64,000 bases of DNA from Bacteroidales bacterium (GTDB lineage: Bacteria > Bacteroidota > Bacteroidia > Bacteroidales > WRLA01), in contig CAXXFD010000004.1 of assembly GCA_963662905.2 (NCBI GenBank), forward strand, positions 194,172 to 258,171. Direction: 5' to 3'. The notes under the pieces were generated by a model, which did not search any database, was not told where the DNA came from, and was given only the letters and a program-made list of their open reading frames with translations. A program made the translations under genes and the position numbers. Below, piece by piece: positions 1 to 64,000 of the stretch (positions within the stretch are counted from its first letter, which is position 1; every line of letters begins with the position of its first letter).

Positions 1-1454
1 AATGCCCGGCTGTCATCAGCATAGTATAAACCAAGCTTATAGAGCTGCATAATGCCCAGGTTTCCGCTTTTATCTACCCAATCATCGGAACCTGCATCCT
101 TTTTGTAAATACCGCCATCACATCCGCTGAAAACAGCCTGATTATGCGGATTATATGTAAGCATATGCTGATCGGCATGCACATAATCAATTTGCTGACG
201 TCCCTGCCAGTCGGCAGAATTTATCCAGTTCACTCCACCATCGGTTGACTTCCAGATATTCGCACCGCCGGCATAAAGTTCGTTTTCATCAAAAGGTGAT
301 GCCACAAAACCAATCATATAGTATCCAAAACCCTGATTATCATGCCCGTCAACATTATAGCCAATCAGGTTCAGCTGCTCATCGGCAATAGGCTCAAACC
401 AGCTCTCGCCACCGTCTGTAGATTTATAAAAACCATACATATCATTATTGGTGCTGCTGCTGCACAGCAAGTATATAAGCTCGGGATTTGCGGGTGTTGT
501 GGCAATACAAATCCTGTTGACTTCATAGCGGTTAAATCCTACGTCATTTACCGACATAAAAGTTTTCCCTCCATCATCCGACCTCCGGAAACGTGCTCCG
601 CCATTAGGGTTGAAAGTTGTTGCATAGACTACCGAATAATCTCCGGGCTTAAATGCAAGGTCTTTTACCCAGGAGTATCCTCCTACTCGTTCCCAGCTTT
701 CGCTGCCATCTTCCGAGCGGAAAATCCCTGCTTTGGTGGCCGCCAGCATAATATCCGGGTTTTCAGGGTTTATCAGGATTTCGCTCACCTGATTGCCATC
801 AAGCACTTCGAAATTCAGTCCGGTTACTTCCCAGCTGTATCCTCCATCAGTAGATTTAAGAATTCCAACGCTATAGGTCTCCCACCAGGTATCACGCGTA
901 CCGGTTGCCATAAAAAGCGTGTTCGCATCATTTGGGTGTACTTTCAGGTCGCTCACTCCAAGTGTAGGTAAATTATCGGTTAGGTTTATCCAGTGTGCGC
1001 CATCATCATATGTTTTCCATAAACCACCTGCAGGCGTGCCAATCCAGTATATATTTTCATCCGTTGGGTGAAAGGTAATACAATCGATACGGCCAATGCC
1101 TCCGGGACGGTCAAATGGCTGGCAATGGGGCACTTCACGGGGGCCAACTTCAGTCCAGTTGGCATAGGAAAATCCATTTCCGGAATTGCGTTGTGCCTTC
1201 TTCCATTCATCCCAGATGAGCTTATGCGGAATATGACCAGTTTCGTCCACTCTCCGGGAATAAAAATACTCCCAACGGGCAAACTTTTTCTTCAGGCGCG
1301 AAGATTCTAACTCAGGTTTTTCAAAGTGGTTCTCAAAAGCATCACGCATTTCATAAAATGAAGCCCCATGTTTCATTTGATCAGGAAAACGGTTTTGTGC
1401 TTTTATCGTGCAAAAAACACAAAGCAAAGAGGCAAGTATAAATATTCTCTTCAT
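1..1454 (-). CDS. Secreted BNR/Asp-box repeat beta-propeller protein (start present, 3' end runs off the left edge)
   Basis: Absent from the ORF track because it has no stop in the window. My hand translation of the reverse strand from ATG at 1454 stays open to position 1. It begins MKRIFILASLLCVFCTIKAQ (signal peptide). Asp-box S-x-D-x-G-x-x-W motifs recur: KSTDGGYSW, RSEDGSESW, RSDDGGKTF, KSTDGGESW, KSTDGGVNW. Confidence 0.75.
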   Translation of the reverse strand, partial: MKRIFILASLLCVFCTIKAQNRFPDQMKHGASFYEMRDAFENHFEKPELESSRLKKKFARWEYFYSRRVDETGHIPHKLIWDEWKKAQRNSGNGFSYANWTEVGPREVPHCQPFDRPGGIGRIDCITFHPTDENIYWIGTPAGGLWKTYDDGAHWINLTDNLPTLGVSDLKVHPNDANTLFMATGTRDTWWETYSVGILKSTDGGYSWEVTGLNFEVLDGNQVSEILINPENPDIMLAATKAGIFRSEDGSESWERVGGYSWVKDLAFKPGDYSVVYATTFNPNGGARFRRSDDGGKTFMSVNDVGFNRYEVNRICIATTPANPELIYLLCSSSTNNDMYGFYKSTDGGESWFEPIADEQLNLIGYNVDGHDNQGFGYYMIGFVASPFDENELYAGGANIWKSTDGGVNWINSADWQGRQQIDYVHADQHMLTYNPHNQAVFSGCDGGIYKKDAGSDDWVDKSGNLGIMQLYKLGLYYADDSRA

Positions 1455-1471
1455 GACAAAATTATTTTGTT

Positions 1472-2620
1472 TTATTTCTTAATTTTAAGTGCTTTACGTG
1501 TGCTTCGCTCTCCATTCAAGCTCAACTGAATAAAATACAGCCCTTCCTGCAAATATTCTGTACTCAGGCGTACTTTATACATTCCTTCTGCAAGTTTTTG
1601 GTCCAGGGGACGGGCGATGCATTTGCCTTCCCCGTTCAGTAGCTCAAGAACGACAGGCGCAGGCTCTTTAATAGCAAAATCAATTTCTGTATAATAATCA
1701 AAAGGATTGGGCCGGTTGTTGAGCGAATTGACGTTCTTCTTTTTTCCATTAACCCCTGTAATGAGTACATCCATTACATAAATATCAAAATTACCGTTGC
1801 GGGTAGAAGCAAAAGCGATTTTCCGCCCGTCTGGCGACCAATCCGGATGCGAATCAAAGGAAGGGTGGTCTGTTAATTGCCGGACTTCTTTTGTTTCCAA
1901 TGACATAATCCAGATGTCATGATTTCCGGAGCGTTCCGAAGCAAAGGCAATCATGCTTCCATCAGGCGACCAGCACACACGGTCATCGTTTGCGGGATGT
2001 TGTGTCAGCTGTTCAGGCGCACCACCTTTTGCCGGCACCATCCAGATATCGTAATTACCGCTGCGGTCGGAAGTAAAAGCAACATATTCACCCTTGGGTG
2101 ACCATGCCGGATGCCAGTTATCCGAACCGCTAACAAGTTGTTGAGCATCTCCTCCTTCAGCAGGCATCAGAAATATCTCAGAAGAAGATGCAAAGACAAT
2201 TTGTGTACCGTCGGGCGACCAGTCGGGATGGTTCTCGCTCAATGGCCAGGCAGTAAGCTCTTTGAATTCGTCTGTTTCCCTGTTGAAAACATATAAGTTA
2301 CAGGGGGCTTCATCCAATGGATACGCATCGAGCACAATACGGCTTCCATCAGGAGACCAGTTAAAAGACTGATCACCGTTTTTACAGAAATTCATTTGCT
2401 TAGGGTCGGCGCCCAATGCGGTCATGGTCCATATTCCCGTTTCTGTATCGCTTCTGGACGTATAAGCTAAAATTGATCCATCGGGCGACCATTTTGGGTG
2501 ATATTCATTTACGGGGCTACCGGTAAGGGCAACCGGTTGTGCCAAGCTTTGAAACATAAACACAAGCGTTACCATTACTAAGCAGAAACGCGATAATAAG
2601 TAATAAGGCATTGTTTTCAT
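1472..2620 (-). CDS. TolB-like PD40 beta-propeller repeat protein with T9SS C-terminal sorting domain
   Basis: At least six WSPDG(S/T/R) PD40 repeats, e.g. DWSPDGTQIVFAS and CWSPDGSMIAFASERSGNHDIWIM. The C-terminal ~80 aa (NRPNPFDYYTEIDF...GLYFIQLSLNGERSTRKALKIKK) look like a type-A T9SS CTD. The track start at 2668 is GTG; the ATG at 2620 gives the signal-peptide-like MKTMPYYLLSRFCLVMVTLVFMFQSLAQ. Confidence 0.8.
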   Translation of the reverse strand: MKTMPYYLLSRFCLVMVTLVFMFQSLAQPVALTGSPVNEYHPKWSPDGSILAYTSRSDTETGIWTMTALGADPKQMNFCKNGDQSFNWSPDGSRIVLDAYPLDEAPCNLYVFNRETDEFKELTAWPLSENHPDWSPDGTQIVFASSSEIFLMPAEGGDAQQLVSGSDNWHPAWSPKGEYVAFTSDRSGNYDIWMVPAKGGAPEQLTQHPANDDRVCWSPDGSMIAFASERSGNHDIWIMSLETKEVRQLTDHPSFDSHPDWSPDGRKIAFASTRNGNFDIYVMDVLITGVNGKKKNVNSLNNRPNPFDYYTEIDFAIKEPAPVVLELLNGEGKCIARPLDQKLAEGMYKVRLSTEYLQEGLYFIQLSLNGERSTRKALKIKK

Positions 2621-2833
2621 AAATTTTGGGGTTAATGCTACATTCAATGCAAAAACAATGTTTTGCACAATAAAAATACTGTGGGATTATAAATAGCTGA
2701 TCCGGAAATCGATGGATGGGCTGTTTTAGATTATCAACTTACGTTTTGGATTGATCTACCGGAAGTCAATCCGCTTGACTGCCTGAAAAATTCATTTGAA
2801 GCTATAGGAACCAGATAACGAAAACTATTCTGA

Positions 2834-3598
2834 TCACTTCCCCACAAAAGGCATCATATCCAGAAAAGCCTGGCGGCGCGATTTAGATAACGGAACGCTG
2901 TCTTCTGTATCCATAATGATATATCCCCCATCGGATTTTACATATTTTTTCACAAATTCGAGGTTGATCAGATGGGAATTATGTGGCCTGAAAAAAGGCC
3001 GACCCAATAGCAGCTCCTGAAATTCACCCAGGTTTTTGCTCATCAGGATTTCGCGCGAATCTTTGAGAAAAATGCGCGAATAACTCCCTTCGGCTTTTAT
3101 CCGGACAATGTCTGTTGCCTCAACAAATTCAATTCCATCCAATTGCGGCAGGCCAATTTTTGCCGGACGGCGGCTGTTCAGGTTTTCGAGCAGGGCGCTG
3201 AACTGTTTGCTAAAATTTTGTTTGTTCCGGATTACATCCGAAACTTTTTGCACAGCGGCCAGAAATTCTTTGATATTTATGGGCTTCAGTATATAATCGA
3301 CTGCGCTGAACTTAATTGCCTGAAGGGCATAATGATTATATGCCGTAATAAAAATCACATGAAAATCCACATCACCGAGCTGCTCGAGCAGGTTAAAACC
3401 TGTTCCATCCGGCATTTCCACATCCAGAAACAAAAGCTGCGGTTTTTTTTCTTCAATAATTTTCAGACCTCCATCCACAGAAAATGCTTTCCCTGCTACA
3501 TCAATATTTTCGCAGTATTCATCTATAAGTGAGGCTATAAAACTTACTGAATCCTGTTCATCGTCGATTATTATGGCTGAAATTTTATCCATGTTCAT
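2834..3598 (-). CDS. LytR/AlgR-family response regulator (receiver + LytTR DNA-binding domain)
   Basis: The receiver has IIDDE ... LLFLDVEMPDGTGF ... ITAY ... KP. The C-terminal LytTR-like region reads IVRIKAEGSYSRIFL ... FFRPHNSHLINLEFV. Its start overlaps the stop of the upstream kinase by 1 nt. Confidence 0.9.
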   Translation of the reverse strand: MNMDKISAIIIDDEQDSVSFIASLIDEYCENIDVAGKAFSVDGGLKIIEEKKPQLLFLDVEMPDGTGFNLLEQLGDVDFHVIFITAYNHYALQAIKFSAVDYILKPINIKEFLAAVQKVSDVIRNKQNFSKQFSALLENLNSRRPAKIGLPQLDGIEFVEATDIVRIKAEGSYSRIFLKDSREILMSKNLGEFQELLLGRPFFRPHNSHLINLEFVKKYVKSDGGYIIMDTEDSVPLSKSRRQAFLDMMPFVGK

Positions 3599-5523
3599 TA
3601 ATTTATTACAGGCATTATAATTACCACTTTTGTTCCAATGGGCCGCTTATTTGCGTCAAAAAGGTCGGTATAATTCACTTTTAAACGATGATCGAACTCA
3701 TCGCCCAGAATCTTGAGGCGCTCACGGGTCATGCTTGTGCCCATCGACTGGTGGTTGCGGCTTTTGAGGCGTTTGATTTCTTCGGCTTTTTCACGGCCAA
3801 TCCCATTGTCCTCCACAACACATTCAATGGTTCGGTAATCAAGCTGCTTTAGTTCGATCCGCAATTTCCCGTTTCCACTTAAAAAATGCAGCCCATGATT
3901 AATGGCATTCTCCACAAAGGGATGGATAATCATGCTCGGGATTTTCTGTTGCAGCACATCAATATCCTCATCAACAATAAGTTCCCAGTTAAATTTATTT
4001 TTAAAGCGCAACTGCTCCAATTCCACATAAAGCTTCAGGGCATCCAATTCATCTTTAATCGTGGTATATGTATTTTCTGAATTTTCGAGGCTTTTGCGAA
4101 TAAGCATGGCAAATTTGCTCATATAATCATTGGTCGCAATTTTATCGTTATTGTACATAAAGTACTGTATGGAATTCAAGGTATTGAACAAAAAATGCGG
4201 GTTCATTTGCTTGCGCAGATATTCCTGCCGTGCTTCCGAAACCTGCTTCTGCAACTGGCTCAGCTTTTGGCGTGAACGCAGCCGGTTTTGCCGGTAAAGC
4301 AGTACAATGATCACAATCACCAAAGCCGAGAAGGCAATTGAGGAATATAAGAGTATTTTGTTCATCCGGATATTCGCAGCCAGCACTTCCAGTTCCTTAT
4401 CTTTTTGCTCGGTTTGAAAGCGCGTACGTTCCTGCACATAAAGTTCACGATACTCCGAATTGCTGATCGAATCCAAAACCGCAGCATAGGCTTTCTGATA
4501 ACCGTATGCTTTCTGATAGTCGCCCAAAGAATCATAAACAGCTGACAAATAATAATTTGAAATTCTCAAAAGGTTTCTGTCCGGAGGTATGGTCATATGC
4601 TTCAGGCATTGATCCAGGCAAAACAATGCACTGTCGTATTGCTCCTGTTTCCAGTAATAAATCCCCAGATTGGCATAGGAATCGGACATTATCTGTTTCA
4701 TATTTGCCTTCGAGCTCAAAACAATACTTTCCCTGTAGTAATGAGCTCCTTCTTTGGTGTTTCCAAGCGTATTGCAAACCTGCCCAAGCTGATTATACAG
4801 CCAGGAAAGCTCGTAGGGCAAATTATATATCCTGATACTGCTGTCTTTACAAATGCCAATACATTTTTTGAGATAGTCCCGGGCAGTGAACTGATCATCG
4901 CGCCGGATGGCGTTTTGCGCATAGTACTGATATGTTCGGAAAATCCTATAACTGCTATCACCTTTCAAAGCCTCCATGAGCTTTTCGAGATATTGCCTAG
5001 CCAATTCATAATCATGGGTGATGCGGGCAATCGACTCAAGGCCCCAATAGGCTTCAGCAATATAATCGATATTGCCCGATTTTTCTGCCAGTACTTTCAT
5101 TTCCTCAAAGGAAAGACTGGCCTCGGAATAGCGCATCAGGTTTTTATTGAGCTGAGCAATATGATATGCCCTGCTCATCTGATAGACAAGGGACGAATCT
5201 GCGGGCATGTATTTTATTTCCTTATCGAGCATATAGGCTACGCTGTCGTACTCAGCTTTTCGAAAAAGCTGCCAGGCTTTGGCTACTGACAGCCGCCAGT
5301 TATTTTCGTAATTGTGCCCCAAGCGTATTGAATCGGCTATCCCAATCCATTTTGACAGCCTTTCATTGCAAAAACTATACTTTAATGCAGAATCACATGC
5401 CCCGCAATAGCTCAGTTTTTCTTCACCTGATATGGCATAAACTGCATTAAGCGAAAACATCGCAAGGAAAATCAATAGCATTTTGCTTTGGGCTTTAAAC
5501 TGTGTCAAAAAATGTCTGTTCAT
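3598..5523 (-). CDS. Sensor histidine kinase, LytS/YehU type, with long extracytoplasmic TPR-like region
   Basis: Domain order: signal/TM segment, ~350 aa of TPR-like helical repeats, one TM (LLYSSIAFSALVIVIIVLLY), a coiled coil, then the His_kinase motif NPHFLFNTLNSIQYF and an ATPase region (ENAINHG ... DNGIGR). Confidence 0.85.
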   Translation of the reverse strand: MNRHFLTQFKAQSKMLLIFLAMFSLNAVYAISGEEKLSYCGACDSALKYSFCNERLSKWIGIADSIRLGHNYENNWRLSVAKAWQLFRKAEYDSVAYMLDKEIKYMPADSSLVYQMSRAYHIAQLNKNLMRYSEASLSFEEMKVLAEKSGNIDYIAEAYWGLESIARITHDYELARQYLEKLMEALKGDSSYRIFRTYQYYAQNAIRRDDQFTARDYLKKCIGICKDSSIRIYNLPYELSWLYNQLGQVCNTLGNTKEGAHYYRESIVLSSKANMKQIMSDSYANLGIYYWKQEQYDSALFCLDQCLKHMTIPPDRNLLRISNYYLSAVYDSLGDYQKAYGYQKAYAAVLDSISNSEYRELYVQERTRFQTEQKDKELEVLAANIRMNKILLYSSIAFSALVIVIIVLLYRQNRLRSRQKLSQLQKQVSEARQEYLRKQMNPHFLFNTLNSIQYFMYNNDKIATNDYMSKFAMLIRKSLENSENTYTTIKDELDALKLYVELEQLRFKNKFNWELIVDEDIDVLQQKIPSMIIHPFVENAINHGLHFLSGNGKLRIELKQLDYRTIECVVEDNGIGREKAEEIKRLKSRNHQSMGTSMTRERLKILGDEFDHRLKVNYTDLFDANKRPIGTKVVIIMPVIN

Positions 5524-5780
5524 AAATAATTATACCTGGAGAATACCATTGCTCAAAGAAAATCATTTCCTGAATGTTTTTGGGTATCAAATTTACGAAT
5601 TAATCTATTGGGGCGATGGATGGGCCAATAGGGTTTATTGCTTAGGTTAATAAAAACCTATAGGTTTTGCACAAAATTCCGAATGGAATCATTTTATAAG
5701 TTAAGATTATCGCTATTTTATTGGTACTAACGTAAAAATTGCCTAATTTTCGGAAATTATTTCACAAAACCAATCCGGCC

Positions 5781-7664
5781 ATGAAGCGCATTTTTCATAA
5801 CCTTCATTTTTTGTGTGCATGTTTCTGTTTTTTTGCTGCCACACTCAATGCACAGAATAATAAATCAGCCGACAGTTTCATTTTAGGCGTAGTTGATTAT
5901 TGCGATTCCACAAAAATCAACAGCACTTATTATCCTGTAGTGCAGGAGATAGCACGTGTTACGGGAAAGGAAGCAAGCCTGGAAATATATCCCTACGACC
6001 GATTGAAATACGCATTAATGCATGATGAAATAGATATGGCCATATTCTCGCCCAATGCCTATATCGATGCCAAAAAAGAATTTGATGCCAATGGTTTTGC
6101 CGATATCGAGGCTTTCGCTTCACATATTGCAAATGGCCGCAAAGGATATTACGGTGTAATTGTCGTTTTTGACAGCACAGAAACATACACATTGTCCGGT
6201 CTTAAAGGGAAAAGGTTTATGTTTACGCATACACTTAGCACATCCGGTTACAAACTACCCTACAATGTCTTGATAAAAAACGGTATTGAGCCCAGTATGG
6301 ATTTCACCTCTGAGGAGCTTTTTTCGGGTTCCCATATTTTATCTATAAAAGCGCTTCAGGATGGAAAAACCGATGGTATTGCAACCTATATTGAAGCCCT
6401 TATTCAGGAGCCATCCATCGACACCTCCGACTTACGCATTTTGCATAAAACCGGCCTTATACCCTACAACGCATATGTTTTTGCTGCAGGAACAGATGAA
6501 AAAACACGCCGTCAGGTAAAAGATTTTATGTTTCATGCCCATGAAAACCTTGAGACATATAACCGTATTTTCAAAAATATCCTGGGCATAACGCAATGGT
6601 TTCCAATAGATGACAGCTTTTATAACGGCCTTAGGCCGCTCTGTGGCGTAAAACGCAACAAACCCAAAATCTATTTGCGCTACGACAAAACGAAAACAAG
6701 TCCGGATAACGACACCATCGAATTTTTGCTCCAACGTTGCCGCGAAGAACTTATGGGCGCAAACCGCTTTCAGGTATTGGAAAATCCCGTTTCGGATGCT
6801 GCTGATTCCATAATTTTTAAAATTTACCATCCCAAACAGAATACATACTCCATCTCGGCCTATCTCAACAATAAACTGCTTTTTAATCACGACCAGCCAA
6901 TAGATGCTATATCGGATTTCCCTCCTCTGTTTAAAAATAAAATACTCGGGGCATTTCCCGTAAAAACGCGTCTTGATTATGATGGGAAAAACCAATACTG
7001 GATAGTGCATTATGGCACAAACGATGGAATTACAGATGAATATACCTTTGAAATATCGGAAGGCCATTATAAAACACAATTGGAGTCAGACGCTTTTCAT
7101 TTGAATGAAAGCTTTACCGTACTGAAACCCCAAAAAGATAATAAACTCAGCAAAGGCGACCCGGTTACTATTCTGCACAAAGCAAATCAAGCAATTGATA
7201 CAACCACAAAAGAAGGATTATGGGACAACTTCTGGTCGAAACTGGATAATATCTGGGGTGTCATCGGACTACTGGCCGCACTCATCACAGCAGCAGCAGG
7301 CACTTTCTTTTCCTACCGAAAAAAGAAACGCTTCCGGCAGATGCTCCATCAAGCCAATCATATACTCAAAGAACATTTTGAAGGAAAAGAAATTGACAAA
7401 AACCTGAGCGAGCTCAAGCTGCAGATCAGCGAACTTTTTGAAAAACACTATATCAAAGAACAGCATTATCAGTTTTTAAAAGAGAAAATCAATGAAATTA
7501 AAGGGATAATCTCGCAACGTTCACAAATATCCGACTCCCTCAAAGTTGAAATAGAGCGTATTACCAGTGACGGCAAGATCACCGAAAAAGAATACAACCG
7601 CTTGATCAACCTTCTGGAACGTGAAGAAAAACGGCAGGGAAAGGCAAAAGAGCCCAAGCTTTAG
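5781..7664 (+). CDS. Membrane-anchored protein with a PhnD-like periplasmic substrate-binding domain, one TM helix and a cytoplasmic coiled coil
   Basis: The track start at 5739 is TTG; the ATG at 5781 gives MKRIFHNLHFLCACFCFFAATLNAQ. The N-terminal ~270 aa resemble PhnD/phosphonate-type binding proteins (FILGVV ... MAIFSPNAYI ... YYGVIVV ... FTHTLSTSGYKLP ... IPYNAYVF). A TM helix (IWGVIGLLAALITAAAGTFFSY) is followed by a K/E-rich coiled coil. There is no kinase or other output domain. Confidence 0.6.
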   Translation: MKRIFHNLHFLCACFCFFAATLNAQNNKSADSFILGVVDYCDSTKINSTYYPVVQEIARVTGKEASLEIYPYDRLKYALMHDEIDMAIFSPNAYIDAKKEFDANGFADIEAFASHIANGRKGYYGVIVVFDSTETYTLSGLKGKRFMFTHTLSTSGYKLPYNVLIKNGIEPSMDFTSEELFSGSHILSIKALQDGKTDGIATYIEALIQEPSIDTSDLRILHKTGLIPYNAYVFAAGTDEKTRRQVKDFMFHAHENLETYNRIFKNILGITQWFPIDDSFYNGLRPLCGVKRNKPKIYLRYDKTKTSPDNDTIEFLLQRCREELMGANRFQVLENPVSDAADSIIFKIYHPKQNTYSISAYLNNKLLFNHDQPIDAISDFPPLFKNKILGAFPVKTRLDYDGKNQYWIVHYGTNDGITDEYTFEISEGHYKTQLESDAFHLNESFTVLKPQKDNKLSKGDPVTILHKANQAIDTTTKEGLWDNFWSKLDNIWGVIGLLAALITAAAGTFFSYRKKKRFRQMLHQANHILKEHFEGKEIDKNLSELKLQISELFEKHYIKEQHYQFLKEKINEIKGIISQRSQISDSLKVEIERITSDGKITEKEYNRLINLLEREEKRQGKAKEPKL

Positions 7665-7753
7665 ATTTTATTTGTCCAGGACTACCAAAATCCGGACTTG
7701 CTTTTAGCAAGCTTTCAGGTCTGGTTATAAAGTATTTATAGCCAAAATCAGGC

Positions 7754-10150
7754 TTAAAACTCCACCATAATCCCAATCGTGGGTAAAACCTGTCCTGCCT
7801 GATTCGGAATGCTGCGAAGGATGTAATTTTCCGGGTTCGCCGGATCGATTACAGGAATGCCATCGGGATCCAGATTGGTCAGATAATCCTGTTCTGTAGC
7901 TTTGAAGTTGTAGAGGTTCTGGATATCAAGATAGAACATCAGCGACCATTTATCAAAGAAATATTGCTTATCGACACGCACATCCAGCTGGTGGAAATTA
8001 CCCAACCTCAGCGTATTCAGGCGGCCATAATCCAGATATGCCCTCCCCTGCGCATCCCAGTTGGCGCGGTTGGCGGATTTGAGCAAATCGTATGGCGTAT
8101 AGGGCGCACCACCCACAAAACGCCATTTTAAACCCACGTCCCAATTCCTTTTGAAGCCTTTGGTTACTGTAACATTCAAAAGGTGTTTATTGTCCCAGGA
8201 TGATGGAATATACTCCTCATCCGCCGATTGAAATTCGGAGCGCACAAAAGTATAGGAAACAATGATATTCAAACCCTCGAACATACGGTCGCGGGCCAGA
8301 ATTTCAAAACCATAGGCGCGTCCATCGGAAATACTGAGCACTTCTTCATCGCCAAAAACCCCGTAATCGGCGCCTTTATTGGCCAGCGCAATGCTGTCGG
8401 TAACCGAAAAAGGATAATCCTGATACCATTTGTAAAAGCCTTCAAGGCTGATTTTGGCATTCTCTGAAGGTAGAAATTCCAGTCCGGCAACGAGATGATT
8501 GGCGGCAATGTATTTGAGCTTGTTTTCCTTGTTCACCAGATCGCCTTCATTATCGCGGAAGCCGAGCGTAGTATAGGCGGGAAGCTGGTAATATCGCCCG
8601 GTATTGAAACTTATATTCCATTTCGGAGCCAAAGTATAGCTGGCCGAAAAACGTGGCGAAAGCTGGTTGAGCGGGTTGCTCATTTCGCTGGAATAATCGC
8701 TGATATCGGTACGCAAACCCAAGGAAAGCGTCAGTCGATCCTGAAGCATGCTGCGGCTCACTTGCCCAAAAGCTTCTGCACTAAAAAGGTTCAGCTTTGA
8801 ATTATAGTCAATGACCGTAAGTTTGTTGTTGATAACGCGTTTCTGATATGTTGAATTGGTGTATCTGGCATATTGTCCGCCGCCACCAAATCGGATTTTC
8901 CAGTTTCCGCTGTTCAGCAGGCGCTCATAACGAATTTTATTTTCGGCTTCATCCGAGGTATAATCCAGAATTTTATTGGCTTCGGAGCTTTCGTCATTGT
9001 CTTTGTATTTGTAACTGTTGTTGCGCAGCATATTGCGCGATGCCACCAACTGACTGAAACCGTTTTTGTGGAAATGCTTCCAGGAAATACCAACCGTATA
9101 GTTCCATTGGGTATTCACCGGAAGGTAGCCTAAAATATAGCGTTGATCGTCGTCCGGATTTTCAATGCCGGTATTGAGCTTAAAGTCATCGATTGCGCCC
9201 AGGCCAATAAAGCTGATGCGGTTTTTCTCGTTGACGCGCCAATCGTATTTCAATTGAAAATCATTATAGGTCGGCAAAAACGGCAATCCGATTGCATCGA
9301 ATAAAAATTGCAGGTAGGATCGACGGGCGGAAAAAAGAATCCCGCTATTTTCGCTGATGGGGCCATTGAGCGAAAGCGCCAAATCGCTGGCACCCAATGT
9401 TGCCCGCACATTCATCTTATCGCGGTTGGGCTCAATCTGCCGAAATTCGATAATGGAGCTCAAAGCATTACCACGGTTTGCAGGAAAAGCGCCCGAGTAA
9501 AACTCCACTTCGCGGATGAAATCCACATTGATAATCCCGTTAGGGCCACCGGAAGCACCTTGTGTAGCAAAGTGGTTTAGGTTGGGAATTTCGATGCCGT
9601 CGAGGTAAAAGGAGTTTTCTGAGGGACCACCACCACGCACAATAACATCATTACGGTAGGCCGGAGTGCTGGCTACGCCCGGAAGCGCCTGAATTACACG
9701 CGAAATATCGCGGTTGGAACCGGGATTCTTTTCGATTTCTTCGATTCCAAGTGTCCGCAAACTCACCGGGCTTTCCTCCTTTTTCAGGAAAGGATTGGCT
9801 TTAACCACAACCGCCTCTAATGCCACAGTAGTTTGATTCATAGGCACTTCAATATAAGCCACTTTGCTTTTTGTTACGAGAAAATCGCTTGTAATCTTTT
9901 TTTCGTAGCCCACCTGTGTGGCAGCAAGCCTGTGATAACCCACCGAAACTCCATCGATACGGAAATTTCCATCCAGATCGGTGGTTGCTCCGGTTTGCGT
10001 GCCCCAGACCAATACATTCGTAAAGGGCAGCGGTTCGTTTGTGTTTGCATCAAAAACCTTTCCGCTGATGCTTCCTGTTTGCGCATACAATCCTGATGCG
10101 CTTAAGATTAATATTAGGGTACTTAAAAATCCAATTTTCAAATTTTTCAT
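7754..10150 (-). CDS. TonB-dependent receptor with carboxypeptidase-regulatory-like N-terminal domain
   Basis: Signal peptide MKNLKIGFLSTLILILSASGLYAQ. CarboxypepD_reg-like start (GSISGKVFDANTNEPLPFTNVLV). Plug-like segment (SLRTLGIEEIEKNPGSNRDISRVIQALPGV). Long barrel ending in the aromatic ...GIMVEF. Confidence 0.85.
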   Translation of the reverse strand: MKNLKIGFLSTLILILSASGLYAQTGSISGKVFDANTNEPLPFTNVLVWGTQTGATTDLDGNFRIDGVSVGYHRLAATQVGYEKKITSDFLVTKSKVAYIEVPMNQTTVALEAVVVKANPFLKKEESPVSLRTLGIEEIEKNPGSNRDISRVIQALPGVASTPAYRNDVIVRGGGPSENSFYLDGIEIPNLNHFATQGASGGPNGIINVDFIREVEFYSGAFPANRGNALSSIIEFRQIEPNRDKMNVRATLGASDLALSLNGPISENSGILFSARRSYLQFLFDAIGLPFLPTYNDFQLKYDWRVNEKNRISFIGLGAIDDFKLNTGIENPDDDQRYILGYLPVNTQWNYTVGISWKHFHKNGFSQLVASRNMLRNNSYKYKDNDESSEANKILDYTSDEAENKIRYERLLNSGNWKIRFGGGGQYARYTNSTYQKRVINNKLTVIDYNSKLNLFSAEAFGQVSRSMLQDRLTLSLGLRTDISDYSSEMSNPLNQLSPRFSASYTLAPKWNISFNTGRYYQLPAYTTLGFRDNEGDLVNKENKLKYIAANHLVAGLEFLPSENAKISLEGFYKWYQDYPFSVTDSIALANKGADYGVFGDEEVLSISDGRAYGFEILARDRMFEGLNIIVSYTFVRSEFQSADEEYIPSSWDNKHLLNVTVTKGFKRNWDVGLKWRFVGGAPYTPYDLLKSANRANWDAQGRAYLDYGRLNTLRLGNFHQLDVRVDKQYFFDKWSLMFYLDIQNLYNFKATEQDYLTNLDPDGIPVIDPANPENYILRSIPNQAGQVLPTIGIMVEF

Positions 10151-10384
10151 TGTTCTGCTTTTTCTTATGCAAAGAACGACAGAAAACAGGTTTTGTTCAA
10201 CAATTTTTTTAAAAAATTAAACAAAACTCGTTTAATCTCTCATAGATTCCCCAGCCACTTTGTGGCCGCTTTAAGAAAGTGATTAAAATGATATCAGGAA
10301 AAATACAACAATTTTGAAGTATAACTCAAAAATAACATAATAATTTTGAGTTACACCTCAGAAATATTATAAGAATTTTGAGTT

Positions 10385-10558
10385 AGGCCCTTCGGCTTAC
10401 TTCGGCTACGCTCAGCACAGGCCGCTCAGGGGCCTTCAATTGTAGTTAAAATTAAAATCTAAGGCCCTCGAGCGGAGCCGAGAGGCCGATGTTAAAACAA
10501 AATCAAAGGCCCTTCGAACTGCCTGTAGGGAGCGGAGTCGAACTAAGTCGAGAGGCCG
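10385..10558. repeat. Three GC-rich hairpin-forming repeat units (10385..10435, 10461..10488, 10506..10558)
   Basis: Each unit starts (a)aggccc and ends gaggccg or ggggcct, so the termini are self-complementary. Units 2 and 3 share ggccct(t)cga...gagcggag(c/t)cga...gagaggccg. The region stands out as GC-rich within AT-rich spacer. Confidence 0.55.
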
Positions 10559-11847
10559 TTCTTATAAACCTCCAAAGCCCGGTTTCGCGCGAAACTGTGC
10601 TCTACCATGTGCTGGGGATATTCCAAGGAATCAAATTCGGGCAGGAATTGCCGGACATAATTTAATTCCGGGTCGAACTTTTTGAGCTGGGTGTGGGGAT
10701 TGAAAATCCGGAAATAAGGCGCGGCATCACAACCCGACCCGGCAGCCCATTGCCAGCCGCCATTGTTGGAAGCCAGCTCAAAATCAAGCAGATGCTGCGC
10801 AAACCAGGCTTCGCCCCAGCGCCAGTCGATCAAAAGGTGTTTCGTAAGAAAACTGGCGGTGAGCATGCGCACACGATTGTGCATAAAACCCGTTTGAAGC
10901 AATTCGCGCATTCCCGCATCCACCAATGGATAGCCGGTTTTTCCGTTTTTCCAAAGTTCAAAATCCGCTTCGGAATTACGCCAGGGAATTTGATCGTAAG
11001 CAGGCTTAAAAGATCGATGCTCCACATGGGGGAAATGCCATAAAATCATCTGATAAAATTCCCGCCAGATCAATTCGTTCACAAAAACATCGCTCACCGA
11101 AATCGAACAACGGTAAAGCAACCGGATTGAAACAGTTCCGAAACGCAAATGCACACCCAAGCGTGAGGTGTTTTGACCGAAAGGGATATCGCGCTTTTGG
11201 GCGTAATTACGGATGATTTCCGTATTGATTTCCGCCTCTGAATAACGGACATCCGTTTTCTCAAAACCGATTTCCTTCAAAGATGGAAAATGAAAAATTT
11301 CGGTTTTCAGGAAATTTTCGATATGCTGCTCCGAGGGGAATTTTGGCGGTGCGGCAGTCAGCGTAGATTTCCACATGCGCGCATAGGGAGTGAAAACTGT
11401 ATAGGGCTTGCCGTCTTTTTTCAGCACCTCATCTTTCTCAAAAATCACCTGATCTTTGTAAGAAGAAAAGCGGATTCCCCGTTCTTTTGCCCATTGCGCC
11501 ACTTCATCATCACGTTTGCGCGCATAAGGCTCGTAATCAGTATTACAAAAGATGCCCTGAACATTATAATTCGACACAAGTCCTTTAAAAACCTCCAGTG
11601 GCTTTCCAATTTTCACCAACAAATCTGAACCCGATTTTCTGACTTTTGCACGCAGGTTTTGCAGTGCCTGATGAATAAAATCTACTCTGCGGTCGGATCG
11701 GGACGGCAATTGATTCAGAATTTCCGTATCGAAAATGAAAAGTGGCAAAACCGAATCAGATTGGCTCAATGCCTGAAACAGACCGTGATTGTCATCGATA
11801 CGCAAATCGCGCCGAAACCAAAATATATGTACTCGCTTCTTCGTCAT
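10543..11847 (-). CDS. Cryptochrome/photolyase family protein (class I CPD photolyase or Cry-DASH type)
   Basis: The N-terminus reads IFWFRRDLRIDDNHGL. The FAD-binding C-terminal signature reads TGYPLVDAGMRELLQTGFMHNRVRM ... GGWQWAAGSGCDAAPYFRIFNP. Confidence 0.9.
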   Translation of the reverse strand: MTKKRVHIFWFRRDLRIDDNHGLFQALSQSDSVLPLFIFDTEILNQLPSRSDRRVDFIHQALQNLRAKVRKSGSDLLVKIGKPLEVFKGLVSNYNVQGIFCNTDYEPYARKRDDEVAQWAKERGIRFSSYKDQVIFEKDEVLKKDGKPYTVFTPYARMWKSTLTAAPPKFPSEQHIENFLKTEIFHFPSLKEIGFEKTDVRYSEAEINTEIIRNYAQKRDIPFGQNTSRLGVHLRFGTVSIRLLYRCSISVSDVFVNELIWREFYQMILWHFPHVEHRSFKPAYDQIPWRNSEADFELWKNGKTGYPLVDAGMRELLQTGFMHNRVRMLTASFLTKHLLIDWRWGEAWFAQHLLDFELASNNGGWQWAAGSGCDAAPYFRIFNPHTQLKKFDPELNYVRQFLPEFDSLEYPQHMVEHSFARNRALEVYKNGLST

Positions 11848-11906
11848 TACTGTTTTAGAACAAAATTAAGCGATTTATGTTGTTCCGTCAATTCCCAAAT
11901 TTATGG

Positions 11907-11914
11907 TAGTTTTG
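11907..11914 (+). promoter_or_regulatory. Bacteroidota -7 promoter box (TAnnTTTG)
   Basis: tagttttg lies 18 nt upstream of the ATG at 11932. This supports the short start of the CDF gene. Confidence 0.4.
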
Positions 11915-11931
11915 TGCGTATAATCTCGCAA

Positions 11932-12840
11932 ATGATGGAAGATAAACAAGCGGAAAATACAGTCCTAAGTTTAAAACAAAGCAATCGTTTTGTGCGGCAA
12001 CAAGGCTGGTTATCTCTGATTATCAACACATTTCTTTTTGTCGTAAAATATGCTGCCGGAATCAGTTCGGGTTCTGTTGCGCTGATTGCCGACGCCTGGC
12101 ATACGCTTTCCGACAGTTCCACTTCGGCGGTTTTGCTGATCAGTGCACGCATCAGCGAGAAACCTGCCGACAAGAAACACCCTTATGGCCACGGACGTTT
12201 TGAGCTTATTGCCTCCCTGATTATCGGGGTAATTCTGGGTGCCGTAGCCATGGAGTTTTTTATTGATGCCATTAAAAAATTCAACTCCCGTGAAACGGCA
12301 GATTTCAACACTTTTGCGATTGTTGCCACGATTGCTTCAGTGGTTTTCAAGGAGCTCCTCTCACAATACAGCTTTTGGGTATTCCGCAAAACAGGAAATA
12401 AAGCAGTAAAAGCCGACGGCTGGCATCACCGAAGCGATGCGATTTCGTCCTTGATTATTTTGGCCGGAATTCTCTTAAGCCCTTATGCCTGGTGGATTGA
12501 TGCCGCTTTGGGCGCGGTGGTTGCCATTATGCTGGCCTGGGTAACTTATACCATTATTTCGTCGGCTGTATCAGAGCTTTTGGGCGAAAAACCCAATGAA
12601 AAAGACATTAAAAAAATCAAGCAGATATGCCGTGATGTGAGCGGTATGGATGTGCTGCCCCACGATTTTCATGCCCACACCTATGGCCGGCATGTAGAGC
12701 TGGTTTTCCACATAAAACTTGATGGTAATTTAAGCTTATACAAAAGCCATGATATCGCAACAGCCATCGAAGAAGCGGTCGAAAAAGAGATGAAGGTGAA
12801 ACCGACGATACATTTTGAGCCGAGGCCGGAAAAATGGTAA
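11932..12840 (+). CDS. Cation diffusion facilitator (CDF) family metal efflux transporter
   Basis: Motifs: GSVALIADAWHTLSDS (TM2 metal site), HPYGHGRFE, DGWHHRSDA, and a C-terminal cytoplasmic domain. The track start at 11659 overlaps the photolyase gene and precedes the promoter box, so I use the ATG at 11932 (MMEDKQ...). Confidence 0.85.
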   Translation: MMEDKQAENTVLSLKQSNRFVRQQGWLSLIINTFLFVVKYAAGISSGSVALIADAWHTLSDSSTSAVLLISARISEKPADKKHPYGHGRFELIASLIIGVILGAVAMEFFIDAIKKFNSRETADFNTFAIVATIASVVFKELLSQYSFWVFRKTGNKAVKADGWHHRSDAISSLIILAGILLSPYAWWIDAALGAVVAIMLAWVTYTIISSAVSELLGEKPNEKDIKKIKQICRDVSGMDVLPHDFHAHTYGRHVELVFHIKLDGNLSLYKSHDIATAIEEAVEKEMKVKPTIHFEPRPEKW

Positions 12841-12841
12841 G
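12811..12841 (+). repeat. Direct repeat copy 1 (last 30 nt of the CDF gene including its stop codon)
   Basis: cattttgagccgaggccggaaaaatggtaag recurs at 15350..15380 with one mismatch. Confidence 0.85.
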
Positions 12842-12932
12842 CCACTTCACATTGGTTGTTTTATTATTCCGTTTCCTTTTAAAAATCATACAAAAATTTC
12901 ACAATAGGCTGTTTAAATCTGAATATTAACAG

Positions 12933-12940
12933 TAACTTTG
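12933..12940 (+). promoter_or_regulatory. Bacteroidota -7 promoter box (TAnnTTTG)
   Basis: taactttg lies 44 nt upstream of the ATG at 12984. Confidence 0.35.
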
Positions 12941-12983
12941 TTAACCGGCAAATCCTTCAGATTGAGAAATAAAACAGAATATC

Positions 12984-15296
12984 ATGAAGCAATGGATATT
13001 TATTTTGTCATTCATATTTATAGGGATTTTGTTAAAAGCTCAAAACATTCATTGGGTTAACCCTAAGCCAACTGGCCAGATTTTTAATAATATTGAATTT
13101 TTTAATGAAAATTCAGGCCTTATGAGCCAGATGGATGGAAAGGTTTTCCAGACCACAGACGGAGGCACGCAATGGGAGCTTTGTTTTGATAATAACGGAA
13201 CTTCAATCCGGCAGATTATTATGCTATCTGAATCTTGTGCCTGGCTGCTTCGCAACAAGAGGGAAATAATCGGAACCACAGATCAGGGCGACTCTTGGTT
13301 TAAGCTGTATAAGTCTCCGGATAGCCTGGAATTTGAGCGCATCAAAATGGTTTCTGAAACTGAAGCCTACGCAACAGTATCATGCATCAACACAGAATCG
13401 ACCTACTTAGGCAAAAGCAGGGATGGAGGGAAGAACTGGACATATAAAAATCTTAATAAGCTCTTAAATGACGGCTCTTCAATTTATGATTTTGCATTTA
13501 CCAATTTGGGGCAAGGCATTATCCTTACTGTTGAGACGAAGAGGATTTACAGGACTTTAGATACCTGCCAGACTTTTGAGTATCATAAATATAACCACGA
13601 TGAAACTTTTTATGCATGTACCAATAGCAGGCAGGGCGATTTCTTTGTAGTTGGTTCTAAAATTTTGAGGAATGAATCAGAACTTGGTTTAGCTGCTTAT
13701 GAATTCATTAACGCGTCAGAAATTGACTACTTGATTAGAAAATCTTCCGATACTGGAAAAACATGGCAGCTTTCATTTTATGACGAAAGTATTCCGCGCT
13801 TGAACTTTATTAAGTCTTTAGGGGATTCAACCCTATACGCTTATGGACGATGCATGGATAACCATTCTGATGAGGGTTGCCGCACCTTACCGCTTATAAG
13901 TTCAACTGATTGTGGAATTAGCTGGGAAATCTCACATACCCCCTATGATTTTCATGATAAAGGGTATTATTATCCTTGGGTCAGGGCCATTGGTATTAAA
14001 AGTAAAACTGAGGCTTTAGTATCTCTGAGTGGTACTAGTGTGAGCAATTACTATCCGGGCACTTCCTCAATGCTGATGCAGACGCAAAATGCACAAGAAT
14101 GGCTTACTCTTCCCGGAAATTTTATTGAGAAGATTAATAGTCTTGTTTTTTTTGATGAAAAACGTGTATTTAGTTCAGAGGATGTTTTGATAGGAAGCGA
14201 CCATTTAGGCAATAAAATTGACACTTTATTATTTAATGAAAATAAATATTTAGGGATAGCTGACCAAATTGATGACAAAAATGTCTGTTGGGCAAGAGGA
14301 AGGAACAGCTTAGGAGCCTTAATCACAAATGATGGAGGAAAAAGCTTTATTTCAGCTGACACCAATACTCTCTTCCATATCAAAGACATAAGCTGTCCAA
14401 CGCCAGAGGAAGCCTATTTCTTTCAATATGACATGGACAATGGTTTTAAAGCGAGTTTATATAAACTAATAGTTTCGGAAAGTCGGTTTTCAGAGATTAA
14501 CATTCCAAATAACCCAAACGGACTTTTGTGCATGATCTTTAAAGAGGATGCAGGATACTTATTTGGTAAATTCAATGACGAAGGGGGATTTTACAAAACA
14601 TTGGATGATGGTGAAAACTGGGTCTTTTATGGTCTGGGATTTGATGATCCTATTCGTTCAGCTACAGAAATAAATGATAGTTTAGTGGTAATTGAAGCCG
14701 GGCATTTTGACCCGCTTGCCTGGGCGTGGCAAACTGAATTCTGGTCTTTGAATTTGAATACCGGCTTATTGGAAGAAAACCTGTATTCTGGTATTGAATT
14801 AGGCCTGGTTATTGATTTCCTGGTAAATAATGAAAACGCTTATTTTGCTCTAAGCAGCAATGGTCTGTTTAAAAGTTTTGGGGATAACTCCTGGGAACAA
14901 ATGGGTATTTTGCCAGACCTTAAAGGTTTAACATTAGATCCCGACGGCTACCACGTATGGGCTTACGGATATTCCGGGCGTTTATTGTATATAGGCGATG
15001 GTTTGCCGGTTTTTGTGGAAACCAACGCCATTCAGGAGCCAGATTGGTTTCATTTGAGCTATATGCCTTCAACAAAAAATATTGAAATTTCGATAGAGAA
15101 CGCTTCATATTATGGAGAATGTATTTACCATATTTCAGATTTAAACGGAAGAATATTGCTCCAGAAGAGTATTAATTTACAGGACAAACCTGTTCGGTTT
15201 TCAATTAACACACAAAAATTTTGTCCGGGCATGTACCTATTTAGCATATATACCAAAAATCAGGTTTTCACCAAAAAAGTGGTCATTTCGGAGTAG
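12984..15296 (+). CDS. Secreted BNR/Asp-box (sortilin/Ycf48-like) beta-propeller protein with T9SS C-terminal sorting domain
   Basis: Signal peptide MKQWIFILSFIFIGILLKAQ. Asp-box motifs: TTDGGTQWE, TDQGDSWF, SRDGGKNWT, SSDTGKTWQ, STDCGISWE, TNDGGKSF. The C-terminal ~75 aa (NIEISIEN...GMYLFSIYTKNQVFTKKVVISE) are CTD-like. Confidence 0.75.
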   Translation: MKQWIFILSFIFIGILLKAQNIHWVNPKPTGQIFNNIEFFNENSGLMSQMDGKVFQTTDGGTQWELCFDNNGTSIRQIIMLSESCAWLLRNKREIIGTTDQGDSWFKLYKSPDSLEFERIKMVSETEAYATVSCINTESTYLGKSRDGGKNWTYKNLNKLLNDGSSIYDFAFTNLGQGIILTVETKRIYRTLDTCQTFEYHKYNHDETFYACTNSRQGDFFVVGSKILRNESELGLAAYEFINASEIDYLIRKSSDTGKTWQLSFYDESIPRLNFIKSLGDSTLYAYGRCMDNHSDEGCRTLPLISSTDCGISWEISHTPYDFHDKGYYYPWVRAIGIKSKTEALVSLSGTSVSNYYPGTSSMLMQTQNAQEWLTLPGNFIEKINSLVFFDEKRVFSSEDVLIGSDHLGNKIDTLLFNENKYLGIADQIDDKNVCWARGRNSLGALITNDGGKSFISADTNTLFHIKDISCPTPEEAYFFQYDMDNGFKASLYKLIVSESRFSEINIPNNPNGLLCMIFKEDAGYLFGKFNDEGGFYKTLDDGENWVFYGLGFDDPIRSATEINDSLVVIEAGHFDPLAWAWQTEFWSLNLNTGLLEENLYSGIELGLVIDFLVNNENAYFALSSNGLFKSFGDNSWEQMGILPDLKGLTLDPDGYHVWAYGYSGRLLYIGDGLPVFVETNAIQEPDWFHLSYMPSTKNIEISIENASYYGECIYHISDLNGRILLQKSINLQDKPVRFSINTQKFCPGMYLFSIYTKNQVFTKKVVISE

Positions 15297-15349
15297 CATT
15301 AATAATTCAGTTTTAACATCTGTCAGGAATGACAATCCTTTAGCCATTC

Positions 15350-15380
15350 ATTTTGAGCCGAGGCCGGAAAGATGGTAAGA
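15350..15380 (+). repeat. Direct repeat copy 2 of the CDF gene 3' end
   Basis: cattttgagccgaggccggaaagatggtaag matches 12811..12841 at 30/31 positions. The tag still reads HFEPRPE(R)W-stop. Confidence 0.85.
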
Positions 15381-15394
15381 AATAATTGCTGTTT

Positions 15395-15429
15395 ACTCAT
15401 CGGATGATTGGCAGTCATCCGATGAGTAG
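15395..15429. terminator. Perfect 14-bp stem hairpin between convergent genes (no clear U-tract)
   Basis: tactcatcggatga - ttggcag - tcatccgatgagta. Confidence 0.5.
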
Positions 15430-15446
15430 CTCATAAAATCAGGTTT

Positions 15447-18200
15447 TTACATCTTATCAAATTCCACATGCAGCCCACTGCCATTGCCGCCAAATTTATT
15501 CAGGCGATATTTCAGCGAAAACATCACAAAACGTCCGATGGAATTGGTTTTTTGTTCCATGAGGTAGTTCATTTCGCCCATACGGACCAGGTTGGTGTTT
15601 TTGTCGAGCAAATCAAAGGCGCGCAAAGACAGGATCAAACGCTTATTTTTGAGCATATAACGCCGTATTTCAGCACTGATCAATGGAATTTCCAATGGAT
15701 CGTCGAAGCTTTCGGCAGAATAGCTGCTGATATCTGCGGAAGCAGAAAAAAACCAGGAATCATTGGGCGTAAAGGAAATATCCGCAAAGCAGGAATAATT
15801 ATAATAGTTATTGTCCAAATCCTCCTGCACCGAATAGCGCGAATGTGTAATTTCGGCCGAAGCTCCAACACTTATGTCCCATTTTTCCTTTTTACGGTTC
15901 TCAAACCTCAGTTTCAGGCGGTGCGTCAGGTTGGTATTGATGTTTTCCACGGCATTTATGATGTTGATGCCCCTATTGTATTTTTCATTGAAGCGGATAT
16001 TCACTTTGAGCCCCAACTTGCGGATGTGGGTGGAATAGTCAAAGCTGGCTTCTGCCGTATAATCATCTTCCACATTAACAGGCTTGATGGTTTGCACCAG
16101 CTGCGCATCGATATTCCGCTCCCAGTTGAATTTGTCCCTGATATATGTTCCGTTCAGGCTGGCAAAAAAGGATGTAGATGAAAACTGATCAAAAATCAAC
16201 CAGTTAATGGCCATGCTGTGTGTTTGCTGCGGTTTCAGGTTGCGATTTCCAAAACGGATATGCAATGGGTTCAGGTAATTGCCTGTGGGCTGCAATAGCT
16301 CCACCGAGGGTATTTGCACCGAATGGGTATAATACACATTGATTTTGCGCGTAGTTCGATAATTATATTCCCATGAAAAAGATGGCTTAAGAAAGAGATA
16401 ATCCTGCTTTAAAGCATTTTCGTTCAGGAAATAATTTTCCGTCCTTCCATTTTGAAGCCCAAGACCAAATGAAAGTGTGGACAGTTCACCGGTCCGCCTT
16501 AATTTAAGAGCAGGTGTCAGCCATTGATGCGTGCTGCTAAAGTCGGGGCTCAGGGAGTCGATGACCTGCCTTGGATCCAGCGGAATGCCGTATTCCCTTT
16601 TAAAGTCTTCGTTTTCTGTTCCGGCACTAACCCCCGGCACAAGTACCAGTTTTCCGCTTATCGCCTGCAAAAGCGACAAACTTCCATTTGCATTGACTTT
16701 CTTTGTGTTATCATCCTGAAACTGGCTGTTCTTCTCCTGCGATGGCGGATTAAAATATTTTGTCTCATTATCCATCAGCCGGTCGGTTCCCGCATCAGAA
16801 TAAATGGCCTGAAAGCTGGTTTTTAAAACAGATTTTTTGCGGTTAAATTTATATTGCCAGAAGCCATTTGCACGCGCATTCAGACTATGGGATTTGTATT
16901 CCGAGCTTTGTTTCAAGGAGTTGATGATGCTGTCGGCATAAAAGCTTTCTGAGAATTGTGATCCCGGATTCTTTCCATGCGTCAGACCCAGCCTTGCATT
17001 AAACGAAATATTGTGTACAGAGTCGATACGCCGACGCAGGCCAAAGTTGACGCTATGCGTGAAGTTACGTTCCAAACTGGATGAAGTGCTCTGCTGTTTA
17101 TAAATGCCTTCTGATGTAAAATTCTGCGTAGTGGTTTGATCCTGCAGGTCTTTCTCCAGGCCACTCACCAGATAGCTCAAAAAAGTGCGGTTGTGTTTAT
17201 CGGTGGAATAAGAAAAATTCAAACCACCGGCACCCGAAGTGGTCAGTCCGGAAACCGGCTGTCCAAAATTGATCGGCACTGAATTATCGCCGCCAATGGT
17301 GATGGTCCCGCCACCGCCCATAATGGAAGAAAGTCCTCCGCTAAAACTCAGGTAATCGTTGAAAGAGAAGCCAAACTGGTTTACATTGTTCAGCATTCCC
17401 AGTGCAGCGAATTGCGTTTTATCTGAAAAGCGGTACGCCTTAAACGAACCTTCGTAATGGTCGTCGGTTCCGTAACCGGCTTCCACATCACCAAAAATAC
17501 CGTTTTTCTTTCCATCTTTCAAAACCAGGTTTACAGCTTTATTGCGCTGGCCATCGTCTATTCCGGTAAATTCGGCTTCATCGCTTTTTTTGTCGATCAC
17601 CTGCACTTTATCCAAAGCATCGGCAGGAAGGTTTTTAGTCGCCACTTTGGGATCATCTCCAAAAAATTCTTTTCCATCCACCAGCACTTCGTGTACTTCT
17701 TCGCCCAGTGCTTTGATATTTCCTGCACGGTCCACTTCCACACCGGGCAGTTTTCGCAGCAAGTCTTCAGCCACAGCATCCGGACGGGTTTTAAAAGCTC
17801 CGGCATCAAATTCGATGGTGTCTTTTTTAAATTTCATCGGGATGCGTTCCCCGACAATATCCACACCATCCAGTTTCATTTGCCTTTTTTTCATCATGAT
17901 GCTGCCCAGCTCTTCCCCTTCCGAAGCCGGAATATTCAGCGGCTTATAGAAGGTTTCGTAGCCCATAAAGGCCAGTTGCAATAAATAATCGCCTTGCTTT
18001 ATTTGTCGGATGCCAAAATTCCCTTCCGAATTGGAGATGCCATAAAACTGCAGTGTAGAATCTGCCGGATTGAGGAGCACCGCCGTTGCGTAAGGCAAAG
18101 GGCGGCCTTCTTCGTCGATGATGTTTCCATTAAGGCTGTACTGCTGGCCCAAAGCCAGTAAGGGCAGCAGCAAAGCCAGCCAGATGATTAGCCGTTTCAT
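15447..18200 (-). CDS. Outer-membrane beta-barrel protein (TonB-dependent-receptor-like, CarboxypepD_reg N-terminus)
   Basis: Signal peptide MKRLIIWLALLLPLLALGQQ. CarboxypepD_reg-like N-terminus (YSLNGNIIDEEGRPLPYATAVLL). Plug-like region (DLLRKLPGVEVDRAGNIKALGE). The remaining ~700 aa show alternating beta-strand character. Confidence 0.75.
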   Translation of the reverse strand: MKRLIIWLALLLPLLALGQQYSLNGNIIDEEGRPLPYATAVLLNPADSTLQFYGISNSEGNFGIRQIKQGDYLLQLAFMGYETFYKPLNIPASEGEELGSIMMKKRQMKLDGVDIVGERIPMKFKKDTIEFDAGAFKTRPDAVAEDLLRKLPGVEVDRAGNIKALGEEVHEVLVDGKEFFGDDPKVATKNLPADALDKVQVIDKKSDEAEFTGIDDGQRNKAVNLVLKDGKKNGIFGDVEAGYGTDDHYEGSFKAYRFSDKTQFAALGMLNNVNQFGFSFNDYLSFSGGLSSIMGGGGTITIGGDNSVPINFGQPVSGLTTSGAGGLNFSYSTDKHNRTFLSYLVSGLEKDLQDQTTTQNFTSEGIYKQQSTSSSLERNFTHSVNFGLRRRIDSVHNISFNARLGLTHGKNPGSQFSESFYADSIINSLKQSSEYKSHSLNARANGFWQYKFNRKKSVLKTSFQAIYSDAGTDRLMDNETKYFNPPSQEKNSQFQDDNTKKVNANGSLSLLQAISGKLVLVPGVSAGTENEDFKREYGIPLDPRQVIDSLSPDFSSTHQWLTPALKLRRTGELSTLSFGLGLQNGRTENYFLNENALKQDYLFLKPSFSWEYNYRTTRKINVYYTHSVQIPSVELLQPTGNYLNPLHIRFGNRNLKPQQTHSMAINWLIFDQFSSTSFFASLNGTYIRDKFNWERNIDAQLVQTIKPVNVEDDYTAEASFDYSTHIRKLGLKVNIRFNEKYNRGINIINAVENINTNLTHRLKLRFENRKKEKWDISVGASAEITHSRYSVQEDLDNNYYNYSCFADISFTPNDSWFFSASADISSYSAESFDDPLEIPLISAEIRRYMLKNKRLILSLRAFDLLDKNTNLVRMGEMNYLMEQKTNSIGRFVMFSLKYRLNKFGGNGSGLHVEFDKM

Positions 18201-18202
18201 AA

Positions 18203-18982
18203 TTACTGTCGGATTTCGATGACCGTCTGCACCTGTGTACCTTCACCCCCTTCTGCTCCCATTTCTTTCATTTTTTCTTTCACAATGGCATCATACTCGT
18301 CCGCTGTAACCTTCTTCCCCTTCTTTGGCTTCTTCAGGATGTCTTTGGACACTTTAGCCCGATCCATTTTTACTGCGGTTATGGTATGGTCACCATCATT
18401 AATATCTACCGCCAAAACCATACCCGGCAAACCGGCAAAATGTCCCGGACCCGATGCCACAGGAATTTCCGGGCTGAACCAAACCTTCACTTTTTCTCCT
18501 TTTTCATTTTCGTAAAAAGCTTCCATGCACTTCAGGCCGGAGATTTCGCGCGAATTGCCGGTGAATTTCCAGTTGTGCGTCTCAATATCGCCACTAATCA
18601 AAAAGCGCCGCCCCATAAACTCACGCTGCTCAATTTGTTGTTTCTTTTTAAAATCCGTAAACAATTTATTGTCAGGCTGCACCATTTGTACCTGAACCAT
18701 CGTGCCTTCAGCCTCCACCGCATGAACAGCGCCTTCATCTGCATCAGTTTCGGTATATTTCTCATAAAGAGCATAATCCGGATTAAAATAGAGCACTTTC
18801 CTGCTTTTCTGCTCCTTGGGCATCATATCGGCAAATTGCGCCGCATCGCCTTCCAGTTTGATATCCAGTTTTATTACTTCCTCATAAACAATGGAACCTT
18901 CGTTCATCGCTTGTGGCTCCTGTGAAAAAGCAGTGCAGGCTGTCCAAAAAATGGCAAAACCGATCATCATCATTTTCTTCAT
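18203..18982 (-). CDS. GLPGLI family protein
   Basis: It has a signal peptide and the family-defining motif in FAGLPGMVLAV. It lies 2 nt upstream of the barrel gene, which is the usual pairing in Bacteroidota. Confidence 0.7.
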   Translation of the reverse strand: MKKMMMIGFAIFWTACTAFSQEPQAMNEGSIVYEEVIKLDIKLEGDAAQFADMMPKEQKSRKVLYFNPDYALYEKYTETDADEGAVHAVEAEGTMVQVQMVQPDNKLFTDFKKKQQIEQREFMGRRFLISGDIETHNWKFTGNSREISGLKCMEAFYENEKGEKVKVWFSPEIPVASGPGHFAGLPGMVLAVDINDGDHTITAVKMDRAKVSKDILKKPKKGKKVTADEYDAIVKEKMKEMGAEGGEGTQVQTVIEIRQ

Positions 18983-19110
18983 AGCAATTTGTTTTTTGGG
19001 TTAAAATTGATTTGATGCAAAACTATCCTGCCAGCGCCTTTGTAAAGGTTAAGGAGAGGCAAATCAAGGTTAATTAAGGTTAATGATGTGGTTTACATGC
19101 TGAGTATGTG

Positions 19111-19118
19111 TACTTTTG
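19111..19118 (+). promoter_or_regulatory. Bacteroidota -7 promoter box (TAnnTTTG)
   Basis: tacttttg overlaps the track start at 19108. Translation therefore most likely begins at the ATG at 19129. Confidence 0.4.
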
Positions 19119-19128
19119 TACTATCGTG

Positions 19129-20616
19129 ATGAAGGTTCAAAAACATAAAAGCATTGCTGTGTTGATGATAATCAGCCAGATTTTACTAAGCGCATTTGTT
19201 ATCAGCTGGCTGAACAAACAATACAGCGAAGAGAAAAGGCTTTTGAAAAAAGAGCTGATCCGTATCTACGTTGCTTCGCGTGAGCAGGTATTGGATACAG
19301 TACTGATCCGCCAGGTGATTATGCCATCTCTTTCGGAAGACAGCATTACGAAAATGATTGATCCACTGCTGGGAATGACCGGACATAAGGTTTCGGATTC
19401 CATCGAAATGAATTTTTTCATTGACACGCGAGACAAAGATCACCCCCAGGCGCAAATGACCACAATCAGTCTCAATTCTGTACCTGATTCCATCCTGATT
19501 TCGGGATCAAAAGAAAAAGATGAAGCGTTCTTCCGTGGCCTAAATAACATTCTGGTGCGCAGCACAAAACTCTTTATGTTTGAAAGCTCCGATACTCTGG
19601 AAGCCGGTTCTACGCTCAAAGTGGTGCTCCGCGATATGATTGATTCGTCGCTTTTTATGCAGGCATTTGATAAAAAAATCGCCACGGAACAATCTGAGCT
19701 GAGCTATTCATGGGTTCGTATGAAACAAAATGACTCCCTTATTGAAAAGTCCGGGGAATTTTTAATTTATGAGCAGCTGAGCGACAAACTCCCTGCTGTG
19801 CGTCCGGAAAATTATCAGTGGCTTTTAATTGCCGCCATTTGGCCACAGCTTGTTTTTGCTTTGGTCCTTTTGCTCCTTACTGCGCTTTCTTTCTATCTGT
19901 CGTACATCAGCCTCAGGAAACAGGTGGCGCTCAATCACATCCGCAACGACTTTGTGAGCAACCTGACCCATGAGCTCAAGACACCGGTAGCAACGGTTAA
20001 GGTTGCCCTGGAATCCCTGCAGCGTTTTGACATTTTAAAAGACAAGGAGCGCACAGCAGAATATCTCGAAATGTCGTCCAAAGAAATTCAGCGGCTCGAC
20101 AGCCTGATATCCAAGGTACTAAACCATGTTCTACTGGAAGACAATTCCGGCCTGGTCAATCCGGAGCGATTCAAACTCAAAGAACTCACCGAAGAAGTTG
20201 TTGCCCGTTTTGCAGGCAGGACGGAAAACCTACAGGCCAAAATCAGCATCAATATTGAAGCGGGCATCTATTTGAGAGCCGACCGATTATTGTGCCAGGG
20301 CATCATACATAACTTACTGGACAACAGCCTGAAATACAGTGATAAAAACCCGGAAATAGAAATTTCCACACAGATATCCGGCAATAAAATCCTCATGGAA
20401 TTTAGCGACAACGGCCCCGGCATTCCCGAAAAACATTTGGGCAGGATCTTTGAAAAATTTTTCCGGGTACCTGCGTTTAACAAACATAATGTGAAAGGAC
20501 ATGGGCTGGGACTCAGCTATGTGGATCTGGTCATGAAAGCACATAAGGGAAAAGTACAGGTGCGGAACAGAAAACCACATGGCTGTATATTTACACTAGA
20601 ATTTCCGTCAGAATGA
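19129..20616 (+). CDS. Sensor histidine kinase (HisKA + HATPase_c)
   Basis: Two TM segments. H-box SNLTHELKTPVATV. N/G boxes HNLLDNSLKYS, DNGPGIP, GHGLGLSYV. The gene overlaps the downstream regulator by 4 nt. Confidence 0.85.
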   Translation: MKVQKHKSIAVLMIISQILLSAFVISWLNKQYSEEKRLLKKELIRIYVASREQVLDTVLIRQVIMPSLSEDSITKMIDPLLGMTGHKVSDSIEMNFFIDTRDKDHPQAQMTTISLNSVPDSILISGSKEKDEAFFRGLNNILVRSTKLFMFESSDTLEAGSTLKVVLRDMIDSSLFMQAFDKKIATEQSELSYSWVRMKQNDSLIEKSGEFLIYEQLSDKLPAVRPENYQWLLIAAIWPQLVFALVLLLLTALSFYLSYISLRKQVALNHIRNDFVSNLTHELKTPVATVKVALESLQRFDILKDKERTAEYLEMSSKEIQRLDSLISKVLNHVLLEDNSGLVNPERFKLKELTEEVVARFAGRTENLQAKISINIEAGIYLRADRLLCQGIIHNLLDNSLKYSDKNPEIEISTQISGNKILMEFSDNGPGIPEKHLGRIFEKFFRVPAFNKHNVKGHGLGLSYVDLVMKAHKGKVQVRNRKPHGCIFTLEFPSE

Positions 20617-21305
20617 AAAAGCAAAGCATCTACTATATCGAAGACGAGCCATATCTGGGAAAAATTGTGAAAGAAACCCTGGAAAAGGAAGGCTATGAAG
20701 TGATTTGGGAAACTGATGGCGCAAAGGTTTTAAACCGCTTGCACCAATGGAATCCCGATATCTGTGTGCTCGATATTATGCTGCCCAATCTGGATGGATA
20801 CACCCTTTGCAGGGAAATTAAAAAAATGAAACCCGGCCTGCCCGTGATTTTCCTGACCGCAAAAATAGAAACCAGCGATCTGGTCAAAGGTTTTGAAGCC
20901 GGCGGGAATGATTATATGCGCAAGCCATTCAGCATTGAAGAGCTGATGGTTCGCATTGAATATCACGCCAAAAGCAATGCTGGCCAGGTGGAAGAAAAGC
21001 TTGAAAATGAAATACAAATCGGGAAATACCGCCTGAAGCGGGGCTCCTATGAACTCATCACGCCAACAGATCAGATCCGCCTTTCCAACCGCGACATGGA
21101 AGTACTGGACACATTGGCAAGAAACCGGAATCATGTGACCGACCGCAAGGAGCTGCTTATGAAGGTCTGGGGCGATGATTCCTATTTCAATTCACGCACC
21201 CTGGATGTTTATATCCGCAAATTGCGCAAATATTTCCGCGAAGACGCCCGAATTGAGATTGTGACTTTGAAGGGAAAAGGTTATTTGTTTCGGGTGCCGG
21301 AATGA
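20613..21305 (+). CDS. OmpR/PhoB-family response regulator (receiver + winged helix)
   Basis: Receiver motifs YYIEDE ... VLDIMLPNLDGY ... LTAK ... KPF. The C-terminal trans_reg_C-like region reads LSNRDMEVLDTLA ... LDVYIRKLRKYF ... GKGYLF. Confidence 0.9.
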   Translation: MKKQSIYYIEDEPYLGKIVKETLEKEGYEVIWETDGAKVLNRLHQWNPDICVLDIMLPNLDGYTLCREIKKMKPGLPVIFLTAKIETSDLVKGFEAGGNDYMRKPFSIEELMVRIEYHAKSNAGQVEEKLENEIQIGKYRLKRGSYELITPTDQIRLSNRDMEVLDTLARNRNHVTDRKELLMKVWGDDSYFNSRTLDVYIRKLRKYFREDARIEIVTLKGKGYLFRVPE

Positions 21306-21499
21306 GCTGCTGTTTTTGTTGATATCCAATCACAGTGACTAAAGCAGTTGCAAGAAGAGGCAATTTCATCTCCTGAAGAAAGTTTAGAACTATAAAGACC
21401 TGCCGGAAATTCCGTATTGAACCAAATCGGTTAAACACAAAAATTGCCATAATGCACTTTTCCCTGCAAATCATTACCTTCGCAGCAGAATTTCAGACA

Positions 21500-22753
21500 A
21501 TGCAGGCAGAAATAAACAAAAAGAAGATATTTAATGATCCGGTTCATGGATTTATTTCCGTACCCGGAGATTTGATTTTCGATCTGGTCCAGCATCCATA
21601 TTTCCAGCGATTAAGACGCATTAAACAGCTGGGCATGACCCATTTGGTTTATCCGGGCGCATTGCACACGCGCTTTCAGCATGCCCTTGGCGCCATGCAC
21701 CTGATGCGCCGCGCCATCGAAGTACTGAAATTAAAAGGCCAGCAGGTAAGCGATGAAGAAGCGGAAGCGGCCTGCATTGCGATTCTCCTGCACGACATCG
21801 GCCATGGCCCCTTTTCGCATGCACTCGAAAACACCATCATAAAAAATACCTCCCACGAAGAAATCAGCCTGTTGATGATGCAGCGCCTCAATGAAGAATT
21901 TGAAGGCAAACTGCAATTGGCCATTGAGATTTTTAAAGGAGATTATCCAAAACGCTTCCTGCATCAACTGGTGAGCGGACAGCTTGACGTGGACCGTCTC
22001 GATTATCTGAAACGCGACAGTTTTTTCACCGGAGTGTCCGAAGGAGTAATCGGCACCGAGCGCATCATCAGTATGCTGGATGTGCGTGATGACGAACTGG
22101 TGGTAGAAGCCAAAGGCATTTACAGCATCGAAAATTTCCTGGTCTCCCGCCGGATTATGTACTGGCAGGTCTATCTCCACAAAACCTCACTATCTGCAGA
22201 ACACCTGCTGATGCACACCCTCGACCATGCACGAAAGCTCAGCCGGGGCGGGCATGAACTTTTTGCCACACCTGCATTGAGCTGGTTCCTTCAGAAAGAT
22301 CCCGGGTCTTTGGATTTTCATAATAATCCCGAAGTACTGGATCATTTCGCGGCCCTGGACGATTTCGATATTTTCACCGCTTTGAAAGTCTGGTCATCAC
22401 ATACGGATAAGCTTCTGAGCATAATGGCCGGCAAACTGACCAAACGTAAATTGCTCCGCATTGAATTTCTCGGCAAAAAACCCAAAAAAGACCAGCTCCA
22501 ACCGCTGATTCAAAAAGTTCAGGAGTTCTTTGAACTCAATACCGACGAAGCGCAGGAACTGGTCATCAGCGAAAAAATCTCCAACCACACCTACGATCCG
22601 CGCCAGGGCACCATTAAAATCCTGAACAAACGCGGCGAAGTAAGCGAACTCGATCAGGCCTCCGGCGATTTTGATACACGCGCACTGGCACGCAGCCATA
22701 CCAAACATTTTTTGTTGTATCCGAAGGAGATTGGACGGTTTGAGATGGATTAG
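21500..22753 (+). CDS. HD-domain phosphohydrolase (dGTPase/SAMHD1-like, COG1078 type)
   Basis: Motifs: FQRLRRIKQLG ... TRFQHALGAMHL ... LLHDIGHGPFSH ... DVDRLDYLKRDSFFTG. A near-consensus -7 box (taccttcg) precedes the ATG at 21500, so I prefer that start over 21452. Confidence 0.8.
   Translation: MQAEINKKKIFNDPVHGFISVPGDLIFDLVQHPYFQRLRRIKQLGMTHLVYPGALHTRFQHALGAMHLMRRAIEVLKLKGQQVSDEEAEAACIAILLHDIGHGPFSHALENTIIKNTSHEEISLLMMQRLNEEFEGKLQLAIEIFKGDYPKRFLHQLVSGQLDVDRLDYLKRDSFFTGVSEGVIGTERIISMLDVRDDELVVEAKGIYSIENFLVSRRIMYWQVYLHKTSLSAEHLLMHTLDHARKLSRGGHELFATPALSWFLQKDPGSLDFHNNPEVLDHFAALDDFDIFTALKVWSSHTDKLLSIMAGKLTKRKLLRIEFLGKKPKKDQLQPLIQKVQEFFELNTDEAQELVISEKISNHTYDPRQGTIKILNKRGEVSELDQASGDFDTRALARSHTKHFLLYPKEIGRFEMD
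22651..22697 (+). repeat. Direct repeat copy 1 (inside the 3' end of the HD gene)
   Basis: cgatcaggcctccggcgattttgatacacgcgcactggcacgcagcc recurs at 23388..23434 with one mismatch. Confidence 0.9.
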
Positions 22754-22824
22754 AGACCACTAAAAATCCTTATAATTAACCAATCCATAAAATAAATTCT
22801 AAAGAGTTTTAAACCAATATTAAG

Positions 22825-22832
22825 TAGCTTTG
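22825..22832 (+). promoter_or_regulatory. Bacteroidota -7 promoter box (TAnnTTTG) for the TA pair
   Basis: tagctttg lies 17 nt upstream of the ATG at 22849. Confidence 0.4.
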
Positions 22833-22848
22833 CATAAAACAATATCCC

Positions 22849-23082
22849 ATGAATATTCAAGCGGAAAAATTAGACTTAATTGAGTGGATATCAAAAATAA
22901 ATGACAGTTCACTCATTAGCAAACTAAGACAAATAAAAGAAGATTATTCCCAATCGAAAGACTGGTGGGAATGCCTGAAAAAAGAAGAAATAGATTCCAT
23001 AAACCGAGGTTTAAAAGACTTTGAAGAAGGCAGGATTCATTCGCACGAAACAGCACGTAAGGTTTATGAAAAATACTTATAG
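22849..23082 (+). CDS. Putative antitoxin of a type II TA pair
   Basis: A 77-aa acidic/helical protein placed immediately upstream of a RelE/ParE-like ORF and overlapping it by 17 nt. No family was recognised from the sequence alone. Confidence 0.55.
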   Translation: MNIQAEKLDLIEWISKINDSSLISKLRQIKEDYSQSKDWWECLKKEEIDSINRGLKDFEEGRIHSHETARKVYEKYL

Positions 23083-23371
23083 ACTGATTTGGTCTGATGA
23101 AGCGCTAAATAATTTGAAGGAAATTATTAATTATCTCGAGAACAATTGGACAAAAAGGGAAATCAAAAAATTTGCTCAACTTTTGGATAAACAGCTTAGT
23201 CTGGTTGAGAAGAACCCCTTCCTTTTTGCCATAAGTGATAAATCTAATGGGCTCAGGAAATCGGTTCTTTCAAAACAAACCACAATTTATTACCGAATTA
23301 CTGAGCGTGAAATTAGGATTATAACATTGTTCGACAACAGGCAAAACCCTAACAAACTGCTAAACAAATAG
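23066..23371 (+). CDS. Type II toxin, RelE/ParE family
   Basis: The ATG at 23066 gives a 101-aa protein: MKNTYRLIWSDEALNNLKEIINYL ... KSVLSKQTTIYYRITEREIRIITLFDNRQNP. This is the typical ParE/RelE layout in Bacteroidota. The track start at 23021 is an upstream extension. Confidence 0.75.
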   Translation: MKNTYRLIWSDEALNNLKEIINYLENNWTKREIKKFAQLLDKQLSLVEKNPFLFAISDKSNGLRKSVLSKQTTIYYRITEREIRIITLFDNRQNPNKLLNK

Positions 23372-23387
23372 CAAGAAATTAATATCC

Positions 23388-23434
23388 CGATCAGGCCTCC
23401 GGCGATTTTGATACACGCGCACCGGCACGCAGCC
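23388..23434 (+). repeat. Direct repeat copy 2 of the HD gene 3' segment
   Basis: Matches 22651..22697 at 46/47 positions (t to c at the 35th base). Confidence 0.9.
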
Positions 23435-23501
23435 CTGCTTTTTTTATTCTAAACCACTCATTAGCAATGAATTACATTATACGCTTCGCATGCGCATATG
23501 T

Positions 23502-25160
23502 TCAATCATGAAAAATCAAAAAAGGTCCCGGCTTACTGTACTCCACCGCCTGCGTGGTATCCGAATTCTTGCAGCCCTGTACATCCGTAACCTCCACAAT
23601 TACGCTCAGCGTAGTGTCCGCATAAAAGCTGGTGTCTGTTGAGCCGTTTTGCCAGAGGTAGGATTGAAAATCCCCCGGCCAGAGGTTTGCGCCATAGCCT
23701 TCGCAAAAACCGGTATCGGTTGGCAGGAGCGGAACAGGCAAAGGATGGATAAGGATTTCCTGCACTGTGGTGTCGTTCAGGCTGTTGTTATAGCCAATTA
23801 CACTGACCTGATAAGCTCCGGTATCTTCATAAATATGATAAGGAAAAAAGGAATCCGAATAATTGGCCAAACCGCTGGCCGGATCGCCAAAATCCCAGAA
23901 AACAGAATCCTGGGAGGCAGTATCTGTAATGGCAAAGAAGGTGGTGTCCCCAATACAATGGCCTTCCCATGTGAAATTTGCAGGGTTGAAAAAGGATTGG
24001 ATGAAGGCGGGGAGGCCGAGGCGGCTTAGGTGTGTATTTGAACCATCATCCAAATAAACGGCGGTGTCTATGAAATTACATGCCATACCGAGGGAATCCG
24101 GAAATTCGATCAAACTGAGATATGGACAAGAATTCCGGGAAACATACATGCGCATGTCCGGTCCCATTTGCAGGGCGCCAAAATACCTGGTTGTACCCGG
24201 AATGTCAGCAATTTCAACTACAGAATTGACAATGCTTGTTGAGTCCCCGCTGCTTAAATCATATTGGTATATTTTGTTCCCCAAAGGCATATGATAGTTA
24301 AAGGAAGCCACATAAAGTATTTGCCCATTAGGTGAAAATTCGATTCCATAGGGAAAATAAACAGGGTCAATATACAAACTGACCGGATTGCTTGCTGTTC
24401 CTTGGGCATTGTCAAAATCAAAAAGCTGAACGAATTGCCCTTCATTCGCTACCATGGCCAATTTATCACCCTGAACGGAAGTTTTCATATATCCGCCCAC
24501 ATTAGTTCCCGGGCCTGTGTTGATTGCCCCAGCTGAACTGCTTACCGGAAGGCTATGCAAAGAATCAGAATCTACCAAAAAAGCATCAAAAGTATTGGTA
24601 TTCCATAAATGCGTAATAACCCAAATGGAGGAATTGTTTGCATGGGCAACAGCCGTGACCATTTCCTGTACCGGCCCGGCAAGGAAAATATTTTTTTCTG
24701 CTGTGATATTGCCTAAACCATTATCAAGGTGCATATTAACAACTGAATAGCATAAACCGATGGGGTCGATAAGAAATGGTGCGGTAAAAAGATAAAAGAT
24801 ACTATCGTTCCCGGGAGCAGGGACAATAATGGCCGACATAGTAGCAGATGGGTTCCCATTCAGGTTTTGCCCGTTGGGCATGGTATCATGAGCCGCATTC
24901 CAAACCGTTAATCCATCGGTATAAAACAAAAGGTTCCCTTCTTTATCTGAAATACTGGCACAACCTTCCCATTGGTTGATTTGCCCATCAAAAACTGCTT
25001 GAGGACTACCATCAGGTGTGTTGAAGGTAATACCGGCATGATGCCCAAAATACCAGTTATTGGCCTGTTTGTTTTGGGCAAGTAGCACAAAAGGCAACAA
25101 AAGGCAGGATATTATGAAAATTATTTGGCGCAAATGTTTTTGTTTTGGATTCCAATACAA
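23502..25160 (-). CDS. Secreted beta-propeller/Ig-like protein with the N-terminus typical of T9SS type-B cargo; no C-terminal sorting domain visible (possibly truncated)
   Basis: Signal peptide, then QNKQANNWYFGHHAGITFN, the usual opening of gliding-motility-type C-terminal-domain proteins. The ORF ends ...VEYSKPGPFLIFHD straight after an Ig-like module, with no recognisable CTD. Confidence 0.5.
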   Translation of the reverse strand: MYWNPKQKHLRQIIFIISCLLLPFVLLAQNKQANNWYFGHHAGITFNTPDGSPQAVFDGQINQWEGCASISDKEGNLLFYTDGLTVWNAAHDTMPNGQNLNGNPSATMSAIIVPAPGNDSIFYLFTAPFLIDPIGLCYSVVNMHLDNGLGNITAEKNIFLAGPVQEMVTAVAHANNSSIWVITHLWNTNTFDAFLVDSDSLHSLPVSSSAGAINTGPGTNVGGYMKTSVQGDKLAMVANEGQFVQLFDFDNAQGTASNPVSLYIDPVYFPYGIEFSPNGQILYVASFNYHMPLGNKIYQYDLSSGDSTSIVNSVVEIADIPGTTRYFGALQMGPDMRMYVSRNSCPYLSLIEFPDSLGMACNFIDTAVYLDDGSNTHLSRLGLPAFIQSFFNPANFTWEGHCIGDTTFFAITDTASQDSVFWDFGDPASGLANYSDSFFPYHIYEDTGAYQVSVIGYNNSLNDTTVQEILIHPLPVPLLPTDTGFCEGYGANLWPGDFQSYLWQNGSTDTSFYADTTLSVIVEVTDVQGCKNSDTTQAVEYSKPGPFLIFHD

Positions 25161-25289
25161 ATATAGTACGTTTTATTTATGAGAAAAATTAAATTTTTGA
25201 GGTGACCAAATAAACTCTTATATTGTTGTCCAAACTTTGACTAAAAATTAATCAAAATGGAATTTTGAGGAGAGAATATCATAGAATTT

Positions 25290-25451
25290 ATGGATAAGTT
25301 TCCTGACGACTTGTCCTGCCAGTCCTATCTTGCTGATATTAAATGACCTGAAGGGTTTACATGCAAAAAATGTGGCCACCAGAAATTTACTGTTAGAAAA
25401 AAGAACCTGGCCAGAGACTGTAACAAGTGTCACCACGTTGAGAGCCCAACT
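25290..25451 (+). pseudogene. IS1595-family transposase remnant, fragment 1 (zinc-ribbon N-terminus)
   Basis: Hand translation: MDKFPDDLSCQSYLADIK*PEGFTCKKCGHQKFTVRKKNLARDCNKCHHVESPT. An in-frame TGA sits where the family has W. The fragment is cut off by the IS21-family insertion at 25452. Confidence 0.7.
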
Positions 25452-25540
25452 GCATATTCCGGTCATACTGACCCACCAATCCGGTGATATTGACCCGTCT
25501 GATTCGTAAAGTTTTTAAAGAACGCGATTGCCTGACAATA

Positions 25541-26260
25541 TTACCTAATTTTTCTTAAACTATCTCCTTTTAATTCAATTCTGTGGGAAGTGTGTACCAA
25601 ACGATCTAATATTGCATCGGCAATAGTAGCTTCACCAATGATATCGAACCAGCTTGCCACAGGTAGCTGACTGACAATAATTGTTGATTTCCGGGCATGG
25701 CGGTCTTCTATAATCTCCATAAAATCAATTTGTTGCTTTTGTTCCAGCCGTGCCATTCCAAAGTCGTCCAGTATGAGCAGGTCTGTTTTGGCCGTGGTTT
25801 CAAAAAATTTAAAGGCCGTTCCTTCAAGGCGTGCAATTTTAATTTTTTTCAGCAGCTTTTGCATGTTATAGTAGGCTACTTTATATCCCTGCAGGCATGC
25901 CTGGTGCCCCAAAGCCGAGGCCAGGAAGCTTTTCCCGCATCCGGTTGGGCCGGTGACCAATATGGACTGGCCTTTTTGCAGGTAATTGCCCGTGGCCAGA
26001 CTTGCCAGCAGGTCTTTGCCAAGCCCCCGGGCCTGGTCTGTGCTGACTTCCTGCAATGCCGCCTGGTATCGGAAGCGTGCGTTTCTCTGCAGCCGTTCAA
26101 AACGGTTCTGTTCGCGTTGTTGCTTTTCTGCTTCAAGGAGTATTTTCATGCCCTCCCCAAAGCTCAGCTCGTTTAGCCTGCCTGATTCCATCAATGCCTG
26201 CCATGCGGAGGACATCCCGTTTAAGCGCAAGCTTTTAAGTTGTGGTTCTATTTGCATCAT
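25541..26260 (-). CDS. istB: IS21-family helper ATPase IstB
   Basis: Walker A TGPTGCGKSF and Walker B LLILDDFG, 239 aa, directly downstream of istA. Confidence 0.9.
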   Translation of the reverse strand: MMQIEPQLKSLRLNGMSSAWQALMESGRLNELSFGEGMKILLEAEKQQREQNRFERLQRNARFRYQAALQEVSTDQARGLGKDLLASLATGNYLQKGQSILVTGPTGCGKSFLASALGHQACLQGYKVAYYNMQKLLKKIKIARLEGTAFKFFETTAKTDLLILDDFGMARLEQKQQIDFMEIIEDRHARKSTIIVSQLPVASWFDIIGEATIADAILDRLVHTSHRIELKGDSLRKIR

Positions 26261-26264
26261 AATA

Positions 26265-27836
26265 TCAGATATTAAGGGTTAACTGTTGTTGTGTATAATA
26301 ATCTTTGCCCCGTATATTGCCGTGCCTGGGAAGGGCTTTTTGTGGCGCATTGTTTTGTTGGCCAGCAGTTTTGTTTGTGAGTATGTTGGATATAAAGCGG
26401 TAAGTAAACACTTCATTGTCAATTGCCATGCGGCAGGCAGATTCAAAAGCAGCCTTATCGCTTGTACGGCAAAGCCTCAGCAGCCCGTCGCAGCTTTTGT
26501 AGAGCTGTTCTGCATAGCGGTCAGTGCGGCCGAACATCAATATAAAGAGCCTGTGCAGATCCTGGCTGAGTTCCATGGCTCTATCAAGATAGTACTGTGG
26601 GCTGCGCGCAAGGTGGTGTTTGTGGGCGGGGCATAAATGTTCCTTACAGGTAGAGTATCCGCCCTGTTTGTAATTGCGCAGGTGCGCCGCTATAAGCTTT
26701 TGCCCCAAATATATATCCACGGTATTGCGGGTATAGATAACCTTGGCCTGTTGGCCGATATGTTGATAAGGCACACTGTAGTAATGCTTGTCACGGCCAA
26801 GGTAAATGTGGTTGTTTTGTGCCACTTTGAGCGAGCAGTAATATTTTTGCTCATAGGGCTGCCGTGGAAGGGGCGCCAGTTTGTTCTTTTCATCTGCAAG
26901 GAAACGCTCCTGGCGGCACCATGGCTTTTGCTGCATACGGGTCTGGTTGTGCTGTTCTACCTTAGTTGCTATTGCGCCGTTTAGCTCATCAAGGCTAAAA
27001 AACACCTGGTTTCTGAGTTTTGCAAAAACGCGCTGGTAGACCAGTTTTACCTGGTTCTCCACAAGGGCTTTGTCTTTGGGCTTATATGCCCTGGCAGGAA
27101 CTACGGTACAGCCATAGTGGTTGGCAAAATCTTCCATACTGCGGTTGATATCGGGCTCATAGCGGTCTGCCTGGTCAACAGATGCTTTGAGGTTGTCGCT
27201 TACCAGTGCCTGTGGTGCTCCGCCCAGATGTTCCAAACAGCGCCTTAGGGCATAAAGGAAGTCCTGGCTGCTTTGGCTGGGCACTGCAATGGCAAAGCCA
27301 TAATCGGAATAGGGCAGGCAGGCTACAAAAACCTGACAGCTGATCAGCTCGCCTGTCTTTGGGTCGGTATAGCAAATGGTCTTGCCTGTAAAGTCCACAA
27401 AAAGCTTCTCAGCGGGTTTGTGGTGCAAAACCATGGATGGCTTTTTAGCCGACAGGTACTGGGAGAGATGGTAGCAGAACTGGGTCTTGCCATATGGCTT
27501 AGCTGTGGTTTCTTTGTATTCCTCCCATAGCAAAAGGCGCGTTACGCCTGTTTTTTGCAATTCCCGGGCATAGTGACCAAGCCTGTCTTTAAGGTACTGG
27601 TAACGTTCATCCTTATAAGCAGGGCTGCCTGCATGGAAGAGCGCTTCCAGTTCAGGGTCTTCGAGCTTTAGCAGCTGAGCGGTGCTCTGGCTAAGCGCAC
27701 CTGCTTTCTTTAAATAGCTCTTTACTGTGTTTTTGCTTATGCCAAGGTTACGGGCAATAGTCCTGTGTTTATTACCCTGCTTGTGCATCCTCAATAATTG
27801 TTTTATCTGACTCATGGGTTTGGGTTTACCGGCCAT
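26265..27836 (-). CDS. istA: IS21-family transposase IstA
   Basis: N-terminal HTH (IARNLGISKNTVKSYL) followed by a DDE core region, 523 aa, in the typical istA-istB arrangement. Confidence 0.9.
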   Translation of the reverse strand: MAGKPKPMSQIKQLLRMHKQGNKHRTIARNLGISKNTVKSYLKKAGALSQSTAQLLKLEDPELEALFHAGSPAYKDERYQYLKDRLGHYARELQKTGVTRLLLWEEYKETTAKPYGKTQFCYHLSQYLSAKKPSMVLHHKPAEKLFVDFTGKTICYTDPKTGELISCQVFVACLPYSDYGFAIAVPSQSSQDFLYALRRCLEHLGGAPQALVSDNLKASVDQADRYEPDINRSMEDFANHYGCTVVPARAYKPKDKALVENQVKLVYQRVFAKLRNQVFFSLDELNGAIATKVEQHNQTRMQQKPWCRQERFLADEKNKLAPLPRQPYEQKYYCSLKVAQNNHIYLGRDKHYYSVPYQHIGQQAKVIYTRNTVDIYLGQKLIAAHLRNYKQGGYSTCKEHLCPAHKHHLARSPQYYLDRAMELSQDLHRLFILMFGRTDRYAEQLYKSCDGLLRLCRTSDKAAFESACRMAIDNEVFTYRFISNILTNKTAGQQNNAPQKALPRHGNIRGKDYYTQQQLTLNI

Positions 27837-27899
27837 CGCATTCTTTGTGTTGGTTATAGCTGGCTAATACCGAAACTTCACGAAAAAGTGACAAAAAAA

Positions 27900-28170
27900 G
27901 GTCAATATACTCCGGAATTATATTGTGCCCCTCTCTAAAGTGGGTCAACATGCTCCGGAATTCAGCCAGCGCTCCACTGAAAGTGGGTCAACATGCTCCG
28001 GTTTTCTCCATCCTTGTCTCATGAAAAAGGGTCAACATGCTCCGGATTTGGTTGCTTGAAGTGCCTTCTCCCGTTTTAGGGGGGTCAGTATCCGCCGGAT
28101 TGGCAGTCTTTGATGGCTTTTTATTGCTGTTTATTTCAGCCGGTCGGGTGGGTCAGCTTAGTCCGGAATA
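27900..28170. repeat. Array of six subterminal repeats at the istA-proximal IS21 end (presumed transposase binding sites)
   Basis: The motif ggtca(a/g)NNtNNtccgg(a) starts at 27900, 27942, 27985, 28029, 28082 and 28149. Three copies are identical (gggtcaacatgctccgg). Two inverted copies lie at the other end (25467..25497). Confidence 0.7.
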
Positions 28171-28174
28171 TCCA

Positions 28175-28430
28175 CCCAACAGAAGGAACTTTGTTTCACA
28201 GGGTTCGTTTTGGCTTGCGCAAGGCATTCGGCATTGCTTTTTGAGATGAGCGCAACCATAAAAGGACTTTCGGTCACACAAGTTTCCAAACGCTATCAAA
28301 TTGGCCATACCACTGCATGTACATTTATGCACAAAGTACGTACAGCCATGAAAAGCACAAAAACCATCCAATTGAAGGCGATGCACAGGTAGATGGGTTT
28401 GTGTTTGGAGGGAAAGAGAATCTAAAGCTA
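28175..28430 (+). pseudogene. IS1595-family transposase remnant, fragment 2
   Basis: Continues fragment 1 in frame across the removed IS21 (..SPT|EGTLFHRVRFGLRKAFGIAF*). It needs two frameshifts to read ..MSATIKGLSVTQVSKRYQIGHTTACTFMHKVRTAMK.. and then ..GDAQVDGFVFGGKENLK. Confidence 0.65.
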
Positions 28431-29547
28431 GTGTTATAATTATTAAGTTAATTAACTAATATTTTATTATCTTTGCCACATGGCAAGAATAGGAAAACCC
28501 ATCCAGATAACAACGGAAGAGAAGGCAGAGCTTCTTTCCATGAGCCGTTCACACAAACTTGAAAAACGTTACGTTGAGCGTGCCGAGATAATTATATTAT
28601 CCGATCAAGGTTTATTGATGAGTGAAATAGTAGAGCAAACAGGGCTTAGTAGACCTGTAGTAAATAAATGGAGACAACGCTTTCGCGAGCAAGGTATTAC
28701 AGGTTTGAAGGATGCTTACCGAAGTGGAAAACCAAAGGTTATCACTGCAGAACAACAGGCTATGGTAATTGAGAAAGCCTGCACAAAGCCAGATGACGGA
28801 TACACTAACTGGTCTCAAGAACGTATCGCCAAAGAAGTAGGGATTAGCCAGTCTAAAGTATTTCAGATTCTTAAACAAGCAGACATAAAGCCACATAAAA
28901 TTGAGTATTGGTGCGGCAAGTCAAAAGACCCAGAGTTTGAAGAAAAAATGACCAACATTGTTGGGCTTTACATGTCGCCACCAGAAAACGCTTTGGTTAT
29001 TTGTGTTGACGAAAAAACTCAAATACAGGCACTCGATAGAACTCAGCCAGAGTTGCCATTACGGCCAGGAAATCCGAAAAGACAAACAGCCACCTACAAA
29101 CGCAACGGAACTGTTTCGTTAATTGCGGCACTTGCAGTGCATACAGGTGAAGTAACAGCCAAAACAATTAAATCAAATAATGCAGAAAACTTCTTAAAGT
29201 TCTTAAAATCACTTGATAGGAAATACCGAAACAAAAAGCTTCACATAATTGCAGACAACCTTTCGGTACATAAACATAAAGACGTTAAGGAGTGGCTGAA
29301 AGGAAAAAGGAAAATCACATTGCACTTCACCCCAACGTATTCTTCTTGGTTGAATCAAGTTGAGATATGGTTCAATATATTAACAAAGGATGTTGTAAAA
29401 GGAGGTGTTTGGAAATCATCAGAACAATTGGCTTCTCAACTTATTGAATACGTGAAAACATACAATGAGACACGTGCTAAGCCCTTTCGATGGACTTATA
29501 CTGGTGATGCATTGAAAATTAGTTAACTTATTAAATAATTAATACAC
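28431..29547 (+). mobile_element. IS630-family insertion sequence (1117 bp), apparently intact
   Basis: Imperfect terminal inverted repeats: gtgttataattatt... and the reverse complement of ...aataattaatacac. TA target duplication at 28429..28430 and 29548..29549. One DDE transposase ORF, with an internal -7 box tatctttg at 28468..28475. Confidence 0.8.
28480..29526 (+). CDS. IS630-family DDE transposase
   Basis: The N-terminus has HTH motifs. The DDE_3-type core reads VICVDEKTQIQAL ... HIIADNLSVHKH ... TPTYSSWLNQVEIWF. Confidence 0.9.
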   Translation: MARIGKPIQITTEEKAELLSMSRSHKLEKRYVERAEIIILSDQGLLMSEIVEQTGLSRPVVNKWRQRFREQGITGLKDAYRSGKPKVITAEQQAMVIEKACTKPDDGYTNWSQERIAKEVGISQSKVFQILKQADIKPHKIEYWCGKSKDPEFEEKMTNIVGLYMSPPENALVICVDEKTQIQALDRTQPELPLRPGNPKRQTATYKRNGTVSLIAALAVHTGEVTAKTIKSNNAENFLKFLKSLDRKYRNKKLHIIADNLSVHKHKDVKEWLKGKRKITLHFTPTYSSWLNQVEIWFNILTKDVVKGGVWKSSEQLASQLIEYVKTYNETRAKPFRWTYTGDALKIS

Positions 29548-29640
29548 TAGGCAGAAGCAAAGACAGCAAAAAGAAGTAAATCTGCGGAGCTGTTGAGTTA
29601 ACAGAAGAAGGAAAAGTGTGTAATTTAGCCCTGTACTAAA
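29548..29640 (+). pseudogene. IS1595-family transposase remnant, fragment 3 (short; the rest of the gene is missing)
   Basis: Joining across the IS630 reads GGKENLKLGRSKDSKKK*, then ..AVELTEEGKV.. in another frame. This resembles the region after the GG(K/R) motif of IS1595 transposases. No DDE core follows. Confidence 0.35.
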
Positions 29641-29722
29641 AATGGGGAGCCTACAGTTTCAGGCTGAAAACCGTAATTGTTGAAAACTTTTCTGGAAATG
29701 ATCTATTATGAAGGACTGGAAA

Positions 29723-29749
29723 CAAAAAACCCAGCGCATTGGCCGGGTT
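29723..29749 (-). terminator. Rho-independent terminator of the Rhs operon
   Basis: The minus strand reads AACCCGGCCAATGCGCTGGGTTTTTTG: a GC-rich stem followed by a T-run, 27 nt downstream of the last operon gene. Confidence 0.55.
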
Positions 29750-29775
29750 CTATTGGTATTTATTTACGTCGCATC

Positions 29776-30219
29776 TCACTTTCGATCTTGTAAGTTTTGA
29801 CTATCACTCAAAATCGGGTTCGTTAAAACGTCTTGAACATAACCTGTAGATTGAAAGGTAATAATCCCCTTATCTGTTTCGATTGTATAATCCCATAATA
29901 TCATCTTCCCATTAGGGGTTGCTCGTTTATTATCCCTTGTAATTTCCAGTATGGATAGGCATATAGAATTATTAAAGTCAATATCTATTTTTAAATTAAG
30001 TACATTATTAAATATTAAATTACATTTTGATACCCAAAATTGGTAACTGCTTTCTTTACTCCTTTCCCATTTAAAAATATAATCAATATCTAATGATAAT
30101 TCAAGATTATCCCATGGAAACTTCATAGAATAAAGACTTGCATCATGCCAACCCATTTCTTTAAAATCAGCATCAGTCCATTTGTTTTTAACTTGTAAGG
30201 TAGTCATACTAATTCCCAT
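29776..30219 (-). CDS. Candidate cognate immunity protein for the Rhs C-terminal toxin
   Basis: A small (143-147 aa) ORF with no signal peptide. It overlaps the Rhs stop by 11 nt, or starts 1 nt after the stop if the ATG at 30207 is used. It is AT-rich like the toxin tip. No known family was recognised. Confidence 0.55.
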   Translation of the reverse strand: MGISMTTLQVKNKWTDADFKEMGWHDASLYSMKFPWDNLELSLDIDYIFKWERSKESSYQFWVSKCNLIFNNVLNLKIDIDFNNSICLSILEITRDNKRATPNGKMILWDYTIETDKGIITFQSTGYVQDVLTNPILSDSQNLQDRK

Positions 30220-33200
30220 TCCTTTTATCCAATACTTTTTTTACAGTTCTAATGTCTTGCTGATTCATTGGTTCAACGGTTTTTCTATCCTTATTCCAAT
30301 GAGTCTGTCCTGTTTCTGGATTTGTATTCTTATTTGAATATTGCTTGTGCGGTGTCTCTACTCCTTTATGTGTTGCTCCATCCAGATCATAATGAACTTT
30401 CTTATTTGGTGTCTCTACTGTTACCGAGTTTTTACCATCATTAAGATTCGTCTTAACATCTAAGGCTTGCTCTTTAATACTTGGGCTTTTTGCTAACTTC
30501 TCACTACCTTCTTTAAGCATTTTCTCACCACCTTCTTTGGCTAACTTCTTACCCCCTTGCTGAATAACGTCATCAACACCAGTAATCACGGGAACACCTG
30601 TAACTTCTTCAACTGTTGTTTCAACAACTTCTATGGCAACATATGTAGCAACAGCTTGAATACCGTAAAGAGCAATAGCAAAAGCCCCTACCATTGCAGT
30701 TCCAACAGCCGCCGCACCAATTGCATTCTTTTTAATATCATGCTTAGTGATATGCCCTTTCTTTTGCGAATCAGCATACAACTGGCCATAAACCCAAGGA
30801 GGATCATCAACAACAGTTCCGTCCGGGTCAATAAACCTGATTGGATTGTTTAAAGTATAATTGTAAGGAGACCAATTAAAATATAAATGCGCCATCGGGT
30901 CAACAACATACCATCTGCCAACTGAAGGATCATAAAACCTCGCCCCATAATCGTACCAGTTTAATCCAAAATCATCCTGCAGTTCCTTGCCGTTGTATTT
31001 ATATTTGTTTTCAGGGCTGGCATCGCTATAACTCAAACCGGCAATATTCATCCCAAATGGATAATAAGCGTCTTTCTGCAAAACCGTTCCGTTTTGGCTG
31101 AGGGTAACACGTGTATTGCCCAGGTGGTCTTTGAGGTAATATTGGTAATCAAATCCTCCGTTTTCCCGTGGCACCAGCCTTCCTTCGGCATGTTGCACAA
31201 ACTGCAGGTTGCCGTCGGAATAAACGAAGCTGCCACAATAATCAGTTGCCGGTCCGGGCATATAGCCTGTGGCGTATGTGGTTTTTTGCAGCTTCCTGCC
31301 CAACGCATCATATGCATAGAAAATATGCTTCATTTCGTCCTGCTCCAAATCAATTTGATCGGGTAAATTTAGGTAATTATAGCTTACGCCCGAAATTTGT
31401 TTGTTTTTGTCCAGTGTCATATTGCCGTTATCGTCATATGCGTATTCACCCTGTTGCAGGAATGAGCCATTGTCCGTAAAGCCGTTGAGCTGTGCTGACT
31501 GGGCTGTTATGTCGTTCACGGCAATAAGCTGGTTACCGGAATAGCTGTAATCCATTTGGTCGATAATGCCATTAGCGGAAGTCTGGGCAAAATCCCCCCG
31601 GCGTTTCAACGAAAGGATATTTCCGTTGCGGTCATAGGTATATGCCGTACTGTATTTGTTGTTTATATTGTATGTGGCTGATTCGATGCGGTTTATATCG
31701 TCATAATAGTACTGATAGGCCGACAGTTCGGGATACATTGCGCTTTTCCAGCGTATGGAAGCAATATTTCCGTTAAACTGAGGTGCAGTAGCATTTGTAT
31801 TGTATTCCAATTGGCAGGCAAAGGCGTCGTTTACTGTCTGATCTGCTTTATTGATGCCCGTGAGCCATCCCCGGATATTATAGGTGTAATCAATATTTTG
31901 CAGGCAACCGCTTGATGAAACATGGAGCTTTTTGATCCGTAAACGGTTCAGGTCATCATACCTGTTGGTATAGAGGTTAACTGTGTCTGCCCCGTTAACA
32001 GAATGCAGGTGGCGTGTTATATTGCCCAGGTGATCGTATTCAAAACGCTCGGCAATTTCAATGGGTGTTGCATTTTGCCCTGCCTGATGGCTTTCTTTGG
32101 CAATCAGTACCTGTCCTGTATAGTTGGTTTTGTTGGAAATAATATCCAATCCTTCCAGGTGGTTGTCCTTTACGGTTTGGATCAGATGTCCGTATTTATT
32201 GTAATAATCAACCTGCAGCATATTGCCGTTCAAAGGCACAGTGCTGTTGTTAGGTATTATTGAAGTGCGTGTCCCGGTCTGGAGCCCTTTTACCTCATTG
32301 GTATTTGGCAAAGCAAAATCCAGGTGGCTGCTTCGGAAGGCATAATCGTTTGTATATGCAGAAAGCTGGAGGAAATCATAATTGTCATAATAATTGATGG
32401 TACCAATAAAATCAGATTGACACAGTGAAGGGTATGCGTTATTGGTATAACCGTAATCAGAATTTGGGTCATAAGATTCGTACGCAGCGGCAGCATCAAT
32501 ATATACCTGCATTTGCTCTGGTGTTTGCGGTGCGGGGAATTGGTGGATACCACTGATAATTTCCCTGTTATGGGCATCGTATTTTTTAAACATCCATTGG
32601 TTTCGAAGCCGCAGTTCACCATCCTGGATCAATACGGGAAGGTCGCGTTCGTTATATAGCATAAAAACTGCCTTTGCCCCGGGCAATTTCTTAAGTGTCA
32701 TGCGGTTTAATTTGTCATAATCATAGTAATAGCAAAGCTGGTCTATATCAGTATTGGTTTCATAAGTACCCAATGTTGTATTGCTTTGGCTGAACAAAGC
32801 ATCAGCTTTTGGTGGCACAACATAGCGGAGCATACCATAATCATCATAAACATAGTAAGTGCTTAGCCATTGCCCGTCATTTTGCATCCTTTTTAGGATA
32901 AGTTCGCCAAATTGATTTTTAAATTCAATGCTTTTATTGCCGTTTTCGTCTTCAGCATATACACCCTGAAGGTTGTTTGGGCTATAAGCCCCTTCATATA
33001 TCAGTTCATCATTAACATTGACTTTATAGTATTTAATATTATCACTGCTTAGGTTGGTCACATAATTAAATTCCTGAACATGGCCTCCCTGAATTTGCCA
33101 ATCGGAACCGGGGGCAGATTGTTCCATTATACGGTTTAAGGGGGATCCGTCATATTCTTTTTCAGCAAAAGGGAACTGGCCGTCCTGTTGGTTTGAGAAT

Positions 33201-33793
33201 GTTGCGTAAAAGCCTTTGGCTTCTGTGGCAGCATCGGTTCTCAGCCCTCCCGGGCCATAATCCGGGTGTTCCTGATTTATGGCATAGGGCAAAAACTCTT
33301 TGCTCATTCTCCCAAATCCGTCGTATTCAATATTCTGTATGATATCAGCTCCTGATGCAGCCCCTTTCACAACTACATTTTGTATTTCACGCCCCAGTCC
33401 GTCATAATAAACGATCTCTTCATGCCAGTCTTTTTCATAATCAATGGCATTATGGACCGGGCTTAGTGTTGTGGCATTGTTTCCAATAGGGGTGTAGTGC
33501 CGTATGTAATTGTAATTAAAATCTCCATCTGTTACTGCCTGCCCCCCGTTATAAGCCAGTACCGGGTCAATAAAAGCATGGAGGTTAGATCCATTTGCCA
33601 GAGCTGTATATCCCGGTGTAAAATGCAAGGATTTCCTGGCTTTTTCTATGGCATTTTCGTATTGTGGCAGCTCCCTGTCATCCCAGCCATCTGGAGGGAT
33701 CTGGGCAAATACAGATGAGTTTCCAATAACTAAAACGGCAATTATAAATAGGGTTATTTGGGATTTCATTTTATGCTTGTTTATCAATTTCAT
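30209..33793 (-). CDS. RHS/YD-repeat protein with RHS-associated core and a variable C-terminal toxin domain; Sec signal peptide
   Basis: Signal peptide (KSQITLFIIAVLVIGNSSVFAQ). A Bacteroidota-type N-terminal region (DFNYNYIRHYTP) recalled as DUF6443-like. Many YD repeats (YYDGLGRE, YDGFGRM, YVYDDYGMLRY, YDKLNRM, YDHLGNI, YDDLNRL, YDRNGNI, YDDNGNM, YDALGRK). Core: NWYDYGARFYDPSVGRWYVVDP...YNYTLNNPIRFIDPDGT. Confidence 0.9.
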   Translation of the reverse strand: MKLINKHKMKSQITLFIIAVLVIGNSSVFAQIPPDGWDDRELPQYENAIEKARKSLHFTPGYTALANGSNLHAFIDPVLAYNGGQAVTDGDFNYNYIRHYTPIGNNATTLSPVHNAIDYEKDWHEEIVYYDGLGREIQNVVVKGAASGADIIQNIEYDGFGRMSKEFLPYAINQEHPDYGPGGLRTDAATEAKGFYATFSNQQDGQFPFAEKEYDGSPLNRIMEQSAPGSDWQIQGGHVQEFNYVTNLSSDNIKYYKVNVNDELIYEGAYSPNNLQGVYAEDENGNKSIEFKNQFGELILKRMQNDGQWLSTYYVYDDYGMLRYVVPPKADALFSQSNTTLGTYETNTDIDQLCYYYDYDKLNRMTLKKLPGAKAVFMLYNERDLPVLIQDGELRLRNQWMFKKYDAHNREIISGIHQFPAPQTPEQMQVYIDAAAAYESYDPNSDYGYTNNAYPSLCQSDFIGTINYYDNYDFLQLSAYTNDYAFRSSHLDFALPNTNEVKGLQTGTRTSIIPNNSTVPLNGNMLQVDYYNKYGHLIQTVKDNHLEGLDIISNKTNYTGQVLIAKESHQAGQNATPIEIAERFEYDHLGNITRHLHSVNGADTVNLYTNRYDDLNRLRIKKLHVSSSGCLQNIDYTYNIRGWLTGINKADQTVNDAFACQLEYNTNATAPQFNGNIASIRWKSAMYPELSAYQYYYDDINRIESATYNINNKYSTAYTYDRNGNILSLKRRGDFAQTSANGIIDQMDYSYSGNQLIAVNDITAQSAQLNGFTDNGSFLQQGEYAYDDNGNMTLDKNKQISGVSYNYLNLPDQIDLEQDEMKHIFYAYDALGRKLQKTTYATGYMPGPATDYCGSFVYSDGNLQFVQHAEGRLVPRENGGFDYQYYLKDHLGNTRVTLSQNGTVLQKDAYYPFGMNIAGLSYSDASPENKYKYNGKELQDDFGLNWYDYGARFYDPSVGRWYVVDPMAHLYFNWSPYNYTLNNPIRFIDPDGTVVDDPPWVYGQLYADSQKKGHITKHDIKKNAIGAAAVGTAMVGAFAIALYGIQAVATYVAIEVVETTVEEVTGVPVITGVDDVIQQGGKKLAKEGGEKMLKEGSEKLAKSPSIKEQALDVKTNLNDGKNSVTVETPNKKVHYDLDGATHKGVETPHKQYSNKNTNPETGQTHWNKDRKTVEPMNQQDIRTVKKVLDKRNGN
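30212..30814 (-). other. Rhs C-terminal polymorphic toxin tip (201 aa after the DPDGT core boundary)
   Basis: Starts VVDDPPWVYG. Contains a ~35-aa hydrophobic stretch (AIGAAAVGTAMVGAFAIALYGIQAVATYVAIEVV), a K/E-rich linker, and a terminal ~75-aa His-rich module (KKVHYDLDGATHKGVETPHKQYSNKNTNPETGQTHWNKDRKTVEP). The DNA turns visibly AT-richer at the boundary. Confidence 0.7.
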
Positions 33794-33795
33794 GG

Positions 33796-36700
33796 TTATT
33801 GATTCTTATAATGATACTCCAGGTGTTTCTGTTTTTTAAGCTCTTCGTCCATAATGCTTTGAAGCCTGCCTGCCATATCGTATGTATAAAAAGAAATACG
33901 GTTTTTGGGGTCAGTGCCGGAGGTGATTCCTATGAGGGGCTTATGTGTATATGTTTGGATCATTGCATTTTTCATGCTTTGTTGTGCACGCAAGGCTGTA
34001 TTGAAGTTTTTCCAAATGCCCTGTTTCATGGTATTATTGGCAATATCATGCATATCGGCAACAAGTTCATGGATGTTGGCATAGCCGGAAGGGATTGACG
34101 CAGCAACAGCAGCACTGAGGGTAGGGTAATCAACGTTGGAGGCCTCAACAACAACACATGTTTGGTTGTATGACCATATTACACTTTTGGTCGGCTCACT
34201 TCGCATTTTGTATTGCAGAACATTGCCCTTATCGTCATAATCATCAAATTCAATATATGGATCAGGTGCAGATCCGGGACCTTTTTTGAAAATATATTTG
34301 CCCAACTGCAATAACCCGTCATCATCCATATTATATTCAATAATATCTGAATACATGCCTTGCCTATTCCTTAGTTTTTCAACTTTGATTGGAATGTTAA
34401 CTCGGTTCTGCGCAAAAAGCTCACTGCGGTATGGTGTATTAACCTGTTCGGGATATAGATATGTTTTCTGTAACCTATTGTCTCCGGTCTCTGTTGTTTC
34501 CTTTTTCAGTAAGAGGTCACTGCGCACCGTATTGGTATAATACTCCTTTGTTGTTGTTGTAACTACAGCTTCTCCATCTTTATAGTCTGTAGTAATTATC
34601 TTTGAAGGCCTGGTTTGTCCGCTATAGATGGGGTAATAGGCTCCAATATGCTGTTGTTTTAATCTTAAAACATAGCTTGTAGATTCCCAAATCAACAATT
34701 TATAAAAAGCGGTTCTAAAACCATAGAATATTTCGGATCGGTAAAAATCATATTCCCGATCTATTGTTTTGATTATATTATTATTTTCGTTGTAGAAAAC
34801 TTCCCTAATTATTGAGCCATTTCTCGGTTCTTCTTTATTCCTATAAGAGGGTGGAGTGACATAATCTCTATAATTAAATGGGGTTATATCAGGATAATTT
34901 ACATAATGAATCTCTTGCTTCCCATTATACTCGGCCAAAAAACGATCTCTAATTGTAACAACATCATACCCAACAATATCTCCAGAACCAAATAGAGATG
35001 AAGTCTTAAGATTATTATTATTGGAAAGCCAACAATTAAAGAAATATCTACCTCCTGTATTCCAATATGAAATAGGAGGATTTGCGCAATTTAAGCGCAG
35101 GATGGAAAAATTATATTCTGCAAATGGTTTCGTTTTTGACAGGTTCTTTCCCCCGGAATACTCAAAGCTCTTTTCTGTATAAGAATTGTATCCGTCTGCA
35201 TAATTTAATATCTGTCTTATCCTAAGACCGTTCCCATGTGTTATGGAGTTTTCAGTATCATTAAAATCCGGGAAATAGCCTTTTTGCGGATAAGTGTTTG
35301 GATATGCATTTAATTCATACTCAAAAAGAGTTCGCCCCCCTGTAGGATAGACAATCTGTCTGAGTATAGACGCTTGGGTGAAACTTAATTTGGCTGAATG
35401 ATTGTTTCCATTGTTTAATGGGACTTCCTCTCTATAGCCTTTAAATCTTGATATATTAGGAATTAAGCTATTATTATTTGTTTCACCATTAAAATAACCC
35501 CAATAATCAACAGCAAATGAATTCTTTTTTGGTAAATTGACATCCCAATAAACAAAAGAATATGCAGGTTTGCCCAACTCTCTAATTGAATCTAGTTTTA
35601 ATCTATGTGTTAAAAATGTTTCTGGCAAATCATCAATTTGCACATCATAAGTGTTTCCCTGACTGATGCCCTCAAAATAGCTATAGAAGAAATCAATGGA
35701 TTTAATTATAGTTCGATTCAAATTTATAATATCGATACTAGAAAGTTTTTTTCCATTTTTATCTAATCGTTCATTATTTTTATTAAAGACAACTGTGCCT
35801 CCGGAAAAATTAATAGAATCAAGATAGGCATCCTGCTGACGTGTAAAAGTCCAAGAATTAAAGAGCCTCCAATGAGTTTCAAGAGATTCTTGATTGTAGT
35901 ATCGCGGGTATGGTGCACATGAGGGATGATCTACACGATTATATTGACTAAATTGAATTGCTGTAATAGGACTTTCCATATAATTATCCAGATATCTGTA
36001 ATGCCATGTTTGTCCTAAAGCTGTAAGATTAAATTTTTCAGGCGTTCTTGAATAGTTGAAATTTATTGACCTTTCATTTGGGGTTATAATTTCTGTTAGG
36101 AGCCACATTCTTGAAGTAACCTGATTAGGGCCAAACGGGGAACAGCTTCCTCCATAGCCTTGAGAGTAGCTTCGCGCGTCACGGATTGTTTCTACGCATT
36201 CCTCAAAATGATATGATACGCCATTATCCAAAGTTATTTTCCATGCAAACGGCATACTGCCGGTCTTGGTAATTTTACAAGTTGTGTTGTTTAATATATG
36301 AATTGTGCTTTCATTTTCAAAATCAATTAGGAATTCAATTGTTTGACCTAAAAATATTGCTTTAAACACATCAGGTTCAGAATCGGTTTTATTAATATAA
36401 TTCGGATAATCATTACAGTCCTGTGAATCAAATAGGCATGGTTTATGATTATTATAATAATTTCCATCCTCAGGAACGTATCCATCAGTAAAATGCCAAT
36501 AAGAATAGTGATCTAAAGAAATTTCATCGTTTGAAGGGGTATAGCCAGTGGCTGGAGCACTATTGGGATAGTCATATGGCCATGGAAACTGTGCGGGTTC
36601 ACTATAATAAGGAGTAGAAGCGTGATAGTCCGGTAGTATTTTTTCCACATTGCCATCTAAATCATCTTTATCGTTGATAATTTGTATTATACTTCCAAAA

Positions 36701-37008
36701 TTTATATCCCATCCAAGTCCAGTCCAGCTTGCTTCGTCCGTAACCTTTATTCCTCCTGAATGATACCGAAGCTCAATAGGCACTTCAATACTTGGATACT
36801 TAATATTATATAAAGGCACAGAAATGTTTGGGACACCTGTGTATGCATCAACAGGTATCTCACCATATTTCAGAAAGCTGTAAGCTTGTGGAGAGACAGG
36901 GGATGTTTTGGGCACATAGTAATCGTCAATGGTTTGAGCAGAGGTAATTCCATTAAGGCCTATACTGATGCAGGTCAGTATGAAGTATTTATATATTATG
37001 TGTTTCAT
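33796..37008 (-). CDS. Large secreted protein with SpvB/TcB-N-terminal-like motif and a terminal YD repeat; function unknown
   Basis: Signal peptide MKHIIYKYFILTCISIGLNGITSAQ. The stretch PVDAYTGVPNISVPLYNIKYPSIEVPIELRYHSGGIKVTDEASWTGLGWDINFGSI follows the pattern TG-x4-S-x-P-L ... L-x-Y-x-SG ... G-x-GW seen at the start of SpvB/TcB proteins. The last 35 aa contain FYTYDMAGRLQSI. The stop lies 2 nt from the Rhs start. Confidence 0.5.
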   Translation of the reverse strand: MKHIIYKYFILTCISIGLNGITSAQTIDDYYVPKTSPVSPQAYSFLKYGEIPVDAYTGVPNISVPLYNIKYPSIEVPIELRYHSGGIKVTDEASWTGLGWDINFGSIIQIINDKDDLDGNVEKILPDYHASTPYYSEPAQFPWPYDYPNSAPATGYTPSNDEISLDHYSYWHFTDGYVPEDGNYYNNHKPCLFDSQDCNDYPNYINKTDSEPDVFKAIFLGQTIEFLIDFENESTIHILNNTTCKITKTGSMPFAWKITLDNGVSYHFEECVETIRDARSYSQGYGGSCSPFGPNQVTSRMWLLTEIITPNERSINFNYSRTPEKFNLTALGQTWHYRYLDNYMESPITAIQFSQYNRVDHPSCAPYPRYYNQESLETHWRLFNSWTFTRQQDAYLDSINFSGGTVVFNKNNERLDKNGKKLSSIDIINLNRTIIKSIDFFYSYFEGISQGNTYDVQIDDLPETFLTHRLKLDSIRELGKPAYSFVYWDVNLPKKNSFAVDYWGYFNGETNNNSLIPNISRFKGYREEVPLNNGNNHSAKLSFTQASILRQIVYPTGGRTLFEYELNAYPNTYPQKGYFPDFNDTENSITHGNGLRIRQILNYADGYNSYTEKSFEYSGGKNLSKTKPFAEYNFSILRLNCANPPISYWNTGGRYFFNCWLSNNNNLKTSSLFGSGDIVGYDVVTIRDRFLAEYNGKQEIHYVNYPDITPFNYRDYVTPPSYRNKEEPRNGSIIREVFYNENNNIIKTIDREYDFYRSEIFYGFRTAFYKLLIWESTSYVLRLKQQHIGAYYPIYSGQTRPSKIITTDYKDGEAVVTTTTKEYYTNTVRSDLLLKKETTETGDNRLQKTYLYPEQVNTPYRSELFAQNRVNIPIKVEKLRNRQGMYSDIIEYNMDDDGLLQLGKYIFKKGPGSAPDPYIEFDDYDDKGNVLQYKMRSEPTKSVIWSYNQTCVVVEASNVDYPTLSAAVAASIPSGYANIHELVADMHDIANNTMKQGIWKNFNTALRAQQSMKNAMIQTYTHKPLIGITSGTDPKNRISFYTYDMAGRLQSIMDEELKKQKHLEYHYKNQ

Positions 37009-37028
37009 TGGTTCAGAAATTCAATCAA

Positions 37029-39083
37029 TTATTTTTTAACAATTTTAATAATATGAGTTTGCTCATCAATATTGATTTTTAAAGTGTACAAACCTGTATT
37101 CAAGTTGGTCAACCTTAGCTGTCTTCTAAAAATAAAGCCGTCTGTAACTGCCTTTTCACTGTAAATTATTTGTCCCAGGGTTGAGTAGATTTCGATAACA
37201 ATGGGCTGCTTATGCTCCGTGTTTTTTGCAACCTCTATATTTAACCAATCCTCAACAGGGTTAGGGTAGGCATTGATACGTAATTCTGTTTTTGAGCGAT
37301 CATGGACATTGATAAGGATTTCATCAGTACTTTCACAATTATTATAATCAGTAGTAAATACTGAGAGTTTATGAATCCCAGGGGTTAAGCTATTTGCCTC
37401 AATGCTTATATTTTTTGTTTCCTCTCCAGAACTCCATATGTATGTTTTAAAACCACCCAGAACTTCAACCTGGGCTATTTCATCCCTATATAGCTCAATA
37501 TCACCACCGAGCTTTGGTTTTCTCAAAGGTTCAACAATAGCCATAACAGTGTCTAGTGCTTCACAACCTCTTGTACTAACAACTTTTATCGTAATCATCT
37601 GAGTTGAATCAGCTATATAGGAATTGCTTCCTTGGACGCCGTTCCATAAATATCGGCTAAAGGAGGAATCAACCTTGATTTTTATAGGTTCACCGCAAAG
37701 TGAATATAGTTCATTTTGAGAAAGAAGGTCTTTATACATACTGCAATCCAAGAGCCTGGAAGCATAATAGTTTTCGCCCGGGGCAAAATCGGACTGATTA
37801 TCGAAAATTCGAATGGAATTGCTGAAATTGCCATTAACAAATATTGTTTGCTCATCATATATCATGGCATGGCGAATGAAATTTGAGTTCGAGTCACCAA
37901 TGGGCTCTATTTGCTCCAAGATCCCTTTTCCGTCCAGCTTGGCCAAAAAGGCATCTGTTGACAGATTTTGAGATTCAATTTGCCAGTCATCAATGTCAAT
38001 TTTCCCTATAAATGAACCTCCGATAATTAATCTATCCCTACCTGGGTCATAGTCCATTGTTTTTGGATAATCATTGGCAATTCCCCCAAAAGAATTTATC
38101 CACTTAAGTCGGTAAGATGAATCAACCCCAGCAATAAACACATCATTCATTCCATTAGAAATTATGGCCTTGCCCCCGAAGCTAATTTCATCCTGAAATG
38201 ATCCAATGGCGATAAAACCGTCTTTAGTGAAAGCAATGTCGACGATTTCGTCGTCGTAATCCCCGCCAAACAGAAAAGCGGAAATATTGTCCGACTGTAT
38301 TTTTGATGGATCTAATTCCAAGACAATTCCGTCTCTCATTCCTTTGCTGCTAAATAATTGATTGTTAACAGTGACCTTATCCTTAAAAGCCCCTCCAAGA
38401 ATAATATTTTGATTAGGAGCTGTTTTAATAAAGTTTAGCTCAAAAAACCTGCTTTCCAGTCCGCAACTGTCAAAAACAAGGCCTGTTTCATCAAGGAAAT
38501 AAATCCGATATAGCTTTTTATTGTTATCATTAGGTTTAAATGACCTAAGCTCCGCTGCAATTACTGTGCTATCTCCCTGGGCAAATGTTCCTTGAACAAA
38601 TGAATATTTCGGATACTCTATGAACCTTTTAAAATTACCATTTTTAGTCAGCATTAGCTCAAAAGACCTTATTGACTTTGAATGCGAAAGCTTTCTTCCG
38701 TTAAATTCAATAGTTCCACGGAAAGAACCATATAATATGATTGTTTCTTCTGACTGATTTACAGTTAAACTATTGATATGACAAAACTTATCACTTAATA
38801 CGTTTTGCGCCCAAAGCTCAATTCCGGAACTGTCTAATTTTTTTATATAAGAAACTAATGAAGACTCCTTAAAAGCAAGGTTTATTTTATTGGTATCAAT
38901 TATTTGTTTAACTCCCGTTAAATAGGTGCATGATGATTTATCAAGGTAAGCGTCCGATATACTTTGAACACCAATTTCTTTTGAATTTAGCATCCACTCA
39001 ACGGATGTACCTTGGGCTGCTGTAAAAGAGATAGGAGCCAATATGCTCAGGGCAAATAAAAAGAGCTGGAATTGACGTGTCAT
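37029..39083 (-). CDS. SBBP-like beta-propeller repeat protein with Ig-like modules and T9SS C-terminal sorting domain
   Basis: Has a signal peptide. Repeats of the type GG..D....I....DG.I.IGSF.....FGG......G..D.FIA resemble SBBP repeats. The C-terminus INAYPNPVEDWLNIEV...GLYTLKINIDEQTHIIKIVKK is a type-A CTD. Confidence 0.65.
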   Translation of the reverse strand: MTRQFQLFLFALSILAPISFTAAQGTSVEWMLNSKEIGVQSISDAYLDKSSCTYLTGVKQIIDTNKINLAFKESSLVSYIKKLDSSGIELWAQNVLSDKFCHINSLTVNQSEETIILYGSFRGTIEFNGRKLSHSKSIRSFELMLTKNGNFKRFIEYPKYSFVQGTFAQGDSTVIAAELRSFKPNDNNKKLYRIYFLDETGLVFDSCGLESRFFELNFIKTAPNQNIILGGAFKDKVTVNNQLFSSKGMRDGIVLELDPSKIQSDNISAFLFGGDYDDEIVDIAFTKDGFIAIGSFQDEISFGGKAIISNGMNDVFIAGVDSSYRLKWINSFGGIANDYPKTMDYDPGRDRLIIGGSFIGKIDIDDWQIESQNLSTDAFLAKLDGKGILEQIEPIGDSNSNFIRHAMIYDEQTIFVNGNFSNSIRIFDNQSDFAPGENYYASRLLDCSMYKDLLSQNELYSLCGEPIKIKVDSSFSRYLWNGVQGSNSYIADSTQMITIKVVSTRGCEALDTVMAIVEPLRKPKLGGDIELYRDEIAQVEVLGGFKTYIWSSGEETKNISIEANSLTPGIHKLSVFTTDYNNCESTDEILINVHDRSKTELRINAYPNPVEDWLNIEVAKNTEHKQPIVIEIYSTLGQIIYSEKAVTDGFIFRRQLRLTNLNTGLYTLKINIDEQTHIIKIVKK

Positions 39084-39095
39084 CTTTTATTTCTT

Positions 39096-40760
39096 TTAGT
39101 TTGCTATTTTTTCAGAGAGCTTGTTCAAGTCTTCCTGCTGCCGGATGATGAGCTTTTGCTGTTCATCAATCTGCTTCTGCTGCTTAATCACATAAAGCGT
39201 CAGCTCTTCAATTTTCTGCAAGAGTTTGGCATCCATTTGCCCTACATTGATGCCTTCTTCGGCAACCTGATCAGCTGAAGGGATATCAGGAAGGTGTTTG
39301 TGTTCCTTTATGTAAGATTCCACTTCATGGAGGGGGCGCAGTTTGTAGTTATCCGCGAATACGAAATCGCTCCATTCGGTTAATAACTTAACCCATAGTT
39401 CAGTGGCCATGATTCCACCGTTGACGTAGAGTTTGGCCGTGTTGGCATCATCAATAAAGGTTTGTCTTTCGCCAGGAGTAGATAGCCCTATACCCACAGC
39501 ATTGTTGCTTTTAACTAGTAGGCCTTCTGAGGCGATAAGGTTACCTTTATGGTCAACAGCGGAAAACCTATTCAAGGTAATGAAATTCGGATCTGCCAAA
39601 TCAGTAACACGCAAATCACCATTCACATGCAGTTGTGTTTCAGGCAACTCAGTTCCGACCCCAATTTTACCTTCTTCATCGGAGATAAAAAGGGCGTAGT
39701 TGAGTTCTACTTCTCCCGGGGCTGCTTCTAAACTTCTAATTGGTTTCCAAAAATTCAAACCATCGGATTCATATTTAATACCCCAACGGCCATTTGGGTT
39801 TTCCGGATCACCATAATTATCAAATAATAGGGAACTATTAGGCGTGTTTATAAGTATTTTTCCGTTTACATGAAGATCTTGTAAAGGTCTAATAGCGTTT
39901 ATTCCTACATTTCCGGTTTGGTTCTGGATAAACAAATGTACCCTGCGGTCAACAATATTTAATGTAGGGTCATCACCAACACCACCAGAGCCCCCTCCTG
40001 TTGTTCCGTAAACAGGTTCAAAAAACCTTAAGCCTTTGTTTAATTGGTAATCTACGCCCCAACTTACTTCTCCGTCTTGGGGTGTAGCGTTAAAAAATAC
40101 AGCTTTGTTTTCCCCGGTTACACAAATATTCCCGGCTACATCCAGTTTGAAATGCGGTATTTTATTTCCAATTCCCACAAAGCCAATATCTGTCGGCACA
40201 TCATTCCCTTTAACATAAATAGCTGGCGTTATGCTCCCCGCAGCAAAAGCAAGACTGTAGGGCTCAAATGTTTCAGTACCAAAACCTAAGGCGATAGAAT
40301 GATGGGCTGAAGAACCTGTCACAAGGTTTGCTCCCAATGCTGCACTATATTCACCTCTTAATTGTAAGTCTTTGCCCAGTCCCAATGTCCACAAATTGAA
40401 GGATGTATTATTGAATCCCAACAACATAGTGTTTTCAGTGTTATCGGCAGATTCATTATATGAACCAAAAAGAAAAGACTGTGGAGTACGTGTGCCGGCA
40501 ATATTGTTATTTCCTAATAAAACCGAATTGCCCGAATTGCTTGGTATATAGTTATTATATCCAATACCAATACTGTGACTTCCATTAACCTCACTATTAA
40601 CGCCAAGGCCAAAAGCACTGAGTCCGGTAACTGTGGCGCCATTAAATGCTGTATTTGAGCTGCTAGATGTGCCGCAATTAAAGCATTGAGATTTAGCCAA
40701 TAAATGACAGAGAATAAAGCTTATGGCTAAGCAAGTTATTAAAAGCTGTTTGTTTTTCAT
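39096..40760 (-). CDS. Secreted tail-fibre-like / adhesin-head-like protein with C-terminal coiled coil
   Basis: Has a signal peptide. The N-terminal third has short G/N/S-rich repeats like trimeric-adhesin heads (SIGIGYNN, VLLGNNNIAG, MLLGFNN, SAALGANLVTG, SIALGFG). The motif (K/H/Y)(L/V)xV(A/N)G recurs (FKLDVAGNI, LHVNGKI, LHVNGDL, LYVNGGI). The C-terminus reads WSDFVFADNYKLRPLHEVESYIKEHKHLPDIPSA...LLQKIEELTLYVIKQQKQIDEQQKLI. Confidence 0.55.
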   Translation of the reverse strand: MKNKQLLITCLAISFILCHLLAKSQCFNCGTSSSSNTAFNGATVTGLSAFGLGVNSEVNGSHSIGIGYNNYIPSNSGNSVLLGNNNIAGTRTPQSFLFGSYNESADNTENTMLLGFNNTSFNLWTLGLGKDLQLRGEYSAALGANLVTGSSAHHSIALGFGTETFEPYSLAFAAGSITPAIYVKGNDVPTDIGFVGIGNKIPHFKLDVAGNICVTGENKAVFFNATPQDGEVSWGVDYQLNKGLRFFEPVYGTTGGGSGGVGDDPTLNIVDRRVHLFIQNQTGNVGINAIRPLQDLHVNGKILINTPNSSLLFDNYGDPENPNGRWGIKYESDGLNFWKPIRSLEAAPGEVELNYALFISDEEGKIGVGTELPETQLHVNGDLRVTDLADPNFITLNRFSAVDHKGNLIASEGLLVKSNNAVGIGLSTPGERQTFIDDANTAKLYVNGGIMATELWVKLLTEWSDFVFADNYKLRPLHEVESYIKEHKHLPDIPSADQVAEEGINVGQMDAKLLQKIEELTLYVIKQQKQIDEQQKLIIRQQEDLNKLSEKIAN

Positions 40761-40956
40761 TTTGTTTTTTATGTTTGAATATTATTACTATTTTTGTCGT
40801 GAAAGAAATTAATGTGTTGCTTATTGATTTTTATATTAATACCATAAGCCCTTAAAAGGTTACCCATTTTCGGAAAAAATTTTAAAAAAAATTTAGTTTC
40901 TGGTGTAAGTGGTTGATTATGTGAAATTTTATTAAATAATTTTTTAAAACACATTA

Positions 40957-42981
40957 ATGATGAAAAAGAATATACTCATCGTATTTTGGCTGTTTTCAGC
41001 CTTTTTTTGGGATTCGTATGCCCAAACCGTATTCTTAGAAGACTTTAGTAAAGGGGATTCCTCGCTTGAAGGCTGGGAAGTTGGCCCCAACGATTATCCT
41101 GTATTTTCGGAATATCGTATTGCAAATACAGCCTTATGCAAACGCGAAGCACCGGAGTTTAATCTGTATTATTGTGGCAAAGAAACACATAAAGGCAACT
41201 CTGGTGAGTATTATGGTGATGGAATTGATTTGATCTCCCCGCAATTTGATTTTTCGCAATATGATGAGCTCAACCTATCTGTTGACCTATATTATTTGCC
41301 AGATCTGGTCTGGATAGTTTATCAGCTCTATTTTATTGTTGAAACGCGTAATAATTTTACAGAGGATTGGGTTGAACTTTTTCACTATAAGTATGAGTAT
41401 GGGACTAAGGATTTAGAACCACCATTTAACCTAATAATGGCTCTTGATTCATCAATGTTCAAAAAAGAAGGATTTCAAATTAAATTAAGGCTTTCTAGTA
41501 ATGTGGGCTGGATGTCATACAGTAATAACTGGTTTAATATTGACAATATCCATATTTATCAACCTGATCAGCATGACCTTGGTTTTTTTACGGATTATCC
41601 GGATGTCCATATGGAGAAGGATTCCGTATTTATACCCAGGGTATTTGTCAGGAACAACGGGCTAATGAATACCGAAGGACAGGTAAACTGTCAGATAAAA
41701 GAGTTTCAGACTGGCGACTTAATTTATAATGAAACTGTTGGCACAACTGAGCCTGGATCACTGGATACTGTAAGCCTTCATTTCCCTCCTTTTGTTGTTC
41801 CTTACAGCAACAATCTCTATGATGTTGAATATCAGCTTATGTGTACGGGTGATGTCAATATCGATGATAATAATGCTTCATTTAAAATTGATTCCTATAC
41901 AAGTTTGTATCATAATATATTAAGTATCAATGTTTTGTATTCAACAGAGTTTTTGGAATCCGGATATAATATGATGGTACCGTATATCATTGACTTGCCT
42001 GATGTATTGGAGGAATATGATGATATAAAGGAAGCTATCCCCAGATGTCAAGTGGCTAACTATATATATGATGATGTACCGGATTCACTAGATACACAAA
42101 CTGCAATGGCATTTTTACATAGTATTGATGCGGACTTTGAAGCGGGAGGACCTTCTCCGAACTTAATTCCTCATATTCCTGCATGGATTTTCCTTCCTGG
42201 CAACAATATATATCCTGTACACTCTTGTTTTACGTATCCTAATGATCCAAGCACAGACTATATCATAATAATTGATGAGTTGGCACAGCACGCCAGGAGT
42301 GCATTTTCATTGGATATTTTTGGTACCCATTCCGGCCTGGATTATAGTATCATGGTCGAACTCACCCCCAAAGCCCCAATCGTAAATGAATATTTAAAAT
42401 TACATACGGTAATCACACGCTCCCATGTGCCGTCTAATGCCAATCCGGAAATACCAGATCGGTACCGCGTTGAATTCTTCGACGACGTAGTCCAAATGGC
42501 CCTGCCCGATACCAACGGCATTGCTTTTTCCATGGACGGATCAGAGACCAGCGCCAAGCAATGGGAAATGTCATTCAGTTTAAAGGATTTCTGGGATCCG
42601 GAGCAGGTGAAGGTTGTAACTTATGTTCAGGATACATTTACCTACGACATCCTGCAGTGCCGTGCTGTGCCCCTGCAAAACCTTTGGGGCGTAGGAATGG
42701 AAGAAGAAGCGCAAATGCCTGCAGAAAGCGTCCTTATCAGTCCCAATCCGGCAAAAGACATGCTTTATGCGCAGCTCATGCTGGAAATGCCGGCCAATGT
42801 GGATTTCCGCCTTTTTGATATCAATGGCCGCGATCTGGGCATCCTGAAAAGAAGCTTCCTCGGTGCAGGCAACCACAAAGTGCAGATCAGTGTACCGAAG
42901 CACATAAAAACAGGCATCTACATCCTGCAAACAGAAACAGAGCGTGAGCTTTATTCGCAGAAACTGAATATTGTGCGGTAA
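40957..42981 (+). CDS. T9SS-secreted protein (choice-of-anchor-J-like N-terminus, Omp28-related-like region, type-A CTD)
   Basis: Signal peptide MMKKNILIVFWLFSAFFWDSYAQ. Then FLEDFSKGDSSLEGWEV. A later motif VKVVTYVQDTFTYDILQCRAV is recalled from Omp28-related proteins. The C-terminus SPNPAKDMLYAQL...GIYILQTETERELYSQKLNIVR is CTD-like. Confidence 0.55.
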   Translation: MMKKNILIVFWLFSAFFWDSYAQTVFLEDFSKGDSSLEGWEVGPNDYPVFSEYRIANTALCKREAPEFNLYYCGKETHKGNSGEYYGDGIDLISPQFDFSQYDELNLSVDLYYLPDLVWIVYQLYFIVETRNNFTEDWVELFHYKYEYGTKDLEPPFNLIMALDSSMFKKEGFQIKLRLSSNVGWMSYSNNWFNIDNIHIYQPDQHDLGFFTDYPDVHMEKDSVFIPRVFVRNNGLMNTEGQVNCQIKEFQTGDLIYNETVGTTEPGSLDTVSLHFPPFVVPYSNNLYDVEYQLMCTGDVNIDDNNASFKIDSYTSLYHNILSINVLYSTEFLESGYNMMVPYIIDLPDVLEEYDDIKEAIPRCQVANYIYDDVPDSLDTQTAMAFLHSIDADFEAGGPSPNLIPHIPAWIFLPGNNIYPVHSCFTYPNDPSTDYIIIIDELAQHARSAFSLDIFGTHSGLDYSIMVELTPKAPIVNEYLKLHTVITRSHVPSNANPEIPDRYRVEFFDDVVQMALPDTNGIAFSMDGSETSAKQWEMSFSLKDFWDPEQVKVVTYVQDTFTYDILQCRAVPLQNLWGVGMEEEAQMPAESVLISPNPAKDMLYAQLMLEMPANVDFRLFDINGRDLGILKRSFLGAGNHKVQISVPKHIKTGIYILQTETERELYSQKLNIVR

Positions 42982-42996
42982 TTCTTTTATTAAACG

Positions 42997-43036
42997 AAAA
43001 CCCAAAAGGCACGACGCATCGCACCTTTTGGGTTTT
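42997..43036. terminator. Bidirectional hairpin terminator between convergent genes
   Basis: aaaacccaaaagg - 14-nt loop - ccttttgggtttt. The 13-bp stem has A/T runs on both sides. Confidence 0.65.
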
Positions 43037-43064
43037 CTCATTCCATATCGCCCCCGGTTTTCCC

Positions 43065-43475
43065 CTACTTCACTTCATAAGCCTTCTCCTGAAAAGCTTC
43101 GGGCGTATCTTCTTCGTCGTATTTTGAAGGGCATTTGAGCAGGAGGCTGCTGGCGAGCACTTCATCGCCATTGGCTTTGGCAACGATGACCACCTGCTCC
43201 GATTTCTCAAAATCCTGTGGCTTGGCATCGTAATAAACCACTTTTTTCTCCTGGCCGTTCTGGTCGATCATATAAAACGAAAACCGATCGGGTTGCAGGG
43301 GATTAAACTCAATGGGTTTTTCGGTGTTGAGGCTACCGATGACGTGAAATTCCTGCTGTGGATGCTTTTCCAGTGCTTCAAAATTTGCATAAGTGCTGGA
43401 ATCGCCAAAAGTACTGATCACTACGCCCAGCGTCACAACCAGCATAATCAGCAATATAATGTGCATTTTTTTCAT
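43065..43475 (-). CDS. ccmE: Cytochrome c maturation heme chaperone CcmE, CxxxY variant
   Basis: N-terminal membrane anchor, an OB-fold-like body (EFHVIGSL ... VVYYDAKPQDFEKSEQVVIVAK), and KCPSKY where canonical CcmE has HxxxY. Confidence 0.8.
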   Translation of the reverse strand: MKKMHIILLIMLVVTLGVVISTFGDSSTYANFEALEKHPQQEFHVIGSLNTEKPIEFNPLQPDRFSFYMIDQNGQEKKVVYYDAKPQDFEKSEQVVIVAKANGDEVLASSLLLKCPSKYDEEDTPEAFQEKAYEVK

Positions 43476-43630
43476 GAGGATGCATTTTTTTGTGCCACGT
43501 CCAGTTCTGATTGCCGGTTTTCCATCTTCTTAATCCGGCGCTCCATCAGGAACAAAAAAACGTACAATCCGATCAGGATTACGGCCAGCACGGCCACAAC
43601 CACCATTATTTTTCCATCCGTTTCAAACAT
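43472..43630 (-). CDS. ccmD: CcmD-like small membrane protein (52 aa; below the ORF-track size cutoff)
   Basis: Hand translation: MFETDGKIMVVVAVLAVILIGLYVFLFLMERRIKKMENRQSELDVAQKNASS. It has one TM helix followed by a basic patch. ATGA overlap with ccmE and an 8-nt overlap with the ccmC stop. Confidence 0.6.
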   Translation of the reverse strand: MFETDGKIMVVVAVLAVILIGLYVFLFLMERRIKKMENRQSELDVAQKNASS

Positions 43631-44291
43631 TTTCGTCCAGTTTTTCCTGAAGTTTCCGCATACGGGACCTCAGATTGGTTATCCACACGCCAAGCAAAAT
43701 CCAGCCGACAATTGCCGGATAGAACACCAGGCGCATATTATTGTCGAGCCCGCCGACATCGAGCCCGGGGCTACCGTCCTTTCCGGGATGCAGCGATCCT
43801 TCCGAGAGCCGCGGCAATATCCCGATAAAGACAATAAAAAGCACAAACGCAAAAATATTATAGACCGCACTCAGCCGTGCCTTTTTGTGTTCGTCTTCGA
43901 GCGATCCGCGCAAAATAAAATAGGCAAAATAGATCAGCATTCCTGTTGCAGCACCGTTGAGCTGCGGGTCTTTCACCCAGAAATCGCCCCAGGTAAAACG
44001 CGCCCAAAGCATTCCGGTAAGTATGCCCAGCATGCCAAAAACCAAACCTGAGCGTGCTGCTTCAACGGAAAGCAGGTCGTGTTTGATTTGGAAACCGGAC
44101 AGATACCTGATGCTGTTGACAAAAGAAACCGCCATTAACACAATCATGGTAAACCACATACATACATGGAAAAAGAGGTTTCGGATGGTTTGGTGAATGA
44201 TGGGAAGTTCGGGCACTTTAATGGTAAAACCCGCCACAACCGCATAAAGCAACAAAATCAGAGAAAGTATTTTCCACCAGTGTTTTTTCAT
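43623..44291 (-). CDS. ccmC: Heme exporter/cytochrome c assembly protein CcmC
   Basis: A polytopic membrane protein with the Trp-rich WWD-like loop ARFTWGDFWVKDPQLNG. Confidence 0.8.
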   Translation of the reverse strand: MKKHWWKILSLILLLYAVVAGFTIKVPELPIIHQTIRNLFFHVCMWFTMIVLMAVSFVNSIRYLSGFQIKHDLLSVEAARSGLVFGMLGILTGMLWARFTWGDFWVKDPQLNGAATGMLIYFAYFILRGSLEDEHKKARLSAVYNIFAFVLFIVFIGILPRLSEGSLHPGKDGSPGLDVGGLDNNMRLVFYPAIVGWILLGVWITNLRSRMRKLQEKLDENV

Positions 44292-44294
44292 AAG

Positions 44295-44951
44295 CTAATC
44301 GCGCCAGAGATATGGAAATAAAATAAAAGCCAGCACCACAGAAATGGCAGTGAGCAGGATTAGAACAAGGCAGATGCCCCAAATGTTTACCAGCTCCTGC
44401 ATTCCCAGCGACATGGCCGAAAGTTTCATCAAGCTGAGCAGCATGGGCAGCATCAGCGGAAAGCTCAAAATGGCCATTAAAGCAAAATTATTGCCCGAAC
44501 GTGCCGATATAGCCGAAACCATAGTAAGTATGCTGCTGAAGCCCAATGCGCCCAATAAAAGCGCAAGGATGAAAAGCGGCATATGCACTACCAGGTTTCC
44601 CATAAACATCAGGAAAACCACGAAGCCCACAAAAGCCAGCGCCAGGATCAAAGCCGAATTGTAGATTATTTTGCTGAGCACGATGGCCCGCGCCGAAGCC
44701 ATCATATAAAAGTAGAGATAGCGTGCATCGCTGTCCTGCACAAAACTTTTGGCCACGGCATTCAGGCTGGCAAAGAGAATGATGATCCAGAAAAGAGCAT
44801 TCCAGGTTTCGGCCTGAATAATCTGCCCAAAAGAAAGGTAGCAAACAAAAACGGTACTGACCACATAGAGCAACAGCCCTGCAACAGCAAAGCGCTGCCG
44901 CATCTCCAGCTGCCATTCTTTTTTAATCAGTATGCTTATTTGTTGCCACAT
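44295..44951 (-). CDS. ccmB: Heme exporter membrane protein CcmB
   Basis: About 218 aa with about 6 TM segments, immediately upstream of ccmC. The ATG at 44951 (MWQQISILIKKEW) lies 4 nt after the upstream stop; the track start at 45005 would overlap the upstream gene. Confidence 0.7.
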   Translation of the reverse strand: MWQQISILIKKEWQLEMRQRFAVAGLLLYVVSTVFVCYLSFGQIIQAETWNALFWIIILFASLNAVAKSFVQDSDARYLYFYMMASARAIVLSKIIYNSALILALAFVGFVVFLMFMGNLVVHMPLFILALLLGALGFSSILTMVSAISARSGNNFALMAILSFPLMLPMLLSLMKLSAMSLGMQELVNIWGICLVLILLTAISVVLAFILFPYLWRD

Positions 44952-44955
44952 AATC

Positions 44956-46161
44956 TTACTCTGTATTCTCGCGTTGTTCGGCATTCTTATACTTGGTATC
45001 CTCACTGATTTTCATAGCAGTATCTTCGGAACCATCGGTATAAAAGTGCTTGCGCAGGGTTATGTGCTTTTTGGCAAAACTCGCGCCCACACTATCGTGC
45101 AATTTACGCATTTTTGGATTAAAATCACCAACCCATGAAAGTTCAATTTCTTTGTATTGCGGTTTGCGCTTCATGGTTTCGTTCATATGCCAAAACAGGC
45201 CGCTTTCAACGCCATAGCGCTGATATTGCGGCACAACGCCCATAATAGTAATGCGTGTACGGTTGATGACTTTATTTTTGATGCGCCACCACAGGCGTAA
45301 TTTGTTCAGCAGGTTCAGCTTACCGTTAAAAGGTTTGATGGCCTGATTGAGATCGGGGAACATAATTTCAAAAGCTACGGGTTCGCCTTCGTGATAGGCA
45401 TACCAGATCAGTTCCGGATCCATCACAGCTTTGGCATCTTTCATCTCGCGGATGACCACCTCACGGTTGATGGGCGTGAAATTCTCATGAAACTTCCAGG
45501 CTTCATTATAGATGTAGATAAAATCGTCCACGAATTTTTCCACATTATTAAAATCGAAATGCTTGTACTCAAATTTATTTTTGCTCAGCAGCCATTCGGC
45601 GATTTTCCAGAAGCGCTCCGGGAAAGGTTTGGTGAGGTCGAGGTGGTTGGTTACCTGCTCGAAGAAGGAACGGAAACCATATTCTTCAAAAAAGGACACA
45701 TAATATTCGGGATTATAGGACATTCCATAACCGGCCTGCATAAAACCATCCACCAGCAAGCCCCAGAAATTATCGTTTTCACCGAAATTTATCGGGCCGT
45801 CCATGGCTTCCATGCCGCGCTCTGCCAGCCAGTCTTTTGCCGTATCAAATAATTTAAACGCAGCCTCTTTATCGTTGATCACTTCAAAGAAACCCATTCC
45901 GCCGGTGGGCTGGTTGTAGTTATAGGCTTTGGCTTTATTGATGAATGCCGCCACGCGACCGATGAGCTGCCCGGCATCATTGCGCAAAACCCAGCGTGTA
46001 GCTTCGCCTTTTTTGAAAAACACATTTTTTTTCGGATCAAAAACCGCCTCGACGGTCATATCGAGCGGACAAACAAAATTTGGATCGTCTTTATAGATGA
46101 TACGCGCTACATCAAGGAAGTCCTGCGCGTCTTTGCGGCTCTTTACTTCAGTTAATTTCAT
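44956..46161 (-). CDS. Conserved hypothetical protein (possibly a GNAT-fold acyltransferase); not an ABC ATPase
   Basis: A 401-aa soluble protein with no Walker A/B motifs. I have only a weak recollection of similar ~400-aa Bacteroidota proteins annotated as GNAT family. Confidence 0.35.
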   Translation of the reverse strand: MKLTEVKSRKDAQDFLDVARIIYKDDPNFVCPLDMTVEAVFDPKKNVFFKKGEATRWVLRNDAGQLIGRVAAFINKAKAYNYNQPTGGMGFFEVINDKEAAFKLFDTAKDWLAERGMEAMDGPINFGENDNFWGLLVDGFMQAGYGMSYNPEYYVSFFEEYGFRSFFEQVTNHLDLTKPFPERFWKIAEWLLSKNKFEYKHFDFNNVEKFVDDFIYIYNEAWKFHENFTPINREVVIREMKDAKAVMDPELIWYAYHEGEPVAFEIMFPDLNQAIKPFNGKLNLLNKLRLWWRIKNKVINRTRITIMGVVPQYQRYGVESGLFWHMNETMKRKPQYKEIELSWVGDFNPKMRKLHDSVGASFAKKHITLRKHFYTDGSEDTAMKISEDTKYKNAEQRENTE

Positions 46162-46520
46162 AAGCAGTTAGCAGTTGATGGATCATAAAACAGTGTTCAG
46201 CAAAAATACTTAATTTTCTTTGCAATAAACTTTAGAACAATTGATTTTCAAGCTAGTGAAAATTGTGATATTACCCAATTTATACAAAACTTCTTCAAAA
46301 AAAGCATTTCAAGCTGTTATTTTTTACTTCAGATTTGCTGAAAAACCCTTTTTCTTCACAAAAAAAACTGTGGAGCAAAAAATTTTTCACAGGCAATCGG
46401 ACTCACAAAAATATTGATTTTTGAACGTTTGCCACAGAAAACCAGTAAGTATGGAATTAAAGCACCTATTTGTATCTATTCTAAATTAATTTCGAGCAAA
46501 ATGACTTTTTGGAAAAAGCC

Positions 46521-46528
46521 TACCTTTG
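46521..46528 (+). promoter_or_regulatory. Candidate -7 promoter box (TAnnTTTG) for the sdh/frd operon
   Basis: tacctttg lies about 100 nt upstream of the ATG at 46630. Confidence 0.3.
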
Positions 46529-46629
46529 TCCTTATTGTTCATATCTAATAATCTCGATACGAAAATTTTAGAATACGATCAGTAAATTACTGCGCAGACA
46601 ATAACCCGATTTAGTTCTGATAAACAAAA

Positions 46630-47319
46630 ATGATTATGAGTAACAAAGGATTTCATCAGGCCTCGATCACCAAAAAAATCATTATGGCCGTTGCAGGTTT
46701 ATTTTTGGTTGCTTTTTTGGTGGTACACCTGGCCATCAACTTGTTTATACTGCCCATTTCAGAAGAACACGTGGCAGTATTTGAAGAAGCCGTTCACTTC
46801 ATGACAAGCAATCCACTGATAAAAATCATGGAGATTGTGCTATTTGGCGGCTTCATCCTTCATGCCCTTTACGGCATCATCCTGCAGCTGCAAAACTGGG
46901 CTGCACGTCCGAAGCGCTACAAAGTCAGCGGCACTTCAGAGGAGACTTTCCTCTCGCGCTACATGATCCACACCGGACTGATCATTTTCACCTTTCTGGT
47001 GATCCATTTCATCAACTTTTATTTTGTAAAGCTGGGATGGACCGATGCGCCAACAGGTGTAAATGCCGTCAGGGACAATCATGATTTTTATAATATGGCT
47101 GTAAACCTCTTCAGCAACAGCACCTATTCGATTATTTATATCGTGCTTTTGCTTTTCCTCGGTTTCCACCTCTATCATGCTTTCCAGTCGGCATTCCAGA
47201 CGCTGGGGTTGACACACAGCAAATACACGCCCGCCATCAAGCTGATCGGCACTATATATACCATTCTTGTTACACTGGGTTTTATAAGCATCCCACTGTA
47301 TTTTTTAATTAACGCTTAG
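46630..47319 (+). CDS. sdhC: Succinate dehydrogenase/fumarate reductase cytochrome b subunit (Bacteroidota/b558 type)
   Basis: A five-TM protein with conserved His in the TM helices ([31 protein letters not shown]). First gene of the CAB operon. Confidence 0.85.
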
Positions 47320-47348
47320 TTTTTGAACCCCTAAAACGACCGTTCAAC

Positions 47349-49283
47349 ATGACAAAACTGGATTCAAAAATACCTCAAGGCCACATAGCTCAAAAGTGGA
47401 CCAATTATAAAGCCGAACAAAAACTGGTTAACCCTGCCAACAAACGTAAACTCGACATTATCGTTGTTGGAACAGGACTGGCCGGAGCTGCTGCTGCAGC
47501 AAGTTTTGGTGAGCTGGGTTTTAACGTAAAGAACTTCTGCATTCAGGACAGCCCGCGCCGTGCGCACAGTATTGCAGCACAAGGCGGTATCAATGCCGCC
47601 AAAAACTATCCGAATGATGGCGACAGCATTTACAGGCTGTTTTATGATACCGTAAAAGGCGGCGATTACCGAGCCCGTGAAGCCAATGTATATCGTTTGG
47701 CCGAAGTCAGCAACGACATCATCGACCAGTGTGTGGCACAAGGCGTTCCTTTTGCACGCGAATACAGCGGATACCTCGATAACCGCTCATTTGGCGGTGC
47801 GCAGGTTAGCCGTACATTTTACGCTCGGGGCCAAACCGGACAGCAGCTCCTTTTAGGCGCTTATGGCGCATTGAGCAAAGAAATTGACCGTGGACATGTA
47901 GAGATGTTCACCCGCGAAGAAATGATGGACGTGGTGATTATTGATGGCCGTGCACGCGGCATCATCACACGCAACCTGGTTACCGGGGAACTCAAACGCT
48001 ATTTCGCACATGCAGTAGTTATTGCTACCGGCGGATACGGCAATGTTTTCTTCCTCTCCACCAATGCAATGGGATCAAACGGCACAGCCGCATGGAAAAG
48101 CCATAAAAAAGGCGCTTATTTCGGAAATCCCTGCTTTGTGCAGATCCACCCGACCTGTATCCCTGTCCATGGCGATTATCAGTCGAAGCTTACGCTGATG
48201 AGTGAAAGTCTTCGTAATGACGGGCGCATCTGGGTGCCAAAGAAAAAGGAAGATGCCGAAAAAATCCGCAAAGGCCAGCTGAGTCCAACCGATTTGAAAG
48301 AAGAAGACCGTGATTACTATCTTGAGCGCCGTTATCCCGCATTCGGAAACCTCGTGCCCCGCGATGTGGCATCACGTGCTGCCAAAGAACGCTGCGATGC
48401 CGGATTTGGCGTGGGAACAGGACTGGCGGTTTATCTCGATTTCAAGCACGCCATCGAACGCCTCGGCAAAGATGTGATTGAAGCACGCTATGGAAACCTT
48501 TTCCAGATGTACGAAAAAATTACGGCCGAAAACCCTTATGAAACTCCAATGATGATCTATCCCGCCATTCACTATTCAATGGGCGGCCTGTGGGTAGATT
48601 ACGAACTGCAAACTACCATCCCCGGACTTTTCGCTGCCGGTGAAGCCAATTTCTCCGACCACGGCGCCAACCGCCTCGGAGCTTCCGCGCTGATGCAAGG
48701 ATTGGCCGATGGCTATTTTGTACTTCCATATACGATTCAAAACTACCTTGCCGACCAGATTTCCATCCCGGCAATCCCAACCGACCATCCCGAATTTGAA
48801 AAATCAGAAAAAGAAGTCGATGCGCTGCTGAAAAAGCTCATGGGAATCAAGGGAAGCAAAACCGTAGACCATTTCCACAAAAAACTTGGCCACATTATGT
48901 GGGACAAAGTAGGTATGGCGCGGAACGGAAAAGCCCTGAAAGAAGCCATTGAAGAAATCAAAGTATTGCGCGAAGAATTCTGGAAGGATGTAAAAATCCC
49001 CGGAACGCTCGACGGTATGAATACCGAGCTTGAAAAAGCCGTTCGTGTTGCCGACTTCCTGGAGCTGGGCGAACTCATGGCCAAAGACGCGCTGCACCGC
49101 GAAGAAAGCTGTGGCGGCCACTTCCGCGAAGAATACCAGACCGGTGAAGGCGAAGCGCTGCGTAACGACAAAGACTTTACTTATGCTGCCGCATGGGAGT
49201 TTAAAGATGGCGATTACGTACTGCACAAAGAAGACCTGAACTATGAATATATTGAGGTAAAAACCCGAAACTACAAATCATAG
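47349..49283 (+). CDS. sdhA: Fumarate reductase/succinate dehydrogenase flavoprotein subunit
   Basis: FAD-binding motif [15 protein letters not shown]. Covalent-FAD His context [14 protein letters not shown]. Active-site region HPT ... RNDGRIW, and [10 protein letters not shown]. Confidence 0.95.
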
Positions 49284-49348
49284 GGGCTGTTTGCCGCTTG
49301 TAATTTTATGTAATCCGGAGGGCAACACCTCCACAAAACAAGCACGAT

Positions 49349-50104
49349 ATGGATTTTACATTAAAAGTTTGGAGACAAAAAAACGCAGCCGATAAAGGCC
49401 GCTTCGAATCATATCCGCTCAGTGGTATTTCCGCTGACGCTTCATTTCTCGAAATGATGGACATCCTCAACGAGCAACTCGTTGAAAAAGGCGAAGAGCC
49501 CATTGCATTTGACCATGATTGCCGCGAAGGAATCTGCGGGATGTGCAGCCTCTACATCAACGGAAGGCCACACGGCCCCGATGAAGGCATCACCACCTGC
49601 CAGATGCATATGCGCCGTTTCACCGACGGACAAACCATTACCATCGAGCCCTGGCGCGCAAAGCCGTTCCCGGTAATCAAAGACCTGATTGTGGACCGCA
49701 CCGCCTTTGATGAAATAATCCGCGCCGGCGGTTATACTTCCGCTTCAACCGGCGGCGTACCCGATGCCAATGCCATTCCCATCAATAAGGAAGATGCCGA
49801 CCTGGCCATGGATGCCGCAGCATGTATCGGTTGTGGCGCTTGTGTGGCTTCCTGCAAAAATGCTTCGGCCATGCTTTTTGTTTCGGCAAAAGTGAGCCAG
49901 TTTGCATTGCTGCCACAAGGTAAAGTGGAAGCGCAGGAACGCGTTCAGCGCATGGTTGCGAAAATGGACGAGCTTGGATTTGGCAATTGCACCAATACCT
50001 ATGCATGCGAAGCAGAGTGCCCGAAAAACATCCACCGCAGCAATATTGCACGCATGAACCGCGAGTTTATTGCAGCAGGTTTTTGCGCATCCAAGAAAAA
50101 ATAG
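49349..50104 (+). CDS. sdhB: Succinate dehydrogenase/fumarate reductase iron-sulfur subunit
   Basis: 2Fe-2S Cys cluster [10 protein letters not shown] ... C. Ferredoxin-type clusters [11 protein letters not shown] and [12 protein letters not shown]. Confidence 0.95.
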
Positions 50105-50129
50105 ATACTCCAACATCTCAATAAAACGC

Positions 50130-50162
50130 AAGCCGGAACCTGATGGGTTTCGGCTTTTTTGA
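50130..50162 (+). terminator. Rho-independent terminator of the sdh/frd operon
   Basis: aagccggaacc - tgatg - ggtttcggctt followed by tttttt. Confidence 0.65.
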
Positions 50163-50249
50163 TGTTGGTTTTAAAGGATGTAAGCTCTTTTGGGTTTCCT
50201 TTATTAGTATTTGGGAGGAGGGTCCAAAACACAATTTCCGGTAATTGGA

Positions 50250-50620
50250 GTGGAGGGTTGAGTTCCCTCGAGCTCAATGCTCAGGAAGATGCTCCATTGT
50301 GGAATTCCCGGGAATGGGGGTTTAGGGCTTTGAAATGAGAGGGCGGTAGCATCATTGAGTTCCCTCGCTTTGTGCTCGGGAAGGCGCTCCATACTACAAT
50401 TTCCTATAATTGTGAATGGAGCGTCCTTTCGACGAGCGCAGTGAGGAGAAACCCCAAAATCCCCCAACACCATTCCCCTCTAATTGTAATTTTGATTCTG
50501 ATTTAGAGGGCGGTAGCATCATTGAGTTCCCTCGCTTTGTGCTCGGGAGGACGCTCAATTGTGGAATTATAGAAAATTGTATTATGGGCGTCCTTTCGAC
50601 GAACTTAGTGAGGAGCAACT
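50250..50620. repeat. Cluster of hairpin-forming intergenic repeats, including two tandem units with a 167-bp period
   Basis: The units starting at 50338 and 50505 share 45 identical leading nt (agagggcggtagcatcattgagttccctcgctttgtgctcggga). Both share a second block (ggagcgtcctttcgacgagcgcagtgaggag / gggcgtcctttcgacgaacttagtgaggag). A diverged third copy lies at 50252..50306. A 12-bp palindrome attcccgggaat lies at 50304..50315. Confidence 0.6.
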
Positions 50621-50669
50621 CAAAAATCCGACAAGCCAATATTAATAAAACCAATCGGTTACACCGGAT

Positions 50670-50948
50670 TTAAGAAACCGGACTAATGCGGCCAATGGCA
50701 CAGCTCAAGACGGATTTGGCTTTATGGCCTATACTTCCTTCATCGAGCGGTGGATATCCCAGTCCGCTCATAATACGGACAATATGGTGGTCACTGATTT
50801 TTTCTTCATCATAAGAAACAGTTACAGAAGACTCTGAAAAATTAATATCTACCTCACTTACACCTTCTTCCGACATCAGTTTTCGGGTAATTGTATTTGC
50901 GCAGCCCCGGCAACGCAGGTTGTCTATTTGAAAAGCTGTTGAATTCAT
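50670..50948 (-). CDS. Heavy-metal-associated (HMA) domain protein, CopZ-like
   Basis: MNSTAFQIDNLRCRGCANTITRKL has CxxC in the usual HMA position, with a ferredoxin-like length. The alternative upstream ATG at 50984 adds 12 aa. Confidence 0.7.
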   Translation of the reverse strand: MNSTAFQIDNLRCRGCANTITRKLMSEEGVSEVDINFSESSVTVSYDEEKISDHHIVRIMSGLGYPPLDEGSIGHKAKSVLSCAIGRISPVS

Positions 50949-51038
50949 CTTTATTGGGTTTTTCTTTGCTATAAATTTACCCATAAAAACAATTTGTCTT
51001 TATGTTTGCGCAGGGCTTAACAAAAATTTCACATTAGA

Positions 51039-53300
51039 TCAGAAAGGATATCCCAGCGCTACATTCAAAATCAGGTTGTTTTTTCTCCAGGACGATTTTC
51101 CCAGGGCAATATCATCAATTACCCAGCCATTGTTTTTTTCGATCCAGGGTTTGCGCAGGGGGAAGGCAAAATCAAAACGGAGCAGGAGGAAACTGAAATC
51201 GAGGCGGAATCCTGTTCCTGCGCCCACTGCGAGTTCTTTGTAAAAGCTGTCAAAATGGAAACGTGCATCTTCGCCTTGTCCGTCATTGATCATCCAGATA
51301 TTGCCTGCATCCACAAAAAATGCCCCTTTAAGGAATCCGGCAATGGGAAAACGATACTCGGCATTGAGCTCCAGTTTTACTTCACCGGTTTGGTTGTTGG
51401 TAATCTGGTCTTCGGCTTCTTCGGGCGGCGTGAGGGTTCCCGGCCCGATGGAGCGGGCATAAAAAGCGCGCAGCCCGTCCGGCCCTCCGGAATAAAACTG
51501 CCTGATATAGGGCAAAGCATCTGAATTTCCATAGGGGATTCCGGCGCCATTAAAAAAGCGCAAAGCCAGTCTGCTTTTGCCGGGTTTGCCAATATAATAG
51601 CGGAAATCGGCCTCATAACGGAAATACTGAGAGAAGGGCTGGCCTGCAAAAGTATAATAACCGCTATCGCTCTTTTGGGCGCCCAGCACATCCGACATCA
51701 ACGAAAAAAGATTTCCGGCAAATTCCGTTTTCACCGAAGCATAATAATTGCTTTGCAAAGCGGCATCGCTAAAATTATTAATCACAATTTTATACCATCC
51801 TGCCGGGATGAACTGTTCTTCAAAACTCTGCCGCATATATGGATTTTCTATCATAATGGAATCGAGCTGCGCTGATGTTTCCAGGAGTTTCACATAAGTC
51901 AGCTCAAAAGGAGAGAAATAATGTCCGAGGCTTTTTTTCCGGCTGATGCGGTACACCAAGGAGGTTTTGCCGGAAGCAATGGTGTAAACCCCTACCCTGT
52001 CCTGCATTTTCCCGCCAAGCTGAAGGCTTGTGGTCACATCCGAAGTGCGGTCGCCACTCAAACTATGAAAAGGGAAAAACCGTGGAAAAGCCAGCTCTGA
52101 ATTCAAACCGATAGAGTAAAAATACTCATCCCTATTCCCGATCTGCATCTGATACTGGGCATCTAATTGAATACTAAGAACTTCTGCGCCTCCAAAAATA
52201 TTTCTTTGTGTTAATCCCAGATTTACCCCGGGACCGGTATAATTATTTGTAGCGGTACTGAAATCAACACTGGCGTTGAAGCTGAGCGGATAACGGGAAA
52301 CCAGATCAAAATGCACATCCAGCGAATCCGTATTTTCAAAACGATTGATTGAAGGCTTCACATAGCGCAAAATACCCAGGGACGAAAGCTTATCATAAGT
52401 CTGCTTATAGTTATGTTTGCTGTAAACGGCTCCCGGTTCAATAAAATTCCGGCGCAGCAGCACTTCCGGGCGCAGGAAGCCATCTGTAATAATCGTTGTT
52501 GCGCCAAAACGGAGCGTATCATTCGATGGATCGGCCGGTTTGTAGGTTGCATTCAAGATCAGTTTACGGAAATAATATTTACGAAAAGCCATTTCCGGCG
52601 TTTCCGGATTGATCATCAGCTGTAAAGCGACATTTCGGCTGCCCAGCGAACTATCGGCTGCAAAAAACAAATAATTATCAGAGAAATAATAATAGCCCGA
52701 CGATTGCAAAGCGGAAGCAATGCGTTCCCGTTCGTCCTGCAAAGCGCTTAAACGGTAAATATCTCCTTTCTTCAAACTTGTATTGCGCAGCACCACTTTT
52801 AAAACACTGTCATCCAGCGGTGTAACAGCAGGCCATACAATACTGTCGATATGGTAAGGCTGCAGGCCGGAAGCAGTATAGAACACTTTGGCGGTTCTTT
52901 TTTGTTTCTCCACAGAGGCCGAAACTTCCGCATTAAAATATCCATCATGAAACAAATGGTTTTGCATCACTGCGGCAACTTGTTGGGGATCAAAATCTGA
53001 CAGCAGAACAGTTTTTTGTCCAAAAGTCTTGCGGATCCATTTTCGGATGGGGCCTTTCACCGAATCCCCGATGCTCTGATAAACCCACAATTGGGGGCGC
53101 ATGCCAAAAAGGCTGGAATTGGGCTCAGGTGTCAACACTTCCTCCATAATTTTTTCGGCTTTCCGGCTTTCTTTTTCCGTTTCAGGGATTTCTATTGTTC
53201 CGCTGGTGTAGAGGAATTCCCCTTCCGGGATTTTGCGCAGACCTGTGCATGATGAAAGAAAGGCAAGGATCAACATTAAATAAAATATCTTATTTTTCAT
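51039..53300 (-). CDS. tamA: BamA/TamA-family outer membrane protein (translocation and assembly module)
   Basis: Lipoprotein-like signal (LSSCTG), POTRA-like N-terminal region, and an Omp85-type barrel ending ...LNVALGYPF. It overlaps the end of the tamB-like gene by 11 nt. Confidence 0.75.
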   Translation of the reverse strand: MKNKIFYLMLILAFLSSCTGLRKIPEGEFLYTSGTIEIPETEKESRKAEKIMEEVLTPEPNSSLFGMRPQLWVYQSIGDSVKGPIRKWIRKTFGQKTVLLSDFDPQQVAAVMQNHLFHDGYFNAEVSASVEKQKRTAKVFYTASGLQPYHIDSIVWPAVTPLDDSVLKVVLRNTSLKKGDIYRLSALQDERERIASALQSSGYYYFSDNYLFFAADSSLGSRNVALQLMINPETPEMAFRKYYFRKLILNATYKPADPSNDTLRFGATTIITDGFLRPEVLLRRNFIEPGAVYSKHNYKQTYDKLSSLGILRYVKPSINRFENTDSLDVHFDLVSRYPLSFNASVDFSTATNNYTGPGVNLGLTQRNIFGGAEVLSIQLDAQYQMQIGNRDEYFYSIGLNSELAFPRFFPFHSLSGDRTSDVTTSLQLGGKMQDRVGVYTIASGKTSLVYRISRKKSLGHYFSPFELTYVKLLETSAQLDSIMIENPYMRQSFEEQFIPAGWYKIVINNFSDAALQSNYYASVKTEFAGNLFSLMSDVLGAQKSDSGYYTFAGQPFSQYFRYEADFRYYIGKPGKSRLALRFFNGAGIPYGNSDALPYIRQFYSGGPDGLRAFYARSIGPGTLTPPEEAEDQITNNQTGEVKLELNAEYRFPIAGFLKGAFFVDAGNIWMINDGQGEDARFHFDSFYKELAVGAGTGFRLDFSFLLLRFDFAFPLRKPWIEKNNGWVIDDIALGKSSWRKNNLILNVALGYPF

Positions 53301-56300
53301 CTTTTGCCTCCTTCCTCTTTTTTAGCATAAACTCCTTTTCATACATCAGCGAAAGCCCTGTTTGGTCGATAGAACCATCGATCAGGTCCCAGCTGTTTTC
53401 GCGATACGCTTTGATGCGGAAACGCCCGTCGGGAGTAAGGTCGTAAATAACGGCATAATTTCCGGCCAGCTCATTTACCCCTTCCTGGCGTGCCGTTTCA
53501 TTATCGCTCAAAGCGAAATTTTCCCCTACTTTCACCTGCAGGCGATCATTGAAAAAGCGTTTGCTCACATTGAGCTCGAGCTGTGTTGCCGCATCGCCAC
53601 CGCCTTCGGATGCAGCATAATCTTCGAGGTTCATTTCGATATCCACTCCTTTGAGGAATCGTCCCGACAGGCGCTCCAACTGACTGTTCATCAATCCATT
53701 TACGCTGCTAAGTGCCACATCACGCGCCATAGCGGATGCCGGATCGTTCCCGCCCGAAGCATCCGAAAGGAAGCTGTTGAACACCAAAACGCCAAAGACT
53801 TGTTTGTTCAGCTCGTCCGCATTGCCATCGCGGTTGAGTTCCTGCACGTAGGCATCCACATCAGGAAACTGCGAACGGTATTCCTTGTCCATACTCAGGC
53901 CAAAGGAAATCTGTGGCTCCAGCATACTGCCCTTCATGTAGAGCATCACTGTAAATGGAATTTTCTGGCGATAGCGCTGTTTTTGTGCTTCGGATAATTG
54001 CGAAACCTGGGTCAGTATCAAATTTAAAGGCGAAACCCGTGTGCTGTATTTCGTTCCGATATCCATATTGGCATCGGATGGCGAGCCATACCAATTGATA
54101 TAACTTCCCGGGATTACATCAAATTTTTTGCGTACCAGATTGTAAAAAGACATGCGGTAAAATCCGGAAGAAACTTCATAGCGGCCGGCCATGCGTATGC
54201 TTCCGTCGCGGTTCATATCAAGATCCAGGTCGGCATCACCGCGGATTTCGATATAATCTTCGGAAGAAAAATCGGCATAAAGCCGAAAAACAGCCTCTTT
54301 ATCTACTTTGATATTGCTTTGGATTTTCAAGCCGCGGAAACCACTTTTCACAACCACGCTGTCCTTTTTTAATTCCAGGACTTTATTGCCGGGCAGTTGG
54401 GGCACAAATTCCACCACACCCTCATCATCGACCATATTAAGCCGGTCCGGGGCATAGATATAGGTAAAATCGGAGCCTTTGTTCAGCTTAAGCTCAGCCA
54501 CAGCTACCGGTTCATCCAGGCTGCCACTGATGTTCAGTTTCACATCGGCATTAACATGGCCGTAATAAGGCAGATCGGTTTTGCGCTCTGTATTTACGAA
54601 AGTAAATTGCTTGGCATCCATCTGGAAATCAAGCTTCAAGCTTGTATCATTCTCAGGTTTCACAATCCCTCCGTTGATGTGGATCCTCTGCCCTGCTTCA
54701 TCTTCGAGCTGAAAATCATCGAACTGCAGGGTGTTCCTGTCGAATTTAATTTTCTCGTTGCCAAGGCGGTAAGTCGTGTTGAGCGCTGCCAGGCGGATAG
54801 AAGCCTCACTGAAATGAACCTGCCCCTGCAGATCATTTGCATCTTTAAAAGAAAGATGAGCGAGCAATTCCCCTCCGGCTTTGGGAATGTCATTGGGCAT
54901 AAACACAGGCAATGCCGATAAATCAAAACGCTTCAGATCTGCATCAAGCTGGAATTTATCGCTTGAATAGAACGCATTTGCCGTCATATCAAAATATTCC
55001 CCATCGGCGACGGCTGTGATTTTTTGCCCCCCATCTTCCGGAAAAAGGGATGCAGAAAGATTGAGTGGCGGCAAGTCCTGATAAACCACATCTTTGAGTT
55101 TCAGTTCGATGATGCGGGCAGTATCATCAGCCATTTTAAAATCCAGATCCATTTTTGCATCAAAAGGCAAAGCTCCTGTTTCGCCCTTGAAAGCAGATAA
55201 TAAATTATCCAGATCAAAATCCCTGATCAACAACTCATTGTGCAGGCTGTCTTTTTGAAATTCCAGTTTTTCCTTTTGATGCACCAATTGCATGGCAGCT
55301 CTTTGGATTCCACTTGAATCAAAAACCAGATAATTCCGGTCTTCATTTTTCTCCCAGGATTTCCCTGCGATAATCAAGCTGTCCAATGCGAGGTGCCAGA
55401 CCATATTTTTTTGACTTCCTTTGATTTGTATATCCAGGTCGGGCACAGTATCTCCGAGTTTGAAGCCCGCATGAAGCGTGGAATCTTTGAAACTCATTTC
55501 CCAATTCAGCGGTCCTGCATTAATGGTATCATAGGATATTTGAGCGAACTGCAATCCGGAAAAAATGCGCATACTATCGAGGCTCAGATCCAGCCGCATA
55601 TCGCTCAGCCTCAATTTATCATATTCCAGAACCGGCATGCTTGCAGTAATTTCAAAATGCTGATCTTGCTCCCTGTAAGCCATATTAATCCCACTGAATT
55701 CGGCCTGTTTTAAATCGGGCAGGAAATAATCGCGGACAGGAGAAGTACCATGCAACTGAATACTTGCAGTACATTCCGTTTCGCCGGGTTCACGATCGTA
55801 AAGCCCATGCAAATAATCCTGATAAAAATCCTGCAAAGATTGCAGCAAGACTTCAGGTTTTCGGTTGGCTTCAAGGGACACATTTAAAATACCGGACGTA
55901 ATTTTCAGATCGGAAAGTGTATCAGAGCTCAAAAAACGGGCCTCGAAAGGAGCAAGCTCAAAGCGCTTATTATCAACCCACAAACCCGAATTATAAATAT
56001 CAATCCCGGCTGTTTGCGTGCCTAATGTATCGCTCCAGCTCATCTTACAATTACCCCAGATGGAAGGCAATGGGCGGTCATGGAAATAATCCAGGCGAAC
56101 ATCCTTTATCGCTAATTCTGCATCGGCATTATATTGGTTGCCACTTGCAGTAATGATTAAATCAGCATACTCTGAAAAAGTTTGCAATTGCAGTTTTCCC
56201 CAACTATTTTCCCAATTAGCACGCAAGATCAGGCTGTCGAAATCTGCCCTGCGGTATGAAATATCGGAAAAACTGCACTTCAAATCTGCTGTGGCGGTTG

Positions 56301-58128
56301 GCAGATCAAAGCCTGCGCCTTTCAATTGCATATCCATGTTCATCCCGGAAAGGGAATCTATTTGCAGGAGCTCTTGCAAATCAAATCCTTTTAAGGAAAG
56401 ATTGGCTTCATAAGCATACAAACTATCTATTTTCCCGTCCAAATGCAGGTTTCCCAAATTGGTCAGCAATGCAATATCTGTTTTTCCCTTTAACGAATCA
56501 AGCTGTATTTCCATCTGGAAATCAATTTTTTCCGGTATATTGATATCCGGAACCAATTTCTGAACGATAATTGCAGCGGTGGTATTTTCCTTGTATTTGA
56601 AGTTCAGGTTAAGATGACCGGAAGGCATACTGTCGTAAAAATATCGTTCAATGCCAGCCGAAGCCTGAAGGTTCAAAAAGTTCCCGATCCGGGCATTAAG
56701 ACTATCCAAAACGAAGTCACCTCCTGAAGCATTGGCCTGAATATCAAACATCAACGGCTCTTTTTCAGCTAAAATCCAGTAATCTTCCGGAATATATCTT
56801 GCCAGAACAAGCGGCAATGTACCCTCCAGTTTCAAGGAAGTTTGAAGTGGCATAAATACCAGCGAATCGACAGGAAGTGGAAAATGCGCTTTGGATTCAG
56901 CGCGTGCAGAAAGCACAAGATTTTTTGTTTCCAAATGCACATCCTGAAGTAAAAGCTGATCATGATTAAACTTCAGTTCCGCCAGCAAAGACTGCAAGGA
57001 AATACTATCGGCCTGAAAATCCTGAGCATTGATTTCCAAATCATTATGCACATCATTAAAAACTACATTATTTATGTGGAGTGATCCCAATGAATAACTT
57101 TGCTGCAAGCCGGATTGATGAAGTTTTAGGCGGCTTTGCAAAAAAGACAGATCGGCGCATGCCACATCCCAGCCCACATCAAAACCCGGTTTCAGATAAA
57201 ACACCGATGAATCCGAAACCACAGTGGCAGCGCTATCAGCAGTTCTGAGGTACATATTGAAGTGCAGGTCATTATTATTTAAATGTTCCAGCTGCACACT
57301 TTGGCTTGCCAGATTAAAATTCAGTTTTTGTATTTCCAAAGCCCGGTTTGAGATATGCATCAGGGTATCGCCCGCTCTCATTTGCACATAAGAAATATTT
57401 TTCAAACCAATCAATTTACTGTGGGCTGTAAGGAAGGTCTGGGATGAAGGTGCATCATCGGATTGCGTATCTTTTTCCATTTTCAGGGAGGTCAAGAAAA
57501 CATCCAGCCCGTCAAGTTGTATTTCATCATTTTGCACCTTTAGGGAATCCAGGGAAAGTGATGTGGCACCGCAATGGAAATCATGCAAATGGGCACGGAA
57601 ATCAAGTTCCGATGTGGTATAGGAAAACCGGATATTTTTTAAATCCAGAGAGGCAATGTGCAGGAGAAGATTGTTTTTTTGCTGATCCTGCTGTTTGTTT
57701 TTTGAATCATCCTCATCAGCGGAAGCAAAAACCTCTATAAGGTTTAAAACGCCTGAAGGATTGGTTTTCATATTCACCTGCACAGCAGCCAACTGCACAT
57801 TTCCAGCCTCCAGCGAGCCGTGCATCAGAGGCCATAAAGCCAGTCCTGCACGGATTTTCCCTGCATTGATGAGGGTGTCTTTTTGAGAACCGGTTAGCAG
57901 GACATCATCCAGTTTTACTTTTAATGGAAAGCCCAAATGCAGCGATCCAATCGAGATTTGCCCGTTTATCTGTGCATTGATTTCCTTGCTAACTTTTTCA
58001 ACAACAACACTTTGAACAAAAGGCACATACAAAAGAGCCACAAGTAAAACCACGATACTGAGCAAAGAGCCCAAAAAGTAAGCTGCAATACGCAAAATCC
58101 TCCGTCCTATTTTTTTTAATTTGCTCAA
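53290..58128 (-). CDS. tamB: TamB-like translocation and assembly module protein
   Basis: 1612 aa with a single N-terminal TM anchor (ILRIAAYFLGSLLSIVVLLVALLYVPF) and a long beta-rich body. It is paired with a TamA-like gene downstream. Confidence 0.75.
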   Translation of the reverse strand: MSKLKKIGRRILRIAAYFLGSLLSIVVLLVALLYVPFVQSVVVEKVSKEINAQINGQISIGSLHLGFPLKVKLDDVLLTGSQKDTLINAGKIRAGLALWPLMHGSLEAGNVQLAAVQVNMKTNPSGVLNLIEVFASADEDDSKNKQQDQQKNNLLLHIASLDLKNIRFSYTTSELDFRAHLHDFHCGATSLSLDSLKVQNDEIQLDGLDVFLTSLKMEKDTQSDDAPSSQTFLTAHSKLIGLKNISYVQMRAGDTLMHISNRALEIQKLNFNLASQSVQLEHLNNNDLHFNMYLRTADSAATVVSDSSVFYLKPGFDVGWDVACADLSFLQSRLKLHQSGLQQSYSLGSLHINNVVFNDVHNDLEINAQDFQADSISLQSLLAELKFNHDQLLLQDVHLETKNLVLSARAESKAHFPLPVDSLVFMPLQTSLKLEGTLPLVLARYIPEDYWILAEKEPLMFDIQANASGGDFVLDSLNARIGNFLNLQASAGIERYFYDSMPSGHLNLNFKYKENTTAAIIVQKLVPDINIPEKIDFQMEIQLDSLKGKTDIALLTNLGNLHLDGKIDSLYAYEANLSLKGFDLQELLQIDSLSGMNMDMQLKGAGFDLPTATADLKCSFSDISYRRADFDSLILRANWENSWGKLQLQTFSEYADLIITASGNQYNADAELAIKDVRLDYFHDRPLPSIWGNCKMSWSDTLGTQTAGIDIYNSGLWVDNKRFELAPFEARFLSSDTLSDLKITSGILNVSLEANRKPEVLLQSLQDFYQDYLHGLYDREPGETECTASIQLHGTSPVRDYFLPDLKQAEFSGINMAYREQDQHFEITASMPVLEYDKLRLSDMRLDLSLDSMRIFSGLQFAQISYDTINAGPLNWEMSFKDSTLHAGFKLGDTVPDLDIQIKGSQKNMVWHLALDSLIIAGKSWEKNEDRNYLVFDSSGIQRAAMQLVHQKEKLEFQKDSLHNELLIRDFDLDNLLSAFKGETGALPFDAKMDLDFKMADDTARIIELKLKDVVYQDLPPLNLSASLFPEDGGQKITAVADGEYFDMTANAFYSSDKFQLDADLKRFDLSALPVFMPNDIPKAGGELLAHLSFKDANDLQGQVHFSEASIRLAALNTTYRLGNEKIKFDRNTLQFDDFQLEDEAGQRIHINGGIVKPENDTSLKLDFQMDAKQFTFVNTERKTDLPYYGHVNADVKLNISGSLDEPVAVAELKLNKGSDFTYIYAPDRLNMVDDEGVVEFVPQLPGNKVLELKKDSVVVKSGFRGLKIQSNIKVDKEAVFRLYADFSSEDYIEIRGDADLDLDMNRDGSIRMAGRYEVSSGFYRMSFYNLVRKKFDVIPGSYINWYGSPSDANMDIGTKYSTRVSPLNLILTQVSQLSEAQKQRYRQKIPFTVMLYMKGSMLEPQISFGLSMDKEYRSQFPDVDAYVQELNRDGNADELNKQVFGVLVFNSFLSDASGGNDPASAMARDVALSSVNGLMNSQLERLSGRFLKGVDIEMNLEDYAASEGGGDAATQLELNVSKRFFNDRLQVKVGENFALSDNETARQEGVNELAGNYAVIYDLTPDGRFRIKAYRENSWDLIDGSIDQTGLSLMYEKEFMLKKRKEAKDEK

Positions 58129-58137
58129 ATCCCCGTA

Positions 58138-58926
58138 TCAAAAATTATTCTGTTGTTCCTGACCTGTTTCGATTTCCAATCCGTCATAAGCCAGATGGAC
58201 TCCTTCGGGCAGCTCTTTTTCTACATCCTCATGACATCCCAGTCGGTGCGAAATATGTGTCAGAAAAGCCCTTTCAGGTTTGACCTTTTGGATCACATCC
58301 AGCGCCTCCGGCAAAGAAAAATGAGAAATATGAGGCTCTTTCCGCAATGCGTTAATAATCAGTATATCAAGATTTTCCAAAGATTTCATACTTTCTTCCG
58401 GAATATATTTTGCGTCTGTGATATAGGCCATTTTTCCAATGCGAAAGCCCAAAACCGGAAGCTTATGGTGCAGCACTCCAATTGGAAGAATGGACCTACC
58501 GCAGCAGTGAAATTCCTCTCCGGCAGCTATCGAATGTAATTGAAATTCGGGCACTCCGGGGTATTTCACATCAGCGAAAGCATAATGAAAATCTCGTCGG
58601 ATATCATGCTGCACATCCTTTCGGGCATATACATCAACAGGTTTTTGCATCAGGTAATTGTATGCCCGCAAATCGTCCAGGCCGCCGATATGGTCTTTAT
58701 GTCCATGTGTAATCAAAACAGCTTCAACACTTTTCAGTTTATGCCGAAGCATCTGTGCGCGGAAATCAGGTCCGGTATCGATGACAATATTTTTATCATC
58801 CTGCTGTATCCAGATGGAGGAACGCAGGCGCTTGTCCCGCTCGTCTGCTGAAGTGCAAACCGGGCAATCGCACCCAATTACAGGTACGCCATGCGATGTT
58901 CCACTGCCTAAAAATGTTATTTTCAC
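58138..58926 (-). CDS. MBL-fold metallo-hydrolase (PhnP/ElaC-like)
   Basis: ITFLGSGTSHGVP ... VLITHGHKDHIGGLDDL, which contains the HxHxDH motif. Confidence 0.85.
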   Translation of the reverse strand: MKITFLGSGTSHGVPVIGCDCPVCTSADERDKRLRSSIWIQQDDKNIVIDTGPDFRAQMLRHKLKSVEAVLITHGHKDHIGGLDDLRAYNYLMQKPVDVYARKDVQHDIRRDFHYAFADVKYPGVPEFQLHSIAAGEEFHCCGRSILPIGVLHHKLPVLGFRIGKMAYITDAKYIPEESMKSLENLDILIINALRKEPHISHFSLPEALDVIQKVKPERAFLTHISHRLGCHEDVEKELPEGVHLAYDGLEIETGQEQQNNF

Positions 58927-59115
58927 AAAATTTTAATTCAATGCGCAATTTAGTAAATTATCCTGCCATACAGCTAAACGAAAAAGCCGGAAACAAATTT
59001 TATTGGTTCAGGGCAACGAAATCGAATAATTTCCCGTATTTTTACGAATCAAAAAGGCTGATTAGCCTGCCCGGGTCATTTATTTTTATATTCGCCTGAA
59101 AACAAATTATTAAGA

Positions 59116-59673
59116 TTGGGAATCATTACCAACATAAAACTGAATTATGCCGCACAACAGCTCAGCCGCATTAAAAAAAAGCGCAAAAGAGCACGTGGCC
59201 TGCTCCGTTTCGACGAAGCCAAAAGTATTTTAATCGTTTTTAGCTGGAAAAACCAAGCCGCTTTTGAGCATCTCCAGAAAGTTGTTAAGGAAATGAAAAA
59301 AGAATGCCCTTCGGCTTCCATTCACTATTTATGCCACTTCCGGCAAAAAGCCAAAAACATTCCGGAAAGCCTTCAAAAGGAAGACTTCATCCACCTGAGC
59401 AAAAGCGATGTAAACTGGCTCGGCACACCAAAAAAAGATTTTCTGAACAGTTTCCTGAAAAAAGATTTTGATATACTGGTCGATTTTACCTTTGTTGATT
59501 TCCCGGAGCTGCTTTTCGCAGTTGGCGCAGCAAATTGCCGATTGAAAACCGGACCGGATATTTCGGGCAGAAACAAATATTACGACCTGATGATCGCCAT
59601 TCGCGAAGGAGAACATCTGCGCGATTTTGCCGCAAACCTGATTCACTACCTTAAAGTATTTAAAAGCAAATAA
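59116..59673 (+). CDS. Hypothetical protein (TTG start in the track; start uncertain)
   Basis: A 185-aa ORF with coding-like composition, co-directional with and 2 nt upstream of dapA. No motif was recognised. Confidence 0.4.
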   Translation: MGIITNIKLNYAAQQLSRIKKKRKRARGLLRFDEAKSILIVFSWKNQAAFEHLQKVVKEMKKECPSASIHYLCHFRQKAKNIPESLQKEDFIHLSKSDVNWLGTPKKDFLNSFLKKDFDILVDFTFVDFPELLFAVGAANCRLKTGPDISGRNKYYDLMIAIREGEHLRDFAANLIHYLKVFKSK

Positions 59674-59675
59674 TT

Positions 59676-60551
59676 ATGACAACAAGTTTTAAAGGAACCG
59701 GAATAGCAATCATCACTCCTTTCAAAAAAGATAAAAGCATTGATTTCGAATCACTTGAAAAGATTATTGAATATAATATCTCCGGCGGCACTGATTTTAT
59801 TGTGGTGCACGGAACTACAGCAGAGGCCGCTACACAAACATCCGAAGAAAAAAAAGCCGTGCGCGAATTCGTGCTTGAAAAGGTGAACGGACGTCTGCCT
59901 CTGGCTGTTGGTATGGGCGGAAACGACACGGCGAATCTGATCGTTTCACTGAAAACCACAGATTTAACGGGCTTCGACGCCATTCTTTCCGTTGCGCCTT
60001 ATTACAATAAGCCCACACAAGGCGGGATGATTGCTCACTTTGAAGCAGTCGCCGATTACAGCCCCCTGCCTGTCATTATTTATAATGTACCCGGACGTAC
60101 CGGAGCAAACATTAAAGCGGAAACATGCCTGAAACTTGCAGCGCATAAAAATATTATCGCCGTAAAAGAAGCCAGTGGCAATCTGGAACAAATCATGGAA
60201 ATCATCCGCAAAAAACCGGAAGGATTTTCTGTACTTTCGGGTGATGACCTGCTTACTTTCCCGATGATTGCACTCGGCGCTGACGGTGTAATATCTGTCG
60301 CAGCACAAGCCGCCCCGGAACTTTTCTCGGGCATGGTAAAAGATGCGCTGGCCAGCAAAAACAAAGAAGCCGCAGAAAAGCATTATAAATTGATGCCGTA
60401 TATGCAGTACCTTTTTGCAGATGGAAACCCGGCAGGAATCAAAGCAGCCCTGGCCGCCCGTGGCCTTTGCGAAAACATTCTGCGCCTGCCGCTCATCCCG
60501 GCCAATGAGCAGGTTTGCACTGAAATTGAAAAATTAATCCCCAACCTATAG
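59676..60551 (+). CDS. dapA: 4-hydroxy-tetrahydrodipicolinate synthase
   Basis: GTGIAIITPF ... GTDFIVVHGTTAEA ... YYNKPTQ ... IYNVPGRTG ... IIAVKEASGN. This covers the conserved GTTGE-like, Y-N-x-P and catalytic K regions. Confidence 0.95.
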   Translation: MTTSFKGTGIAIITPFKKDKSIDFESLEKIIEYNISGGTDFIVVHGTTAEAATQTSEEKKAVREFVLEKVNGRLPLAVGMGGNDTANLIVSLKTTDLTGFDAILSVAPYYNKPTQGGMIAHFEAVADYSPLPVIIYNVPGRTGANIKAETCLKLAAHKNIIAVKEASGNLEQIMEIIRKKPEGFSVLSGDDLLTFPMIALGADGVISVAAQAAPELFSGMVKDALASKNKEAAEKHYKLMPYMQYLFADGNPAGIKAALAARGLCENILRLPLIPANEQVCTEIEKLIPNL

Positions 60552-60555
60552 CCCC

Positions 60556-62229
60556 ATGAAAAAAAGCTTCTTCCTCCTGATTCTGATGGCCTTTGCTTTT
60601 CAAACTACTTTTTCGCAAAATTCCGGCAATCAGTTTACAAAAGATGAATTATTGCAACGAAAAGAAATTTGTTTCAGTTTCCAATCGACGGATCGGGAAC
60701 TCATCGCAGCGCTCAATAAAATCATCATCCTTGAAGAAGCAAAAGGTACAGAAGCGCGATTTTTCGCATACGCGACGCAGGAAGGCTATCAAAAGTTCCT
60801 CGATTTTGGTTTGCAACACCAAATTGAAGTTCCGCCATCGCTGCGCCGCCCGGCAAAAATGACAACTTCCACGCGTACTGATTACGATTGGGACGCCTAT
60901 CCAACTTATGAAGCTTATGTAGCCATGATGGAGCAATTCGCCTCTGATTATCCCAACCTTTGCTCGCTTTATGAAATCGGAAGCTCGGTGGAAGGCCGCC
61001 GCATCATTGCAGCGCGCCTGCATGCGCCCAATTATGGGGGCAAACGCTCTAATGTGCTTTATACAGGACAAATGCATGGCGATGAGCTGGTTTGCTATAT
61101 TTTGCAGTTACGCCTGATCGATCATCTACTGAGCAATTACGGTAATGATGAACGGATTACACGACTTTTAGATGAACAGGTGATTTATATTAATCCACTG
61201 GCCAATCCCGACGGAACATATGCCGGAGGCAATTCAACGGTAAATGGGGCGACCCGAACCAATGCCAATGGCGTGGATCTGAACCGCAATTTCCCGGATC
61301 CGATCACCGGCCCGCATCCCGATGGCAACGACTGGCAGCCCGAAACGGTGGCCTTTATGCAACTGGCCGAAGATATTCAATTTACACTTTCGGCCAACAC
61401 CCATTCCGGAGCAGAAGTAGTAAATTATCCCTGGGATTCGTGGAATGGCTATACCGCCGATGATGCCTGGTGGGTAGATATTTCGCGGGCATATGCCGAT
61501 GCCGCACAGGAAAACAGCCCGGCAGGATATTTCACAGACCTCAACAATGGCATTACGCATGGCTACTCCTGGTATTCCACTCACGGCAGCCGTCAGGATT
61601 ATATGAACTTTTTTGCCGCTTGCCGCGAAGCCACAATTGAGCAATCAACCGTAAAACTCCTTCCCGCCGAATTACTCCCTGATTATTGGGAATACAACCG
61701 CGAAGCCCTGCTCAACTATCTCGATTACGGGCTGATGGGCGTAAAAGGCATGGCGGTGGACAGCATCAGCCGCGAGCCGCTCAAAGCCCGGATTTTTATC
61801 AAAAATTACGATAAAGACAGCTCGTGGGTTTATTGCGACCCGGCAGACGGATGGTTTTTCCGCCTGCTCAATCCCGGAAGCTATGAATTCATGTGCAGCT
61901 ATCCCGCTTATACCACACAAACCAAAACAGTAACAGTTGCTAAAGGGGAATACAGTTTTCTGGAGTTTGAAATGACTCTTTCCGGAACCGGAATTGAAAA
62001 TCCTGATAATGAATCGTTTTCCGTTTATTCTATCGGGAACAAAATTGAACTGGATTATGCAGCAAGTGCAGCAATCAATCTTTTTGACCTGAGCGGGCGC
62101 ATGATCAACTCATGGAACCATTTGGGAGGCAAGGCGGCTTTTGATCCGGGCAATATCCCGGAAGGAATTTATCTGATCCGAATCAGCAGCAATGAAAAGC
62201 ACTACAGCCGCAAACTGCTTATCCGATAG
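60556..62229 (+). CDS. M14-family zinc carboxypeptidase with T9SS C-terminal sorting domain
   Basis: Has a signal peptide. Zinc site: YTGQMHGDELV (HxxE) and the later NTHSGAEV. Also NANGVDLNRNFP. A CarboxypepD_reg-like module (GVKGMAVDSISREPLKARIFI) is followed by a CTD (EGIYLIRISSNEKHYSRKLLIR). Confidence 0.85.
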   Translation: MKKSFFLLILMAFAFQTTFSQNSGNQFTKDELLQRKEICFSFQSTDRELIAALNKIIILEEAKGTEARFFAYATQEGYQKFLDFGLQHQIEVPPSLRRPAKMTTSTRTDYDWDAYPTYEAYVAMMEQFASDYPNLCSLYEIGSSVEGRRIIAARLHAPNYGGKRSNVLYTGQMHGDELVCYILQLRLIDHLLSNYGNDERITRLLDEQVIYINPLANPDGTYAGGNSTVNGATRTNANGVDLNRNFPDPITGPHPDGNDWQPETVAFMQLAEDIQFTLSANTHSGAEVVNYPWDSWNGYTADDAWWVDISRAYADAAQENSPAGYFTDLNNGITHGYSWYSTHGSRQDYMNFFAACREATIEQSTVKLLPAELLPDYWEYNREALLNYLDYGLMGVKGMAVDSISREPLKARIFIKNYDKDSSWVYCDPADGWFFRLLNPGSYEFMCSYPAYTTQTKTVTVAKGEYSFLEFEMTLSGTGIENPDNESFSVYSIGNKIELDYAASAAINLFDLSGRMINSWNHLGGKAAFDPGNIPEGIYLIRISSNEKHYSRKLLIR

Positions 62230-62821
62230 ATTTACTGATTTTCAACACATCATCCATTACCGCTTCAATCTGCGGCAGGATTAATTGCTCACCATCATTT
62301 CGGATGATCCAATCGCATAATGGCGCTTTCTTTTCTTCCGGCCATTGGTGAGCCATGCGTTTGCGGATTTCCTCTTCCGGCATTCCGTCCCGTTTAAGCA
62401 CACGTTTCAGGCGAATATCTTCCGGAGCACTTACCAGGATAATTTTATCGAATTTCTTGTCAAATCCGCTTTCAAAGAGAATAGCTGCCTCATGCAGGAC
62501 AAAAGGCTCAGATTGATAATGTTCCAGCCAGCGATCAAAATCCTGCTCCACCAAACGGTGCACAATGGAATTCAGTTTTGCGAGCTTATTTTTATCTGAG
62601 AAAACGATGGCTGCGAGTTTTTTGCGGTCGATCAGCAATCCGGAATCCTCCATAATATCGTCCCCGAAAGTTTCACGAACTTCCTGAATTGTGCCCTCAT
62701 CATCCATCAGGAAGCGGGCACGGATATCCGCATAATAAACCGGAACACCGAGCCGGGAAAACTGCCTGCAAATGAACGACTTCCCGCTACCTATATTTCC
62801 GGTGACGCCAATTTTGAGCAT
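62219..62821 (-). CDS. coaE: Dephospho-CoA kinase
   Basis: P-loop IGVTGNIGSGKSF, 200 aa, with the typical CoaE layout. Confidence 0.9.
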   Translation of the reverse strand: MLKIGVTGNIGSGKSFICRQFSRLGVPVYYADIRARFLMDDEGTIQEVRETFGDDIMEDSGLLIDRKKLAAIVFSDKNKLAKLNSIVHRLVEQDFDRWLEHYQSEPFVLHEAAILFESGFDKKFDKIILVSAPEDIRLKRVLKRDGMPEEEIRKRMAHQWPEEKKAPLCDWIIRNDGEQLILPQIEAVMDDVLKISKSIG

Positions 62822-63831
62822 TATTTCCTGATTTGAAGGTATTCGACAATTTCAGGTTCCATGCGGAGGTTTTTTACAAAATCCGGCTTTCTCATCACCT
62901 TCAGGCGCGCAAAACCGGCTTCTCCCGATTCCTGCTTTGCTTTTTCGGCAGCAATCAGGAACATAGTCCCATCCACTCGTTTATAATCACGGAACGACAC
63001 CTGACAAAAAAGGTTCACCTTATCGGGGAAAAAGCGATAATACTCCACGGAATCGATTTCGGCCGGATGGATATCCACCTCCAGCCGTACTTCGGTAAAC
63101 TGCTCCACCGGAACCGTAACCTGCACGGAATCGGAGCTCATCTCCAGCGGATGTTCCAAAGCATAATGGATTAAAGGAAGTTTCACCTGCACGCTATCGT
63201 TGATTTGCCCAAACTGACAGGCAGTACTTTGCACAAAATCAATGGTATCCAAAACCGATTGAAGTCCTTTCAACACGATGCTGTCGGGCTTTAACAAAAC
63301 AGGACCGCTCAGCCAAAACTGCCGGTCGAGGGTAAATTCAATCGGAGCCTTTACAGGAACTTTTTTTTGCATTTTCTTACGGAAGCGGAAGAACAAGGTA
63401 TCGGGGCTTAGGCCGGTCAGTTCATCCGAAAGTTTGAGTTGTCTGGCAATACTTGTTGCATAGGGGGCTGTCAGAAGATAACCCGTGAAATCACCATTTG
63501 ACCTTTGAATCAGTTTTATATCGCGCACATCAATGGTCACATTGCGCTCAAGCGAAAAAAAATCAAGCTCGGCCAAATCATAGCCTTGCCCACGAACCCT
63601 GAGAAGCAAATGATCTTCGGGTTTATTCATCAAAATTTTATCGGCAGGCAAGCCACTGATCTGCAATTTGTAGTCAACCGTACTATAATATTCCCGGTTA
63701 AGGCTCATCAGTAACCATACAAAAGCGGAAATGAGCAGGCAGACCAAAAAAAGAGAAAGCTGATCCCTCGCGGCTTTATCGTGGGGATTGAGCATCCCCC
63801 TAATCTGCTGCATGAGCTCAGCTCTCTTCAT
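62821..63831 (-). CDS. YbbR-like domain-containing membrane protein
   Basis: One N-terminal TM helix (LFLVCLLISAFVWLLMSL) followed by repeated beta-rich modules. It sits between yajC and coaE, as in other Bacteroidota. Confidence 0.6.
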   Translation of the reverse strand: MKRAELMQQIRGMLNPHDKAARDQLSLFLVCLLISAFVWLLMSLNREYYSTVDYKLQISGLPADKILMNKPEDHLLLRVRGQGYDLAELDFFSLERNVTIDVRDIKLIQRSNGDFTGYLLTAPYATSIARQLKLSDELTGLSPDTLFFRFRKKMQKKVPVKAPIEFTLDRQFWLSGPVLLKPDSIVLKGLQSVLDTIDFVQSTACQFGQINDSVQVKLPLIHYALEHPLEMSSDSVQVTVPVEQFTEVRLEVDIHPAEIDSVEYYRFFPDKVNLFCQVSFRDYKRVDGTMFLIAAEKAKQESGEAGFARLKVMRKPDFVKNLRMEPEIVEYLQIRK

Positions 63832-63845
63832 GATGAATTGTTATT

Positions 63846-64000
63846 TTATTTCTTTTGATTCATCTGAGCATCAACGCCACCCATTGAAACGGCAGAGCGT
63901 TCCACCTTCAGGCGACCCTGTCCTTCGGTTTCGAGGATAATGGCAGTTTCCATAATTTCAAGGATTTTCCCATGGATTCCTCCGATAGTCACTACTTTAT
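63846..64000 (-). CDS. yajC: Preprotein translocase subunit YajC (C-terminal part; start lies beyond the right edge)
   Basis: Absent from the ORF track. Hand translation of the reverse strand: ..KVVTIGGIHGKILEIMETAIILETEGQGRLKVERSAVSMGGVDAQMNQKK*. Confidence 0.7.
   Translation of the reverse strand, partial: KVVTIGGIHGKILEIMETAIILETEGQGRLKVERSAVSMGGVDAQMNQKK

Follow-up and report, generated by a model that had tools for sequence, protein, structure and literature searches.

A TcB-like protein encoded next to an RHS toxin in Bacteroidota and its probable role as one half of a two-protein cocoon

Introduction

Cocoons built from RHS/YD repeats are known in three settings: the B/C halves that dock on TcA in Tc toxins, the single-chain effectors of the T6SS, and the eukaryotic teneurins. 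In Tc holotoxin structures, it is a β-propeller that docks TcB on TcA. Tc subunits are not known to carry signal peptides, and lysis-type systems serve for their release. Salmonella SpvB, which shares its N-terminal domain type with TcB, continues into an ADP-ribosyltransferase.

Orphan TcC loci of Yersinia entomophaga, although distant, still use the main Tc complex (PMC11067744). According to Steele and Moran (2021, PMC8125069), Rhs proteins of Apibacter with SpvB/TcdB N-termini adjoin genes with T9SS type-A sorting domains. The 'TcdB/TcaC export pathway' class of Zhang et al. (2012, PMC3482391) is defined by SpvB together with an integrin-like propeller.

The 64-kb stretch of Bacteroidota DNA that was analysed here (the window) contains a gene for a 1070-residue protein (the target) immediately upstream of an RHS toxin gene (the partner). 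The initial annotation of the window had proposed that the two might be the halves of a split RHS shell. The sequence, predicted structure and genomic linkage of both proteins are compared below with the described systems.

Results

Target gene and sequence features

The target is encoded on the minus strand, with the following features.

33796..37008, minus strand: TcB-like protein, 1070 aa (ORF, AF2 model, Foldseek, family size)
36934..37008, minus strand: predicted signal peptide of the target, residues 1–24, predicted cleavage ...TSA↓Q25 (sequence; helix 2–21 in the model)
36019..36915, minus strand: predicted divergent SpvB/TcB N-terminal domain, residues ~32–330 (profiles, Pfam in homologues, Foldseek)
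36679..36861, minus strand: conserved opening motif, residues 50–110 (within the SpvB/TcB N-terminal domain)
33823..33963, minus strand: C-terminal YD repeats detectable by sequence, residues ~1016–1062 (RHS_repeat, profile matches, model strands)

The gene and its spacing are as first annotated: the ORF starts with ATG, is intact over 1070 codons and ends with a stop codon at 33796–33798, leaving 2 nt before the start of the RHS gene (33793). Q25, the residue after the predicted cleavage site, is invariant in family alignments of 28 and 63 sequences. The SpvB/TcB-type opening quoted in the initial annotation is present, with PVDAYTG from residue 52 and GLGWDINFGSI from residue 97. No other part of the TcB-like family is as strongly conserved; G58, Y82, G86, G97 and W100 do not vary in either of two alignments, one of 63 and one of 100 homologues.

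At the other end, the YD repeat FYTYDMAGRLQSI is found at residue 1040, and the protein ends 19 residues after the last YD repeat. Pfam RHS_repeat (PF05593) matches residues 1029–1051 with 14.2 bits (E 0.061), below the gathering threshold of 22 bits. The same family is found at the equivalent C-terminal position in 26 of 28 homologues (E≤1, best 5e-11), in some of them above the threshold. This sub-threshold match is the only one obtained for the target alone in Pfam, with none in NCBIfam or PHROGs; neither an Rhs-associated core (TIGR03696) nor a toxin domain was found in it with Pfam and NCBIfam. The gene had been described as among the most AT-rich stretches of the window, and the 2-kb bin with the lowest GC (0.351, 34001–36000) indeed falls within it; this low-GC region lies beside two transposase genes. 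A database entry 96% identical to the target is only 818 aa long.

Relation to SpvB and TcB by sequence

A profile of the first 350 residues, built from 61 homologues, matched YenB alone in the whole PDB (E 2.9e-5), with an alignment that spans profile positions 206–282 and thus lies outside the opening motif at 50–110. Pfam SpvB (PF03534) was matched by 22 of the 61 homologues at E≤1 (best 7.6e-5), and no other family was matched by more than two of them. One full-length homologue (P0103) reached 26 bits against SpvB, for which the curated cut-off (GA) is 22. These matches place the likeness to SpvB/TcB beyond chance. Pfam gave no SpvB match for the window protein alone, and the TcB link therefore stands on the family profiles and on structure. 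It emerged only with the N-terminal profile: the full-length family profile gave weak C-terminal YD matches only in the PDB (Rhs core and teneurin-like YD regions), a single-sequence search of the target against the PDB gave no match, and phmmer of P0103 against the PDB returned noise. At the level of the family profiles and the predicted structure, the N-terminal third of the target is a divergent SpvB/TcB domain.

No Pfam match to β-propeller families (FG-GAP, VCBS, TcdB_mid; TcdB_toxin_midN/midC) was obtained at E≤1 in 28 full-length homologues or the target, and the target model contains long hairpin strands only, with no run of short four-stranded blades. The target is therefore predicted to lack the TcB β-propeller.

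Predicted structure of the target

The AF2 monomer model of the target (pLDDT 82.8, pTM 0.86) displays a long-hairpin RHS-type sheet from about residue 215 to 1062, in which residues ~1016–1062 form the last hairpins before the partner gene. The C-terminal YD repeat that had been called lone is present, but it is lone by sequence detection only, and an architecture of SpvB plus one YD repeat was dropped because the model is RHS-type sheet almost throughout.

Foldseek matched the model to Rhs/YD shells with E down to 8e-17 (strongest 8qjc, 7.9e-17), and all 46 matches at E≤1e-3 were Rhs, Tc, teneurin, SGS1 or SpvB N-domain structures. The best global superpositions were with TcB chains (TMq 0.35–0.39; YenB and TcdB2 0.38), modest scores from Foldseek alignments, which can slip register in repeat proteins. 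T6SS Rhs cocoons and teneurins gave TMq of only 0.07–0.16, and all T6SS Rhs structures superposed with an rmsd of 29–37 Å despite significant local similarity. The SpvB N-terminal domain (6p0x) was matched with E 4.5e-5 and TMt 0.43. The target fold is predicted to be an open RHS/YD half-shell and not a closed single-chain cocoon, the comparisons being made with predicted monomer AF2 models, which cannot show cocoon closure.

Partner RHS toxin and candidate immunity gene

The genes downstream of the target, on the same strand, have the following features.

30209..33793, minus strand: partner polymorphic toxin, 1194 aa, with predicted signal peptide (Pfam, NCBIfam, AF2)
33059..33442, minus strand: DUF6443 of the partner, residues 118–245 (Pfam/NCBIfam)
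30818..31066, minus strand: Rhs core of the partner, IDPDG at residues 988–992 (TIGR03696, motif position)
30281..30406, minus strand: Ntox24 of the partner, residues 1130–1171 (Pfam/NCBIfam, 2.9e-8)
29776..30219, minus strand: candidate immunity protein, 147 aa (ORF position; overlaps the RHS stop by 11 nt)

RHS repeats were also detected in the partner by Pfam/NCBIfam. Its Rhs core is matched by TIGR03696 (1.5e-16) and contains the invariant residues R952, D965, P984 and G992, and a hydrophobic stretch (residues 1024–1057) is found in the toxin region. Signal peptides had been claimed for both halves, and signal-peptide-like starts are indeed seen in both sequences, ending ...SA↓Q and ...FA↓Q.

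The AF2 model of the partner has a pLDDT of 77.8, with residues 1000–1194 disordered. It superposes on TcC chains with TMt 0.60–0.68 (4igl_B 0.68; 5kis_B 0.66; 6l7i_G 0.60; rmsd ~8–9 Å) and on the TcdB2-TccC3 fusion with TMq 0.48 (rmsd ~8 Å), compared with TM 0.13–0.35 (rmsd 12–33 Å) for closed single-chain Rhs cocoons and 0.15–0.19 for TcB chains. The top structural match of the partner was mosquito SGS1 (8fjp; TMq 0.52, rmsd 6.5 Å). The comparison with TcB/TcC and with teneurin/RHS shells proposed earlier thus places the target best on TcB and the partner best on TcC chains.

The 147-aa protein has no family match in Pfam, NCBIfam or PHROGs. A small ORF also follows the RHS gene in related loci, and this position suggests an immunity role.

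Gene linkage, fusion and family size

Wherever 6 kb or more of downstream sequence was available (51 loci), an RHS gene adjoins the homologue: downstream on the same strand in 44, upstream in four, represented by the core only in two and on the opposite strand in one. Over all loci, the RHS gene lies upstream of the homologue in 7 of 81. In most loci, −76 to +64 nt separate the TcB-like gene from the RHS gene. When searches were begun from RHS homologues, a target homologue was found alongside in four of four cases. The adjacency in other genomes, which had been suggested as a check, is thus essentially obligate in both directions.

A single-polypeptide fusion of the two proteins, also suggested as a check, was found once: in one MAG locus (L016) the last YD repeat of the TcB-like protein runs in frame into DUF6443, with no signal peptide between them, and the RHS gene of this fusion is itself interrupted. 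Directed searches gave no second case. The target profile matched none of the 120 best RHS homologues, and no RHS-core fusion was found among the top 150 representatives of the TcB-like family. A search directed at the junction returned DUF6443 fragments only, the best of which (P0370) gives no alignment on the YD side. A 2050-aa database entry considered as a fusion was rejected, as its length matches an ORF (locus L026) that carries a C-terminal extension, not RHS.

At E≤1e-30 and 50% identity, the TcB-like family falls into no fewer than 16,747 clusters; matches are full-length, and the proteins are ~1000–1300 aa long. Scanning 185,579 species-representative genomes gave at least 574 matches. 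The partner RHS family comprises more than 1,500 clusters. In some TcB-like homologues, DUF5977 or PKD domains are added at the C-terminus.

Neighbouring genes

Two further genes lie upstream of the target on the same strand.

37029..39083, minus strand: secreted 684-aa repeat protein with T9SS type-A C-terminal sorting domain (Por_Secre_tail 1.1e-11)
39096..40760, minus strand: secreted 554-aa fibre-like protein, first gene of a tight five-gene run (weak YadA-head and phage tail-fibre matches)

The gene of the 684-aa protein is 20 nt upstream of the target. Its homologues carry SBBP β-propeller repeats (4.6e-10 in the L002 homologue), and members of the family occur in 18 of the 82 loci, at times between the TcB-like and RHS genes. 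The conserved C-terminal part of the fibre-like protein ends in a coiled coil predicted from sequence; its homologues are found in 15 of 82 loci, often in tandem arrays. All four operon proteins are predicted to start with signal peptides ending A/S↓Q. The alternative neighbours are the T9SS-sorted propeller protein found here, a T2SS cluster and a barrel-like protein, and no two of them occur together in the 82 loci. One accessory family of ~493 aa has no Pfam match even at E≤5. As first annotated, TcA is absent: the 64-kb window contains no TcA-sized or TcA-like ORF, and its sole ORF of more than 1200 aa is TamB.

Discussion

Proposed two-protein cocoon

The sequence profiles and structural models indicate that the target is probably the Bacteroidota counterpart of TcB, forming one half of a two-protein cocoon with the partner RHS toxin. 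The earlier suggestion of a split RHS shell is supported computationally, with the structure, adjacency and fusion checks all in its favour. The target would consist of a Sec signal peptide, a divergent SpvB/TcB N-terminal domain and an open RHS/YD half-shell, with no β-propeller. It would reach the periplasm by export along with the partner (DUF6443-RHS-Rhs core-Ntox24), whose gene lies downstream in translational coupling with that of the target and which would take the TcC role. In such a heterodimer, the last YD hairpins of the target would continue into the DUF6443/RHS sheet of the partner to give one large closed cocoon. The putative aspartyl protease of the Rhs core would cut after IDPDG, freeing the encapsulated toxin region of ~200 residues (the hydrophobic stretch and Ntox24) into the cavity, and the downstream 147-aa protein would shield the producer. 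Without TcA, export and presentation would probably proceed via lineage-specific accessory genes adjoining the pair, here the T9SS-sorted β-propeller protein and the fibre-like protein, elsewhere a T2SS-like cluster or a coiled-coil/barrel-like protein.

The mature target (~1045 residues) and the partner shell (~875 residues) add up to ~1900 residues, compared with ~1457+666 modelled residues in YenB and YenC2-NTD; since the TcB propeller accounts for ~300 of the latter, a comparable shell is left. By our own estimate the assembled cocoon would be ~240 kDa, perhaps too big to pass a secretin channel. Also counting against the pair model are the RHS gene order, which is not fixed (the gene is upstream in some loci and in one lies on the opposite strand), and the origin of the single fusion in a MAG in which the RHS gene is interrupted.

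The varying gene order would also suit an RHS protein that forms a complete cocoon alone, with DUF6443 as an N-terminal plug as in T6SS Rhs effectors, leaving the target as a separate accessory (surface adhesin, receptor-binding module or export adaptor) of shared TcB ancestry. The ~875 shell residues of the RHS protein (118–992) are not far below the ~1040-residue T6SS Rhs cores, it has its own predicted signal peptide, the TcB-like gene may be on either side of the RHS gene or on the other strand, and the DUF5977/PKD domains of some homologues look like binding modules. This reading nevertheless seems unlikely, given that the RHS model is poor on closed cocoons and good on TcC half-shells, the target model matches TcB, the complementary half, the L016 fusion joins both proteins end to end with no signal peptide, and the linkage is essentially obligate both ways.

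The TcB-like and TcC-like folds could belong to a true eukaryote-directed Tc toxin with TcA encoded elsewhere in the genome, and distant TcC loci that still use a main complex are documented in Yersinia entomophaga (PMC11067744). Such a TcA-dependent toxin was rejected as highly improbable: the propeller is absent from all 28 full-length homologues and from the model, the window has no TcA-like ORF, both proteins carry predicted Sec signal peptides, and a small downstream ORF placed like an immunity gene is in keeping with interbacterial polymorphic toxins (PMC3482391). Scarcely credible is a functionless target carried along with the cassette, either a decayed relic of an ancestral RHS/TcB gene or an RHS duplication minus core and toxin. 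The lack of an above-threshold Pfam match on the window protein, the low-GC setting beside transposase genes and the 818-aa near-identical entry would agree with a pseudogene, but this was rejected in view of the intact ORF, the large family with full-length matches, the many residues invariant across 63–100 homologues, the confidently predicted fold and the conserved tight coupling to the RHS start codon.

The two-protein cocoon might further belong to a TcA-independent Bacteroidota delivery system. The neighbouring T9SS-sorted SBBP-propeller protein would supply a TcB-type propeller in trans, gating the cocoon and tethering it to the cell surface by T9SS anchoring, and the fibre-like protein would make contact; elsewhere the place of this export/display module would be taken by a dedicated T2SS-like machine or by a coiled-coil/barrel protein. 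This extension is speculative and distinctly unlikely as it stands; interchangeable export/display modules would account for the mutual exclusion of the three accessory types among the compared loci.

The analysis supports a new variant of the Tc B/C cocoon, with the assembly and export outlined above as the predicted part. If true, it would be a fourth RHS/YD arrangement, a two-gene, Sec-exported B/C-type cocoon without propeller or TcA. The gene pair was not described in literature searches on DUF6443, DUF5977, Bacteroidota Rhs cocoons/TcB/TcC, and Flavobacterium T2SS and Rhs. The TcB-like/RHS pair is extremely common in Bacteroidota, and the size of the family suggests that it is probably much of the polymorphic-toxin arsenal in environmental and host-associated members of the phylum. 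A function is thereby proposed for thousands of proteins whose annotation goes no further than 'hypothetical', 'RHS repeat' or 'DUF5977'. The questions raised are how the cocoon closes without a propeller, which route (T9SS-linked, T2SS-linked or other) takes it across the outer membrane, and how, with no injector, the toxin gets into a target cell.

Comparison with known systems

YD shells are shared by the pair with teneurins, a bacterial teneurin-like protein (9ifo) and mosquito SGS1 (8fjp), which are single-chain eukaryotic or teneurin-like receptors and not two-gene bacterial toxin modules. The N-terminal domain of Salmonella SpvB (6p0x; PF03534) is homologous to that of the target; unlike SpvB, the target continues from this domain into an RHS shell. 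T6SS Rhs effectors (RhsA 7q97, Tre23-Rhs 7pq5, Tse5 8cp6, S. bongori Rhs 8qjb-d, Tse15 8uxt) have the YD-repeat β-cocoon architecture and an interbacterial polymorphic-toxin logic in common with the present locus. They are, however, self-closing single chains with N-terminal plug/clade domains and PAAR/VgrG linkage, whereas the target has no Rhs core or toxin.

The Apibacter loci (PMC8125069) resemble the present locus in their Bacteroidota Rhs and SpvB-type proteins, adjacent T9SS CTD genes and predicted interbacterial toxins. The class of Zhang et al. (PMC3482391) is defined by SpvB plus the propeller that the TcB-like family lacks. Both accounts are brief genomic remarks, and these passages describe no separate TcB-like gene paired with a DUF6443-RHS gene.

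The partner is most readily compared with TcC (YenC2 4igl_B, RHS2 5kis_B, TccC2 6l7i_G), with which it shares RHS repeats, a core with the DPxG cleavage motif and a variable C-terminal toxin. It differs from TcC in its predicted signal peptide and N-terminal DUF6443. The toxin that it carries, Ntox24, has a hydrophobic leader, and the gene is followed by a small ORF at the site typical of an immunity gene. Its shell is ~200 residues longer than the TcC-NTD, so the split point appears shifted.

The target itself differs from TcB (YenB 4igl_A, 5kis_A, 9c4k_P; TcdB2 4o9x) in being ~400 residues shorter than YenB and TcdB2, without the FG-GAP/VCBS/TcdB_mid β-propeller, in its predicted Sec signal peptide, in the absence of TcA from the window, and in a sequence identity of only 7–9% in structural alignments. 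It comes from Bacteroidota, whereas Tc toxins were first characterised in enterobacterial insect pathogens. Like TcB, the target has an SpvB-type N-terminal domain and a predicted open RHS/YD half-shell, for which TcB is the best global structural match among PDB chains, and its gene lies directly upstream of a TcC-like RHS-core-toxin gene.

Operon organization and genomic surroundings

The gene under study starts with ATG, lies on the minus strand and encodes 1070 residues, the length first annotated. It is the third gene in a tight run of five:

39096..40760 (-), fibre-like protein, 554 residues; 12 nt to the next gene
37029..39083 (-), protein with a T9SS type-A sorting domain, 684 residues; 20 nt to the next gene
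33796..37008 (-), TcB-like protein, 1070 residues; 2 nt to the next gene
30209..33793 (-), RHS protein, 1194 residues; 11-nt overlap with the next gene
29776..30219 (-), 147-residue protein; last gene in the run

The RHS protein contains DUF6443 (6.5e-36), RHS repeats, an Rhs-associated core (TIGR03696, 1.5e-16) and Ntox24 (2.9e-8). Its toxin region opens, before Ntox24, with a strongly hydrophobic Gly/Ala-rich stretch (residues ~1024–1057, 30722..30823; Kyte-Doolittle mean 2.0 over 19 residues) that could serve in membrane insertion or in entry.

The initial annotation had also noted the 2-nt spacing between the TcB-like stop and the RHS start, signal peptides on both proteins, the AT-richness of the gene and the absence of TcA, the injector of Tc toxins, and all four observations hold. 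Signal-peptide-like N-termini ending in A/S followed by Q can be read in all four large operon proteins, and Q at position 25 is invariant in alignments of the TcB-like family. The lowest-GC 2-kb bin in the window is 34–36 kb (0.351). No TcA-like ORF was found in the 64-kb window, where the sole ORF longer than 1200 residues outside the operon module encodes TamB. This TamB-like protein (1612 residues) adjoins an Omp85/POTRA protein (753 residues) with an 11-nt overlap (51039..58128, -); the two look like a standard pair of the TAM type for outer-membrane assembly, with no connection to the TcB-like protein.

GC is below that of the rest of the window throughout 28–42 kb. Two transposase genes, one rve/Mu-type and one DDE_3/IS630-like, lie just past the 147-residue ORF (26265..27836, -, and 28480..29526, +), and together with the low GC they fit a toxin island that is mobile or was acquired recently. 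A second protein with a T9SS C-terminal sorting domain (674 residues) is encoded divergently, directly upstream of the operon (40957..42981, +).

Homology of the N-terminal region to SpvB and TcB

Searched alone, the TcB-like sequence gave no significant family match (an RHS_repeat at residues 1029–1051 was sub-threshold, E 0.061) and no match in the PDB. Its family is large. Word-indexed searching gave 197 matches, and scanning species-representative genomes gave at least 574 that tblastn confirmed (80 retained loci, nearly all titled Bacteroidota). Exhaustive searching with the profile reached 36,072 representatives at E ≤ 1e-3 and at least 16,747 at E ≤ 1e-30, mostly 1000–1300 residues long. 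The SpvB/TcB-like opening motif quoted in the initial annotation proved to be the most conserved stretch of the family, with G58, Y82, G86, G97 and W100 invariant in alignments of 63 and 100 sequences.

The resemblance to SpvB was borne out at family level. One full-length homologue (P0103) scores above the Pfam SpvB gathering threshold (26 bits versus 22; residues 54–295 on profile positions 2–213 of 287), and a second scores 17.9 bits. Residues 1–350 were aligned for 61 homologues from genome loci; 22 of these N-termini matched SpvB at E ≤ 1 (best 7.6e-5), and no other Pfam family was matched by more than two. The profile of this alignment, run against all PDB sequences, matched only three sequences, all of YenB (a TcB; E 2.9e-5), within the YenB N-terminal domain. 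The SpvB and YenB matches together mark the resemblance, at the level of sequence profiles, as homology detectable in the family, and such family-level matches rule out a chance pattern as its source.

The closest database relative (P0001, 96% identity) is only 818 residues long and begins at profile position 228, and therefore has neither the signal peptide nor the SpvB-like opening; the explanation is either a wrongly called start or, in a related strain, a truncated allele. Many family members extend past the last YD repeat (P0059, P0011, P0057 and P0251; locus L026, 880..7032) with one to three DUF5977 copies, a PKD domain or ~900 more residues, and these could be binding modules on the shell exterior.

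Predicted structures of the two proteins

The TcB-like protein was modelled using AlphaFold2 with the 63-sequence alignment (mean pLDDT 82.8, pTM 0.86). From about residue 215 to 1062 the model is built of long β-hairpins with strands of 10–17 residues, and it contains a single helical insert (961–1008). Foldseek returned 46 PDB matches at E ≤ 1e-3, all of them Rhs, Tc, teneurin or SGS1 shells or the SpvB N-domain. The lone C-terminal YD repeat of the initial annotation is thus only the last repeat recognizable in sequence, in a protein predicted to be RHS-type sheet almost throughout. The relationship to TcB/TcC and RHS shells that had been anticipated was recovered, with higher query TM-scores for TcB chains than for closed cocoons.

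The RHS partner was modelled with 55 homologues (pLDDT 77.8, pTM 0.75); its toxin region (residues 1000–1194) is disordered.

Table. Structural matches of the two models (TMq and TMt, Foldseek TM-scores by query and by PDB target)
TcB-like protein, S. bongori Rhs core 8qjc: E 7.9e-17, TMq 0.11
TcB-like protein, TcB chains and TcB-TcC fusions (YenB 4igl_A, 5kis_A, 9c4k_P; TcdB2-TccC3 4o9x, 6sup): E ~1e-16 to 1e-14, TMq 0.35–0.39
TcB-like protein, closed T6SS Rhs cocoons and teneurins: TMq 0.07–0.16
TcB-like protein, SpvB N-terminal domain 6p0x: E 4.5e-5, TMt 0.43
TcB-like protein, TcC chains: E ~1e-6 to 5e-5, TMq 0.12–0.16
RHS partner, TcC chains 4igl_B, 5kis_B, 6l7i_G: TMt 0.68, 0.66, 0.60; rmsd 8–9 Å
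RHS partner, TcdB2-TccC3 fusion: TMq 0.48, rmsd ~8 Å
RHS partner, mosquito SGS1 (8fjp): TMq 0.52, rmsd 6.5 Å
RHS partner, closed single-chain Rhs cocoons: TM 0.13–0.35, rmsd 12–33 Å
RHS partner, TcB chains: TM 0.15–0.19

In these models the TcB-like protein has the appearance of a cocoon's B half and the partner that of its C half, and neither resembles a self-closing cocoon. The combined shell would comprise ~1045 + 875 residues, and YenB with the YenC N-terminal domain comprises 1457 + 666 modelled residues; the two are similar in size once the propeller, ~300 residues in Tc structures, is subtracted.

Linkage of the TcB-like and RHS genes

The linkage of the two genes is obligate and translationally coupled. 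The window RHS protein was compared by tblastn with 81 loci holding TcB-like homologues, 51 of which have at least 6 kb of downstream sequence. Conserved adjacency to RHS genes, expected of a split shell in the initial annotation, was seen at all 51: a DUF6443-RHS gene lies on the same strand downstream in 44 and upstream in four; in two only an RHS core was detected, with no match to DUF6443; and one has the RHS gene on the opposite strand. The 15 loci lacking any RHS match all have 4.3 kb or less of downstream sequence, mostly from a contig end. Measured between ORFs, most TcB-like stops lie -76 to +64 nt from the start of the RHS gene. In the reverse direction, four of four RHS homologues on long contigs have an adjacent TcB-like homologue, and one related locus (L085) reproduces the window's gene order exactly: fibre, T9SS sorting-domain protein, TcB-like, RHS, small ORF.

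Fusion of the two proteins into a single polypeptide, also raised at the outset, was found once, with its RHS part interrupted. In L016, a locus from a metagenome-assembled genome, one ORF (139..5433, 1764 residues) carries the TcB-like homologue and DUF6443; the last YD repeat (...FDYDALGRLIGVKDN...YLSTFKYNF) is joined in frame to the DUF6443 opening (...IAYAYSDGLGRAVQ...) with no stop codon or signal peptide between them. This ORF ends part-way through the RHS repeats, including their first half, and the remaining RHS repeats, core and toxin follow in a second ORF (5885..11488) after ~2.3 kb of unrelated sequence, an arrangement that may reflect either a split point that has shifted or a fault in the assembly. 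No further fusion turned up among the best 120 RHS homologues or the best 150 family representatives, and a search directed at the junction gave none.

Accessory genes

Same-strand ORFs were clustered over 82 loci, the 81 related ones and the window module. Homologues of the 684-residue T9SS protein occur in 18 of the 82, upstream of the TcB-like gene or between the two genes, and members of this family carry SBBP β-propeller repeats (4.6e-10) and Por_Secre_tail. Members of an unannotated ~493-residue family (15/82) start with a signal peptide and combine a helical region with a strand-rich, barrel-like C-terminal part whose final residue is aromatic; the family has no Pfam match. A complete T2SS-like set (secretin, GspE at 4.6e-132, prepilin peptidase, pseudopilin and GspF), with no counterpart in the window, directly adjoins the pair in nine of the 81 related loci (L006, L008, L018, L019, L035, L060, L066, L068 and L071) and recurred in L082 in the RHS-side look-up. 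In L019 (Polaribacter glomeratus, 350..9841) it runs on the same strand directly into the TcB-like gene.

The T9SS propeller protein, the ~493-residue protein and the T2SS set do not co-occur in any of the 82 loci, which suggests that they are three interchangeable routes to one function, most plausibly export across the outer membrane or display at the surface; their exclusivity may be partly a lineage effect. Homologues of the fibre-like protein (15/82) co-occur with each of the three types and in some loci (noted in L014, L035 and L073) form long tandem arrays, with up to ten copies in L073. The window protein (39096..40760, -) shows weak similarity to YadA heads and phage tail fibres, and its conserved C-terminal part ends in a predicted coiled coil.

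Proposed assembly and comparison with Tc toxins

A passage in Zhang et al. (2012, PMC3482391) defines a 'TcdB/TcaC' class by a signal peptide, SpvB and an integrin-like propeller, with Bacteroidetes among its hosts, and one in Steele and Moran (2021, PMC8125069) describes Apibacter Rhs proteins with SpvB/TcdB N-termini that adjoin genes with T9SS type-A sorting domains. Neither DUF6443 nor a two-gene TcB-like/RHS family was found described in the literature searched.

With the TcB/SpvB homology, the predicted half-shell folds, the linkage, the Rhs core motifs of the partner and the putative signal peptides established, the split RHS shell first proposed is supported as an interpretation by the homology, folds and linkage. 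In this scheme Sec would carry both proteins to the periplasm, where they would join in a single B/C-type cocoon. The partner's Rhs core would cleave after IDPDG (residues 988–992), freeing into the cavity a toxin of ~200 residues made up of the hydrophobic stretch and Ntox24. The 147-residue protein would be the immunity factor, and the accessory genes would move or display the complex. That the pair forms a two-part cocoon is probable; the export scheme is more tentative, and we consider it possible but somewhat doubtful. The weight of the finding lies in the abundance of the family and in the question of delivery without TcA.

TcB has a β-propeller, whereas the present model shows none: it has no segment of short four-stranded blades, and the protein is ~400 residues shorter than TcB. 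Searches of 28 full-length homologues at E ≤ 1 gave no match to the FG-GAP, VCBS or TcdB_toxin_mid models. In Tc holotoxin structures it is the propeller that seals the cocoon and provides the docking to TcA; its absence from this family fits the missing TcA. Because both propeller and TcA are absent, strict membership of the TcB family was rejected, and the likeliest role of the protein is that of B half in a B/C cocoon.
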